Positions 1 through 64,000 of a stretch of DNA of 64,000 nt are shown piece after piece. How positions within the stretch are numbered: position 1 is the stretch's first letter; each line of letters opens with the position of its first letter. This DNA comes from Scyliorhinus canicula (lineage: Eukaryota), in contig NC_052172.1 in assembly GCF_902713615.1 (NCBI RefSeq), forward strand, positions 6,491,337 to 6,555,336, written 5' to 3'. The notes beneath the pieces were generated by a model. That model was not told the origin of the DNA and did not search any database. It saw only the letters and a program-made list of their open reading frames with translations. A program made the position numbers and the translations under genes.

Positions 1-40
1 CAACACGCAGTACAAAAGTGAAGTCCGCATAGCCCCGCCC

Positions 41-1000
41 AAAGACTCGGAGAGCGGAGTAACCAAGGCCAGAGGACGGAGACTTTGTCAGCGAAGAACC
101 AAACTCGGTACTGTGAACATAACCAACTGAATTAGCAGAAAACGCTGCGCCCACAATACCACCGCCTTCCGCCCTTAATCGTCAGCTCTTCCTCCACCTG
201 ATTGGCTGTAAGTAGCGCACTGAGTTGCTCAGAGCTCATCGTAGAGAAACAGGGTGGGCCAAACAGTGTCTGATGGAATCTACTGTGACCGTGTGCGACC
301 ATCCAATTCAGCCCTAAGAATGATCCTCTCTAGTATCTAACTTCTAATGGCAGTGCTGTCTAAATGGTGAGAACAGGAGATAGATGAAAGGAATATGTGT
401 CACATAAACACGTCATTACAAGCTGGGAGACAAGCAATTGGAGGAGTAACAACCTTCAGGGTTTTGGGTCCTTCCCTCCAGGAATACAGAAGGAAAATGT
501 ATCGCTTCTGTTATATCGAACATTGGTCAGCCCAGAATACTGAGCTGAATTTTGGGGATGTATCTGACCACAGCTTTGGGATATATGTATGACCCACCCA
601 TCACATTTGGGTTTGCTGTGCTATATTTTAACTCAATTAAAATAAAAACATCAAATGTGGCATCGTGAATTCGGCCCCTCGGACTGGCGCCGCGTTTCAA
701 GAAGATGGATGATCAAACACCAACCGTTTGATAGAGGACGTTCCTGCTCAGACCACTTCTTCTTTGGACTTGACCAGTTTACTTGCGGTTCCCCCAACGC
801 CCGCTGATCACTCAACTCCATCTCCTCTTTCCAGTCATCCATTCCATTTGGTCTAAGGTGTTTCTCTCTTTCCTTCTTCGAGGCCAATCGCCCCATCGCC
901 AACACCCCCTCACCATATTTCCACTCTCTCTTTCTCTCTGAATCAAATGACTGGGGCATTTCAATCTCTGCTGGCCGAATCTCTCCGATGCCTCCACTGG
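41..1000. repeat. Segmental duplicate of ~25935-27200
   Basis: Colinear similarity seen by eye, with an insertion in the second copy. Confidence 0.85.
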
Positions 1001-1120
1001 ATCGCGCTCCCAATTCCCGATATGCTAGTTCTTGAAGTTGCTATTTTCACGTCACTTCACACATCTGGATCTTATTAGTGTCCAGTCCTTCTTCCTGTCT
1101 TCTTGATATTAGTGCATAAT

Positions 1121-1445
1121 GCGAGCACAGTAGCACACGTGGCTTGCACTGTGACTTCACAGCGCCAGGGTTCCAGATTCGTTTCCCCGCTGGGTCACTG
1201 ACTGTGTGGAGTCTGCGCGTTCTCTCGGTGTCTGGTGGGTTTCCTCCGGGTGCTGCGGTTTCCTCCCACAGTCCAAAGACGTGCAGGCTAGGTGGATTGG
1301 CCATGATAAATTGCCCTTAGTGTCCTAAAAAAGGGTTAGGAGTTATTGGGTTACGGGGATAGGATGGAAGTGAGAGTTTAATTGGGTCGGTGCAGACTGG
1401 ATGGGCTGAATGGCCTCCTGCTTCACTGTATGTTCTATGTTCTAT
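1121..1445 (+). mobile_element. HE1-like V-SINE
   Basis: tRNA-like head, GGGTTTCCTCCGGGTG..CCCACAGTCCAAAGA core, TTCTATG tail. Confidence 0.88.
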
Positions 1446-1499
1446 TCTTGAAGTTTCTGCCCGATATTGCAAGTCCCGTCTCACAACCGCCTTGTAGGT

Positions 1500-1845
1500 C
1501 ATATAAGAAAATAAGTACCAGGATCAAATGTGGGCAATTCAGGCCCTCGAGGCCGCTCCGCTATTCAATACGATGATTGCGGATCTCCTCACGCCCTCAA
1601 CTCCTCTTTCCTGCCCGTTGGTCATTACCCTTCAACCCATTACTAGTTAAATAATTGTCTATTTCTTCCTTAAATGTACTCAATGCTCTGGCATCCACCC
1701 CACTCTAGGGTAGTGAATTCCATAGATTCACGATCTTTTGAGAGAAGTAACGAGACTGTTTTTCTTAAACAATAATCATTGCTATTGTCACAAGTAGTCT
1801 TAAATTAACTCTTCAATGAAGTTGCTGCGAAAATCTCCCAGTCGT
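1500..1845 (-). mobile_element. CR1 3' end fragment
   Basis: Typical 3' UTR stem and tail in reverse orientation. Confidence 0.6.
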
Positions 1846-1849
1846 CACA

Positions 1850-2073
1850 TCCTGGCGCCTGTTCGGGTACACCGAGGGACAATTCAGAATGTCCAATTCA
1901 CCTAACAGCATGTATTTCGGGACTTGTGGGAGGAAAAGGGAGACCCGTAGGAAACCCACGCAGACACGGGGAGAACGTGCAGACTCTGCACAAACAGTGA
2001 TCCAAGCCGGGGATCGAACCTGGGCCCCTGGTGTTGTGAAGCAATAATGCTAACTACTGTGCTACTGTGCCAC
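1850..2073 (-). mobile_element. V-SINE
   Basis: Core and head in reverse orientation. Confidence 0.8.
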
Positions 2074-2089
2074 CTCTATTACCGAGCAG

Positions 2090-2545
2090 CTTCTGGCGGA
2101 CAGCACTGGGAACATGAGGTGGTGGAAGCATTTCCGATGGTTTCCATAGATTTCAGCAAAGCCTTTGACAAGTTCTCATATGGAGACTTCTCAAGAAGGC
2201 AAATGCTCATGGGATGCAGGGTAAGTTGATAAGGTGAATTCAAAATTTCCTCAGCGGAAGGAGACAGAGGGCGATGACAGATGGCTGCTTTAGTTACTGG
2301 AAGCTAGTGTCCAGTGGTGTACCACAGGGATCTGTGCTATGTCCCCTATTGTTTGTCATTTAAATAAAGACTATGTGGGAATAGGATCAGTAAGTTTGCG
2401 TGTGACACAAAGATTGGCCGGGTGGTTAACAGTGAGTTTGAGTGTCTTGGGTTACAGAAACATTAGGACGCGATGGTCAATAGGCAGAAAAGTGGCAGAT
2501 GGAATTTAACCCTGAAAAGTGTGATGTGACACACTTTGGTAGGAG
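2090..2545 (+). mobile_element. CR1 RT fragment
   Basis: DFSKAFDK and GVPQGSVL-like remnants; paralogous to the spacer CR1s below. Confidence 0.75.
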
Positions 2546-2549
2546 TAAC

Positions 2550-2870
2550 AGAACTTAAAACATACAGTGCAGAAGAGGCCATTCGGCCCACCGAGTCTTC
2601 ACCGGCCCACATTAAGCCCTCACTTCCACCGTATCCCCGTAGCCCAAAAACTCCTCAACTCTTTGGACACTAAGGGCAATTTATCATGGCCAATCCACCT
2701 AACCTGCACATCTTTGGACTGTGGGAGGAAACCAGAGCACCCGGAAGAAACCCACGCACACACGGGGAGGATATGCAGACTCCGCACAGACAGTGACCCA
2801 AGTCACAATCGAACCTGGGACCCTGGAGCTGTGAAGCAATTGTGCTATCCACAATGCTACTGTGCTGCCC
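2550..2870 (-). mobile_element. HE1-like V-SINE
   Basis: Complete head, core and tail. Confidence 0.88.
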
Positions 2871-2913
2871 AACTCCACAACGACCTCCCTAAAGGTTTGA
2901 CAGTTTGACTTAC

Positions 2914-2962
2914 GTGGAATTAGTGACAGTATCAATGTTAGATAATGAACTTCACACAACAT
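2914..2962 (-). pseudogene. Orphan family A leader exon with no V exon in the window
   Basis: MLCEVHYLTLILSLIP/GTAAGT; the intron runs into a SINE after ~40 bp; no V exon or RSS in 1-2900. Confidence 0.85.
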
Positions 2963-4729
2963 GATGACAGCCACAATCGATACTGCTTCGCTGTGTAAAC
3001 TAATGGAGCTCAGGACCACGTTCAGAGGCCGTCCCGCCCCTCTGGCTGACTAAATACGAAGCATCCGGTTGAGGTTAACAAGTGAGGTTGTTTGCCTGAA
3101 TAACCAACAGCCCAACCAGTCCTCGGGCGGGTCAGCAGCGCCACATACTGGAGGTATACCGAACGTAGACCGAATCGAGACTCATTGGATCATTCAAAAC
3201 AGGGCTAGTACAGACACGGAAGGCAGAATAACCTCCTTTTGTGCTAAGTCTATGATTGATCAATTTCGTCCTCCTGATAAAGATCTCGTTGACACATTAC
3301 AGCAAGGACATTATCTACATTGATAGATTGTTCGTCATTAATGAGTGGCAATTGCAATCACAAAGTTAGGCAGATGGATCAGTAAGGGATGGATGGAGGA
3401 TAAATACAGAGGCATCCATACAGATCGGTAGGGTAGGCAGCAGATAATACATTTGAGATAGATCATAGATAGAAGACAACTCGCTTTTTCCCTGCCATTG
3501 ATAGCTACATTTCTCCATGCTGACCCCTGACCTCCGATTTCCGTAAAAGACGGTGACGGATTGTGCTTGAGACGGGCAGGTTCATGTTCCGACTGTGTCT
3601 CTGTGCATAACTGGAAGCACATAAATACCGAGCTACTTCGCTCTGCTTCACTGTCCCTAACGTCAAGATCGAACTTGCTGTCTGCGGTTTTCTTGTGAAT
3701 TGTGTTTTGAAAGTGGCCTGAATCACCTTTTCTCCTATTTCAGGGAAATCTGTGGGTGGAGCCAGAGGACATTGGTAGGTGTTGAAGGAATACTTCAGAT
3801 CTGCCTTCGCCAACGAGAATGAGGAGGTAGATACAGAACACGGCGAGAGAGACTGTGAGGTTCCTCGGCAAATTGTCACAGGGAGTGACAAGCTATTGGA
3901 GGTGTTGGTAGCCTTACAAATGGTCAGATATCCAGGTCCGGAAGAATTCTGTCCCAGGATGCTGTGGACAGCGGGAGTGAGATTGCAGGGGCTGTGACCA
4001 AAATTGTTTACCCGTCTCCTGACTCGGGGGAGGTGCCAGAGGACTGGAGAACAAGTAATGTAGTCCCACTATTTAAGAAAGGTTGTGGAGATATGCCAGG
4101 GAACCACAGACCAGTGAGTCTCAGGTCAGTTATAGGGAAACTATTGGAGAATATTCTGAAGGAGAGGACATATCTCCACTTGGAGACGCAAGGTTTGATC
4201 AGGGATAGTCAGTATGACATTGTCAGTGGGAAGTCCTGCTAAACAGATTCAGGAATTGTTTTGAGCATGTAACCCGGTGTGTAGATGAAGGAGAGCATTT
4301 GATGTAGTTTTCGTGGATTTCATCAAAAGCTTTTTTCAAGGTCCCACATGGGAGACTTCTCAAGAAGGCAAATGCAGATGGGATACAGGGTATATTGATA
4401 AACTGGATTCATAATCGACTTAGCTGTAAGAGACAGAGTATGATGACAGACGCTTGCGTTAGTGACTGGAAGACAGTATCCAGTGGGGTACCACAGGGAT
4501 CTGTGATGGGTCCCCTACTGTTTGCCGTTTAGATAAATTACATAGATTACTATGTGGCAGTAGGATCAGTAATGATTGACCGGGTGGTAACAGTGAATTT
4601 GAGTGTTTTGGGCTACAGGACGATATAGACGTGATGGTGAAATGGGCAGAAAGGTGGATGATAGAATTTAAGCCTAAAAAGCGTGAGGTGATACCTTTTG
4701 GAATGTGACAATAATTCATAGAATTATCA

Positions 4730-5055
4730 TCGAATTTACAGTTCAGAAATAGGCCATTCGGCCCATCGAGTATGCACCGGCTTCTGGAAAGAGCACCCGA
4801 CTCAATGTCAACACCTCCACCCTATCACCATAACCCAGTAACCCCACCCAATACTAAGGGCAATTTTGGACACTAAGGGCAATTTATCATGGCCAATCCA
4901 CCTAACCTGCACATCTTTGGACTGTGGGAGGAAACCGAAGCACCCGGAGGAAACCCACGCACACACACGGGGAGGATGTGAAGACTCCGCACAGACAGTG
5001 ACCCAAGCCGGAATCGAACCTGGGACCCTGGAGCTATGAAGCAATTGTGCTATCC
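4730..5055 (-). mobile_element. HE1-like V-SINE
   Basis: Core and head. Confidence 0.88.
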
Positions 5056-5269
5056 AAAGAATATTCCAAGAATGAAATGACTACGTAGTTCCGTGGAACA
5101 AAGGGGCCTCGGCGTGTTTATCCATAGATCTCTGAAGACAGAAGGGCAGGTCAATAGGGCCGTGCAAAAGGCATATGGGGCACTCGCCTTTCTCAATCGA
5201 GGCACTTATTACAAACTAGGGAGGTCATTTGAAAGTTGCATAGAAGTTTGGTGAGGTTACAGCTCGAGT

Positions 5270-5535
5270 CCCGGCTGGGTCACTGTCTGTGTGGAGTCTG
5301 CACATCCTCCCCGTGTGTGCGTGGGTTTCCTCCGGGTACTCCGGTTTCCTCCCACAGTCCAAAGATGTGCGGGTTAGGTGGATTGGCCATGCTAAATTGC
5401 CCGTAGTGTAAGGCTAATGGGGGGATTGTTGGGTTACGGGTATACGGGTTACGTGGGTTTAAGTAGGGTGATCATTGCTCGGCACAACATCGAGGGCCGA
5501 AGGGCCTGTTCTGTGCTGTACTGTTCTATGTTCTA
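5270..5535 (+). mobile_element. HE1-like V-SINE, 5' truncated
   Basis: Core and TTCTATG tail. Confidence 0.88.
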
Positions 5536-6119
5536 TGAGTACTGTGTGAAATTCTGGTCGCCACATTACAGGAAGGATGTTATTGCACTGGAGGGAGTGC
5601 AGAGGAGATTCACCAGGATATTGCCTGGGATCGAACATTTCAGTTATGAAGATAATTTGGATGGCATGGGTTGTTCTCTCTGGAGCAGAGAAGACTGAGG
5701 GGTGATCTGATTGAGGTGTACAAGACTATGGGGGCATCGGCAGGGTGGATAGGGAGCAGCTGTTCCCTTTAAATTGAAGGATCGGTTGCGAGGGGGCACA
5801 AGTTCAAGGTGAGGGGCGGGAGATTTATGTGGGATTTGAAGAAAAGCTTTTTTAACCAGAGGGTGGTGACTCTCTGGAACGCACTGCTTGGGAGGGTGGC
5901 TGACGCGGGTTGCCTCGCATCGTTTAGAAATGCTTTTGCATGAACTGTAGGCACGTCATAACATTCAAGGCTATGGGCCAAGTGCTGGCAAATGTGGCGA
6001 TGTAGAGAGGTCAGTGTTTTTTTTATGCGTCGGTGCAGACTCCATGGGCCGAAGGGCCTCTTCTGTGCCGTATTATTCTGTCATCATCTGATTCCCTGAC
6101 AACAGAGACATGTCCAATT

Positions 6120-6133
6120 CTGCCACCTGGTGG
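6120..6133 (-). promoter_or_regulatory. CTCF motif 21 bp 3' of V1 nonamer
   Basis: CCACCAGGTGGCAG. Confidence 0.75.
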
Positions 6134-6154
6134 CGGGAGTGAGCCCTGGGTGCA

Positions 6155-6193
6155 GGTTTTTGTCGCTGTGGGTCCGCTTTCTCAAACGCTGTG
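6155..6193 (-). other. 23-RSS of V1
   Basis: CACAGCG (6187-6193) + 23 bp + ACAAAAACC (6155-6163). Confidence 0.97.
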
Positions 6194-7082
6194 ATACTGC
6201 AAGCGCAGAAGTAGACAGCGGTGTGAGATACAGCGGCCTGTCTCAGTTTGATACTAAACAGCGTGTTACTAGTCCTGACTGCATCGAACGGCTCGGAGGT
6301 GTAGTTGTTGACGCTCCCTTCTCCAGCAGAATAGAAAAGAGCTTCTATCGCCCGATTTGGTTGTTGTCTGTACCAGAACATATATTGATAGTTAGCATTC
6401 TTCAGCGTGCAGCTGAGTGTGGCTGACATTCCTGCGGCGATCGATAGCACAGATGGCGACTGTTCCACGTAAGAAGCGAGTGTTCCTGCCGAATGAAACA
6501 TCGTGAGATTCTCAGGTTAGTCAATAATCGCTAAGGTGGAGATGAACATAGAAAATGCAACAACATCCATTTATAAAGCATCATTCCCGCCTCAGGAAGT
6601 CCCAAATCCTTTCAGCACCAAGACATTATTCGTTAAAATCTAGTTATTGTCGGGGCCAATGTAAACAGCAATCTCCTACGAACCGCAATGGATAACTGAG
6701 GAATGCATGTGTTTTTTTTTGGCTTTTATGCTGGGACAGATGGTCGGCTAATTACACGGCCAAGAAGTCCCCTGGTCTCCAATTTGCGCGCTGGGGTCGG
6801 AGGAATGGGTTGGGTGTCACTGATATCCGCCGAGACGGCACCTATAAAAATGCTGAACTCCCACTGCACTGACTTCAAGGCTATCACCGTAGATTGTGTC
6901 CTCGATCTCAGGGGTAAGAGTGGCCTCTGCACCTTCTGATTCCGACGACAAATTCCTCCCAGCGAGGCAGTATCTGGCATTTTAACGCCAAACTCCACAA
7001 AGACCTCTCAAAATGTTTGTAACTTTGACTTACGTGGAATTAGTGACACCATCAATATTAGATAGTGAACTTCACAAAACAT
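6194..7082 (-). CDS. TRBV: TCR beta-like V gene, family A (V1): leader exon 7034-7082, V exon 6194-6485
   Basis: Leader MFCEVHYLILMVSLIP with CCACCATG start and phase-1 GTAAGT donor; CAG acceptor at 6486; open V exon TLASYVEQSP..LSC..MFWYRQ..LFYS..FDAVR..YFCACS; 23-RSS follows. TRB assignment rests on the FR3 F-x-A-x-R motif and the CAxS end. Confidence 0.92.
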
Positions 7083-7202
7083 GGTGGTCGCTTCAATCGA
7101 TCCTGCTTTGCTGTGTAAACTAATGGAGCTCAGGACCACGTTCAGAGGCCACCCCTCTCCTCTGGCTGCTTAAGTTCGAAGTATTCGGTTAGGTTAACAC
7201 GC

Positions 7203-7218
7203 TGACGTCAGCTTCCTG
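7203..7218. promoter_or_regulatory. V1 promoter CRE plus ETS core
   Basis: TGACGTCA-G-CTTCCTG about 120 bp upstream of the ATG. Confidence 0.65.
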
Positions 7219-7574
7219 AATAACAAACACCCCACCCAGTCCTCGGACGCGTCTGCAGCGCCACATATTGGCAGAGCACAGAACGACAAGTAGGGATGTA
7301 TTAGAGGTGTTCACAATGATGACCAGATTTGATTGAGTTGATCAGGAAATAGTAATTCCATTGGAGGAGGCTCGTGGACCACAGGGTACAGACTTAAGAT
7401 GATTGACAGAAATATACAATGGGTGACGGGGAATTCTTGTGACCCGGAATAAACTGCCTGATAGAGTGTGAGCAGCAGATTCAATTGTATCTTTCAAAAG
7501 GGATAATTAGTTTACGGGAGACTTTTAGACACCGAGCGGCCCCTGTGCTCAAAGATAAAGGGAATGTGGGTCTT

Positions 7575-7580
7575 GTGTGT

Positions 7581-7611
<31 letters not shown>

Positions 7612-7613
7612 GT
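7575..7613. repeat. (TG)n plus poly-G
   Basis: Visible. Confidence 0.95.
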
Positions 7614-9069
7614 ATTAGCCAGGAGACACCAAACCGGGAGCCGGAAGTGCTTAGTAATAAACTCACTCAGTTACCTCAGATGGATGGTGAGAATGTGGAT
7701 CTCGCTCATATAAATCGTGTTTGAGAAAAACAATGCTGTGTATTTAATAGAATTTACGGAGTTGCTGAAGAATTGCATCGGATGAAATGAATAGAAACAT
7801 ATTCAGGATGGATAGGTCAGGAAGGTGAGGATTTCTAATAGGGAAGATTTTATATTAGAGCTGACATAGACTGGATGGGAGGAATGGCCTCCTTTTTTTT
7901 ACATCATGTGGTGCAGGCCAAAAGCGAATGAAGGGGTTAAATTATTTTCCGGGCACAGCCCACAGATTATTGCACAAACACGTCAAAAGCTGGTATTGAG
8001 TCTGAGAGAAGCGAGTTAACAGTTGTCAGCAGATTCTCAACCCGCCCTCAGGAGGCAGGTGTCCCTGTGATGAGCAGATGAACTGGGAGATTTTTAAAGA
8101 TACTGAAATGAAGTACTTTCTATGTGTGTGGGACATTCCTCTTGGAGCAGAGGAGGCGATGCCGAGGTTATCCTGAATAGTAAAAGGCTGATGGATTTCA
8201 GTTTGTGTGGTGTCTGCAAGAACCTGGATTTCACTTCATAGGATGAAGAAGATGAGGGGCAGATTTGGTTGAAACGTTGAGAAATAGGAGCATTTTTGAT
8301 TGTGTGAATAAAGAACAATTATTTCCAGTGGCAGATGTGTCGCTAGCTAAAGGACATATAACTGGAGGAGATACTTAGGATCGGTTTCTTCCATGAGTTT
8401 TTTATGTTCTGGAACATGTCACCTGGACGGATACAGAATGGAGAACAAATCGGGACTGCACCATTCTTTAACAGGGCTAGTAAAGACACGGAAGGCTGAA
8501 GAACCTCATCGCGCTGTGGTCTTATCCAAATCTCACTCTCCATTGTTACTACCGTGACTTGTTGATCCGTTAACAATGTCACCTGATTGGAAGTATGTCG
8601 ATGACACCTGAAAGGAAGAACATTATCTGCATTGATAAATTGGGCGTCATTAATTAGTACCAATTGCAATCACTTAAAGTTAGACAGATAGATTGTTAAT
8701 GGCTAGACAGTAGATAAATAGGGATCTATACCGATCGGCAGGCAGGCAGATAGATAATACCTTTGAGGTGGATGATAGATAGAAGACAGCTAGCTTTATC
8801 TCTGCCATTGAGAACTGGATTTCTCCATGCTGACACCTGCCCTCCATATCAGTAGAACATGGTAACTGGTCGTGTTTCAGGCAGGCGGGTTTATGTCCAA
8901 AATTTCAGCCCGACGTTACCTCTGTGCATCACAGTAAGTAATCATCTCTCTTCATCACTGACCCTATCTGCAGGTCGGACATGTATGCGGTATTCTTGTG
9001 AATTGTGTTTTGAAAGTGCCGGTACAGTCACATAGTCTGAATCGCCTTCTCTCCGACATCACGGAAATC

Positions 9070-11160
9070 TGTGGAAGGACCAGAGAACATTGGTAGTTGT
9101 TGAACGAATTCTTCTTATCTGTCTTCACCAAAGAGAATGAGGAGGTAGATTCAGATCTCGGGAGAGTGGCGGTGGGGTGGACTGTGACGTTCTTGAGCAA
9201 ATTGTCAAAGGGAGTGACAACTTATTGGAGTTGTTGGCAAGCTCAAAAGCGATCAAATCACCAGATCCGGATCAATTGCGTCCAGGCTGCTACGGGAGGC
9301 GAAGGAGGAGGTTCTGGGGCTCGGACCCAAATTGTTTATCCCTCTCCGGAACTGGGGGAGGTGCCAGAGAAATGGAGAAGATCTAATGTTGTCCCACTGT
9401 TTAAGAAAGATTGTGGAAGCGAATCGGGGAACTGCAGACCAGTGAGTTTCACGTCAGTGGAAGGTAAACTATTGGAGAATATTCTGAAGGAGAGAACCTA
9501 TCCGAACTTGGTGAGGCAGGGTCTGATCAGGAATAGTCAGCATGGGAGGATATGCCCAAACAAACCTCATTGATTTTTCTTAATATAAATTTAGATTAGC
9601 CAATTATTTTTTTTTCTAATTAAAGGGCAATTTAGCGTGGCCAATCCACCTACTCTGCACATTTTTGGGTTGTGGGGGCGAAACCCACGCAGACACGGGG
9701 AGAATGTGCAAACTCCACACGGACAGTGACCCGGGATCGAACCTGGGACCTCAGCGCCGGTTGTGCTAACCACTAGGCCACCGTGCTGCTTAGTTGACCA
9801 TATGGCCAAGTGTGTAGATGAGGGTAGTGAGTTGATATAGTTGTCTTGGATTTCAGCAAAACCTTTCATAAGGTCCTATGTGGGAGATTTATAAGGAAGG
9901 AAAATGCATATGGTATACACGATAGGTTGATACAAGCATTAAAAAATTACTGCGGATGCTGGAATCTGAAACCAAAATGAAAATGTTGGAAAATCTCAGC
10001 AGGTCTGGGAGCATCTGTAAGAAAAGAGCTACCGTTTCGAGTATTTGTCAAAGCTCAAAAGGGTCACCTGGACTCGAAACGTTATCTCTTCTCTCTCCTG
10101 CCAGACCTGTTTAGATTTTACAGCATTTTCTTTTTGGATAAGTTGATACAGTGGATTCATAATTGACTTAGCTGTAGGAGACAGAGGGCGATGACAGACG
10201 GCTGCTTTAGTAAGTAGAAGCCAGTGTTCAGTGGCATACCACAGAAATCTCTGATGGGTCCCCTGTTGTTTGTGATTTAAATACATTATATAGCTTACCA
10301 TGTGACAGTGGGATGGGTAAGTTTGCGAATGACACAAAATCGGGCGTGTAGTTCACAATGAGGTTGAGTGTCTTGGCGTAAAGGGAGATATAGACAGGAT
10401 GGTCAAATGGGCAGAAAAGTGGCTGATGGAATTGAACCCTGAAAATTGTGAGACGATACACTTTGGGAGGAGCAATTTGAAAAGAAAATATACCATGAAA
10501 GGCCTCACACTAATAGGTGGTGAAAAATGTTTATGGGTCACTTGTCTTTATGAATCGACGTATGCATAACAGAAGCATGGGCGTCATGTTGGAGTTGAAT
10601 GGAACGTTGGTGAAGCCACAGCTAGAGTACTGTGTGCAATTCTGGACGCCACATAATAGGGCGTATGTAATCGCACTGGAGTGGGTGCAGAGCAAATTCA
10701 CAAGGATGTTGCCTGGGATAGAATATTGAAGTTATGAAGAGAGGTTGGATAAGCTTGGGTTGTTTTCTTTGAAGAAAATATGGTTGAGGAGTGACCTAAT
10801 CGGGGTGTACAGGATTATGATGGATATAGACAGGGTGGAGCCGTCCCCTTTAGTTGAAGGGTCACTTCTGAGGTGACACAAGTTCAGGGTGAGGGGCAGA
10901 ATGTTTATGCTGGATTTATGGTAAACGTTTTTTCCCAAGAGCGTGGTGGCGGTCTGGAGTGCACTGCCTGGGAGGTTGGTAGGGGCCGGTTGCCTCACAT
11001 CCGTTAATAAGTACATGGATTAGTACTTGGCACGTCATAATATTCAAGGCTATGGGCCAATTGATGGCCAATGGGATTAGGTGAGCAGGACAGGTGATTT
11101 CATGCGTAGGTGCAGACTGGATGGGCCGAAGGACTTGTGAGCTGCATTAATCTGTGATTC
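9070..11160 (+). mobile_element. Fragmented CR1 (duplicated spacer copy)
   Basis: NEFFLSVFTKE, NVVPLFKK, PQLEYCVQFW remnants. Confidence 0.85.
9590..9790 (-). mobile_element. Short V-SINE
   Basis: Core and head. Confidence 0.82.
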
Positions 11161-11193
11161 TGTGATTCCCTGGAAAGAGACACTGATCCATTT

Positions 11194-11207
11194 CTGCCCC
11201 CTGGTGG
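11194..11207 (-). promoter_or_regulatory. CTCF motif 21 bp 3' of V2 nonamer
   Basis: CCACCAGGGGGCAG. Confidence 0.8.
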
Positions 11208-11228
11208 AGGGAATGAGCTCTCGGTGCA

Positions 11229-11267
11229 GGTTTTTGTCGCTGTGGGTCCGCTTTCTCAAACGCTGTG
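11229..11267 (-). other. 23-RSS of V2
   Basis: CACAGCG + 23 bp + ACAAAAACC. Confidence 0.97.
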
Positions 11268-11984
11268 ATACTACAAGCACAGAAGTAGACAGCGGTGTGA
11301 GATACAGCGGCGTGTCTCAGTTTGAGACTAAACAGCGTGTTGCTAGTCCTGACTGCATCGAACGGCTCGGAGGTGTAGTTGTTGATATTCCCTGCCCCAG
11401 CAGAATAGAAAAGAGCTTCCAATGCCCCATTTGGTTGTTGTCTGTACCAGAACATTTGGAGATTGTTAGTATTCTTCAGCGTGCAGCTGATAATGGCTGA
11501 TTTTCCTGCTGCGATCGAGAGCATAGATGGCGACTGTTCCACGTAAGAGGCGAGTATTCCTGCCGAATAAAACATCCGTTAGAATCTCAAGTTAATAGAT
11601 AATCGATTAGGCAGAGATAAACATATAAAACCGATTTATAAAGCATGTTTCGCGCTCCTGAAAGTCCCAAATCCTTTTATGAACAAGAAAGAATTCGTTA
11701 TAATCTGGTCATTGTTGTGATGGGGTCACTGACTTCCGCCCAGAGGGCACCTCTGAAAATACCGAACTCCCGCCGCACTGACCTCGAGAGAATCACCGTG
11801 TCCTCAATCTCAGGGGTAAGAGTGGCATCTGCACCTTCTGATTCCGAGGACAAATTCCTCCGAGTGAGTCGATAACTGACATTATACTGAAAAACTCCAC
11901 AAAGACCTCTCCAAAGGTTTGCAACTTTGACTTACGTGGAATTAGTAACACCATCAATGTTAGATAATGAACTTCACACAACAT
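11268..11984 (-). CDS. TRBV: TCR beta-like V gene, family A (V2): leader 11936-11984, V exon 11268-11559
   Basis: Leader MLCEVHYLTLMVLLIP/GTAAGT; open V exon ending YFCACS. Confidence 0.92.
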
Positions 11985-12105
11985 GTTGTCAGCTTGAATC
12001 GCTTCTGCTTCGCTGTGTAAACTAGTGGAGCTCAGGACCACGTTCAGAGGCCGCCCCTCTCCTCTGGCTGATTAAATATGAAGCATTCGGTTGAGGTTAA
12101 CACGC

Positions 12106-12121
12106 TGGCGTCAACTTCCTG
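12106..12121. promoter_or_regulatory. V2 promoter CRE variant plus ETS core
   Basis: TGGCGTCA-A-CTTCCTG at the equivalent position. Confidence 0.55.
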
Positions 12122-13999
12122 AATAACCAACATCCACCCAGTCCTCGGCGGGTAAGCAGCGCCACATATTGGCCGAGCACAGAATAACAAGTAGGGATGT
12201 AATAGAGGTGTTCACAATGATAACCGGGTTTCCTTGGTTGATCAGGAAACAGTAATTCCATTGGAGGAGGGTCGTGAACCACAGGCTAGGGACTTATGTT
12301 TGTTGGCACAAACAACATTGGGTGACAGTGAGTTCTTGTGACCCGGAATTGACTGCCTCCTGAAGTGTGAGCAGCAGATTCAATTGTAAATTTCCACAGG
12401 GATAATTAATTTAAGGGGAGACTGCTGGATATCAAGTGGCAGCTATGTTCAAACAGCAAATTGGGTGTGGTGGTTTAGATGGGGTGGGTGGGTAATTAGG
12501 TAGCAGATACAAATCCGGGAACCATAAGTGGTTAGTGATTATCTCACTCGGTTACTTCAGATGGGTGGGGAGAATGTAGACCACGCTCATACAAAACGTA
12601 TGTTTGAGAAAAACAGCGCTGGATATTTAATAGAATTTACGGAAATGCTGAAGAAGTACATCGGAAGAAATGAATAGGAAGATATTCAATAGAGATAGTT
12701 GAGGAGGGCTAGAATTTCTAATTGGGAAGATTTTACAAAGAGAGCTGGCACAGAGTCAATGGGAGGAATGGCCTGTGTTTATATCAAGAGGTGCCGGTTT
12801 CTGCTCCGATAAGCTAAAAGCGAATCAATGGGTTAAATTATTTTCCGAGCACAAACCAAAGATTATTACACAACAGGTCAAACTAGGCTTGAGTCTGAGA
12901 GAAGCGAGTTAACGGTTGTCAGCAGTCTCAAACCGCCCTCAGGAGGCAGGTGACCCTTCGATTAACAGAGGACCTCGGAGATGTTTAAAGATTCTGAGCT
13001 GAATTATTTTCTATGTGTGTGGGACATTCCTCTTGGAGCTGAGGATGCTATGCAGAGGATATCCTCAATAGTAAAACGATGATGGATTTCAGTTTGTGTG
13101 GGAACCGCAAGAACCGGGATTTCACTCCATACAGCGAGGAAGATGAGGGGCATATTTGATCGAGGCGTTGAGAATCAGGAACGTCTTTGATGGTGCGAAT
13201 AGGGAGCAATTATACCAGTGGCAGGTGGTTCGTCAGCTAAAGGGGAATGTGCTGAGATAACTGGAGGAGATAATTAGAATCGGTTTCTTCTGTGTGTTTT
13301 TATATCTGGAATATGTCACCAGGACGGATACTGAACGGAGACCGAATCCGGACTGACGGGAACATTCTTCAACAGGGCTAGTACAGACAAGGAAGGCTGA
13401 ATAATTCCCTTTCGTGCTAAATCAGTTCATGGCCATATCAAAATCGGCCTCTCCGTCGTTAGTACTGTGACGTTTTGATCCGTTGGCAACGTCATCTGGT
13501 TGTAAACATGTCGACAACATCTTACATTATCTACATTGATAGAATTTTCGTCATTAATTAGTGCCAATTGCAACCACTTAAAGTTTGACAGATGGATAAT
13601 TAATGGATAGAAAGGAGATAAATACACCGGGATCTATGCAGATAGGTAGGTAGGCAGATAATACATTTGAGGTTGATGATAGATAGAAGACAGCTGGCTT
13701 TCCCTCTGCCATTGAGAACTAGATTTCTCCTTGCAGACCCCTCCCCTCCATATCAGCAGAACACGGTGACTGGTGTGTTTGAGACCGGTGGGTTTATGTC
13801 CCAAATTTCAGCCCGACTGTGCCTCTGTGCATCACTGCAATCACAGAAATACCGACCTACATCTCTCTGCTCCACTGTCCCTATCTTCAGGTCGAACTTG
13901 TTGCCCGCAGGCCTTCTTGTGAATTGTGTTTTGAAAGTGCCGGTACAGTCACATGGTCTGGATCACCTTCTCCCCTACGTCAGGGAAATCTGTGGATGG

Positions 14000-14900
14000 A
14001 CCAGAGAACATTGGTCGACGCTGAGAGAATTCATCATATCTGTCTTCACAAAAGTGAATGAGGAGGTAGATACAGATATCGGGAGGGGACTGTGAAGTTC
14101 TTGAGCAAATTGTCAAAGGAAGTGACACGTTAGTGGAGTTGCTGGCAAGTTTAAAAGTGGTCAAATCTCCAGATCCAGATGAATTGTATACCAGGATGCT
14201 GTGGGAGGCGCAGGGGGTGGATGTGGGGCTCGGAGCCAAATTGTTAATCCCTCTCCGGTCTCGGGGGAGGTGCCAGGGGACAGTAGAATGTGTGGATACC
14301 AGAAGCATGGAGGTCATGTCGGAGTTGAATGGAACTTTGGTGAGGCCACAGCTGGAGCACTGTGAGCAATTATTGTCGCCACATTATAGGAACGATGTGA
14401 GGGGGAGCTGCAACGATTCACCAAGATATTGCCTGGGTGGAACATTTAAGTTATGAAGAGAGGTTGGGTATGCTTGCGTTGTTTTCTCTGGTGAAGCGAT
14501 TGTTGAGGGGGTCCTGATCGAGGTGTACAGGATTAAGAAGGATACAGTCAGGGCGGTTAGGGAACAACTGTTACCCTTATTTAAAGGGGCAGTTAAGAGG
14601 CGTCACAAGTTCAAGGTGACGGGCAGGAGTTTTAGGGGGGGTTTATGGGAATCCTTTTTTACCCAGAGGTTGGTGACGGTCTGGAACGCACTGCCTGGGA
14701 AGGTGGGTGGGGAGCGTTGCCTCGCATCCTTTAAAAAGTAACTGGATGAGCACTTGGGCCATTTTAACATTCAAGTCTCTGGGCCAGGTGCTGGCAAATG
14801 GGATTAAGTGGGCAGGTCAACTGTTTTTCATGCGTCAGTACAGGCTTGATGGGCCGAAGGTCCTCCTCTCTGCTGTGTTATTCTGTGATGCTATGATTCC
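14000..14900 (+). mobile_element. Fragmented CR1 (duplicated spacer copy, internally deleted)
   Basis: SPDPDELYTRMLWE, RPQLEHC remnants and 3' UTR. Confidence 0.8.
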
Positions 14901-14924
14901 ATGGCAACAGTAATTTATCCAATT

Positions 14925-14938
14925 CTGCCACCTGGTGG
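14925..14938 (-). promoter_or_regulatory. CTCF motif 21 bp 3' of V3 nonamer
   Basis: CCACCAGGTGGCAG. Confidence 0.75.
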
Positions 14939-14959
14939 CGGGAATGAGCTCTGGGTGCA

Positions 14960-14998
14960 GGTTTTTGTCGCTGTGGATCCGCTTTCTCAAACGCTGTG
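14960..14998 (-). other. 23-RSS of V3
   Basis: CACAGCG + 23 bp + ACAAAAACC. Confidence 0.97.
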
Positions 14999-15732
14999 AT
15001 ACTACAAGCACAGAAGTAGACAGCGTTGTGAGATACAGCGGCGTGTCTCAGTTTGATACTAAACAGCGTGTTGCTAGTCCTGACTGCATCGAACGGCTCG
15101 GATGTGTAGTTGTTGAGGTTCCCTTCTCCAGCAGAATCGAAAAGAGTGTCCAATGCCCGATTTGGTTGTTGTCTGTACCAGAACATTTGGGGATAGTTAG
15201 TATTCTTCAGCGTGCAGCTGATAATGGCTGATTTTCCTGCTGCGATCGAGAGCACAGATGGCGACTGTTCCACGTAAGAGGCGAGTATTCCTGCCGAATA
15301 AAACATGCGTTAGATTATCAGGTTAATTATTAATCGATTAGGTGGAGATAAACATATAACACGCAATAACATCCATTTATAAAGCATCATTCCCGCCTCA
15401 GAAAGTCCCAACTCCTTTTATCAACAAGAAATAATTCGTTACAATCTGGTCAGTGTTGTGATGGCGTCACTGACTTCCGCCCAGACGGCACCTCTGAAAA
15501 TGCCGACCTCTCACCACACTGACCTCGAGAGGATCCCCGTAGATTGTGTCCTCAATCTCAAGGGAAAGAGTGGCGTCTGCACCTTCTGATTCCGAGGATA
15601 CAGTCCTCCTAGAGGGGCGACACACGGCATTATGTTGCAAAACATCACAAAGACCTCTCCAAATGTTTGCCACTTTGACTTACGTGGAATTAGTGACACC
15701 ATCAATGTTAGATAATGAACTTCACACACCAT
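14999..15732 (-). CDS. TRBV: TCR beta-like V gene, family A (V3): leader 15684-15732, V exon 14999-15290
   Basis: Leader MVCEVHYLTLMVSLIP/GTAAGT; open V exon ending YFCACS; LFDS instead of LFYS and HNAVY instead of HTAVY may affect function. Confidence 0.9.
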
Positions 15733-15850
15733 GGTGGCAGCGTCAATCGATACAACTTTGCTGTGTAAACTAATGGAGCTCAGGACCACGTTCAGATGCC
15801 GCCCCGCTCCTATGACTGATTAAATACGATACATTCGGTTGAGGTTAACA

Positions 15851-15868
15851 AGTGACGTCGATTTCCTG
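15851..15868. promoter_or_regulatory. V3 promoter CRE/T-beta-decamer-like site plus ETS core
   Basis: AGTGACGTCG-A-TTTCCTG. Confidence 0.55.
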
Positions 15869-16652
15869 AATAGCCAACACCCCACCCAGTCCTCGGGCCA
15901 GTCAGCAGCGCCACATATTGGCAGAGCACAGAACGACAAGTAGGGATGTAATAGAGGTGTTCACAATGATAACCGGATTTGATTGTGTTGATGAAGAAAC
16001 ATTAATTCCATTGAAGGAGGTCGTGAACCACAGGATACAAACTTAAGGTTGTTGGCAGAAACAAAATCAATGAGTGACATTGAGTTTTTGTGACCCGGAA
16101 TTGCTGAAGTGTCTGCCTGATAGAGTGTGAGCAGCAGATTCAATTATAACTTTCCAAAGGGATAATTAGGTGAAGAGGAGACATTTAGATATCAAGTGGC
16201 CGCTATGTTCAATGAGCAAGGGGGTTTTGGGGTGTGGTAAGGGGGGTGTAATTGTGTAGCAGATACCAAACCGGGAACCATAAGTGGTCAGTAATAAACT
16301 CACTCTGTTTTCTCAGATGCGTGGTGAGAATGTGGATCTCGCTCATACAGAACGTGTTTGAGGAAAACGGCGTTGGGTATTTGATAGAATTGGCGGAGAT
16401 GCTGAAGATATACATCGGAAGAAATGAATAGAAAGATATTCAATAGGGATAGACGAGGAGGGTTGGGATTTCTAATTGGGAAGATTTTACAAAGAGAGTC
16501 GATAGGAAGAATGGCCTCGTTTTTTCAGTTCAGTCGGTGAAGCTCCAATAGGCTAAAAGCGAAGCAAGGGTTTAAATTATTTTCCGGGCACCAACCACAT
16601 ATTATTACATAAACACCTGAAAAGTGGGCCTGAATCCGAGAGAAGCGAGTTA

Positions 16653-16985
16653 TAGAACATAGAACATAGAACAGTACAGCACAGAACAGGCCCTTCGGCC
16701 CTCGATGTTGTGCCGAACAATGATCACCCTACTTAAACCCACGTAACCCGTATACCCATAACCCAACAATCCCCCCATTAACCTTACACTACGGGCAATT
16801 TAGCATGGCCAATCCACCTAACCCGCACATCTTTGGACTGTGGGAGGAAACCGGAGCACCCGGAGGAAACCCACGCACACACGGGGAGGACGTGCAGACT
16901 CCACACAGACAGTGACCCAGCCAGGACTCAAACCCACGTATCCACCCTATACCCGTAACCCAACAACCCCCCCCCCTTAACCATA
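16653..16985 (-). mobile_element. HE1-like V-SINE
   Basis: (TAGAACA)n tail and core. Confidence 0.88.
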
Positions 16986-17007
16986 TCCTTATCCTAAATA
17001 GTAAAAC

Positions 17008-18050
17008 GATGATAGAATATAGAACAGAATATAGAAAAGTACAGCACAGGAACAGGAGCTTTGGCCCTCGAAGCCTGTGCCGACAATGCTGTCCGGGGTC
17101 TAACGTAAACTTTTCTACACTTCCGGGGTGCATATCCCTCTATTCCCATGCTATTCATGTATTTGTCAAGGTGCCCTGTAAACGTCACTATCGTACCTGC
17201 TTCCACCACCTCCTCTGACAGCCAGTTACAGACACCCACTACCCTCTGCGTAAAAAATTTCCCTCACCCATCTCACCTTAAACTTATGACCCCCAGTAAT
17301 TGACTCTTCCACCCTTGGAAAAAGCTTTTCACTATCCACTTTGTCCACCCCCTCATAATTTTGTAGACATCGATCAGGCCGCCCCACATCCTCCATCGTT
17401 CCAATGAGAACAAATCAATTTTAATCAACCTCTCCTCATAGCTAATTCCCTCCATACCAGGCAAATCCTTGTAAATCTCTTCTGTACCCTCTCTAAAGCC
17501 TCCACATCTTTCTGGTAGTGTGGCAACCAGAATTGAACACTATATTCCAAGTGTAGCCTAACTAAGGTTCTATACAGCTGCAACATGACTTGCCAATTTT
17601 ATACTCAATATCCCGACCCATAAAGACAGGCATGCCGTATGGCTTCGTGGCTACTTGCGTTGCCACTTGCAGTACACCCAGACCCCTCTGCCTATCAATA
17701 CCCTTAAGGATTCTGCCATTTACTGTATATTTCCCACCCATATTAGACCTTCCAAAATGCACAGCCTCACATTTGTGTGGATTAACCTCCACCTACCATC
17801 TCTCCACCCAAGTCTCCAAACGATCCAAATCCTGCTATATCCTCTGACAGTCCTCATCGCTATCCGCAATCCCACCAACCTTTGTATTGTTCGCAAACTT
17901 ACTCATCAGACCAATTACATTTTCCTCCAAATGATTTATATATACTGCAAACAGCAACGGTCCCAGTCCAGATCCCTGCAGAACACCACTAGTCACAGCC
18001 CTCCATTCAGAAAAGCACCTTTCCACTGCTACCCTCTGTCTTCTATGACC
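17008..18050 (-). mobile_element. CR1 3' fragment
   Basis: WRAVTSGVLQGSGLGPLLF, PGMEGISYEERL; (TTCTA)n-like tail. Confidence 0.88.
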
Positions 18051-18409
18051 TCATTTGGAAGTACTCTCAACTTCATTCCCTCTCTCATTCACCCCATATT
18101 CACATTCACCCCCACACCCTCATTCATCCCTCACCCATATCCTCATTCAGACCCTTACTCTCCTTTCAGGGTCTTTGCTCCCTGCTCTCCCCATCAATGC
18201 TGGACAGGGGTTTCGCAGAACCCAAATCAAAGCAAGATTTTCCATTTAAATGATTGGAAAATCAGGAGATCCATTTCCAAACCCAAGATTTTCAGCCTCA
18301 AAATGTAACCAAAACATGAAATACACAATATTTATTTGTCAAAAATGGGCACAACATAATCTATAGAATACACAATTCACAAATACTGTTAACATTCATG
18401 ATCAATAAG

Positions 18410-20110
18410 GTGGTTTGTAGATTTGAAGAACGCTCGAATGAATTGTTGCACCTTCTGCTTTCCTTGGTACAGCCTCCTGTCGCAGCTGAGGCCACTTTTA
18501 ATCTCTGCTGATCTTTAATGATCTTCTTCGGAAGGGAGTTCATCTTTGAAATTTTTCAATGCTCCATCAATGAGCTTGAAAGCCTCCGACATGTTTTTAA
18601 AAATAAATTTAGAGTACCCAATTCATTTTTTTCCAATTAAGGGGCAATTTAGCGTGGCCAACCCACCGACCATGCACATCTTTAGATTGTGGGCGTGAAA
18701 CCCATGCAAACACGGGGAGAACCTGCACATTCCACACGGAAAGTGACCCAGAGCCAGGATTGAACCTTGGACCTCGGTGCCCTGAGGCAACAATGCTAAC
18801 TACTGCGCCACCGTGCTGCTCCGTGCATTGCAATGTTAACTGCTTGCTTGGAGAAACCACCTCCTTTTCTTGACCTTTACTCGATAGAGCTTGTTCTAGC
18901 TCAAATTTCATCAGCTCCTCTGTTATAGCCCTCTGGGACTCCTCCAGCTGGGCATGATAGATCGCTAGTGATGATTGGGTTGTGAGTTAACCAGCACTCG
19001 TACAACAGTTCAACTGCTATAGCAACTGACACGTAAGGAGACGGGACCCTGAGATGAGTAACCAGGTTCTGTGTAAATATTGCTGTTGTGCTGAATAAAC
19101 GCCTTTCTTATGAACTCTTTGGACTCCCCCTTTGCTGTTTACTTAACCCTCATTGGCAGAGATTCGCTATGATATTCTTGCACCTTTTCAACATTATCTT
19201 GTCCCTACTTCAGAAAATTCTGGTTTGATGGTCATAATCCCTTTCTTGCTGAACAAATTCAATTGGCTCACTAAAGCTGCAGATCGTGAATATCTTCAGG
19301 CAAGATCTTGTGCCGTTCACAGTCGCCTGTTTTACCTCTTAAGCATTTCAAATATTATTAATTGCCTGAACCACGTTGTAGTCAATCCAGAACATGCAGG
19401 CTGTTGGCTTTCTTTCATTGGTCTCCTTGTTGAGTTTAGCGAAGGTCCTGCAGAATTGTAAGCATTGATAAGAACTTGAGCAATACTTTGGATCAAGTAG
19501 TGTTTTTAGGCTGGTATTCTACACAGAATCTTTCAGAGGTCGTTGATGTTCGACGGATGTCCTGGGACATTGTCCAAAAAGTAATAAAGGTTAATGAGTA
19601 ATGCTTTTCTGAATACAATATTTATTGGCAGTTGGGCATAAATGCATTGAAAACCACTCATTAAATATGCCCATTGTCACCAACGCTTTCTTATGTGACA
19701 TGCAAATTACAGGAAATTGCCCTCTAGGTACCCTTCACTGCTTGTGGGCTTTCTGCATGGTACAGGAACAGAAGCCCAATCCTGAGTCACTTTCTGCAGG
19801 GCCACCCTAAAACACAGTCAAGCAATCCTTAGCTAGCTTGAATCCTGGTACAGTTTTCCCTCTGATTAAAAGGTCTTGCCGGGAATTCTCCTCCAAAAAA
19901 AAACACATTGAAAATTTGCTGCAGTCTGAATAGCCTTCCTCGTCAACGGTGACCTTTTATTCTGCCGGGTGATTATTGATTGGTTCAATATCCACGCTTG
20001 TAGCTTCATTACTCATCTTGGTGTTACGGAGGCCGCGGTGTCTTTGGAAACTGTCAAACCATCACGACCCATTTTTACCATCCAACCAAACTTTGGGACC
20101 CATGCTGGCC
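18410..20110 (-). mobile_element. Tigger/pogo (Tc1-mariner, DDE_1) transposase fossil, interrupted by a SINE
   Basis: Manual minus-strand translation across frames: WFDSFQRHRGLRNTKMSNEATSVD; QQIFNV..FFWRRIPGKTF..PGFKLAKDCLT; KKALVT..FNEWF; LLDNVPGHP; QPKNTT; FWIDYNVVQAINNI; SEAFKLIDGAL. Confidence 0.8.
18595..18820 (-). mobile_element. Short V-SINE nested in the Tigger fossil
   Basis: Core and head. Confidence 0.82.
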
Positions 20111-20362
20111 GACCATAACTACCCACCATTTTCGCTTACCTGTGATGCAACCGGCGATGGATTTCAGTTTGTGTGGGGTCTGCAACAACCAGGATTTCAC
20201 TCCATAGAACGAAGAAGATGTGGGACAGATTTAATTGAGGCGTTGAGAATTAGGAGCATTTCTCATCGTGTGAAGAAAGATAAATTTTTAAAGTGGCAGA
20301 TGGTTCGCTAGCTAATGGAGAATGTGTTAAGATACTGGAGAATGTGGAGATACTTAGAATCT

Positions 20363-20700
20363 CGCAGCACGGTACCATAGTGGTTTGCTCAGTTGCTTCA
20401 CAGCTCGAGGGTCCAGGTTCGATTCTCGGCTTGGGTCACTGTCTGTGCGGAGTTTAAACGTTGCCTGCGTGGGTTTCCTCCGGGTGCTCCGGTATCGTCC
20501 CACAGTCCAAAGATGTGTAGGTTAGGTGGATTGGCCATTCTAAATTGCCCCTAGTGTCCAAAAAGGTTAGGTGGCTGGGTTAGAATAAAGGGGTGAGGGT
20601 GAAGGTATGGGGCTTAAGTGGGGTGTTCTTTCAAAGGGCCAGAACATACTAGATGGGCGAAATGGCCTCTTCCTGCATTGTACATTCTATGATACTCTAT
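20363..20700 (+). mobile_element. HE1-like V-SINE
   Basis: Head, core and tail. Confidence 0.85.
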
Positions 20701-21399
20701 GAATCGGTTTGTTCCATGTGTTTTATGTTCTGAAACATGTCACCTGTACGGATACTGAATGGACCGAATCGGGACTGACTGGATCATTCTTCAACAGAGC
20801 TAGTACAGACAAGGAAGGCAGAATAACCTCCTTTCGCGCTAAATCAGTCTATGGTCTTATCAAAATACGCCTCTCTAACATTACTACTGTGAAGTGTTGA
20901 TCCGTTAACAACGTCATCTGATTATAAACATATCGATGGCACCTTAAAGGAAGGACATTATCTACATTGAAAGATTGTTCGTCATTACTTAGTGCCAATT
21001 GCAATCACTTAAAGTTAGACAAATGAATGAATAATGGATAGACAGGAGATAAATACAGACATCTATTCAGATAGGTAGGTAGGCAGATAGATAATACATT
21101 TGAGGTAGATGATAGACAGAAGACAGCTAGCTTTCTCTCTACCATTGAGAACTAAATTTCACCATGCTGACCTCTGCCCTCCAGATCAGCAGAACACGGT
21201 AACTGGCCGTGTTTGAGACGGGCGTGTTTATTTCCCAAGTTGCAGAAATACCGAGCTACTTCGCTCTGCTTCACTGTCCCTACCTTCATATCGAATTTGT
21301 TGTCTGCAGTCTTCTTGTGAATTGTGTTTTGAATGTGCTGGTACAGTCACATGGGCTGAATCACCTTCTCTTCTACATCATCGAAATCTGTGGATGCAC

Positions 21400-23295
21400 C
21401 AGAGCACATTGGTAGCTGTTGAACGAATTCTTCATATCTGTCTTCACCAAAGAGAATGAGGAGGTAGATTCAGATCTCGGGAGGGTGCGGGTGGGGGGGA
21501 CTGTGAATTTATTGAGCAAATTGTCACAGGGAGTGACAAGTTATTGGAGTTGCTGGCAAGATAAAAAGTGCTCATATCTCCAGATCCGGATGAATTGTGC
21601 CCAGGCTGCTGTGGGAGGCGAAGGAGGAGGTTGTGGGGCTCGGACCCAAATTGTTAATCTCCTCCGGCCTCTGGGGAGGTGCCAGAGAACTGGGGAGCAG
21701 TTAATTTTGTCCCACTGTTTAAGAAAGGTTGTAGAGATAAGCCAGGGAATTATAGACCAGTGAGTCTCACGTCAGTGGCAGGGAAACTATTGGAGAATAT
21801 TCTGAAGAAGAGAACCTATCCGAACTCGGAAAGGCAAGGTTTGATCAGGAATAGTCCGCATGACTTTGTCAGAGGGACGTCATGCCCAACAAACTTCATG
21901 GAATTTTCTGAGCATCTGGCCAAGGTTTGTGTTGCTGTCGTTTTCATGGATTTCAACAAAACCTTTGGTAAGGTCCTACATAGCAGATGTATAAAGAAGG
22001 AAAATGCACATGGGATACATGATAGGTTGATGCAAGCATAAAAGCAAATTAAAGCGGATGATGGAGTCTGAAAAAAAAAGAAAATGCTTGCAAATCTCAG
22101 CAAGTCTGGCAGCATCTGTAGGGAGAGAAAACAGCTAACGTTTCGAGTCCAGATGACCCTTTGTCTAAGCTCAAAGAGCCATCTGGAATGGAAGAGTTAG
22201 CTCTTCTCTCTCTCTACAGATGCTGCCAGATCTGCTGAGATGTTCCAGCATTTTCTTTCTGCATCAGTTGATACGGTGGAGTCATAATTGACTTAGTAGT
22301 AGGAGACTGAGGGCGATGACAGGCGGCACCATTAGTAAGTAGAAACCAGTGTCCAGCGGTATACCACAGGAAACTCTGATGGGTCCCCTATTGTTTGTCA
22401 TTTATGTAAATTGCATAAATTACATAGGTTACCATGTGACAGTAGGATCAGTAATTTTGCGAATGACACAAAGATTGGGAGGGTGGTTATCAGTGAGGTT
22501 GAGTGTCTTGAGGTACAGGAAGATATAGACAAGATGGCCAAATGGCCAGAAAAGTTGTTGATGGTATTTAACCCTGAAAGGTGCGAGGTGATACACTTTG
22601 GAAGGAGCAATTTGACGAGGAAATATTCAATGAATGGCCAGACGTTGATAGATTGGTGAAAATGGCATCTGGGCCACTTATCTTTATCAATCGAGGTACG
22701 GATAACAGAAACATAGAGGTCATGTTGGAGTTGTATAGGCATTTGCTGTGGCCACCGCTGGAGTAGTGTGTAATTCCGGGCGCCACATTACAGGAAGGAA
22801 GAAATTGCACTGGAAGGGGTGCAGAGGCGATTCACCAGGATGTTGACTGCGATGGAACATTTAAGTTATGAAGATAATTTGGCTAGGCTTGGGTTGTTTT
22901 CGATGGAGCAGAGAAGACAGATGGGTGACTTGTTGAGATGTACAAGATTATGAGGGGCATGGACGGAGTGGATAAGGAACAGCTGTTCCCGTAAGTTAAA
23001 TGGTCAGTCACTGGATCACAAGATCAAGGTGACGGTCAGGAGGTTTCGGCAGGATTTGTGAAAAAAGGTTTAAACCCAGAGTGTGATTACCATTTGAAAT
23101 GCACTTCCTGGGAGGGTGCTGGAGGTGAGATGCCTCACATCCTTTAAAAAGCACCTGAATGCGCAGTTGGCACGTCATCACATGCAAGGCTATGGGCCAA
23201 GTGCTGGAAGATGGGATTGGGTGGGCAGGTCAGGTGTTTTTCATGTGTCGGTGCAGACTCCATGCTGCGAAAGGCCTCTTCTGTGCTGCATTATT
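21400..23295 (+). mobile_element. Fragmented CR1 (duplicated spacer copy)
   Basis: NFVPLFKKGCRDKPGNYRPVSLTS remnant and 3' end next to the V4 CTCF site. Confidence 0.85.
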
Positions 23296-23309
23296 CTGCC
23301 ACCTGGTGG
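23296..23309 (-). promoter_or_regulatory. CTCF motif 21 bp 3' of V4 nonamer
   Basis: CCACCAGGTGGCAG. Confidence 0.75.
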
Positions 23310-23330
23310 CGGGAATGAGCTCTTGGTGCA

Positions 23331-23369
23331 GGTTTTTGTCGCCATGGGTCCGCTTTCTCAAACGCTGTG
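23331..23369 (-). other. 23-RSS of V4
   Basis: CACAGCG + 23 bp + ACAAAAACC. Confidence 0.97.
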
Positions 23370-24302
23370 ATACTACAAGCGCAGAAGTAGACAGCGGTGT
23401 GAGATACAGCGGCGTGTTTCAGTTTGAGACGAAACAGCGTGTTGCTAGTCCTGACTGCATCGAACGGCTCGGAGGTGTAGCTGTTGAGGATCCCTGCTCC
23501 AGCAGAATAGAAAAGAGCGTCTATCGGACGATTTGGTTGTTGTCTGTACCAGAACATTCCAAGATTGTTAGTATTCATTAACGTGCAGCTGAGTGTGGCT
23601 GATTTTCGAGCTGCGATCGAGAGCACAGATGGCGATTGTTCCACGTAAGCGGCAAGTATTCCTGCCGAATAAAACATCCGTCAGATTCTTAGGTTGGTCA
23701 ATAATCGCTAAGGCAGATATAAACATAGAAAACGCAATAACATCCATCTTTAAAGCATCATTCCCGCCTCAGGACGTCCCAAATCCTTTCAGCACCAAGA
23801 CATTTTTCGGTAATATCTAGTCATTGTTGAGATGGGGGGAACGCTGCGAACAAAGTAAACATGGTAATGTCCTACTAACCGCAATGGATAACTGAGCAAT
23901 GCGTTTTAGCTTTTTGGCGTTTTTCTGGGGTATTTGTTGGCTCATTAAAGCCAAGACGTGCTGTGGTCTCTAAATTGCGCACTGGGGTTGGGGGTGGGAT
24001 GGGGTGACTGACATCCCCCGAGTGGGGCGCTGTGTTCAGTGTCTGCTTTGGAAGACGGCACCTCTGAAACTGGCGACCTCCCGCCGCACTGACCTCGGGA
24101 GTATCGCCATACATGGTGTCCTCACTGTCAGGGGTAAGAGTGGCACCTGCACCTTCTGATTCCGAGCACAACGTCCTCCGAAAGGGGCGATACTCGACAT
24201 TATACTGCAAAACTCCACAAAGACCTCTCCAAACGTTTGTAACTTTGACTTACGTGGAATTAGCGACACCATCAATGTTAGATAATGAACTTCACGCAAC
24301 AT
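23370..24302 (-). CDS. TRBV: TCR beta-like V gene, family A (V4): leader 24254-24302, V exon 23370-23661
   Basis: Leader MLREVHYLTLMVSLIP/GTAAGT; open V exon ending YFCACS. Confidence 0.92.
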
Positions 24303-24421
24303 GCTGACAGCTTGAATCGACGGCTACGCTGTGTAAACTAATGGAGCTCAGGACCACGTTCAGAGGCCGCCCCTCTCCTCTGGCTGATTAAGTACGAAAC
24401 ATTCGGTTGAGGTTAACACGC

Positions 24422-24437
24422 TGACGTCAGCTTCCGG
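24422..24437. promoter_or_regulatory. V4 promoter CRE plus ETS
   Basis: TGACGTCA-G-CTTCCGG. Confidence 0.65.
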
Positions 24438-27400
24438 AATAACAAACACCCCCCCCCCCCAGTCTTCGGGCGCGTCAGCAGCGCCACATATTGGCAGAGC
24501 ACAGCATGACAAGTAGGGATGTAATAGAAGTGTTCACAATGATGACCGCATTTGATTTAATTGATCAGGAAACAGTAATTCCATTGGAGGAGGCTCGTGG
24601 ACCACAGGGTACATACATAAGATGATTGGCAGAAATATACCTTGGGTGACAGGGAATTCCTGTGCCCCGGAATAGACTGCCTGATCGAATGTGAGCAGCA
24701 GAATCAATTATATCTTTCTAAAGGGATAATTAGTTGAAAGGGAGACTTTTAGACACCGAGTGGCAGCCACGTTCCGAGATAAAGGGGGTGTGGGTTTTGG
24801 GAGCTGGGTGGTGATAATTAGGCAGCAGGCACCAAACGGGAACCGTAAGTGGTTGTAATAAACTCACTCGGTTAACTGGGATGGGTAGTGAGAATGTGGA
24901 CCTCGCTCATGCAAAACGTGTTTCAGGAAAACAGTGCTGGATATTTAATAGACTTTCCGGAAATGCTGAGGAATTACATCGGAAGAAATTAATAGAAAGA
25001 TATTCAATAGGGATAGGTGAGGAAGGTTAGGATTTCTAATAGGGAAGATTTTATAAAGAGAGCTGGCAGAGACTCGATGGGAGAAATAGCCTCTGCTTTT
25101 CTTTTAGATCAGGCGGTGCAAGTTTCTGCTCCAATTGGCTAAAAGTGAATCAACGGGTTAAATTATTTTCCGAATACAAACTACAGATTATTACACAAAC
25201 ACCTGAAAAGCGGCCTTGAGTCTGAGAGAAGCGAGTTAACGGTTGTCAACAGATTCTCAACCCGCCCTCAAGAGACAGGTGTCCCTGTGATGAACAGATG
25301 AACAAAGGCCTTTGTACAGGGTGAAACTAAGAGATGTTTATAGATTCTGAACTGAATTATTTTCTGTGTGTGTGGGGCATTCCTCTTGGAACTGAGGAGG
25401 CTATGCCGAGGTTATCCAGAATGGAGGATTTTGGTTACTGTGCCGACTGTAGAATCTACTCCATCCAGCGAAGAGATGAGGGGCAGAATTGATTGAGCCG
25501 TTGAGAATCAGGAGCGTTTTTCATCGTGCGAATAAAGAACAATTGTTTCCAGTGGCAGATGGTTCGCTTGCTGAAGGAAAATGCTGTAATATAACTGGAG
25601 GAGCTATTTAGAATCGGTTTCTTCTGTGTTTTTTTATGTTCTGGAAGAGGTCACCTGGAGGGATACTATACGTAGACCGAATCGGGACTGACTGGATCAT
25701 TCTTTATCAGGGCTAGTACAGACAGGGAAGGTAGAATAACCTCCTTTCGCGCTAAATCAGTCTATGGTCTTATCAGAATCTACCTCTCCATCGTTACTAC
25801 TGTGACGTGTTGATCCGTTAACAACGTCATCTGATTGTAAACATGTTGATGACACCTGAAAGGAAGGACATTAACTGCATTGAAAAATTGTTCGTCATTA
25901 ATTAGTGCCAATTGCAATCAATTAAATTTAGACTAAAGAATCTGAGAGTGAAGTAACAAAGGCCAGCGGCCGGAGACTTTGTCATCGAAGACCCAAACTG
26001 GGGACTGTAAACTGAACCAACTGAATTAGCAGAAAACGCTGAGGCCACAATACCCCGTCCTCCAACCTTAATTTACAGCTCCGCCTTCACCTGATTGGCT
26101 GCAAGTAGCGCACATGGGAGCCGGCGTTGCTCAGGGTTCATCATAGATAAACGGGGTGGGCCAAAAGGTGTCAGATGAAATCTACTGTGACCCAATTCAG
26201 CACCAAGAATGATCCTCTCCAGTATCCAACTTCTAATGACAGTGCTGTCTCTAAATGGTGAGAAAGTAGAACACGAGGTGGAAGAAAGGAATATGTGTCA
26301 CACAAACAAGTAATTACAAACTGGGACACAGGCAATTGGAGGAGTAGCAATCTTGCGGGTTTTTGGTCCTTCCCTCTCGGAATACAAAAGGAAAATGTGT
26401 CGCTTCCGTTGTATACAACATTGGTCAGTCCAGAATACAGAGCTGAATTTTGGGGAATATCTTACAATACCTTCGGGGTGAGGGACCGCGGGGTGGGGTG
26501 GGGGGTATCTTCGACGCACCCGTCACATTTGGGATTTCTGAGCTACATTCAAAAGCAAGAACATGCGTGGAACTTTCGACCCATCGAATTGCCCCGCCAG
26601 TGAAGCAGTTGAGGGTCCTTCATTAAATGCTTCCAAAATAAAGATAGATAGTTTTTTGAAGAATAAAGGAAGAAAGGGTTCTGGTATTCGGACGGGAAAG
26701 TGGAGCTGAGTCCACAAAAGATCGGCCATGATCTCATTGAATGGCGGAGCAGGCTCGATAGGCCAGATGGCCGACTCCTGCTCCTAGTTCTTATAACTCC
26801 ATTTTTCAGCCTGTTCGTATAATCCTCGAGCATTTTGCCAGTCAGAATTCTCTCTAATTCATTCTTGAATATATTCAATAAACGCAGCCTCCACTATTCG
26901 CTCGGAAGACAAATTCCGACAGAATCGACCGAAAAATTCCTCTTCAATCGTCTTCTTCTTCTTTGGACTTCACTAGTTTTACTCAGGGTCCCACAATGCC
27001 AGTTGATTGCGCAACCCCCATCTCCTCTGCTAAGTCACTCATTCCATCTGCTCTAAGGTATTTCTCTCTTTCGTTGTTCCAGGCAGTCTCATCGCCCACT
27101 CGCCGTCACCCAACTCACCACATTTCCGCTCTCTCTTTACCTCTGAAAGAGATGACTGGAGCATTTCAGCTTCTGCTGGTCTCCCCTCTCCGATGTTTCC
27201 AGAATATTCCCTGAATACCCCTCACACTCCCCGGCGGGTTGGTTCCTGAATTGATTCCTTTCAGTCCGCTTCCCTCATTCAGATGGCATTACTGCCCAGT
27301 TCTTCTTCCTCTCTGCTTGATGTTGTTGAAGTTTCTGCACGGAATACCAAGCCCCATCTCATTACTGTCTTGTAGATTAAAGAAGAGCATAATGTCCCGG

Positions 27401-27694
27401 CATCCATCGCTCTCGTGAGTTCTACAGACTCACGCCCCTTTGAGAGACGTAAGATTGCTTCAGCAGCAACTTCGGTAGAGTGCACTAGGGAACTGGTAAT
27501 GCTGGATTTGGTGATGCGTAATGAGGTAAACTTGATTCGGGAACTTAAGGTGACGGAGTCTTTTGGGGCAGTGACCACAATATGATATAATTCGTCCTTC
27601 GGTTTGAGAGGGAGAAGCTGCAATCAGATGTAACGGTATTACAATTGAATAAAGGTATCTACAAAGACATGAGGGAAGAGCTGGTCAGAGTTTT

Positions 27695-27915
27695 TAAAAA
27701 ATAAATTTAGAGTACCCAATTCAGTTTTTCCAATTAAGGGGCAATTTAGTGTGGCCGATCCACCTACCTTGCACATTTTTGGATTGTTGGGGCGAAACCC
27801 ACGCAAACATGGGCAGAATGTGCAAACTCCACACGGACAGTGACCCAGAGCCGGGATCGAACCTGGGACCTCGGCGCCGCGAGTCAGCAGCGCTAACCAC
27901 TGAGCCGCCGTTCTG
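27695..27915 (-). mobile_element. Short V-SINE
   Basis: Core and head. Confidence 0.82.
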
Positions 27916-28639
27916 CCCCGAGCTGCTCAGAGTTGATTGGAAGGGGTGCCTAGCAGAGAAGACAGTGGAACAGCAATGGTAGGAGTTTTGGGGGTTTATT
28001 CGGGAGGCACCACATCAATTCATCCCAAGGAGGAGAAACATGCTAAGGGAAAGACTTTCGTAGAAAGAATAGAGGCTGAGGCTATTTTCAAAATTGCACA
28101 AGGCTTCGGAGATGTGACGCACAAAGGGATGTAGGAGTCCTAGTTCACGATTCTCTTTAGGTTAACATGCAGGTTCAGTAGGCAGTTAGGAAGGCAAATG
28201 CAATATTAGCATTCATGTCGAGAGGGCGAGAATAAAAGAGCAGGAATGTTCTGCTGAGGCTCTTTCAGGCTCTTCTCAGACCCTATTTGGAATATTATGA
28301 GCAGTTTGGGGTCACGTTTCTAAGGATGAATGTGCCTGACTTGGAGGGGCCCACAGGAATGATCCCGGGAATGAAGAGCTTGTCATGTCAGAGGTATATT
28401 CTCGAAGGTATTCAGAAAGTTGAGGGGGAGGAGATGACGGGAACAGCAAGTTGCAGTAGATGAAGTGAGTAAGACAGTACAAAGCAGGGTAGAGTTTATT
28501 GCGGGTCATCCACGGTGGGTCGAAGGTGTTAGAGTAATTTCCAACTGATGCGAGGCAACGAGACGTGGAGGAAACGAATTCGTTGTCCAGCTCTCCAAAT
28601 CACTTACCCTAGAACACAAATATAATTCAAAATCATAGG

Positions 28640-29365
28640 AAGCGGAGTGGAGAACTTGCCCCTGTCTACATCAATGGGAACGAAGTAGAAAGGGTCGAGA
28701 GCTTCAAGTTTCTATGTGTACAGATAACCAACAGCCTGTCCTGGTCCCCCCCTTTCTTAACTACAGTGTCGGCATTGGGGGGGGGGGGGGCGCAATGCCG
28801 ACACTATAGTTAAGAAAGCCCACCAGCGACTCTATTTTCTCAGAAGACTGAGGAAATGTGGCATGTCAGCTACGACCCTCACCACGTCTACAGATGCACA
28901 ATAGAAAGCATTCTTTCTGGTTGTATCACAGGTTGGCATGGAGCCTGCTCTGCCCAAGACTGCAGGAAACTACAAAAGGTTGTGAATGTAGCCCAGTCCA
29001 TCACGCAAACCAGCCTCCCATCCATTGACTCTATCTATAATTCCCGCTGCCTCGGTAGGGCGACGGCATAATTAAGGACCCCACGCACCCCAAACATACT
29101 CTCTTCCACCTCCTTTTGATGTTTGAGGTCACGTACCAACCGACTCAAGAACAGCTTCTTCTCTACTGCCACCAGACTTTTGAATGGACCTACCTCGTAT
29201 TAAATTGATCTTTTCTCTACACTTTGCTATAACTTAAACATTATATTCTGTAGTCTCTCCTTCCTTCCTTATATACGGTATGCATTGTTTGTACAGCATG
29301 CAAGAAACAATAGTTTTCACTGTACACAAATACATGTGACAATAGTAACTCAAATCAAATCAAAG
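28640..29365 (+). mobile_element. Rex1/Babar-type LINE 3' fragment
   Basis: INGNEVERVESFKFL, KKAHQRLYFLRRLRK, YRCTIESILSGCIT, RLKNSFF; (CAAAT)n tail. Confidence 0.8.
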
Positions 29366-29989
29366 AGACCATAGAACCTCATCGAATTCAGCCTTCCTAT
29401 CGGGAGAATGTACAAAATGGTGGATGTTCGACTCGAATTGTTCCAGAGACCGGAACATATGGAACAAAGTGCTCAGTTAGAATCCAAAGACTCCCTCCAG
29501 TGCAGATGAGGCCATTCGGTCCATCGAGTTGTCACCGACCATCTGAAAAATTTCTGGGCAACGCGCTTCAGGAAGGATATATTGGGCCTAGACAGTGTTG
29601 AATGCACATTGACTGGAATGCGACCAAGCGTTGTGGGTTAAATGTACAGGGGTATGAAGCATAAGGTTGTCTGTATTACCTTCAGTTTAAATATTATACA
29701 AAATAATAAAAATAAATTGAAAACAAATTATGGGGGTGATTGAATAGTTTAAGCACTGGAGGAGGAATTTTAAGCATAGAAACAGAGGAACAAACTGAAG
29801 GTGCTCAAGTGTCATTCATGTCGTTCATGGTCCTGGGGTGTCCTCTGTTGGCTGCTGGAGGAAGAAACCAGAGTCCCTTAAACAACCCTCTTCACTTTGT
29901 TACTTTGCATTTCTATCAATCAGCCATTTCTTTCATACGCTCCTGCTATCCTTATTTTATTCGTCAAGTCTTATCATTTATCATCGTCA

Positions 29990-30900
29990 TAGAGCATTAC
30001 AGCATAGAAAGAGATCCTTCAGCCGATCTTGTCTGTGTCGGACATTAGCACATACCTCTTCCACTCTCGTTGTCCTGAACTTGGTCCGTGGCATTGTGTG
30101 CTGCGGCGTTTCAAGTGCTAATATAAATATTTCCGAAATGCTGTGAGGGTTCCCGCCTCCACCACCCATCAGGCAGCGAGTTCCAGATACCCACCACGCT
30201 CGGGGTGAAAAAGATTTTCCTCAAATACCTTCTCAACCTCCCTCCTCTCACGTTAAATTTATGCTCAGTGGTGATTAATACTGCCATTAAGAGGAGTGAT
30301 TTCTTCCTATCTGCCCATGTCCTTCATAATTTTGTACACCGCAATCAGGTTCCCTTTCAGCCTTCTCTGCTCAAAGGAGAACAACCCCGGCCTAACCAGT
30401 TTCTCTTCATAACTCCAGAAATGCTCCAGCCCAGGCAACATCCTGGTGAATGTCCTCTGCACCCAATCACATCCTTCCTGTAGTATGGTGACCAGAGCTG
30501 CACCCAGTACTCTAGCTGTGGCCTAATGAGCTTTCTATAGAGCTCTATCATAACCTGTCTGCTCTGATCTCAAATGCCTTCTGAAAGTCCATAAATAACA
30601 TCCTTTTAACATTCCCCTGCTCACTACCTTACTCATCTCTTCAAAATATCCCTGTGATGAATCCATGCTGTCTCTTCCTGATTAACTGAACGTTTTCGAG
30701 GTATTCAGTTATCCAATACCTGATTATAGAGTCCAACAATTTCCCCACCGTAGATGTGAGACTAACCGCACTGGAATTCCCTAGTTTCCTCCTTTCATCC
30801 TTCTTAAAAAGTGGAATGCCATGAGCAATTATCCAACCCAGACCTAGGACTCCTGAATCTAGGGACCTCTGGAACATTACAGTTAGGGCATCTCAATGTG
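29990..30900 (-). mobile_element. Old CR1 fragments
   Basis: RPQLEYWVQLWSPYY and PLFKK..SAVSLTSTVGKLL remnants. Confidence 0.75.
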
Positions 30901-31820
30901 TTCCTCTACTTCCTTTAACACTCTCGGATAAAACCTGGTCCTGAGGATTTGTCACTCTTTAGCTCCATTAATTATCGCATTGTCAATGTTTTATTGATTA
31001 ATTTTATTTCCTCTTTGTCCCCCATCCTCAACTGATGTCCCCGGGTTTTCATTTCTCCTACAAGTTATCCTCCTTCTCTATTGCAAATGCTGATGCAAAG
31101 TAATTATTCAACATGTCTGCCATGTTCTAATACTCACTGACAATATCCGCACTTTCAGTCTTTCACTGACCAACATTGCTCCGAACCACCCGCGTTCCCG
31201 TTCAGTAATAAAGACATGGTTGAGTCAAATATCAGCTTTTCCCAACAAACTGGCCCCTTTTTACGCTGAATGTGTTCAATAAATTAGTGCCAGATGGGTT
31301 CATGTTATATCCTGACAGCTTTCCTTTTTAGTCTTTTCTCCATCGTCTGTTTATCCACTTTATTATTCAACTCTTAAATGTACCTCCGCTGTTCACCTGA
31401 AGACATTGTGGCGAGTTCCACATTCCCAGCAGCCTATGGGAATCTATCTCCTGAATTCCGATTCGATCTTTCTCGTGACGATTTTATATTGATGATCTCC
31501 TAAATCTGGTGTCTCCACAAATGGAAACAGCTATCGAACCCGATTCATAATGGCAAACACTTCGATCAGCGCAGCCCCCAAACCGTCCCTTTTCTACAGA
31601 AACGAACATGTTCTGTTATCCCTGATATTTATAACAGTTCTGTCAATACCGCTGTCCATTTTCCAGTTCCCCTTTTCCAATGCTCATCTAAATCCAATCA
31701 CTGACATTGATAATAATCTTGATCCTGTTGCCAAAAATATAGTCACTCAGCACGGCAAACTACAGCTGCTGAAAGCACCGCGCGGTTTTCTCGCTCACAG
31801 CTGTCCCCTGCACCCTTTCG

Positions 31821-31859
31821 GGTTTTTGTTGAACTGCTCCATCTCTCTGAGTCACTGTG
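31821..31859 (-). other. 23-RSS of V5
   Basis: CACAGTG + 23 bp + ACAAAAACC (consensus). Confidence 0.97.
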
Positions 31860-32309
31860 AAGACTCCAGGCGCAGTAATACACGGCCGAGTGATCCACCC
31901 GTAGGCTGGAGGTCGCCAGTTTGAGCTCGGAGCCACTCGGTCTCTTGGCGGTGAAACCGTCCACCGGGTTACTCAAATCCACATCACCGCTAAGCGCAGA
32001 GTAAAACATAAACTGAAGCTCCTTCCCCGGGTATTGTCTGTACCAGAACATATCAGGGTTACTGTTGCCCTGGACACCGCAATGCAGTTCCACACTGTCC
32101 CCGGGATATTTAGAGACAGCTGCGGGAGTCTGGCGGACAGTCTGCGAGTTCACGTCTGGGGAAGACACAAGAGAGGAAGAGGTCAGAACCGGGGTAATCT
32201 GGGAGATGCAGAAGGGAAGATAGAAAGAAAAAACTAAGAGGAAAGAAAAGTTCCTTGTTAATAATCACTCACATTGAAATAAGATCAGGAGACTCAGTAA
32301 CGCATACAT
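31860..32309 (-). CDS. TRBV: TCR beta-like V gene, family B (V5): leader 32273-32309, V exon 31860-32155
   Basis: Leader MYALLSLLILFQ/GTGAGT; V exon VNSQTVRQTP..LHC..MFWYRQ..FMFYS..FTAKRP..YYCAWS. Confidence 0.92.
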
Positions 32310-32377
32310 GTTGTCTGGCAGGCTTTATTCGAATAACGAATGAACTAAGTCAACAGCGTTGCATCTTGTTGCTTTTT

Positions 32378-32417
32378 CGACGTCAATGAGTCATGACGTT
32401 TTTTCCGAACTGACGTC
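32378..32417. promoter_or_regulatory. V5 promoter CRE/AP-1 cluster
   Basis: CGACGTCA, TGAGTCA, TGACGT and TGACGTC within 40 bp, ~70-110 bp upstream of the ATG. Confidence 0.6.
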
Positions 32418-32529
32418 CTTGTGGGTGACCAGGCTCCTCCTACTCTGATTGAAAGGCCCATGATTGGCTGATGGGAACAGGCGACTCCAAAATCGAGAGA
32501 GACAGGTGAAGCGAGTGGGCAAAGCAATA

Positions 32530-32548
32530 GCAGATGCAGTTTCATGTG
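32530..32548. promoter_or_regulatory. Conserved 19-bp double E-box element (V5); identical copies at 35977-35995, 46937-46955, 51589-51607
   Basis: GCAGATGCAGTTTCATGTG, ~220-250 bp upstream of four family B ATGs. Confidence 0.6.
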
Positions 32549-32769
32549 GGAAATTCTGAGGTCATCCGCGGTCAGGCCTTATGAAGCGGAAGAGGAATAA
32601 TACTTAACTCTGAAGAACTGTGGAGTTACAAAGGCATTTAGTTGCCCCGCTAATCAGAAACCTGAGCACGTTCTGTTTCATTGTAGAGAACCCTCGGTAG
32701 ATTCTAAAGGGAATCCGTTTTAACTTCTGAGCAGACAATTCAGGAAAGGGTGAATTAGAAAGGCTGGTG

Positions 32770-32975
32770 ACGACGCGGTGGCCTAGAGGTTAGCACTGCT
32801 GCCGCATGGCGCCGAGAGCCCAGGTTCGATCACTGTCGGTGTGGAGTTTGCACATTCTCCCCGTGTCTGCATGTGTCTCACCCCCCACAACACAAAGATG
32901 TGAAGGGTAGATGGATTGGCCAATCTAAATTGCCCTTTAATTGGAAAAAATGAATTGGGGACTCTAAATTTTATT
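32770..32975 (+). mobile_element. Short V-SINE
   Basis: Head and core. Confidence 0.8.
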
Positions 32976-34079
32976 TTTAAAAGAGTTAAAAACTGATTCT
33001 GCAGAATTATCTCCCGCCCTTACTGTGACTATTCCTCTCTCAATCTCTCTCGCTGCACTCTGTCTTTCTCTACGTAATTCTCTGTGCAAGGAAACTGCAT
33101 TGAAAAGTAAAGGGGCTCTGATCTCAGCTGCTGCCCAACCACAGGCAGTGAAGGAGGATTCACAGGGACCTGGATCCATAGCTCCCAAGTTCTAGGCCCA
33201 TCGCCCCTTCACTGCCATGCCAACTTCTGTTACTCAATCTTGTAATCAGTGCAAATTGAAAGGAAGTGTTGTAAATGCTTAGCTTAGCAGGTCTGGCAGC
33301 ATCTGTGGAGACAGAAACAGTTCACATTTCGATTCCAAATGACTCTTGTTGAGAAAAGTTATACTATATTGTATTGGAAACGTTAACTCTGATTCTCACT
33401 TCACAGATACGGCCCGACCCGCTGATTATTTACATCATTTGCGATTGTTCTTTCAGATTTTCCACCTCAGCTGTATTTCGATTTAAATTTAATATGCAAC
33501 ATGCTGGTTCAGAGATTGAGACCTGAAAGATGGTCGCTTGCAAGGGCTGGAACAGGCCGGTCCAGATCATTCATGAACAGAGCGGGAGACTGGAGTGGAG
33601 CAGCAGAAATCTGAGACACAGAGGGACCTGACTGTCCTGGTTAATGATTCACAAAGAGTTAGTCTACAGGTACAGCAAGTGAAGGTGAATGAAACATTGG
33701 AGTTTATTGCAAGGGTTTAGAAGATAATAGTAAGTAAGCATAGGAAGTATAGGACTTTAGGGAGACATTACGTGGACTATCATAGAATGATTGAATCCTT
33801 ACAGTGCAGAAGGTGGCTATTCGTCCCATCTATGGGTTGAAAGCGCCATTGCCTCACATTGCCAGGGAATTGGGGGCTCGGGTCACTCTGTATGAGGAGT
33901 TTGCACTTTCTCCCCATGACTGCATTGGTTTCCTCCGGATTCTCCGGTTTCCTCCCACAGTGCAAAATATGTGCAAGTTAGGTGGATTGTCCATGCTCAC
34001 TTTTGGACCCATTGCAGGTTCCTGCCCCCCTCCCCCCCCCCCCCACCCCACCCCCACCGCTGTTTTCCGATGCCTTTAG

Positions 34080-34388
34080 GGTTCTTGTTGTATGGTTCCA
34101 TCTCTCTCAGTCACTGCGAAGACTCCAGTCCGAGCGCGTCACCCCCTGCCCAGGTTGGTCTTATTCACTGGGTCCCCTCAATGTGAAACTGTCCATTGCC
34201 CTGTCTGGATCGACATAATTTGCAGCATTAGAATAAAACATTAGCTGCAGCTCGGAGGGAGTATTGTCTGTACCAGAACATGTAGATGTTGCTGCAACTG
34301 CCCTCCACACTGCAGCTCAATCTCAATCTCTCCCCTGGACATCTGGAGAGGGCGGCGGGAGTCTGGCGGATAATCTGAGACTTCACAT
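34080..34388 (-). pseudogene. V pseudogene related to V9, leaderless
   Basis: VKSQIIRQTPAALSRCPGERLRLSCSVEGSCSNIYMFWYRQ, then frameshift and stop; YYC deleted; RSS mutated to CGCAGTG + 23 + ACAAGAACC; upstream (GAAA)n joins directly to spacer sequence. Confidence 0.88.
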
Positions 34389-34439
34389 CTGAGAAAGAGA
34401 CAGGGAGAGGAGATCAGGAGATGAGACCCTCTGCTTGGT

Positions 34440-34523
34440 GAAGAACCAAGATGAAAGATAGAAAGAAGGAAAGAAAGAAAGAAGGAAAGAAAGAAAGATA
34501 GATATAAATAAATAAATAAAGAT

Positions 34524-34576
<53 letters not shown>

Positions 34577-34580
34577 GAAA
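34440..34580. repeat. (GAAA)n/(TAAA)n microsatellite
   Basis: Visible tandem tetranucleotides. Confidence 0.95.
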
Positions 34581-35260
34581 GATGTCTGGAGACATCTATT
34601 GACAAAAACATCAGAGGAAATGTGGAAGTCTGACTCTGTCTGGGTGAATGGGAGCTTTCAACACAAAAAAATATCGTTTTCCTACTAAACTAGCACCTCA
34701 AGATTTAGGGAGAAAGACGGGAAGACGGTAATTAGTAACAGAGCGGTCATGATCTCAGTCAATGATTGATAAATCCCAAGATGCTGGACCGGCTCCTTCA
34801 CAGACTTGAAGTGCTGAATGGCCTCCTGATGTCCCTGAGCAACAAATTCAAAGGAGGATGAATGACCCTTTGGTTGTGAGGGGCTGAATGGGCTCTTCAT
34901 GTTCCTCAATAGCAAGTCCAAAGAGTCTCAATGACCTTCTTTCTTACGCTGTTTCGTAGGTTCACAGGAGCCGAATAGTCCCTGTGTCCCTTTTAAACAA
35001 TGTACGACACACTGCTCTCCTTTCATGGTCACCGAGCGCCGCCTGTTGTTACTCTGGAGAATAATTACACAGTCAATAATTGAACCCCAAACAGTTTTCC
35101 GCAGTCAATCCTTTCAATTCTCCTGTTATGTTTGTCAATCCATCCCCAGATACCCATCCTATATCACTTTTTAATTGTTTATTGTCACAATCACGTTCAT
35201 TGTACAAGAATGCAACACCGCCTGGTTTTGTCGCTCACAGCTGTTTCTTGCTGCCTTTGG

Positions 35261-35299
35261 GGTTTTTGTTGAACTGCTCCATCTCTCTGAGTCACTGTG
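35261..35299 (-). other. 23-RSS of V6
   Basis: CACAGTG + 23 bp + ACAAAAACC. Confidence 0.97.
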
Positions 35300-35759
35300 A
35301 AGACTCCAGGCGCAGTAATACATGGCCGAGTGATTCACCCGCAGGCCGGAGGACTTCAGGTTGAACTGGGAGCCACTCGGTCGTTCTGCGTTGAAACTGT
35401 CCACCGTCCCCGGCTGAATCACACTTGCTGTAGTTGCTGAATAAAACATCAGCTGCAGCCCCCTCCCGAGGTGTTGTCTGTACCAGAACATGTCACCGCT
35501 ACTGGCTCCCTCCGCAGTGCACTTCAGTTCCACTGTCTCTCCAGGGGATTTGCAGACATTGTTAGGAGTCTGATGGACTGTCGCTGAGTTGACGTCTGAA
35601 AAAGATATGGGGAGGTGAGGGAGTCAATAAAGAGGGAGAATTAGAGAATAGGAGGAAGGAAATTAGAAAGAAATTAAAGGATAAATGATGATGCCAAAAA
35701 AATTGCAAGGAAAGACATTCACATTGTAATAAATTGACGAGGCTCAGTAACAGATACAT
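35300..35759 (-). CDS. TRBV: TCR beta-like V gene, family B (V6): leader 35723-35759, V exon 35300-35595
   Basis: Leader MYLLLSLVNLLQ/GTGAAT; V exon VNSATVHQTPNNVCKSPGETVELKC..WYRQHLGRGLQLMFYS..YYCAWS. Confidence 0.9.
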
Positions 35760-36179
35760 GTTCACTTGCAATTTGTTTTGCAAACTGGAAATCGAGTAAA
35801 TAAGGCTCTAGTCCTGCTGGAATGAGACCGTCTCCTTTCAAATTATTCAAGTAAATACGTGTCAAGGGGGAGTATACGTTTGAATACGCCCCTGACACTG
35901 TCACTGGCTGCAACTGGTGCAATGAAAACAGGCGTTTTCGAACGCGTCACTGTTTCAAGAAGTGGGTAAATCCATGGCAGATGCAGTTTCATGTGAACAA
36001 GTCCATGCTCCTCCGGGGCAGGGTGAAGCGAGAGATCAGCACTGTCTAACTGGTGAGAAGAGACGGTCTGTGGAGCAGCTAGTGAATTCATTTCTGTAGC
36101 TGTACTAGACTCCCGAAACACGGATAAACATGTACAACAAATATCAAAACCTAATGAAATGCTCGCCTTCAATTGTATG

Positions 36180-36510
36180 GGGGCTCGGCAGCACAGTGGT
36201 TAGCACAGTTGCTTCATAGCTCCAGAGTCCCGGGTTCGATTCCTGGCTTGGCTGACTGTCTGTGTGGAGTCTCTACGTTCTCCCAGTGTCTGCGTGGGTT
36301 TCCTCTGTGTGCTCCGGTTTCCTCCCACAGTCCAAAGCTGTGCAGGTTAGGTAGATTGGCCGTGCTAAATTTCCCCTCAGTGTCCAAAAAGGTTCAGTGG
36401 GGTTACAGGGTTAAGGGGAGAGGTTGGAGTTGTGGTCAGGGTTACGGGGTGAGGGCCGGTGCGGACTCGATGGGCCCAATGACCTCCTTCTGCCCTGTAA
36501 TTCCTCCGAT
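36180..36510 (+). mobile_element. V-SINE
   Basis: Head, core and tail. Confidence 0.85.
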
Positions 36511-37009
36511 TCCGATGAATTCCGGGGAGCTCATAATCGAATGAGGGAGGTTCTGCTCCAGTTTGAGAAGCTGAGCAAGACCCCAGACGGGTATGTGTTC
36601 CAGCGCCTGGATAGATTATCCCGGACAAACTGCAGGAGGAGGAATCACCAGATTGATCGCAGGTCCCAGAGGGTTACATCATGGGGCACTTTGCACAACT
36701 AGCGCAATTTCCCTTGATTCTCGGAGCTGGGTAGATAGAGTGCAGGTACAGATCAGTGCAATCAAATTGAACGGCTAGAGTCTCGGGGTCCTTTCTGGAC
36801 TCGGACTGATCCTATTCATGTCCCAGGCAATGATGAGTTTCATTGTTTTAGAGCGCACTCTGTAAAGACATTTTGGAAATTCAGTGTAACTCGGGTCTTT
36901 TCACTGATTCCCCTGTTCGTTCCCTCTTGTTTATATTGTCTATCAACTTTATTTGTATTTATTTTTATTTTTATTACCTTTTCACATTGTGTGGGGGCGG
37001 GGGAACTGA

Positions 37010-40000
37010 AGTGACATCCCAGTAAAGCTGTGACCCGATTGGCTGGTTGGGAATCTACACTAAATTTAAAAATTAAGCATTGTTAATCTAATTAAACATA
37101 ATTACTTGATTACTTAATTATAATTTACAGGTGTATCTGAGCCAAAGATCGGAGAGTACTGTATTTAGCTTTCAGATTTATAGTAGAAATCTAGTGCTCG
37201 GAAACATATAGTTAACAGTAATTTTTAAAAATGTTAAATTTAATTTACTAATTAATTGATGCAATGTCAATTAGAGGGGTGCATTGCTCTGACTGTGAGA
37301 TGTGTCAGGTCCAGGAGGCATCCAGCGTCCAGGATGGCTTAATCTGCAGAACGTGCACCCAACTGGCTCCTCACAGGCCGCATGATTTGGTTGGAGCAGC
37401 AGTTGGATTCACTTAGGAGCATGCAGGTGGCGGAAAGCATCATCGATAGCAGTTATATAAATGTGGTCACACCCAAGGTCCAGGCAGAGAAATGGGTGAC
37501 CACTAGAAAGGGCGGACAGTCAGTGCAGGAATCCCCTGGGGTTGTCCCCCTCTTGAACAGGTATACCCCTTTGGGTACTGTCGGGGGGGGATAGCCTATC
37601 AGCGGAAAACAGCAACAGCGAAAGCAGTGGCACCACGGCAGGTTCTGATGTTCAGCAGGGAGGGTCAAAGCGCAGAAGAGTAATAGTCATAGGGGACTCT
37701 ATAGTCAGGGGGACAGATGGGCGCTTCTGTAGACATGAAAGAGACTCAAGGATGGTGTGTTTCCTCCCTGGTGCCAGGGTCCAGGATGTCTCCGAACGGG
37801 TAGCGGGAATCCTGAAGGGGAGGGCAAACAGGCAGAGGTCGTTGTACATATTGGTACGAACGACATAGGCAGGAAGGGGCATGAGGTCCTGCAGCAGGAG
37901 TTCAGGGAGCTAGGCAGAAAGTTAAACGACAGGACCTCTGGGGTTGTAATCTTGGGATTACTCCGTGTGCCACCTGCCAGTGAGGCTAGTAACAGGAAGA
38001 TGGAGCAGCTAAATATGTGGCTAAACAGCTGGTGAAGGAGGGAGAGCTTCCGTTATCTGCACCACTGGGAGTTCTTCCGGGGCAGGTGTGACCTGTATAA
38101 GAAGGACGGGTTGCATCTAAACTGGAGAGGATAAATATCCTGGCCGCGAAATTTGCTCATGTCACACGGAAGGGTTTAAACTAGTATGGCAGGGGGGTGG
38201 GTACCGGAGCAATAGGTCAGAAGGTGAAAGCATTGAGGGAGAACTAGGGAATAGGGCCATTATGGATATGAGGAAGAGCAGACAGGGAGATATTGCTAAA
38301 AACTGCGGGTCTGGTGGCCTGAAGTTCATATGTTTTAAGGCAAGAAGTATCACAGGTAAGGCAGATGAACTTAGAGCTTGGATTAGTACTTGGAACTATG
38401 ATGTTGTTGCCATTGCAGAGACCTGGTTGAGGGAAGGACACGATTGGCAGCTAAACGTTCCAGGATTTAGATGTTTCAGGTGGGGCAGTGGGGGATGTAA
38501 AAGGGGTGGAGGAGTTGCGCTACTGGTGTGGGAGAATATCACCGCTGTACTATGGGAGGGTACCTCAGAGGGCAGCGAGGCTATATGAGTAGAAATCAGG
38601 AATAAGAAGGGTGCAGTCACAATGTTGGGTGTTTACTACTGGCTTCCCAACAGCCAGCGAGAGATAGAGGAGCAGATAGGTAGACAGATTTTGGAAACGA
38701 GTAAAAACAACAGGGTTGTTGTGATGGGAGACTTCAACTTCCCCAATATTGACTGGGACTCAAAAGGGGCTTAGACGGGGTAGAGGTTGTAAGGAGCATC
38801 CAGGAGGGCTACTTAAAACAATATGTAGACAGTCCAACCTGGGAAGGGGCAGTACTGGCCTGGTATTGGGGAATGAGCCCGGTCAGGTGGTAGAGGTTTC
38901 AGTAGGGGGAGAATTTCGGGAACAGTGACCACAATTCAGTAAGTTTTAACGTGCTGGTGGACAAGGATAAGAGTGGTCCGAGGGTGAATGTGCTAAATTG
39001 GGGGAAGGCTAATTATTACAATATTAGGCGGGAACTGAAGAACATAGATTGGGGGCGGATGTTTGGGAGTAAATCAACATCTGACATATGGGAGGCTTTC
39101 AAATTTCAGTTGAAAGGAATTCAGGATCGGCATGTTCCTGTGCGGAAGAAGGATAAATAAGGCAAATTTCGGGAACCTTGAATAACGAGCGATATTGTTG
39201 GCCTCGTCAAAAAGAAAAAAGAAGCATTTGTCAGGGCTAGAAGGCTGGGAACAGACAAAGCCTGTGTGGAATATAAGGAATGTAGGAAGGAACGTAAGCA
39301 AGGAGTCAGGAGGGCTAGAAGGGGTCACGAAAAGTCATTGGCAAATAGGGTTAAGGAAAATCCCAAGGGTTTTTACACATACATAAAAAGCAAAAGGGTA
39401 ACCAGGGAAAGGATGGGCCCACTGAAGGACAGGGGAGGGAATCTATGTGTGGAGCCAGAGGAAATGGGCGAACTACTAAATGAATACTTTGCATCAGTAT
39501 TCGCCAACGAGAAGGAATTGGTGGATGTTGCATCTGGAGAAGGGTATGTAGATAGCCTGGGTCAGATTGAGATACAGGAAGACGAGGTGTTGGGCGTCTT
39601 GAAAAATATTAAGATAGATAAGTCCCCAGGGCCTGATGGGATCTACCCCAGAATACTGAAGGAGTCTAGAGAGGGAATTGCTGTTGCCTTGACCGAAATC
39701 TTTGGATCTGCACTGTCTTCAGGCGATGTCCCGGATGACTGGAGATGAGCGAATGTTGTTCCTTAGTTTAAGAAGGATAGCATGGATAATCCAGAGAACT
39801 ACAGGCCGGTGAGCCTTACGTCAGTGGTAGGGAAATTACTGGAGAGAATTCTTCGGGACAGGAAATGCTCTCGTTTGGAAGAAAATGGACGTATTGGTGA
39901 GAGCCAGCATGGTTTTGTGAAGGGGAGGTCGTGTCTCACTAACTTGATAGAGTTTTTCGAAGAGGTCACAAAGCCGATTGATGCAGGTAAGGCAGTCGGT

Positions 40001-41205
40001 GTTGTCTATATGGACTTCAGTAAGTCCTTTGACAATGTCCCTCTTGGTAAACTGGTACACAAGGTGAAGTCACACTGGATCAGGTATGAGCTGTCAAGGT
40101 GGATACAGAACTGGCTGGGTCATAGAAGGCAGAGAGTAGCAATTTTCAGTTGAAAAGCAATGGAAGGGTGCTTTTCTAATTGGAGGGCTGTGACTAGTGG
40201 TGTTCCACAGGGATCAGTGCTGGGACCTTTGCTGTTCGTAGTCTATATAAACGATTTGGAGGAAAATGTAACTGGTCTGATGGGTAAGTTTGCAGATGGC
40301 ACAAAGCTTGGTGGAATTGTGGATAGTGATGAGGACTGTCAGAGGATACAGCAGGATTTAGATCGTTTTGAGACTTGGGCAGAGAGATGGCAGATGGAGT
40401 TTAATCCGGACAAATGTGAGGTAATGCATTTTGGAAGGTCTGATGCTGGTAGGGAATATACAGTGAATGGTAGAACCCTCAAGAGTATTGAAAGTCAGAG
40501 AGATCTAGGTGTACAGGTCCACAGGTCACTGAAAGGGGCAACACAGGTGGAGGAGGTAGTCAAGAAGGCATAAGGCATGCTTGCCTTAAGTGGCCAGAGC
40601 ATTGAGTATAAGAATTGGCAAGTCATGTTGCAGCTGTATAGAACCTTAGTTAAGCCATACTTGGAGTATAGTGTTCAATTCTGGTCGCCACACTACCAGA
40701 AAGATGTGGAGGCTTTAGAGAGGGTGCAGAAGAGATTTACCAGGAGGTTGCCCGGTATGGAGGGCATTAGCTATGAGGAGCTGTTGAATAAACTCCGTTT
40801 GTTCTCACTGGAACGACGGAGGTTGAGGGGCGACCTGATAGAGGTCTACCGAAGTGTGAGGGGATAGACAGAGTCGATACTCAGAGGCTTTTTCCCACTG
40901 TAGAGTGGTCAATTACTCGGGGTCACAAGTTTAAGGTGCGAGGCGCAAGGTTTAGAGGTAATATACGAGGCACGTTTTTTACACAGAGGGTAGTGGGTGC
41001 CTGGAACTCACTGCCGGAAGAGGTGGTGGAAGCAGGGACGATAGTGACATTTGAGGGGCATCTTGACAAATACATGAATAGGATGGGAATAGAGGGAGAC
41101 GGTCCCAGAAAGTGTAGAAGATTTTAGTTTAGATGGGCAGCATGGTCGGCACGGGCTTGGAGGGCCGAAGGGCCTGTTCCTGTCCTCTACTTTTCATTGT
41201 TCTTT
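37010..41205 (+). mobile_element. Near full-length CR1 LINE, disrupted
   Basis: ORF1 remnant with SGNH/GDSL esterase (VIGDSIVRGTD, HIGTND, DGLHLN); ORF2 remnant with AP endonuclease (VVAIAETWL) and RT ([31 protein letters not shown]); CR1 3' UTR; in-frame stops. Confidence 0.92.
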
Positions 41206-41724
41206 GGTAGGTAGTCTCAAGTTCCTCCTGAATTTCCAAGACTTCCCTTTCCAGTGCCACACCAAGCTGAATCTTCCGATGTTCTTCCAAAGTGTTTTCA
41301 GCCAGTCTCTGTGCATTTCCCAATGAGTTTCCGACACGAGGTCCACGTTGCTGCCTCAATGGGTCTTAAATCCCCACAAGCTCCATTGTGCCAGAAACAT
41401 CCTCTTGCAAACATCCTCCTCTGGCAGCAATAGCTTCATCGTCCAGCAGCACGTGTCTCTGCCTCCTCATATGCCTGGGTCCACAAACCCCAACAGCCCC
41501 TCTTCTGTGTCAATGTGTGAGCAGCGGCGCTTGAGTTTCTATAGGTTTGGACTTTTTCACAGAGATCATGGACACTTATCACGTAATCTCCGGGCCGAGC
41601 TCAGCAATTTTATCATCCCCACTGGGACATTATCTGTGACCTTAAATTAGAAGAGTTAGCTGAATAGCCTTATAAAGTGTGGCCTTTCGGGTCGATGGAG
41701 ATGAACATTTTCAAAGATTTCATA

Positions 41725-42015
41725 GACTTCTGACAACGCAGGAGGAGGCCATTCGGTCTGTCGAAGCGCACCCCACCTCGGGTCAGGCACCCACTCTATC
41801 CCCATAAGCCAGGAACCCTAACTAACCTGTTGGACACTAAAGGCAATTTAGCATGGCCAATCCACCTAACCTGCGGGAGGAAACCGGAGCACCCGGAGGA
41901 AACCTATGCAGACACGGGGAGAACGTGCAAACACCGCGCAGTCACCCAGGGTCGAAATTGAACCCATGTCCCTGGCGCTGTGAGGCAGCAATGCTAACCA
42001 ATGTGCCACCGTGCC
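41725..42015 (-). mobile_element. V-SINE
   Basis: Core and head. Confidence 0.8.
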
Positions 42016-42902
42016 GCTATGGATGATGACGGTTTGGGATGAGCTGGGGGAGTGCGGATGCTGGAGTTCCAGATCAAGGGACAGAATCTTCAAATTAACA
42101 GCAAGCTGGTCAGTACTGATGTCAGGAGGCATTTAGTGACACCAACTGGAACAGTGTCCGCTGTAAAAAAAACTTTCGAGGGTGGAATTGAATTGGAAAT
42201 TTCAACAGAAAATTGGGGTTTACAAACACATCAGCCATGATTAAATCATTAAAAAGTGTCAGTGGGGGGGGGGGGGGGGGGGGTTAAACCCAACAGAGTT
42301 TAATTCGGTTTCTCCACTGTGCACCTCAGGGAGATTATTCAGGGCAGTTTCCAATTTATGAGAATGAGTGAGTTGTGGAGCAACAAGGGAATTTAAGTGT
42401 CCACAAACACAAACAATGTGAAACACAGAATGAGGCAAGATGGAATCATGGAACCTAATCGAATTCAGCCTTTACATCAATAGAATGTCATACAAAATGG
42501 GGAATGTTCTCCTGGAATTCTTACAGAACCGCAAGCATCGGAAACACTGCTCTGCTGGTGGGAAGCGGACCACAGGGCGAATATATCGGACCCAGCAGGT
42601 GGTCAGAATAATACCAAATGTTAGAGATAAAACTACAGGGGCACAGGGCACAAGACGTAGACATAAGAACATAAGAACTACGAGCAGGAGTAGGCCAGCT
42701 GGCCCCTGGGGCCTGCCCCACAATTCAATAAGATCATTGCTGATCTTTTTGTGGAGTCAGCTCCACTTTCCCGCCCGCTCACCGCAACTCTTAATGCCCT
42801 GACAAAAATCTATCCACCTTTGCCTCAAAAAACATCCAATGAGTTAGCCTCAACTGCTTCACTGGACAAGGAATTCCACAGATTCACAACCCTTTGAGTC
42901 AG

Positions 42903-43215
42903 GGCAGAACGGTAGCACAACTGGATAGCACTGCAGCTCCGCTGCGCCAGGGCCCCGTGTTCGATTCCCTGCTGGGTCACTGTCTGTGCGGAGTCTGCAC
43001 GTGCTCCCCGTGTGTGCGTGGGTTTCCTCCGGGTGCTCCGGTTTCCTCCCACAGTCCAACGACGTGCAGGCTAGGTGGATTGGCCATGATAAATTGCCCT
43101 GAGTCTCCAAAAAGGTTAGGAGGGGTTATTGAGTTACGGAGAGAGGGTGGAATTGAGGGCTTAAGTGGGTCGGACTCGATGGGGCGAATGGCCTCCTTCT
43201 GCACTGTATGTTCTC
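42903..43215 (+). mobile_element. V-SINE nested in a minus-strand CR1 3' end
   Basis: Head, core and tail. Confidence 0.85.
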
Positions 43216-43819
43216 TGTCTGTGAACAAGTTCCTCCTCAACTCAGTCTAAAATCTGCTCTCCCTAATTTTGAGGCTACGTCGCCGAGTTCTAATTTCACC
43301 CGCCAATGGATACAACCTACCTGCTTCTATCTTATCCAGTCCCTTCATAATTTTATAGGTTTTCTGTATTCCCTCCTGAAGAAACATATTGCAGTGGAGC
43401 TGATTGTGTATTTTCAGCGTCTGGTGTGCTGAGCATGATTTCAAATTTGCAGATGATAGGAAGATTGGAAGTGTTGGCAAGTAGGGGAGGATCGGCTTGA
43501 ACGTGAAAAGGACATAGACATGTTGGTTGATTGGGTAGGCAAGTGGCAGATCGAGGTTAATGCAGAGACGTGTGAGGAGGTTCATTTTGGCAGGAGGAAT
43601 CTAGAGAGACAGATGTGAAGGTTAGGTAGATTGGCGACTCCACATTGCCCCTGAGTGCCCAAGGATTAAGTGTGGCTATGGGGATGGGGCAGAGGTATGG
43701 GAGAAATAAAGGGAGAAACTCTAAAGGAAGAGCCGGAGCAGAGGGACCTCAGTGTATATGTGCAGAAAGCATTGGCAGTGGTTGGTGATGTTGAAACAAG
43801 TTTTCATGCATATATTCAT

Positions 43820-44640
43820 AGATAGTCATAGATAGAGTCATAGATGTTTACAGCATGGAAACAGGCCCATTGGCCCAGTTTGTCCATGCTGCCTAGTTTC
43901 TATCACTAAGTTAGTCCCACATGCCCGCATTTGGCCCATATCCCTGGATACCCACCCTGCCCATGTAACTGTCTAACTGCTTGTACAAGGGAAAAATTGT
44001 ACCAGCCTCTACCACTGCCTCTGGAAGCCAATCCAGGTTCTCAACACCCTCTGTGTGAAGAGATTTTCCCTCTGGTCTCGTTTTTATCTCTCCCCTCTCA
44101 CCTTAAACCTATGCCCTCTAGTTCCAGACTCCTCAACGTTTGGGAAAATATGTGGACTATCTAACTTATCTCTGCTCCTCATTATTTTATAGGCCTCTAT
44201 AAGATTACCCCTAAGCCTCCTACGCTCGAGGGAAAAATGTCCCAGTCTATCCAGCCTCTCCTTATAACTCAGACCATCAAGTCCTGGTAGCATCCTCGTA
44301 AAGCCCTTTTGCACTCTTTCTGGTTTAACAATATATTTCCTGTAATAGGGTGTCTAGAACTGGACACAGTATTCCATGTGTGGTCTTATCAATGTCTTCT
44401 ACAACTTCAACAAGATGTCTCAACTCCTGTATTCAATATTCTGGCCAACACACCTCGCATGCTGAATGCCTTCTTCACCACCCTGTCCACCTGCGACTCG
44501 ATCTACAAGGAGCTATGAACCTGCACTGCTAGGTCTTTTGTTATGTAACTTTCCCCAACTCCCTACCATGAACTGAGTATGTCCTGCCGTCATTTGATCT
44601 CCCAAAATGCATCACCTCAGTACACCATAATTTCCTAGGT
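43820..44640 (-). mobile_element. CR1 3' fragment
   Basis: QKGFTRMLPGLDGLSYKERLDRL remnant. Confidence 0.82.
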
Positions 44641-45558
44641 TTTATCAATAGGGGATTGAGTGCAAGAGTAAGATGGCCATGTTAAACTTGGAGAGGAAAC
44701 TAGATTTGCCTCATCTGAAGACGGCATCCAGTCTGGGCATAATACTTGAAGTTGGATATGAAGGCATCGGAGGGAATAGAAACGAGATTCCTAAGAATGA
44801 TTCCTCTGAGGACATATTAGAGAGGTTGGGACAATTATTCTTGGGGAACAGTGGGTCGAGAGAAGATTTGATAGAGGTATTCAACATCCTGAGGGTCATG
44901 GACAAGGTAAATAGTGAAAATCTGTTCCCACTCGAGAGAACATCAAGAGAGGACACATATTCACAATCACACGTGTAGAAAGAAATTCAACCAGAGGGTG
45001 GTTGGAGTCTGGACGGAGCATTCTGTGGAGTCAGGTTCAATTGAGGTATGCAAAGGAGAATTGGAGTTATACCTGAAAAGAAAGATTGTGTAAAGTTTCG
45101 AGGACAAGTGCGATTAAATTGGAGTGGCAGGGCATGGTGGCACAGTGGTTAGCAATGCTGCCTCACAGCTCAAGGCTCCTGGGTACATTTCAATTTCAGA
45201 GGGAGCAGCTTTCTTGAAATACATTAAGGAGAGCCTTTTATATTAGCATGTTGAGGGTCCAACAAGGCACGGTGCAGTGCTGGATCTAGCTCTGGGAAAG
45301 AAAGCAGGGCAGGTGTTTAAGGGAGCAGTAGGGGAGCATTTTATTGAGAGCGACCACAGGGCAGTACTATTTGAATTCGTCATGGAAAAGGAAAAATATG
45401 GTCTGTCAAGCGATGATCTCCACAATAAACCTTATTTGATTCTGTGAGTAGAAGGTATTCCAAGGATAAAACACAGAAACAGGCTACAGGGGGTCAATTG
45501 CCTCATTCTATCCTCCATAAAGCTTGTCGCAGACAAGCGGATAGTTCATGGTCACGCA

Positions 45559-45574
45559 GTGCCCTCTGCTGGCC
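45559..45574 (-). promoter_or_regulatory. Intergenic CTCF motif ~600 bp 3' of V7 RSS
   Basis: GGCCAGCAGAGGGCAC. Confidence 0.65.
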
Positions 45575-46181
45575 CGTTGAGGGAACATTATTTGTTTCAC
45601 TCAAAACCACCTTGGTCGCTGAATGTATCTAATGGATTGGCCCCAGCAGGGCTCCTGTGAAATCCCAACATATCCCTCATCCACTTATCCAGTATATCAT
45701 TTGTCTCTAAGGTCCACCTACGGTGTTCTGTTTAAGACACTCTCTGTGGTGGCGAGTTCCACATACCCTGCAGCCTCTGTGTACAAAGCTTTCTCCTGAG
45801 TTCCCATTAGGTTTAATCGTGACGATTTTATATTGATGATCTCCTAAATGTGGTGTCCTCACAAGTGGAAACAGTTTCTCTCCCTCTATCAATCCCGTTT
45901 CATAATGTCAAACACCTCGATCAGCGCAGCCCCCATAACCTTCCCTTTTTTACAGAACCGAACATATTCGGTTTTTCCTGATAATGAGAACTTCTGAGTT
46001 CCATCAATGCCGCTCTCCCTTTTCCAGTTCCCCTTTTACAATGTTTATCTAAATCCAATCGCTGACATTGATAATAATCCTGATCTGATTGTCAAAAATA
46101 TACAGGGTCAGCACGATAATCCACAGCTGCTGTAAGCACCGCCTGGTTTTCTCGCTCACAGCTGTCTCCTGCACCCTTTGG

Positions 46182-46220
46182 AGTTTTTGTTGAACTGCTC
46201 CATCTCTCTGAGTCACTGTG
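46182..46220 (-). other. 23-RSS of V7
   Basis: CACAGTG + 23 bp + ACAAAAACT. Confidence 0.96.
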
Positions 46221-46691
46221 CAGACTCCAGGCGCAGTAATACACGGCCGAGTGATTAACCCGCAGGCTGGAGGACTCCAGGGTGAACTCGTAGCCACTCG
46301 GTCTCGAGGCGGTAAACCCGTCCACCGGCTCTTTCGGTAACACGAAACCTTTAGCAGTGGAATAAAACATCAACTGCAGCTCCTTCCCCGGGTGTTGTCG
46401 GTACCAGAAAATAGTCGGGTCACTGCTGCTCTTGACAACACAATGCAGTTCCACACTGTCCCCGGGATATTTGGAGACAGCGGCGGGAGTCTGGCGGACA
46501 GTCTGCGAGTTCACGTCTGGGAAAGAGACAGAAGAGAAAGAGGTCAGAGCCGGGGTAATCTGGGAGGTGCAGAAGGAAAGAAATAATGGAGGGAGGAAGG
46601 AAAATATAAAGGATAGTTGTTTCCAAAAAATATTCGTGGAAAGGTCTCACTGACATTGGAATAAGATCAGGAGAGTCAGTAACACACACAT
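46221..46691 (-). CDS. TRBV: TCR beta-like V gene, family B (V7): leader 46655-46691, V exon 46221-46516
   Basis: Leader MCVLLTLLILFQ/GTCAGT; open V exon ending YYCAWS. Confidence 0.92.
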
Positions 46692-48100
46692 GTTGTCCGG
46701 GCAGACTTTCGAAATGAACTACAACAAGAGCGTTGAGTCCTGTTGGGGGCAGAGCGTTTTTTTTTAATGATTGAGGAAACGAGGAAGAGCGAACGGAAGT
46801 GATGAAGTGTTGGATGACCAGGCCCCTTCCCCTCTCAAAGCCCAGCCCCTCTGAAAGTTCCACCCCATGATTGGCTGATTGGGACAGGCGGCTCCGAAAG
46901 GGGCAGACACAGGTGAAGCGAGTGGGCAAAGCAATGGCAGATGCAGTTTCATGTGGGGAATTCTGAGGCTATCCGCGGTTGGCCTGGGGAAGAGAGAGAT
47001 GAATACTTTCTAACTGGTGTCTAGTGAGGAAGTTTGGAGCTGCAAAGACATTTAGTTGTCCTGCTCTGCTAATCATTAAAAAGAGACAGTCATGAACAGG
47101 GATCAGACATACGGTTCCGGGGAATTCTAACCTTTCTTTCCTGGGACATGGAATGGGGAACCTTCGAGAACACTGGAAAGTTTGTCTGGTGAGCCATTCT
47201 TTCAGCTCTGGCCAGATCGCTCAGAAAGAATGAATAAAACCTGGAGAGAATTCAAAGCAAATTCAACAGAATGACACCTGGCATTAAAGTGTATTCCATC
47301 TACAAGATGGGCAGCACGGTAGCATTGTGGATAGCACAATCGCTTCACAGCTCCAGGGTCCCAGGTTCTGTTCCGGCTTGGGTCACTGTCTGTGCGGAGT
47401 CTGCGCACCCTCCCCTTGTGTGCGTGGGTTTCCTCCGGGTGCTCCGGGTTCCTCCCACAGTCCAAAGATGTGCAGGTGAGGTGGATTGGCCATGATAAAT
47501 TGCCCTTAGAGTCCAAAATTGCCCTTGGTGTTGGGTGGGGTTACTGGGTTATGGGGATGGGGTGGAGGTATTGACCTTGGGTAGGGTGCTCTTTCCAACA
47601 GCCGGTGCAGACTCGATGGGCCGAATGGCCTCCTTCTGCACTGTAAGATCTATGAATGAGATGTACTGCAGGAACTCACCAATGCTCCCGAGGCAGCACC
47701 TTGTAACTCATGACCACGACCGCCGAGAAGGAGAAATGCGGCTGATAGCTGGGTTCATCACCACCTGGAAGCTCCCCTCCAATTTACTCATCGTGACTTG
47801 GAAATATAACATTGTTACTTCACAATCCTGGGACACTCCCCCTCACTGCACTGTTGGTGTGCCTACACCTCAGGGCCTGCAGCGGTTCAAGATGGCAGCT
47901 CAACACAACCTTCTCACTGGCTATTGGGATGTGGAAGAAATGCTGGCCTCGTCAGCAACGCTAACATCCCGTAAATAAGTAATGTGTACTTTTCTGGTCT
48001 CCTTGTCAATTAAATGTTATAATTACATCAGGAACAGTTCAGTTCAGTTGACCCATATTAATGTTTATCTGAGAAGGAAAGGTAAATCAGGCGGGGCCTT
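46520..48100. repeat. Segmental duplicate of ~51170-52480 (V7 and V8 upstream flanks)
   Basis: Colinear high similarity, apart from the SINE at 47309. Confidence 0.88.
47309..47658 (+). mobile_element. HE1-like V-SINE
   Basis: Absent from the paralogous V8 flank (~51950); short AGATG duplication at the ends. Confidence 0.88.
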
Positions 48101-48954
48101 CCAGCCAATCGAGAAGAAGAAAGAAACAAACAAAACCCTGAATATTCTCGACAAGAGTGGAGGCTGAGAGAATGTTTCCGCTTGTCGGGAGTCTAGAGAT
48201 AGGAGGTACAGTTTTAAATTAGGGTCTCCCACATGAGACTGAATGAGCAGATGGTATTTTTCTTAGAAGGTCGTTTATTGGAAGTATCCTCTTCCCCAGA
48301 GAGCACTGGAGGCTGGGTCATTGAATAGGTTCAAGGGTGCGGTAGTTACACTTTGAAAATGGAACGGAACAAAGGGGTGACCAATTGAGGCACAACATTA
48401 TGAGACGCCTTCACAGGGTCAACAGGAAAGACTTGCTTCCCGCTAGCTCAGGGGTCAGTTACCAGGAGGCATCGGTTTAAGGTGATTGGTCGAATGGGGC
48501 ATGAGGAAAAACATTTTCATCCAGAGGGTGGCGAGCATCTGGAATTCACTGCCTAACTTGATAGTTGAGAGTGAAACGTTCAACTCATTAAATAGGAACC
48601 TGGATTTGTATCTGAAATGTTGTAACCGGCAAAGGAATGGACCAGAAATTGGACACTGCAATTCAAATGAGCGACAAGTTTATTTTATCCTCTTTCTTAA
48701 CTGGTGCATTGCTGATGGACTGAATGGCCTCTTTTAGCACCGTCACTTTTCAATGGTTCTATCATTTCAATGCTTAAGGGGGCGGTTGGATATTAAAAAA
48801 GGATTAAAGATCAAAGCCATTCTCCAGTGTCGAGATATTTAATCGCTCACTTCTATTCTAACTCCTCTTGTGAAAAACAAGCTCCTTCACAAAACATAAC
48901 CAACACAAACAGGCTGTAGCGCTGTTATAATAACCAGGTGCTTCCTGTTACCTT

Positions 48955-49185
48955 CGGAGTTTGAACAGTTCCACTCTCTGAGTCACTGTGAACACACCAG
49001 ATGCTCAAACACCCGCCTCAGTGACCGGCCTGCAGGCTGAAGGACTCCAGATTGGACAGTTTGTACAACTGCAGAGTGAAAGATCATCCTCAGCTCCCAC
49101 CCTGAGCAATGTCTGTACCAGAACATGTCACCGATAATGGTTACACCACCCTCACACTGCAGTTACCCTCTGGGGAAATTTGGAG
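48955..49185 (-). pseudogene. Degenerate V pseudogene (type X, copy 1)
   Basis: GDMFWYRHCSGWELRMIFHSAVVQTVQ remnant with internal deletion; heptamer CACAGTG at 48984-48990; nonamer damaged; 5' part deleted. Confidence 0.82.
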
Positions 49186-49189
49186 ACGA

Positions 49190-50600
49190 GATGCTAATTT
49201 TGGAGCAGAGAATATTGAGAGGAAGTGTTGACAGTTTAGGTGCGGAGGGAACCTTTCCCCCTGGGAGCGGAATTCAGAACTCGGGACAATGTCTCGGGTA
49301 ATCAGATTCGTGTTTAAGACGGAGATGGAGGAATTTATTCTGTGAGAAGGTGATGGAATATTCCACCTCAGAAAACAATGGAAATTGGGGTATTGAATAT
49401 ATTGGACATTGAGTTAGATTGGTGACCTGCAGACGAATTGAGGGAGGGTGAGGGTGGGTTTAGGTACAGTTGGTAGTGGACTTGATGGTGTTGGATGTTG
49501 AGTTAGATTGATGAACTGATAAAGGCGTCAGAGTCATTGGAGGGTGAGACTGAAAAGCGGTTTCACGGCCACTGTTCAATCAGCCACAACCTTATTCAAT
49601 GGCACAGCAGATTAGAGGGGCCGAATGATCTCTTCCTCCTCCTGCTCTTTTTCTGACATGTGAATGGATAAACCCTCCCGTGTCAGTAACGAGTTTATAG
49701 TTTCCCTGAACATGTGAGATTCTGTCGAATTGAAAAGTTTGTGCTGTGACCTATTATTCCAATCCCAGTAGAAACCGATTCGTGTAATAGAGACCGGAAT
49801 TTCCCTGTGACGGACGGACTGTGTCACATCACAAGAATTCACATTTAAAGGCACTGTCTGTAACAAACAACTAAAATCAAGAGAGTAAACATTAATAGGT
49901 AACTAATATACCAAAATCTTAGCTAAATACTACACATACTGGGAATCGGAAAAATAACAAGACTGAGGCAACAGAAGGCTGTTTCTCATTAACCAAATAA
50001 TTGAAACTCTGACATTCTGTTGTACTTCAAACTAAAATATATAAATGAGGAAGAATTGGGTGTGGTTCCGGTGCCGCCTCCCAATTCAAGCGGACGGAAC
50101 CTTCAAGTTGGAGCCGGGCTGTTCAGTGTTGATGTCGCCAGATATTTATTGACACAAACTGGAAACGAGGAACTTGCTCTGTCTGGAGTGAACGGGAGCT
50201 TTAACACAATCTGTCATTGAGTTTTCCTGAACCAGGACATGGAGATTTGGGGATAAAGGCGGGATGATAGGGCCCAGAAACAGAGCGGCCATGATAGTCA
50301 ATGATTGAACATTCCCAAGGGTCTGAATCGGCTCCTGCGCCGAGTAGAAGGGCTGAATGGCCTCCTACTGCTCCTGCGAACCAACTTCAGGGGAAGGTGA
50401 ATGACCTAGTGCTTGGCAGAGGGAGGAAAGGCTTCCTGCTGTTCCTGAACTGAAAATTCAAGGATTCTCAATGAACGATCTGACCTTAGTTTGCGGGCTC
50501 ACAGGAAGCGAATGGTCTCCTCCTGTCCCCGTGTCCTTGTTAATCTCTGTACCCGACACTGCTCCCTTTCATGGTCCTCGAGCGCCCCCTGCTGTTACTC
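49190..50600. repeat. Segmental duplicate of ~57780-59390 (partial third copy ~34590-35060)
   Basis: Colinear high similarity. Confidence 0.9.
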
Positions 50601-50829
50601 TGGAGAAACACGTTCTGATGCTAAAATCTAAATATTTTTCCTCTCATTCTATCCAGATGGTCAAACTCCTGAATTCTGGCTATCTCCATTGTGAGACTAT
50701 CCCCAATGTCTCTATACTCAGTCACCTTTTAGAGTACCCGTATTTTGTTATTGCAATAAAAGCGTCCATTCTACAAGGACGCGATACCGCCTGGTTTTCT
50801 CGCTCACAGCTATTTGCTGCTGCCTTTGG

Positions 50830-50868
50830 GGTTTTTGTTGAATTGCTCCATCTCTCTGAGTCACTGTG
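50830..50868 (-). other. 23-RSS of V8
   Basis: CACAGTG + 23 bp + ACAAAAACC. Confidence 0.97.
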
Positions 50869-51357
50869 CAGACTCCAGGCGCAGTAATACACGGCCGAGT
50901 GATCCACCCGCAGGCTGGAGGACTCCAGGGTGAACTCGGAGCCACTCGGTCTCTTGGCGGTGAAACCGTCCACCGGTATCTTCGGATCCACGTCACCGCT
51001 AACCGCAGAGTAAAACATCAACAGCAGATCCTTCCCAGGGTGTTGTCTGTACCAGATCATAGGAGGGTTACTGCTGCCCTGGACACCGCAATGCAGTTCC
51101 ACATTATTCCCGGGAAATTTAGAGACAGCGGCGGGAGTCTGGCGGACAGTCTGCGAGTTCACGTCTGGGGAGTAGACAGGAGAGGAGGAGGTCAGAACCG
51201 GGGTAACCTTGGAGGTGCAGAAGGAAAGATAGAAAGATAGAAAGAAAACATGAATGCAGGAAAGAAAAACATTAAAGGATCGTTGTTAACAAAAAATATT
51301 GTTGGAAAGGTACCACTCACATTGAAATAAGACCAGGAGAGTCAGTAACACACACAT
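50869..51357 (-). CDS. TRBV: TCR beta-like V gene, family B (V8): leader 51321-51357, V exon 50869-51164
   Basis: Leader MCVLLTLLVLFQ/GTGAGT; open V exon ending YYCAWS. Confidence 0.92.
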
Positions 51358-52737
51358 GTTGTCCGTGCAGACTTTCGAAATGAACTACAACAAGAGCATT
51401 GAGTCTTGTTGGAGCAGACCTGTTTTTTTAAATAATTGAGGAAACGACGAAGACAGAACGGAAGTGATGACGGCCCCGCCCCCTCTAAAGCCCCGCCGCC
51501 CTCAGAAAATCCCACCCCATGATTGGCTGATGGGAACAGGTGGCTCCAAAAGGGGCAGATACTGGTGAAGCGAGTGGGCAAAGCAATGGCAGATGCAGTT
51601 TCATGTGGGGAATTCTGAGTTGTTCTGGGGAAGAGAGAGAGGAATACTTTCTAACTGGTGACTAGTGTGGAAGTCTGGAAATGCAAAGACGTCCCGCTAC
51701 GCAATGCATTAAAAGGAGACAATCATGAACAGGGAGAAGCCATACGGTCGAGGCATCTCTAACCTTTATTTCCTGGGACAGGGAATGGAAAACAGAGGGA
51801 GTTCTTCACCTTCGAGAACCCTGAAAGTTTGTCTGTCGAGCCATTCTTTCAGTTCCGGGCAGATAATGCAGAAAGAATGAATAAATCCTGGAGAGAGTTC
51901 AAAGCAGATTCAACAGAATTACACCTGGCATTAAACTGTGTTCCATCTACAAGTTGTACTGCAGAAACTCACCAAGGCTCCCGAGGCAGCACCTCGTAAC
52001 TCATGACCGTCGAGAAGGAGAAATGTGGCTGATAGTTGTGATCATCATCACCTGGAAGCTCCCCTCCAAGTTACACATCATCGTGACTTGGAAATATTAC
52101 ATCGTTCCTTCACTGTCGCTGGGTCAATATCCTGCAACTCCCTCCCTATCCGCACTATTCGTGTGCCTACACCTCAGGCACTTTAACGGTTCAAGAAGGC
52201 AGCTCACCACCACCTTCTCACTGGCTACTGGGGATGGTCAATAAATGTTGGCCTAGTCAACAACGCTCATGTCCCGTAAATAAATTAAAATATTAAGGTT
52301 GAGGACAGGCTGTGTAATCCTGTCTGCGTTACCTTCAGTTGAATATATTCCTGGGTTAACTGATTGGATGTGCGTTCAAGGATTTGAAGATTTGCCAGTG
52401 GAAACAGAAATAATGTCCTCTGGTCAGTGAAAAGAGGGTAAACCACATTTCAGGAATATCTTTCAGTTGTGACGCAGCAAATATTTTGGGGGGCAAAGTG
52501 TATCAGAAATCTGGGATCATCTCCGGACAAAATGCCGTGGATACTGGGCGACGGATGGGTGGGTGTTACATTGCAAAGCTGAGATTTATAGAATTTTATT
52601 GTGTCAGTGTGCTGAGAAATCAGGGTGGATGGAGGGGTGATCCATATCAGCTGTGCTCGATGATTGGTTGATCAAGCTGCAAGGACTGAATGGTCCCTTC
52701 CTGTTCCTGTATTCCAATGAAACCATACCCCGGGCAC

Positions 52738-52775
52738 TGACGTCATTAATGGTCCTGGCGCGCCCTCTGCTGTCC
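52738..52775 (-). promoter_or_regulatory. CRE palindrome plus CTCF motif
   Basis: TGACGTCA at 52738-52745; GGACAGCAGAGGGCGC (minus strand) at 52760-52775. Confidence 0.55.
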
Positions 52776-52927
52776 AGATGAACAAATAAACATTATTTTC
52801 GTCATCGAAGGAATGACCAATCATTTACTAACACTGTCTCTCACTTTGCTCATGTCCCCCCTTCCCTATCCTTCCTTCTTTTTTTCTATAGTTATTTCCT
52901 TTCCTTCATGGGGGCTGGTCCTTTCGT

Positions 52928-53280
52928 GGGGCAGCACGGTAGCATGGTGGTTAGCATAAATGCTTCACAGCTCCAGGGTCCCAGGTTCGATTCCCGGCTG
53001 GGTCACTGTCTGTGCGGAGTCTGCACGTCCTCCCCGTGTGTGCGTGGGTTTCCTCCGGGTGCTCCGGTTTCCTCCCACAGTCCAAAGATGTGCGGGTTAG
53101 GTGGATTGGCCATGCTAAATTGCCCGTAGTGTCCTAAAAAAAAAGTAAGGTAAGGGGGGGGTTGTTGGGTTACGGGTATAGGGTGGATACGTGGGTTTGA
53201 GTAGGGTGATCATGGCTCGGCATAACATCGAGGGCCGAAGGGCCTGTTCTGTGCTGTACTGTTCTATGTTCTATGTTCAT
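52928..53280 (+). mobile_element. HE1-like V-SINE
   Basis: Complete, young-looking copy with TTCTATG tail. Confidence 0.9.
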
Positions 53281-54474
53281 TTGTGCCTTTCACTTTAATT
53301 TGTGCCAACCTCACTCACCATGAAACCCAGTGGCCAATGCGCATGAAGTTTCGGCACCACTTCATCCAATGGCCGGGTGAATCCTGCCCTCTTGATGGAG
53401 ATTTCCGTTTATTTCTCTCTCACGTGTTTGTCTATCTTCTCCTTCAATGTATCTTCTTGCTCCATCAGAAAGCAAACATCCCTGATATCAAAAACCTGTC
53501 AGTTCTGGTAACCGCCTCCTTTAGGAAAGAGCTGGTTTAGCTCAATGGGCTAGATAGCTGGTTTGTGACGCAGGATTAGGCCAGAAGCGCAGGTTGAATT
53601 CCCGTACCAGCTTACCCAAACAGACGCCGGAATGTGGCGACAAGGGGGCTTTTCGCAGTTACTTCACATTCCTGACAATAAAAGATTATTATTCATTTTC
53701 TTTTTCACTTGCTCTGTCACATTTTTGGGTCTTGTTTGTAGATGAACGTGTGAAGGATTCCCGTTCACTCCAACATACAGTTTCTCGCCAGGAAAGCTGG
53801 AGACAGGAGCCGGGGTCAGACAGTGAGTCTGCGGGTTCCTGTCTGGACAGTGACGGGGGGAGAGGAACATCAGTAATGGGGACTTGCAAGGCAACGGGGG
53901 AAGGAAGATAAAAAGAGTGAAGTGATGCTAAACTCCAGTGCCATCGCCCCTTCCCTGATCCAGGTTCAATCAAGACCAAAGTTACACATAACGAGGCGGA
54001 GTTGGCCCCTTTCTAATTATTGGAGTAAATATGAGAAGGAGGGAGGGTGCGAAGCTCCTCTTTCTGCAAATGAATCCTGAAGTAATCCATATAAACCAAA
54101 AGAAAGTGTTTCAAATGCTCAGCGGGTCTGTTAGCATCTGTGGAGACAGAAACCGTTCACATATCAAGTCTATATGACTCGTATTGAGGACAGTTATATT
54201 ATATTGCACTGGAAACGTTAACGCTGTTTCACCCTCCAGAGTTTTTCCGAATTTTTCTGTTTTTATTTCCCATTTCCTGCCTCCTCTATATTTTAATTTT
54301 TATTTCTTAAACATGTACATGTTCAGAGATTCAGAGTTGAGCGACAGTCGCTTGCAAGACTTGGAACTGATGTGTTGGCGCCACTTCTATTCTCACTTTC
54401 CTCCTTTGTAAAACATAACCAACACAAAGAATCTGGAGCGCTGTTAGAACAACCATATGCTTCCTGTTACCTTC

Positions 54475-54728
54475 GGAGTTTGAACGGTTCCGCTCTCTGT
54501 GTCGCTGTGAACACATCAGATGCTCAAACACCCACCTCAGTGACCCGCCTGCAGGCTGAAGGACGCCAGATTGGACAGTTTGTACAACTGCAGAGTGAAA
54601 GATCATCCTCAGCTCCAACCCCGGGTAATGTCTGTACCAGAACATGTCACCGATAGTGGTTCCCCCACCCTCACACTGCAGTTACACTGTGGAAACTTGA
54701 AGACAGAGGAGGGAGACTGATTGACACT
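54475..54728 (-). pseudogene. Degenerate V pseudogene (type X, copy 2)
   Basis: VNQSPSSVFKFPQ..MFWYRHYPGLELRMIFHSAVVQTVQ; same internal deletion and damaged nonamer as copy 1; heptamer CACAGCG at 54503-54509; 5' end abuts a CR1 3' tail. Confidence 0.82.
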
Positions 54729-55609
54729 ATAAGACCATAAGACCATAAGACATAGGAGCGGAAGTAAGGCCATTCGGCCCATCGAGTCCACTCCACCATT
54801 CAATCATGGTTGATTTCAACTCCATTTACCCGCTCTCTCCCCATAGCCCTTAATTCCTCGAGAAATCAAGAATTTATCAATTTATGTCTTAAAGACACTC
54901 AATGTCCCGGCCTCCACCGCCCTCTGTATAAGACACTGGCTGAGTTTATCCTGAAAATGAGATGGAGACGGGAGGGAGGGGGGGGGGGGTCAGTAAACAG
55001 AGCCATTCTTCTGGAGAATCAGTGGAGGCAGAATGAATAGGAATGATAATGGATACTTGTGATAAAAATTTGCCTTAAAAATGACTCAAATTGAAATGAG
55101 ATCAGGTTACTCAGATATAGATCCTTTAATTTAAACCTGCATTGTAAGAATGAAATACGTCAATAGAAGAAAGCTCGGTCTTGCTGAGAACGAAATCATC
55201 TGGTTTGAAATGATTGAGGAAAAGTAGGAATGACCAAAGGAAGTGATGCAGTTTGGACAACACACCCGTCTCAATCTCACTGAAGCTCCTGCCATCGTTG
55301 TAGGGAAGCAGATGTGGAGGGAGAGTTCCACATTCTCACCACTCTGTGACAAATGATCTTTTCTCTGAATTCTCACTTGGATTTATCAGTGACGAGCTGC
55401 TCTCTGTGCTCTCTGGTTATGAAGTTCCGCACAAGTGAACATGTTTCCCTCCAACACAGTTCACTATTTAAAAAACCTCCCTCAGGTCCGCTCATTCCCT
55501 TCTCGCTCCAACAGAAATGAACCAATTAAAACTTTCCAAATCGTACAAAATCTGCATTCAGTTATCATTCTTGTTACACTCCATATTCACATCCACCAGT
55601 GGTTCAGGA

Positions 55610-56625
55610 ACAAAGAACAAAGAACAATACAGTACAGGAACAGACCCTTCGGCCCTCCAAGCCTGTACCAGTCATAATACCAACCTTTGCAAAACGCTCA
55701 GCACTTCCTTGTGCCATATCCCTCCATACCCATCCTCTCCATGTGCTTGTCAAGATGCCTTTTGAACGCTATTAATGCATCTGCTTCCACAACCTCCACT
55801 GGCAACACGTTGCAGGCACTCACCACCCTGTGCATAAAAAACCTGCTTCGCACATCTCCTCGAAACTTTGCCCCACGGACCATAAACCTTTGCCCCCTGG
55901 TGACTGACTCCTCCACCCTGGGAAAGAGTGCCTGCCCATCCACTCTATCCATGCCCTTCATAATCTGGTAGATCTCTATCACCCCTCAACCTCCGTCTTT
56001 CTAATGAAAACAGTCTGAGTGTATTCAGCCTCTTCACATAGCAAACATCCTCCAGACCAGGCAACCTCCTGGTAAACCGCCTCTGCAGCCTCTCCAAAGC
56101 CTCCACATCGTTCTGGTAGTGCGGCAACCAGAATTGTGCGCAATATTCCAAGTGCGGCCTTACCACTGGAAAGGCGGAGGTTGGGGGGGCGACCTGATTG
56201 AGGTCTACAAAATTATGAGGGGCATAGACAGAGTGGATAGGGAGAGGCGTTTCCCCAGGGTAGAGGGGTCAATTACTAGGTGGCATAGGTTTAAGGTGCG
56301 AGGGACAAGGTTTAGAGTAGATGTACGTGCAAGTTTTTTACACAGAGGGTAGTGGGTGCCTGGAACTCGCTGCTGGAGGAGGTGGTGGAAGCAGGTACGG
56401 TAGTGCAATTTAAGGGGCACCTTGATAAATACATGAATAGGATGGGAATAGAGGGATACAGACCCAGGAAGTGTAGAAGATTTTAGTTTAGACGGGCAGC
56501 ATGGTCAGCACGGGCTAGGAGGGCCGAAGGGCCTGTTCCTGTGCTGTACTTTTCTTTGTTCTTTGTTCTTACCAAGGTTCTATACAACTGTAGCATGACT
56601 TGTCAGTTTTTATCCTCGATGCCCC
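55610..56625 (-). mobile_element. Minus-strand CR1 3' fragment containing a nested plus-strand CR1 (56166-56567)
   Basis: 7-bp target-site duplication CTTACCA at 56159-56165 and 56568-56574. Confidence 0.85.
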
Positions 56626-56748
56626 AATATGTAATAATTCACATTTTATTCTATTTTGTCTCTTTTTCCAATCACACGTTCAATCTACAAAAAATTAAAG
56701 TGTGAGACTGCGGTTTTCTTGCTCACAGCTGCTTCTTGCTGCCTTTGG

Positions 56749-56787
56749 GGTTTTTGTTGAACTTCTCCATCTCTCTGAGTCACTGTG
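56749..56787 (-). other. 23-RSS of V9
   Basis: CACAGTG + 23 bp + ACAAAAACC. Confidence 0.97.
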
Positions 56788-57307
56788 AAGACTCCAGGCG
56801 CAGTAATATACGGCCGAGTGATCCACCCGCAGGCCGGAGGACTCCAGATTGAATTCGTAGTCCTTCGCTCGCTTTGCTGTGAAACTGTTCACAGTACTTG
56901 CTGGATAGACAGTCTTTGCTGGATTGGAGTAAAAGGACAGCTGCAGCTCCATCCCCGGGTATTGTCTGTACCAGAACATGTTGATGCTGCTGCTACTTCC
57001 CTCCACACTGCAGCTCAATCTCAATCTCTCCCCGGGAAATCTGGAGACGGCGGCGGGAGTCTGGCGGATAGTCTGAGACGTCACATCTGAGAAAGAGACA
57101 GGGAGAGGAGATCAGGAGATGGGACCCTCGGTGTGGTGAAGAAACAAGGAGAAAGAGACAAATACAGAGACATAGGAAGAACACAATGGAATGTGAACAA
57201 GAGGCCAGGTGAGGAAGTGGACAGGAAAGCGAGATATTGGATAAGGATTGTTGTTGGGAAAGTTCCTTACGGTGAAACATGATTAACAGAGTCAGCAGCA
57301 GATACAT
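56788..57307 (-). CDS. TRBV: TCR beta-like V gene, family B (V9): leader 57271-57307, V exon 56788-57086
   Basis: Leader MYLLLTLLIMFH/GTAAGG; V exon VTSQTIRQTP..LSC..MFWYRQYPGMELQLSFYS..YYCAWS. Confidence 0.92.
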
Positions 57308-59399
57308 CTTCCACTTCCACTTCGCTTTTGAACAATCTTCATCACTGGGAAGACAACACTGAAATTACAATGCTCCTCCTCCTCACTGATTGATTGACAG
57401 CCCAGCCCCGCCCACTCAGAGTTCAGCCCCGCCCTATCACATTATCAGCCCCGCCCCCTACTCTCTGAAGGGTTGATGTGGAGCTGTCAGCAATAGGAAG
57501 TTGACACATTGAGGGGCTGGGGATAGAGGGAAATGTGGAGGAGGGTTCACAGTTCAGAGGCACCAGAACAACCCCGGGGCTGAGAGGTGAATCCAGAAGT
57601 CAGGCTGCATAAACCTCGCTTCCAGTCCCTTAAATGTAGAATGCGGAGGGTGGATTAATTAAACTGCTCCAGATTAGAAATTAAGCATTTGAGAGTGTCT
57701 GAGAGAGAAACTGGCCCCTCTGCCGGGAGGGCACCTGAGCCTGTTGGAATAATCTCAAATTAGAGTTCAGACCAATTCGAGTTGATAATTTTGGAGCACA
57801 GAATATTGAGAGGAGATGTTAACAGTTTAGATGCTGAGCGAATCTTTCTCCCTGGGAGCGGAATTGAGATCACGGAAAATGCCTCAGGTAATCAGTTTCC
57901 TGTTTAGACGGAGATGGAGGAATTTCTTCTGTCAAAAGGTGATGAATCTTTGGAATATTCCACCTCAGGGAACAATGGCTGGTTTAGCACAGGGCTAAAT
58001 AGCTGGCTTTCAAAGCAGACCAAGGCAGACCAGCAGCGCGGTTTCAATTCATATACCAGCCTCCCAAAACAGGCGGCGGAATGTGGCAACCAGGGGCTTT
58101 GCACAGTGACTTCATTTCAAGCCGACTTGTGACAATACGCATTTTTCATTTCAATGCGGATTGGGACATTGAATATTGAGTCAGATTGGTGACCTGCGGA
58201 GGAAATGCGGGAGGGTGATGGTGGGGTTAGGTACAGCTGGTGGTAGAGATGAGGAACTTGGACGTTGGGCTAGAGTGATGAACTGATAAAGGAGTCAGAG
58301 TCATTGGCGGGGATGGGGGGGGGGGGGGGCGTTGATGCTGAAAAGCGGTTTTACAGCCAATATCTAATTAGTCACGACTTTATTCAATGGCACAGCAGAT
58401 TAGAGGGGCCGAATGATCTCTTCCTCCTCCTGCTGTTGTTCTGACATCTGAATGGATAAAGCCTCCCGTGCCAGTATCTAGTTTATATTTTCCCTGGACA
58501 GGTTAGATTCTGTCCAAGTTAAAAGTCTAAGTTGTGACCTATTATTACAATCCCAGTAGAACCTGATTATTGAAATAGAAACAGGAATTTCCCAATGACA
58601 GCTGGAATGTGTCACATCACAAGAATTCACATTTTACGGTTTTGACTCTGACAAACTACTAAAATCAAGAGAGTAAACATTAATAGGTAAATACTTAGCT
58701 AAATCTTGAATGTTAGCTAAATACTGGACATCTTGGGAATGTAAAAAACAATAAGACTAATAGACTACAGAAAAGGCTGTTTCTCATTAACCAAATAATT
58801 GAAACTCTGACATTCTGTTGTACCTCAAATTAAAGGATATAAATGAGGAAGAATTGGGGTGCCGGCCCCCAAATCAAGCGACGGAATCTTCAAGTTGGAC
58901 CCGGGCTGATCAATCACTGCAGATATTTATTGACACAAACTGGAAACGTGGAACTGGCTCTGTCTGGAGTGAACGGGAGCTTTAACACAATCTGTCATTG
59001 AGTGTTCCTGAACCAGGACATGGAGATTTAGGGAGAAAGGCGGGATGATAGGGCTCAGAAACAGAGCGGCCATGATCTCAGTCAATGGTTGAACATTCCC
59101 AAGATACTGAATCTGCTCCTGCGCAGAATAGAAGGGCTGAATGGCCTCCGACTGCTCCTGCGAAACAACTTCAGGGGATGGTGAATGACCTAGTGCTTGG
59201 CAGAGGGAGGAATGGTTTCCTGCTGTTCCTGAATTGAAAATGCAAGGATTCTTAAAGAAAGATCTAACCCTAGCTTGCGGGGCTCACAGGAAGTGAATTG
59301 TCTCCTCCTGCCCCCGTGTCCTTGTTAATCTCTGCACCCGACACTGCTCTCTTTCATGGTCCTCGAGCGCCGCCTGCTGTTAGTCTGGAGAAAAATGCA

Positions 59400-60420
59400 T
59401 TTAGTGGATAAAGAACAAAGAACAATAAAAAGTGCAGCACATGAAAAGGCCCTTCGGCCCATGGGCCAACCATCCTGCCGGTCTAACCTAAAAACATTTA
59501 CACTTCGTATCCCTCTATTCGTATCCTATTCATGTATTTGTCAAGTTGCCCCTTAAACGTCACTATCGTACCTGCTTCCACCACCTCTTCCGGCAGCGGG
59601 TACCAGGCACCCACTACCCTCTGTGTAAAAAACTTTCCTCTCACATCTCCTCTAAATTTTGTTCCTCGCACCTTAAACATATGTCCTATCATAATTGATT
59701 CTTCCACCCTGGGAAACATCTTCTTTGTCTCCACTCTGGCCATGCCCCTCATCAAAGCAAATTACTGCAGATGCTGGACCCTGAAAGGAAAGAGAAAATG
59801 CTGGTCTATCTCAGCAGGTCTTGCAGCATCTGTAGGGAGAGAGATGAGCCAACGTTTTGACTCCAATGACTTTGACAAAGAGTCATTGGACTCGAAACAT
59901 TAGCTCTTTTCTTTCCCTACAGATGCTGCCAGACCTGCTGAGATTTTTCAACATTTTCTCTTTTGTTTCATGCCTCACATAATTTTGTCGACTTCTATGT
60001 CCCAGCCGATGAAGACAACCATGTCATATGCCTTCAAAACTACCTTCTCCACCTGCATTGCCATTTTCAGTGACCTGTACACTGAGATCCGTCTGCCTGA
60101 CAATACTCGTAAAGATTCTGCAATTTACTGTATATTTCCCACCTGTACTGGCCCTTCCGAAATGTAGTACCTCAGATTTGTCCAGATTAAACTCCATCTG
60201 AGACCTATATGCCCAAGTCTCCAATAGATCTCCATCCTGCTGTATCCTCTGACAGTCTTCATCATTATCTGCAATTCCACCAACCTTTGTGTCATCTGCA
60301 AACTTACTAATCAAACGAGTTACATGTTCCTCCAAATAATTTATATGTGCAACAAACAACAAATATCCCTGCATTGATCCCTGTGGAACACCACGAGTCA
60401 CAGCCCTCCATTCAGAAAAA
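59400..60420 (-). mobile_element. CR1 fragment with a nested hairpin element
   Basis: [28 protein letters not shown] remnants. Confidence 0.85.
59752..59970. repeat. Palindromic ~200-bp hairpin element; related copies at ~9943-10138, 22040-22262, 33270-33475, 54105-54270
   Basis: CTCAGCAGGTCTTGCAGCATCTGTAGGG ... CCCTACAGATGCTGCCAGACCTGCTGAG inverted arms; inner CCAATGACT..AGTCATTGG palindrome. Confidence 0.8.
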
Positions 60421-61159
60421 TTTTGTTTTAATAATGGATTATGTACTTGAGGACATTCAAATGTATCATGACTTAAAATAGTTTTTATATAGCGAAATAA
60501 TAGACGTTTTGAACTTTATTTCATTTCAGCTCAGCATCATTCCTGGAGTCTGCCAGTAGTGGATATTGGGTCTGTTGGTTTGGATGGTGTAAATGTTGGC
60601 ATGAGTTGGCACAATGGCTAGAAGGTGCCATGATTTGGCATTATAGACATGAGGAGAGGGAGGGGTGAAGTGTGCTTGATGGGAGAGGTACAGAGGGTCT
60701 AATATTTGACAAACAATTGGGACAAAGTGCCAGAGAAATAAGGCGGGCCTCTTAAACAGCCAGCTTCAACAATCAGCAATAGTTATGGTTATCTCCAATC
60801 TGCATTTGATGATTACTCCATCCCACACTGGTCTCCTCAGGATGAAGATTCTGCTTTGGTGCACTTTCCTGAGCAAGACAGAGGAGCACCGTTTGACTCT
60901 TTGCTTCTTTTTCAGAATCTTTCTCTCCAACTCCACATGTCTCTGCATCTATTTCCTCCCTGCCTCTTCCAATCTGTCTGTCTGTCTCTCTCTGACTCTC
61001 TGTGTGCCTCACTCCCAGTGTGTATGTGTGCGCGCATGTGTATCTCACCCTCCGTTAGTGTATCTCTCACTCTCTCTATATATCTTTGTCTCTCTCCTTA
61101 TGGGTGCCTATCTGTGCCTACACATTACAAACACCCTGCCACCCCCTCCCCGCCCGCCA

Positions 61160-63030
61160 CTCACTTTTGGCACAATCTAAATGGACGTTTCTGGGTGCGA
61201 TCTGATGGAAAAGTCATTTGTCACAGATTTTTCATGGGAGCGTCCCACCGGCTCTGTCGGCGAGTTCCCCACCGCTATCGAACCACACCAAGCGTGTGAT
61301 TGTGTGGCCAAGTTGTGCTGAAGCGAGGCTGTTAAATCGCAGGAGAGACCAGAGAATCATAGAATCCCTACAGTGCAGAAAGAGGCCAATCAGCCCATCA
61401 AGCCTGCAATGACCCTCTGAAACAGCGCCCTACCGAGGCCCATACCCCACATTACCCCATAACCCCACCAAGGGCCACATTAGCATGGCGAAGCCATCAA
61501 ACCTGCACATCTTTGGCATGTGGGAAAAGACCGGAGCGTCCGGAGGAAACCCACGCAGACATGAGGGGAATGTGCAAACTCCACACAGACAGTGACCCAA
61601 GGTTAGAATCGAACCCGAGTCCCTGGCGCAGTGCAGCGCTAACCAGTGTGCCACTGTGGCACCAATTACTGAAAAGAGAACTGCACCGGGCATTGATCCG
61701 TTTGCGATCTAACTGGCCCACTCCCTTTGGTGGAATTCGGACCCCAATGCAGTGTGTCGAGAAACCGATAATCACCACTTAATCTCCCTCCAATTAACGG
61801 CCTCCCATGATCTGAACCCCTCCCCAGCAAGTGGTCCTGTGGGCACCGATTAGTTGCCCTTTTTGAAAACGAGAACCTCGTGGAAGGGCTGCTGAGGGGA
61901 CCCGAGGAGGTGGGTCGCCATCTTCACCCACAGGCACAGAGCACGGGGTCACTGGGGTTGCTGCAAGGCCGCCCCACTATAAATCATGAATTGGCCCACT
62001 TAAAGTGGCCCTCCAGGTTTAACGCTGCAAATCACCATCTGTCAGCTGATTCACTGGGACCGCACTCTCCAGCCCCCTGCTAACAAGTGACAGCAGGACT
62101 TGCACAGCCAGCCCCACTCAGCTTGCAGCCGAGCTCCAAGGATACCAGCCACAGTTTGGTGGTACCGACTTGGGAAGCCTGCTGGACATGGTGGATGTGA
62201 CAAAGGAGGTCCTAATTTGCCGAGTGTCCAGGAGGGTCAGCCACAGGTCAGCCAGTGTCGCCTGGGAACACTGCCATGCACTGCCGTAAGAAGGTCAACC
62301 ACCTCCACGGCGTCACAGTGGAGGTTGGCATTGGACCACCAGTAGCCTCTCAGGAATGTGTCTGGCACCGCCCCCACCCAGCTCCGTTCCATTTCCCTGC
62401 AGAACCATAGCCAGCCGTGCCACTCATGCCGCCCAATACTCCGCCCACCCTAGCCATGTGCTATGTGCTCACCCATAAGCCCTAGTCCCGCATACTCCGC
62501 TTTCCTCTCCCTTCCTTACCACCCCCCTCATATGGCCCACACCCCCCCCCCCCACACCCCCAATATGGCCATTTCCCCGCAGCCCCCACGAGCCTCCCAA
62601 GCCCCGCGGTGAAAGATGCGTGCTGCACCGATACCCCCTCTGTGTGCTCACAGGAGAAGCTGGCTCACAACAGGAGGGAGAGGATCCAGACAGGCAGCAG
62701 AGTGCCAGATATACGAGTCCTCGCCCCCGACGAGGAACAGGCCCTGGTGGTTCCGGGACTGGGTGAGGACAGATCAGGAACCAACGTGGATGTCGGACTA
62801 CGCCGCAGAGAAGAGGATCCACCGACACGCTTCAAGGTGCTCTGTCACATGTGAGTTGTTATTGCCTTCCAGACTGACCCAGTAACTGTGCTCCAGAAGC
62901 TCAGCATCTGACATTTCCCACCGAGTTGTGTATCTCTGGCTGGTTGAGCGGGGCGTGACAGCTGTGTCTTGGATAAGCTGGTGTTCTCGGCACTCCCCTC
63001 TGGGGAGTTCCCATGGGATGCAGTGGGGGA
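61160..63030 (+). mobile_element. Probable PIF/Harbinger transposon relic with a Myb/SANT-like gene fragment
   Basis: ~62131-62323: QPQFGGTDLGSLLDMVDVTKEVL..AWE..CRKKVNHL; acceptor at 62653, then EKLAHNRRERIQTGSRVPDIRVLAPDEEQAL. Pattern recognised from memory of the Myb_DNA-bind_5/MSANTD type; no search was run. Confidence 0.55.
61370..61660 (-). mobile_element. V-SINE
   Basis: Core and head. Confidence 0.82.
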
Positions 63031-64000
63031 CCGTAATATACATGGACTTCAGTAAGGCATTTTATAAAGTTTCCCATGGCAAGTTGATGGAAAGAGAGAA
63101 GTCGTATGGGGTTCAGGGTGCACTAGCTAGATGGATAAAGAATTGGCTGGGCAACAGGAGACAGAGAGTAGTGGTGGAAGGGAGTGTCTCAAAATGGAGA
63201 AAGGTGACTTGTGGTGTTCCACAGGGATCTGTGCTCGGACCACTGTTGTTTGTGATATACATAAATGATCTGGAGGAAGGTATAGGTGGTCAGCAAGTTT
63301 GCAGATGACACTAAAATTGGTGGAGTTGCAGATAGCGAGGAGGACTGTCAGAGAATACAGCAAAATATAGATAGATTGGAGCGTTGGGCAGAGAAATGGC
63401 AGATTGAGTTCAATCCAGGCAAATGCGAGGTGATGCATTTTGGAAGATCTAATTCAAGAGCGGACTATATGGTCAATGGAAGAGTCCTGGGGAAAATTGA
63501 TGTACAGAGAGATCTGGGAGTTCAGGTCCATTGTACCCTGAAGGTGGCAACGCAGGTCGACAGAGTGGTCAAGAAGGCATACAGCATGCTTGCCTTCATC
63601 GGACGGGGTATTGAGTACAAGAGTAGGCAGGTCATGTTACAGTTGTCTAGAACTTTGGTGAGGCCACATTTGGAATACTGCATGCAGTTCTGGTCACCAG
63701 ATTACCAGAAGGATGTGGATCCTACAGAGAGGGTGCAGAGGAGGTTCACCAGGATGTTGCCTGGTATGGAGGGTGCTAGCTATGAAGAAAGGTTGAGTAG
63801 ATTAGGATTGTTTTCATTGGAAAGACGGAGATTGAGGGGGGACCTAATTGACGTCGACAAAAGTATGAGAGGTATGGACAGGGTGGATAGCAACAAGCTT
63901 TTTCCAAGATTGGGGGTGTCAATTACAAGGGGTCACGATTTCAAGGTGAGAGGGGGAAAGTTTAAGGCAGATGTGCGTGGAAAGTGTTTTACGCAGAGGG
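63030..64000 (+). mobile_element. CR1 RT/3' fragment running past the window end
   Basis: [28 protein letters not shown] remnants. Confidence 0.9.

Follow-up and report, generated by a model that had tools for sequence, protein, structure and literature searches.

To our knowledge, work on how a distant V gene is brought to the recombination centre comes almost wholly from mouse Igh, Igk and Tcrb. In the mouse, CTCF is bound no more than 100 bp from the RSS in several VH families, and near the RSS at two Tcrb V genes (PMC5859386); such RSS-proximal elements raise the use of the associated VH (10.1101/2020.01.01.891473). Every V-region CTCF site of mouse Tcrb is convergent with the elements on either side of the recombination centre, two of the sites lying near an RSS (PMC10772921; PMC5859386), and 129 of the 144 V-region CTCF sites of mouse Tcra/Tcrd face J-C (PMC5859386). 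Loop-extrusion signatures are present in a cartilaginous fish (10.64898/2026.10.19.759930), and our literature search turned up no study of CTCF elements at the antigen-receptor loci of this group.

The shark family-A V genes described here resemble the mouse D-proximal VH genes (VH81X/7183, Q52 and others) in having a CTCF motif within 100 bp 3' of the V 23-RSS that is family-specific, co-oriented with the gene and apparently facing the recombination centre (PMC5859386 Table 2; 10.1101/2020.01.01.891473), and their site is likely a further case of the RSS-proximal V-gene CTCF element known from mouse Igh. It differs from the mouse VH elements in that it belongs to a shark TCR-beta locus rather than mammalian Igh. 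The mouse Tcrb V-region elements (18 sites, the Trbv1 element among them) share the locus type, but they lie mostly at or near V promoters, whereas the shark family-A site is RSS-adjacent.

The RSS and its CTCF-type motif in the window

The whole stretch of DNA analysed (64,000 nucleotides, the window) contains the nonamer ACAAAAACC eight times, always on the minus strand, against 0.82 occurrences expected from shuffles. The motif CCACCAGKGGGCAG, allowing up to two mismatches, occurs five times against 0.93 expected, and four of the five occurrences lie on the minus strand at family-A V genes. A sequence-only reading of this DNA had described four CTCF-type motifs 21 bp past the RSS nonamer in V-gene orientation, and all four were re-found. 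In each copy the order is ...YFCACS, CACAGCG, a 23-bp spacer, ACAAAAACC, 21 bp and CCACCAG(G/T)GGCAG, the gap from the nonamer to the 14-bp core being 21 bp in 4/4. The features are as follows.

6118-6136, minus strand: V-A1 CTCF-type motif, core 6120-6133; 19-mer CCGCCACCAGGTGGCAGAA; 21.2 bits forward, 16.1 reverse
6134-6154, minus strand: V-A1 linker of 21 bp from nonamer to CTCF core, TGCACCCAGGGCTCACTCCCG
6155-6193, minus strand: V-A1 23-RSS; heptamer CACAGCG 6187-6193, 23-bp spacer, nonamer ACAAAAACC 6155-6163
6194-6485, minus strand: V-A1 V exon, …SYVEQSPS…WYRQQ…AVYFCACS; TCR-beta-type V domain, from translation and transcripts
7031-7082 (approximate), minus strand: V-A1 leader exon, MFCEVHYLILMVSLIP, donor GTAAGT
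11192-11210, minus strand: V-A2 CTCF-type motif, core 11194-11207; CCTCCACCAGGGGGCAGAA; 20.1 bits forward, 7.5 reverse
11229-11267, minus strand: V-A2 23-RSS, nonamer 11229-11237; from nonamer search, RSS layout and translation
14923-14941, minus strand: V-A3 CTCF-type motif, core 14925-14938; 21.2 bits
14960-14998, minus strand: V-A3 23-RSS, nonamer 14960-14968; from nonamer search, RSS layout and translation
23294-23312, minus strand: V-A4 CTCF-type motif, core 23296-23309; 21.2 bits
23331-23369, minus strand: V-A4 23-RSS, nonamer 23331-23339; from nonamer search, RSS layout and translation

The motifs were scored with JASPAR MA0139, the scan that the earlier reading had proposed, using an approximate version of MA0139.1 (maximum 27 bits); on this scale the four window 19-mers reached 20.1-21.2 bits (21.2, 20.1, 21.2 and 21.2 for V-A1 to V-A4), and in the surrounding 264 kb about 1e-5 of the positions on each strand scored 20 bits or more. 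All 14 core positions of the window sites agreed with CCASYAGRKGGCRS. Three of the four sites are near-palindromic (GCCACC-A-GGTGGC) and score 16.1 bits on the opposite strand, so their orientation was read from the flanks and from matrix position 9, where A is nearly invariant; orientation calls are weakened by this near-palindromy, which is also seen at one site of the C6 relatives described below. The orientation of the V-A2 motif is unambiguous, given its 20.1 bits forward versus 7.5 in reverse. In V-A4, alignment placed the start of a 42-bp deletion immediately past the motif, the motif itself being whole. The leader-exon candidate was kept in most family-A copies.

Locus identity and the direction of the motif

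The locus is TCR-beta. The family-A V domain (Cys23, Trp41 and Cys104; V-set) has TCR-beta chains as its closest single-domain PDB matches, and transcript contigs of V-A1 end at 6194/6195, continue into a D-J junction and splice at 6485 to the leader exon. In run X3, the loose end behind 6485 matched the V-A1 leader exon with one difference, and the junction in the transcript read CACS-IAGTDV-AYFGQ. The J joined to V-A1 has a single exact genomic match at C27:6233393 (about 6233400) on the minus strand, where the germline J reads …DVAYFGQGTKLTVLG, and it sits in a cluster of six TRBJ segments at C27:6.231-6.234 Mb, which shares the strand of the V genes and lies ~264 kb downstream of them. No J segments were found in the 264-kb stretch around the V genes, the J cluster having been located via the transcript junction, and a C1-set family search for the constant region returned 150 immunoglobulin-type matches, none of them on C27.

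Because the V genes and the J lie on one strand, joining is by deletion and the motif faces D-J-C. The proposal of a TCR-beta translocon is borne out by the V domains, by the joining of a family-A V to a TRBJ in transcripts and by the downstream J cluster on the same strand; the motifs are good CTCF consensus matches that point in the same direction as the V gene. The parallel that had been drawn with VH81X does not extend to D-proximity, since family A lies in the middle of the locus, separated from the J cluster by 250-570 kb and by other V genes.

Conservation among copies and relatives

Nine family-A copies were found in the genome, all on contig C27. Seven have motifs of 18-22 bits located 21 bp past the nonamer, a frameshifted pseudogene has a motif of 8.6 bits, and one copy (C27:6488k, CCGACAGGTGGCAG) has a weakened motif of 14.2 bits with an intact V gene and a perfect RSS. 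The statement that every family-A gene carries the motif therefore stands for the window (4/4) and gives way genome-wide to seven strong copies of nine, one weakened and one decayed. The only clear family-A pseudogene is the copy with the most degraded motif, and the intact copy that combines a perfect RSS with a weakened motif implies that the site is dispensable.

These copies also bear on the possibility of a neutral passenger, a CTCF-like sequence that by chance lay 3' of an ancestral V gene, was copied by duplication and has no role in recombination. Identity among the C27 copies is 0.89 for the motif, 0.90 for the linker, 0.91 for the V exon and ~0.8 for upstream non-coding DNA, so that the motif is kept only slightly better than the upstream DNA and no better than either linker or V exon, and the sharp fall in identity past the motif falls together with a transposon tail (simple repeats). 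A shared linker and a shared downstream transposon mark the C27 copies as one duplication lineage, a weakened motif is tolerated at one intact V gene, and a CTCF motif scan found no such RSS-adjacent site at most V genes of the locus, family B included. We nevertheless consider a passenger unlikely, on the evidence of more distant relatives.

Contig C6 carries a second locus of TRB type, in which four family-A-like V genes (68-72% identical) have a CTCF-like motif 31-38 bp beyond the nonamer. Comparison of C27 with C6 gave identities of 0.69 (V exon), 0.43 (linker), 0.75 (motif) and 0.50 (the 40 bp that follow), where random sequence gives 0.45 +/- 0.07, indicating that the motif was retained while both flanks diverged to random level. 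When the best motif was chosen in random 63-bp stretches (45 start positions), the observed C27-C6 motif similarity was reached in at most 0.2% of trials. A TCR-alpha-type (TRAV-type) V family that is unrelated to family A and numbers at least 16 copies carries a motif of its own, similarly placed and oriented: CCACCAGAGGGCG lies 25 bp past the nonamer and scores 18-21 bits, and both the linker and the motif variant differ from those of family A. Mouse Tcra/Tcrd differs here in that its V-region sites are mostly upstream of V promoters, whereas the shark TRAV-type site is past the RSS.

A genome-wide strand test also argues against a passenger. A search for canonical 23-RSSs with a forward half-motif 10-40 bp further on gave 17 matches, 15 of them at V-gene RSSs, against none for the reverse half-motif and one for the backwards pattern. 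The signal is absent unless the pattern demands the RSS heptamer or admits the variant nonamers of entire V families; a strict pattern (ACAAAAACC plus the full core) gave 7 matches versus 6 in the backwards control and was at chance level outside family A. In a second species, DNA contigs cover the RSS, linker and motif of the family-A module; in run X17, no difference among those listed fell in the core (2/3 contigs covering the core), and the linker was 5 bp shorter in one contig. The only sequence homologue found in a protein homologue search was a Scyliorhinus torazame protein with 58% identity.

Two points of the sequence-only reading change in light of these relatives. The spacing of 21 bp, which it had described as fixed, reflects shared ancestry rather than a requirement, since other spacings occur on C6, in the TRAV-type family and in the second-species contig with the shorter linker. 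Its caveat that the copies are recent paralogs holds for the C27 copies themselves, which are one duplication lineage, and is otherwise largely answered by the C6 relatives, with their kept motif and random flanks, and by the TRAV-type family.

A candidate role in V-gene presentation

We propose, with a probability of about 0.55, that the family-A motif is an RSS-adjacent CTCF element that presents its V gene to the recombination centre. The family-A TRBV unit would consist of leader, V exon, 23-RSS, short linker and a putative CTCF-binding element, aligned with the V gene and facing the D-J-C recombination centre ~264 kb downstream. By analogy with mouse VH, we infer that CTCF occupying this site would stall or anchor loop extrusion by cohesin along the DNA that separates the V cluster from the recombination centre, and that stalled extrusion would keep the family-A RSS near RAG for longer and raise the use of the V gene. 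Besides the evidence set against a passenger, the decayed motif of the pseudogene, the module in the second species and the strand bias of the cluster's other CTCF motifs, given next, favour this proposal.

A genuine CTCF site could instead do a job outside recombination, as a boundary or insulator that separates V transcription units, or as an anchor of locus architecture that leaves the adjacent RSS unaffected. Other CTCF motifs of the V cluster lie between genes and share their orientation (outside family A, 12 on the minus strand versus 1 on the plus strand in 264 kb, with shuffles giving 2.5 per strand), and the V-region CTCF elements of mouse Tcrb are loop anchors, with synapsis possible by diffusion (PMC10772921). 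However, an irrelevant RSS is hard to square with three V lineages in which the site lies 21-38 bp beyond the nonamer, and a purely architectural role, which we regard as quite improbable, overlaps RSS presentation more than it excludes it. Least probable is another factor, either an E-box protein (E2A/HEB or ZEB/Snail) at CAGGTG or a zinc-finger protein on the GCCACC-N-GGTGGC palindrome: most C27 copies have CAGGTG and a near-perfect palindrome, but the E-box, which we rejected as the main explanation, is gone in the two CAGGGG (GGGGG-variant) copies that are still full CTCF matches, in 4/4 C6 relatives (TAGGTG, CGGGTG, CCGGTG and AAGATG) and in the TRAV-type motif (CAGAGG), and the constant part is the CTCF 3' half, G(G/A)(T/G)GGC.

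If RSS-adjacent CTCF elements are old in gnathostome antigen-receptor loci, cohesin/CTCF-guided presentation of V RSSs would have operated in T-cell-receptor translocons from early jawed-vertebrate history. The shark module appears to be older than the split of the two TRB-type loci and to occur also in a TCR-alpha/delta-type V family; if the TCR-beta locus, its duplicate and the TCR-alpha-type family all tie a CTCF site to the V RSS, a link between loop extrusion and V(D)J recombination would be of ancient date or readily re-evolved. Only tentatively do we suggest that RSS-adjacent elements facing the recombination centre are an old and recurrent gnathostome antigen-receptor design rather than a mammalian Igh speciality, the basis for 'ancestral to gnathostomes' being one genome and one related species.

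The genome also holds a natural experiment in the form of family-A copies with identical RSSs and intact, weakened or decayed motifs, which repertoire sequencing alone could test. Intact motifs with identical RSSs are found at C27:6497k, 6506k, 6514k and 6799k, and weak motifs at C27:6488k (CCGACAGGTGGCAG) and C27:6650k (GGTGGAAG).

Variants of the motif include the intact, GGGGG and CCGACAGG forms and that of the pseudogene. Two other candidates were set aside. A transposon origin of the family-A motif was rejected because 20 other copies of the element tail (GGCCGAAGGGCC…TTCTATG repeats, 264 kb) abut unrelated DNA; within the 264 kb, a CTCF match near the element tail was present only at the family-A copy and one other. 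A promoter-side CTCF site is also unlikely: the conserved CTGCCAATATGTGGCGCTG, ~180 bp upstream of the leader, scores 11.5-12.9 bits, is without the near-invariant G and looks more like a CCAAT-box promoter element than a CTCF site.

CTCF-type motifs at family-A V genes of a TCR-beta locus

The four family-A V genes of the window (V-A1 to V-A4, minus strand) have a coding end of the type ...AVYFCACS and an RSS consisting of CACAGCG, a 23-bp spacer and the nonamer ACAAAAACC. This nonamer has eight exact matches in the window, all on the minus strand (0.82 expected from shuffles), and family A owns four of them. As the sequence-only reading had claimed, a CTCF-type motif lies 21 bp past the nonamer in all four copies, CCACCAGGTGGCAG in three and CCACCAGGGGGCAG in one; these 19-mers score 20.1-21.2 bits of a possible 27 with the CTCF matrix JASPAR MA0139.1, used in an approximate form, so that all bit values are estimates. 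In the surrounding 264 kb, a score of at least 20 bits is reached at roughly one in 100,000 positions per strand. An RSS-adjacent site of this kind was absent from the four family-B V genes of the window (...YYCAWSL). Three of the four family-A sites are near-palindromic (GCCACC-A-GGTGGC), with the opposite strand scoring 16.1 bits; the near-invariant A at matrix position 9 is the main basis for calling the orientation. The GGGGG variant is unambiguous (20.1 versus 7.5 bits). In V-A4, 42 bp are gone between the motif and the downstream transposon (window 23252-23296 versus 6078-6120); the deletion breaks at a CAGAAT repeat, and the motif is whole up to GGCAGAAT.

The assignment to a TCR-beta locus was borne out. 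Among single-domain solved structures, the V domains of families A and B are nearest to TCR-beta V. In a publicly available run of this organism (X3), contigs stop at the V-A1 coding end (6194/6195) and then run into the junction CACS-IAGTDV-AYFGQ, and splicing at 6485 links the V-A1 exon to a leader exon some 550 bp upstream, indicating that family A is transcribed, spliced and rearranged. A 17-mer from this junction is matched exactly at just one place in the 4.22-Gb genome, C27:6233393 (minus strand; C27 is the contig of the window), within a J cluster:

C27:6.2311-6.2338 Mb, minus strand, TRBJ cluster of six J segments of the ...YFGxGTKLTVLG type

Since the window spans C27:6491337-6555336, the family-A V genes share the strand of the J cluster and are at least about 264 kb upstream of it, indicating deletional joining. 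Their predicted CTCF motifs face D-J-C.

Conservation among copies, loci and species

A DNA search of the genome recovered nine family-A copies on C27 (6.48-6.80 Mb), all of which retain the 21-bp linker. The motif scores 18.2-22.0 bits in seven of the nine. In an eighth copy, whose V gene is intact and whose RSS is perfect, it reads CCGACAGGTGGCAG (14.2 bits). The ninth is a pseudogene with a frameshift, a damaged nonamer and a spacer of 22 bp, and its motif is more decayed than any other in the family (8.6 bits). Mean pairwise identity within family A is 0.91 for the V exon, 0.94-1.0 for the RSS, 0.90 for the linker, 0.89 for the motif and about 0.8 for alignable upstream non-coding DNA, and falls sharply right after the motif, at the simple-repeat tail of a transposon inside the duplicated unit. 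Because the motif is no better kept than the linker or V exon and the drop falls at this tail, the caveat that the copies are recent paralogs holds for C27, and the sequence case within family A for the motif being more than a passenger is weak. Every family-A copy on C27 has the retroelement tail (…GGGCCGAAGGGCCT…TTCTATG repeats), in reverse orientation and some 25-40 bp beyond the CTCF motif (window example, 5500-6100); a diverged copy also stands behind the V gene at C6:220750k, on another contig of the genome, so the tail seems to have belonged to the V unit for a long time.

Four relatives of family A on C6, with V exons 68-72% identical, all carry a CTCF-like motif 31-38 bp past the nonamer (CCGTCACAAGATGGCAG; CCGCCATCGGGTGGCAG; CTGCCATTAGGTGGCAG; CCACCATCCGGTGGCAG; one per gene), scoring 10.4-16.8 bits, the lowest in the copy with a defective RSS.

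Mean identity between C27 and C6 genes, by region
V exon, 0.69
Heptamer, 0.93
Nonamer, 0.92
Linker, 0.43
Motif, 0.75
40 bp after motif, 0.50
Unrelated sequence, same aligner, 0.45 +/- 0.07

The C6 motifs were chosen as the best match near the RSS, a choice that could inflate similarity; in a control taking the best match in 5,000 random 63-bp stretches (45 start positions each), mean identity to the family-A motif was 0.40, and the observed 0.74-0.84 was attained by at most 0.2% of trials. Given this control and the random-level flanks, the putative CTCF motif is an island of conservation, its flanks randomised and altered in length between C27 and C6. The C6 genes are part of a predicted second TRB-type locus:

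C6:220.631-220.635 Mb (C6:220630966-220636226), minus strand, TRBJ-like cluster of at least six segments (…YFGxGTKLTVLG)
C6:220.75 Mb, minus strand, two family-A-like V genes
C6:220.51-220.55 Mb, plus strand, two family-A-like V genes

These V genes flank the TRBJ-like cluster on both sides, facing inward, so two of them would need joining by inversion.

DNA contigs from two runs of a second species (X17 and X13) align to V-A1 at 85-95% and cover the RSS, linker and motif, which makes the module older than that species split. Three X17 contigs span the motif: one is altered at matrix positions 11 and 12 (CCACCAGTGGGCAG), another lacks 5 bp of the linker and 1 bp of the nonamer, and the third has no core change among the differences listed.

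A genome pattern search placed ACAA(A/T)AACC, 25 bp and CCACCAGAGGGCG at 16 or more sites on many contigs. In all three copies read, this module trails a V exon (...WYIQYP...DCAVYFCAM) and an RSS with a 22-23-bp spacer, and the motif, in the same orientation as the V gene, scores 18.1-21.3 bits. Among single-domain structures this V domain best matches TCR-alpha chains, and both linker and motif variant are unlike those of family A.

C69:4113907-4116952, example copy of the TCR-alpha-type V family

Given the C6 island and this unrelated family, the recent-paralog caveat is largely overcome; evolutionary support for the candidate family-A element, from diverged paralogous loci and an unrelated V family, is real. 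The fixed 21-bp spacing did not survive as a requirement: it is 31-38 bp on C6 and 25 bp in the TCR-alpha-type family, and the 5-bp linker deletion in X17 means that it is not invariant. The 21-bp spacing is inherited.

In a strand test, a canonical 23-RSS with the forward half-motif AGRKGGC within 10-40 bp gave 17 matches genome-wide, 15 of them at V-gene RSSs, compared with none genome-wide for the reverse-complement half-motif and one for a backwards-pattern control. A stricter pattern without the heptamer was at chance level in the genome outside family A (seven matches versus six controls), which argues that RSS-CTCF coupling is specific to certain V families, not common to all V genes. 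Contigs that also carry immunoglobulin-type constant domains hold four near-identical 23-RSSs (CACAGTGACAACAACT…ACAAAAAC), with a partial CTCF core, GAACAGAGGGC, 25 bp beyond each:

C69:7799
C508:187302
C517:146935
C621:658719

Orientation of CTCF motifs across the V cluster

The 264 kb at C27:6291337-6555336 hold 27 V segments in both orientations. CTCF matches of at least 13 bits number 18 on the minus strand and five on the plus strand, four of the latter overlapping minus-strand family-A sites (three palindromic echoes and one decayed pseudogene site). Outside family A the counts are 12 minus and one plus (2.5 per strand in shuffles), and the minus-strand motifs face the J cluster (window 29836-59383; C27:6295470-6550701). 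The strongest in the window outside family A are:

Window 45557-45575, strongest CTCF motif, 22.0 bits
Window 52758-52776, next strongest, 18.2 bits

This bias is like that of antigen-receptor loci in mammals, with almost every V-region CTCF element facing the recombination centre (PMC10772921; PMC5859386). Outside the window, an opposite-strand V block (family B and CAA(R/S)DG types; C27:6329633-6401853 and 6452200) lies between family A and the J cluster, and inversional joining would be needed for its segments; it holds no CTCF motif of at least 13 bits on either strand. At about 32 bp beyond the nonamer, family-B genes have a degenerate half-motif (…GCCAG(G/A)GGGC…) that scores below 4 bits; in some of them a better CTCF motif follows 211-288 bp downstream (16.8 bits at 50580-50598). 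Here the counterpart of the family-A site may have decayed or been relocated.

C27:6408447-6427112, family-B half-motif or downstream-motif sites
Window 31780-31800, the same
Window 50580-50598, the same
Window 35040-35060, the same

A predicted RSS-proximal element

In mouse, CTCF is bound less than 100 bp from the RSS in several VH families and close to the RSS of two Tcrb V genes (PMC5859386 Table 2). During RAG scanning, mouse RSS-proximal elements interact with the DJH recombination centre and thereby favour use of their VH (bioRxiv 10.1101/2020.01.01.891473), and V-region CTCF elements of mouse Tcrb anchor loop extrusion toward the recombination centre (PMC10772921). CTCF-dependent loop-extrusion signatures have been reported in little skate (bioRxiv 10.64898/2026.10.19.759930); our literature search found no papers on CTCF elements in cartilaginous-fish antigen-receptor loci. 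From the mouse and skate precedents we infer that the family-A motif would bind CTCF, that bound CTCF would pause or anchor cohesin, and that the adjacent RSS would then stay longer at the RAG-bound D-J-C region.

The family-A motif is a plausible RSS-proximal CTCF element, and the interpretation given in the sequence-only reading is supported in part. Whereas the mouse paradigm concerns D-proximal V genes, family A is mid-locus; the shark locus also differs in having an inverted V-gene block free of CTCF motifs, an intact family-A copy that tolerates a weak motif, and most V genes without the RSS-adjacent site. In mouse Tcra, most V-region CTCF sites lie on the promoter side, whereas that of the shark TCR-alpha-type family follows the RSS nonamer by 25 bp.

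On the promoter side of each family-A gene, CTGCCAATATGTGGCGCTG is conserved about 180 bp upstream of the leader ATG:

Window 7256-7274, conserved sequence
Window 12157-12175, conserved sequence
Window 15906-15924, conserved sequence
Window 24479-24497, conserved sequence
Window 3136-3154, conserved sequence

It scores 11.5-12.9 bits as CTCF, with the key G missing and a CCAAT box inside, and is probably a promoter element.
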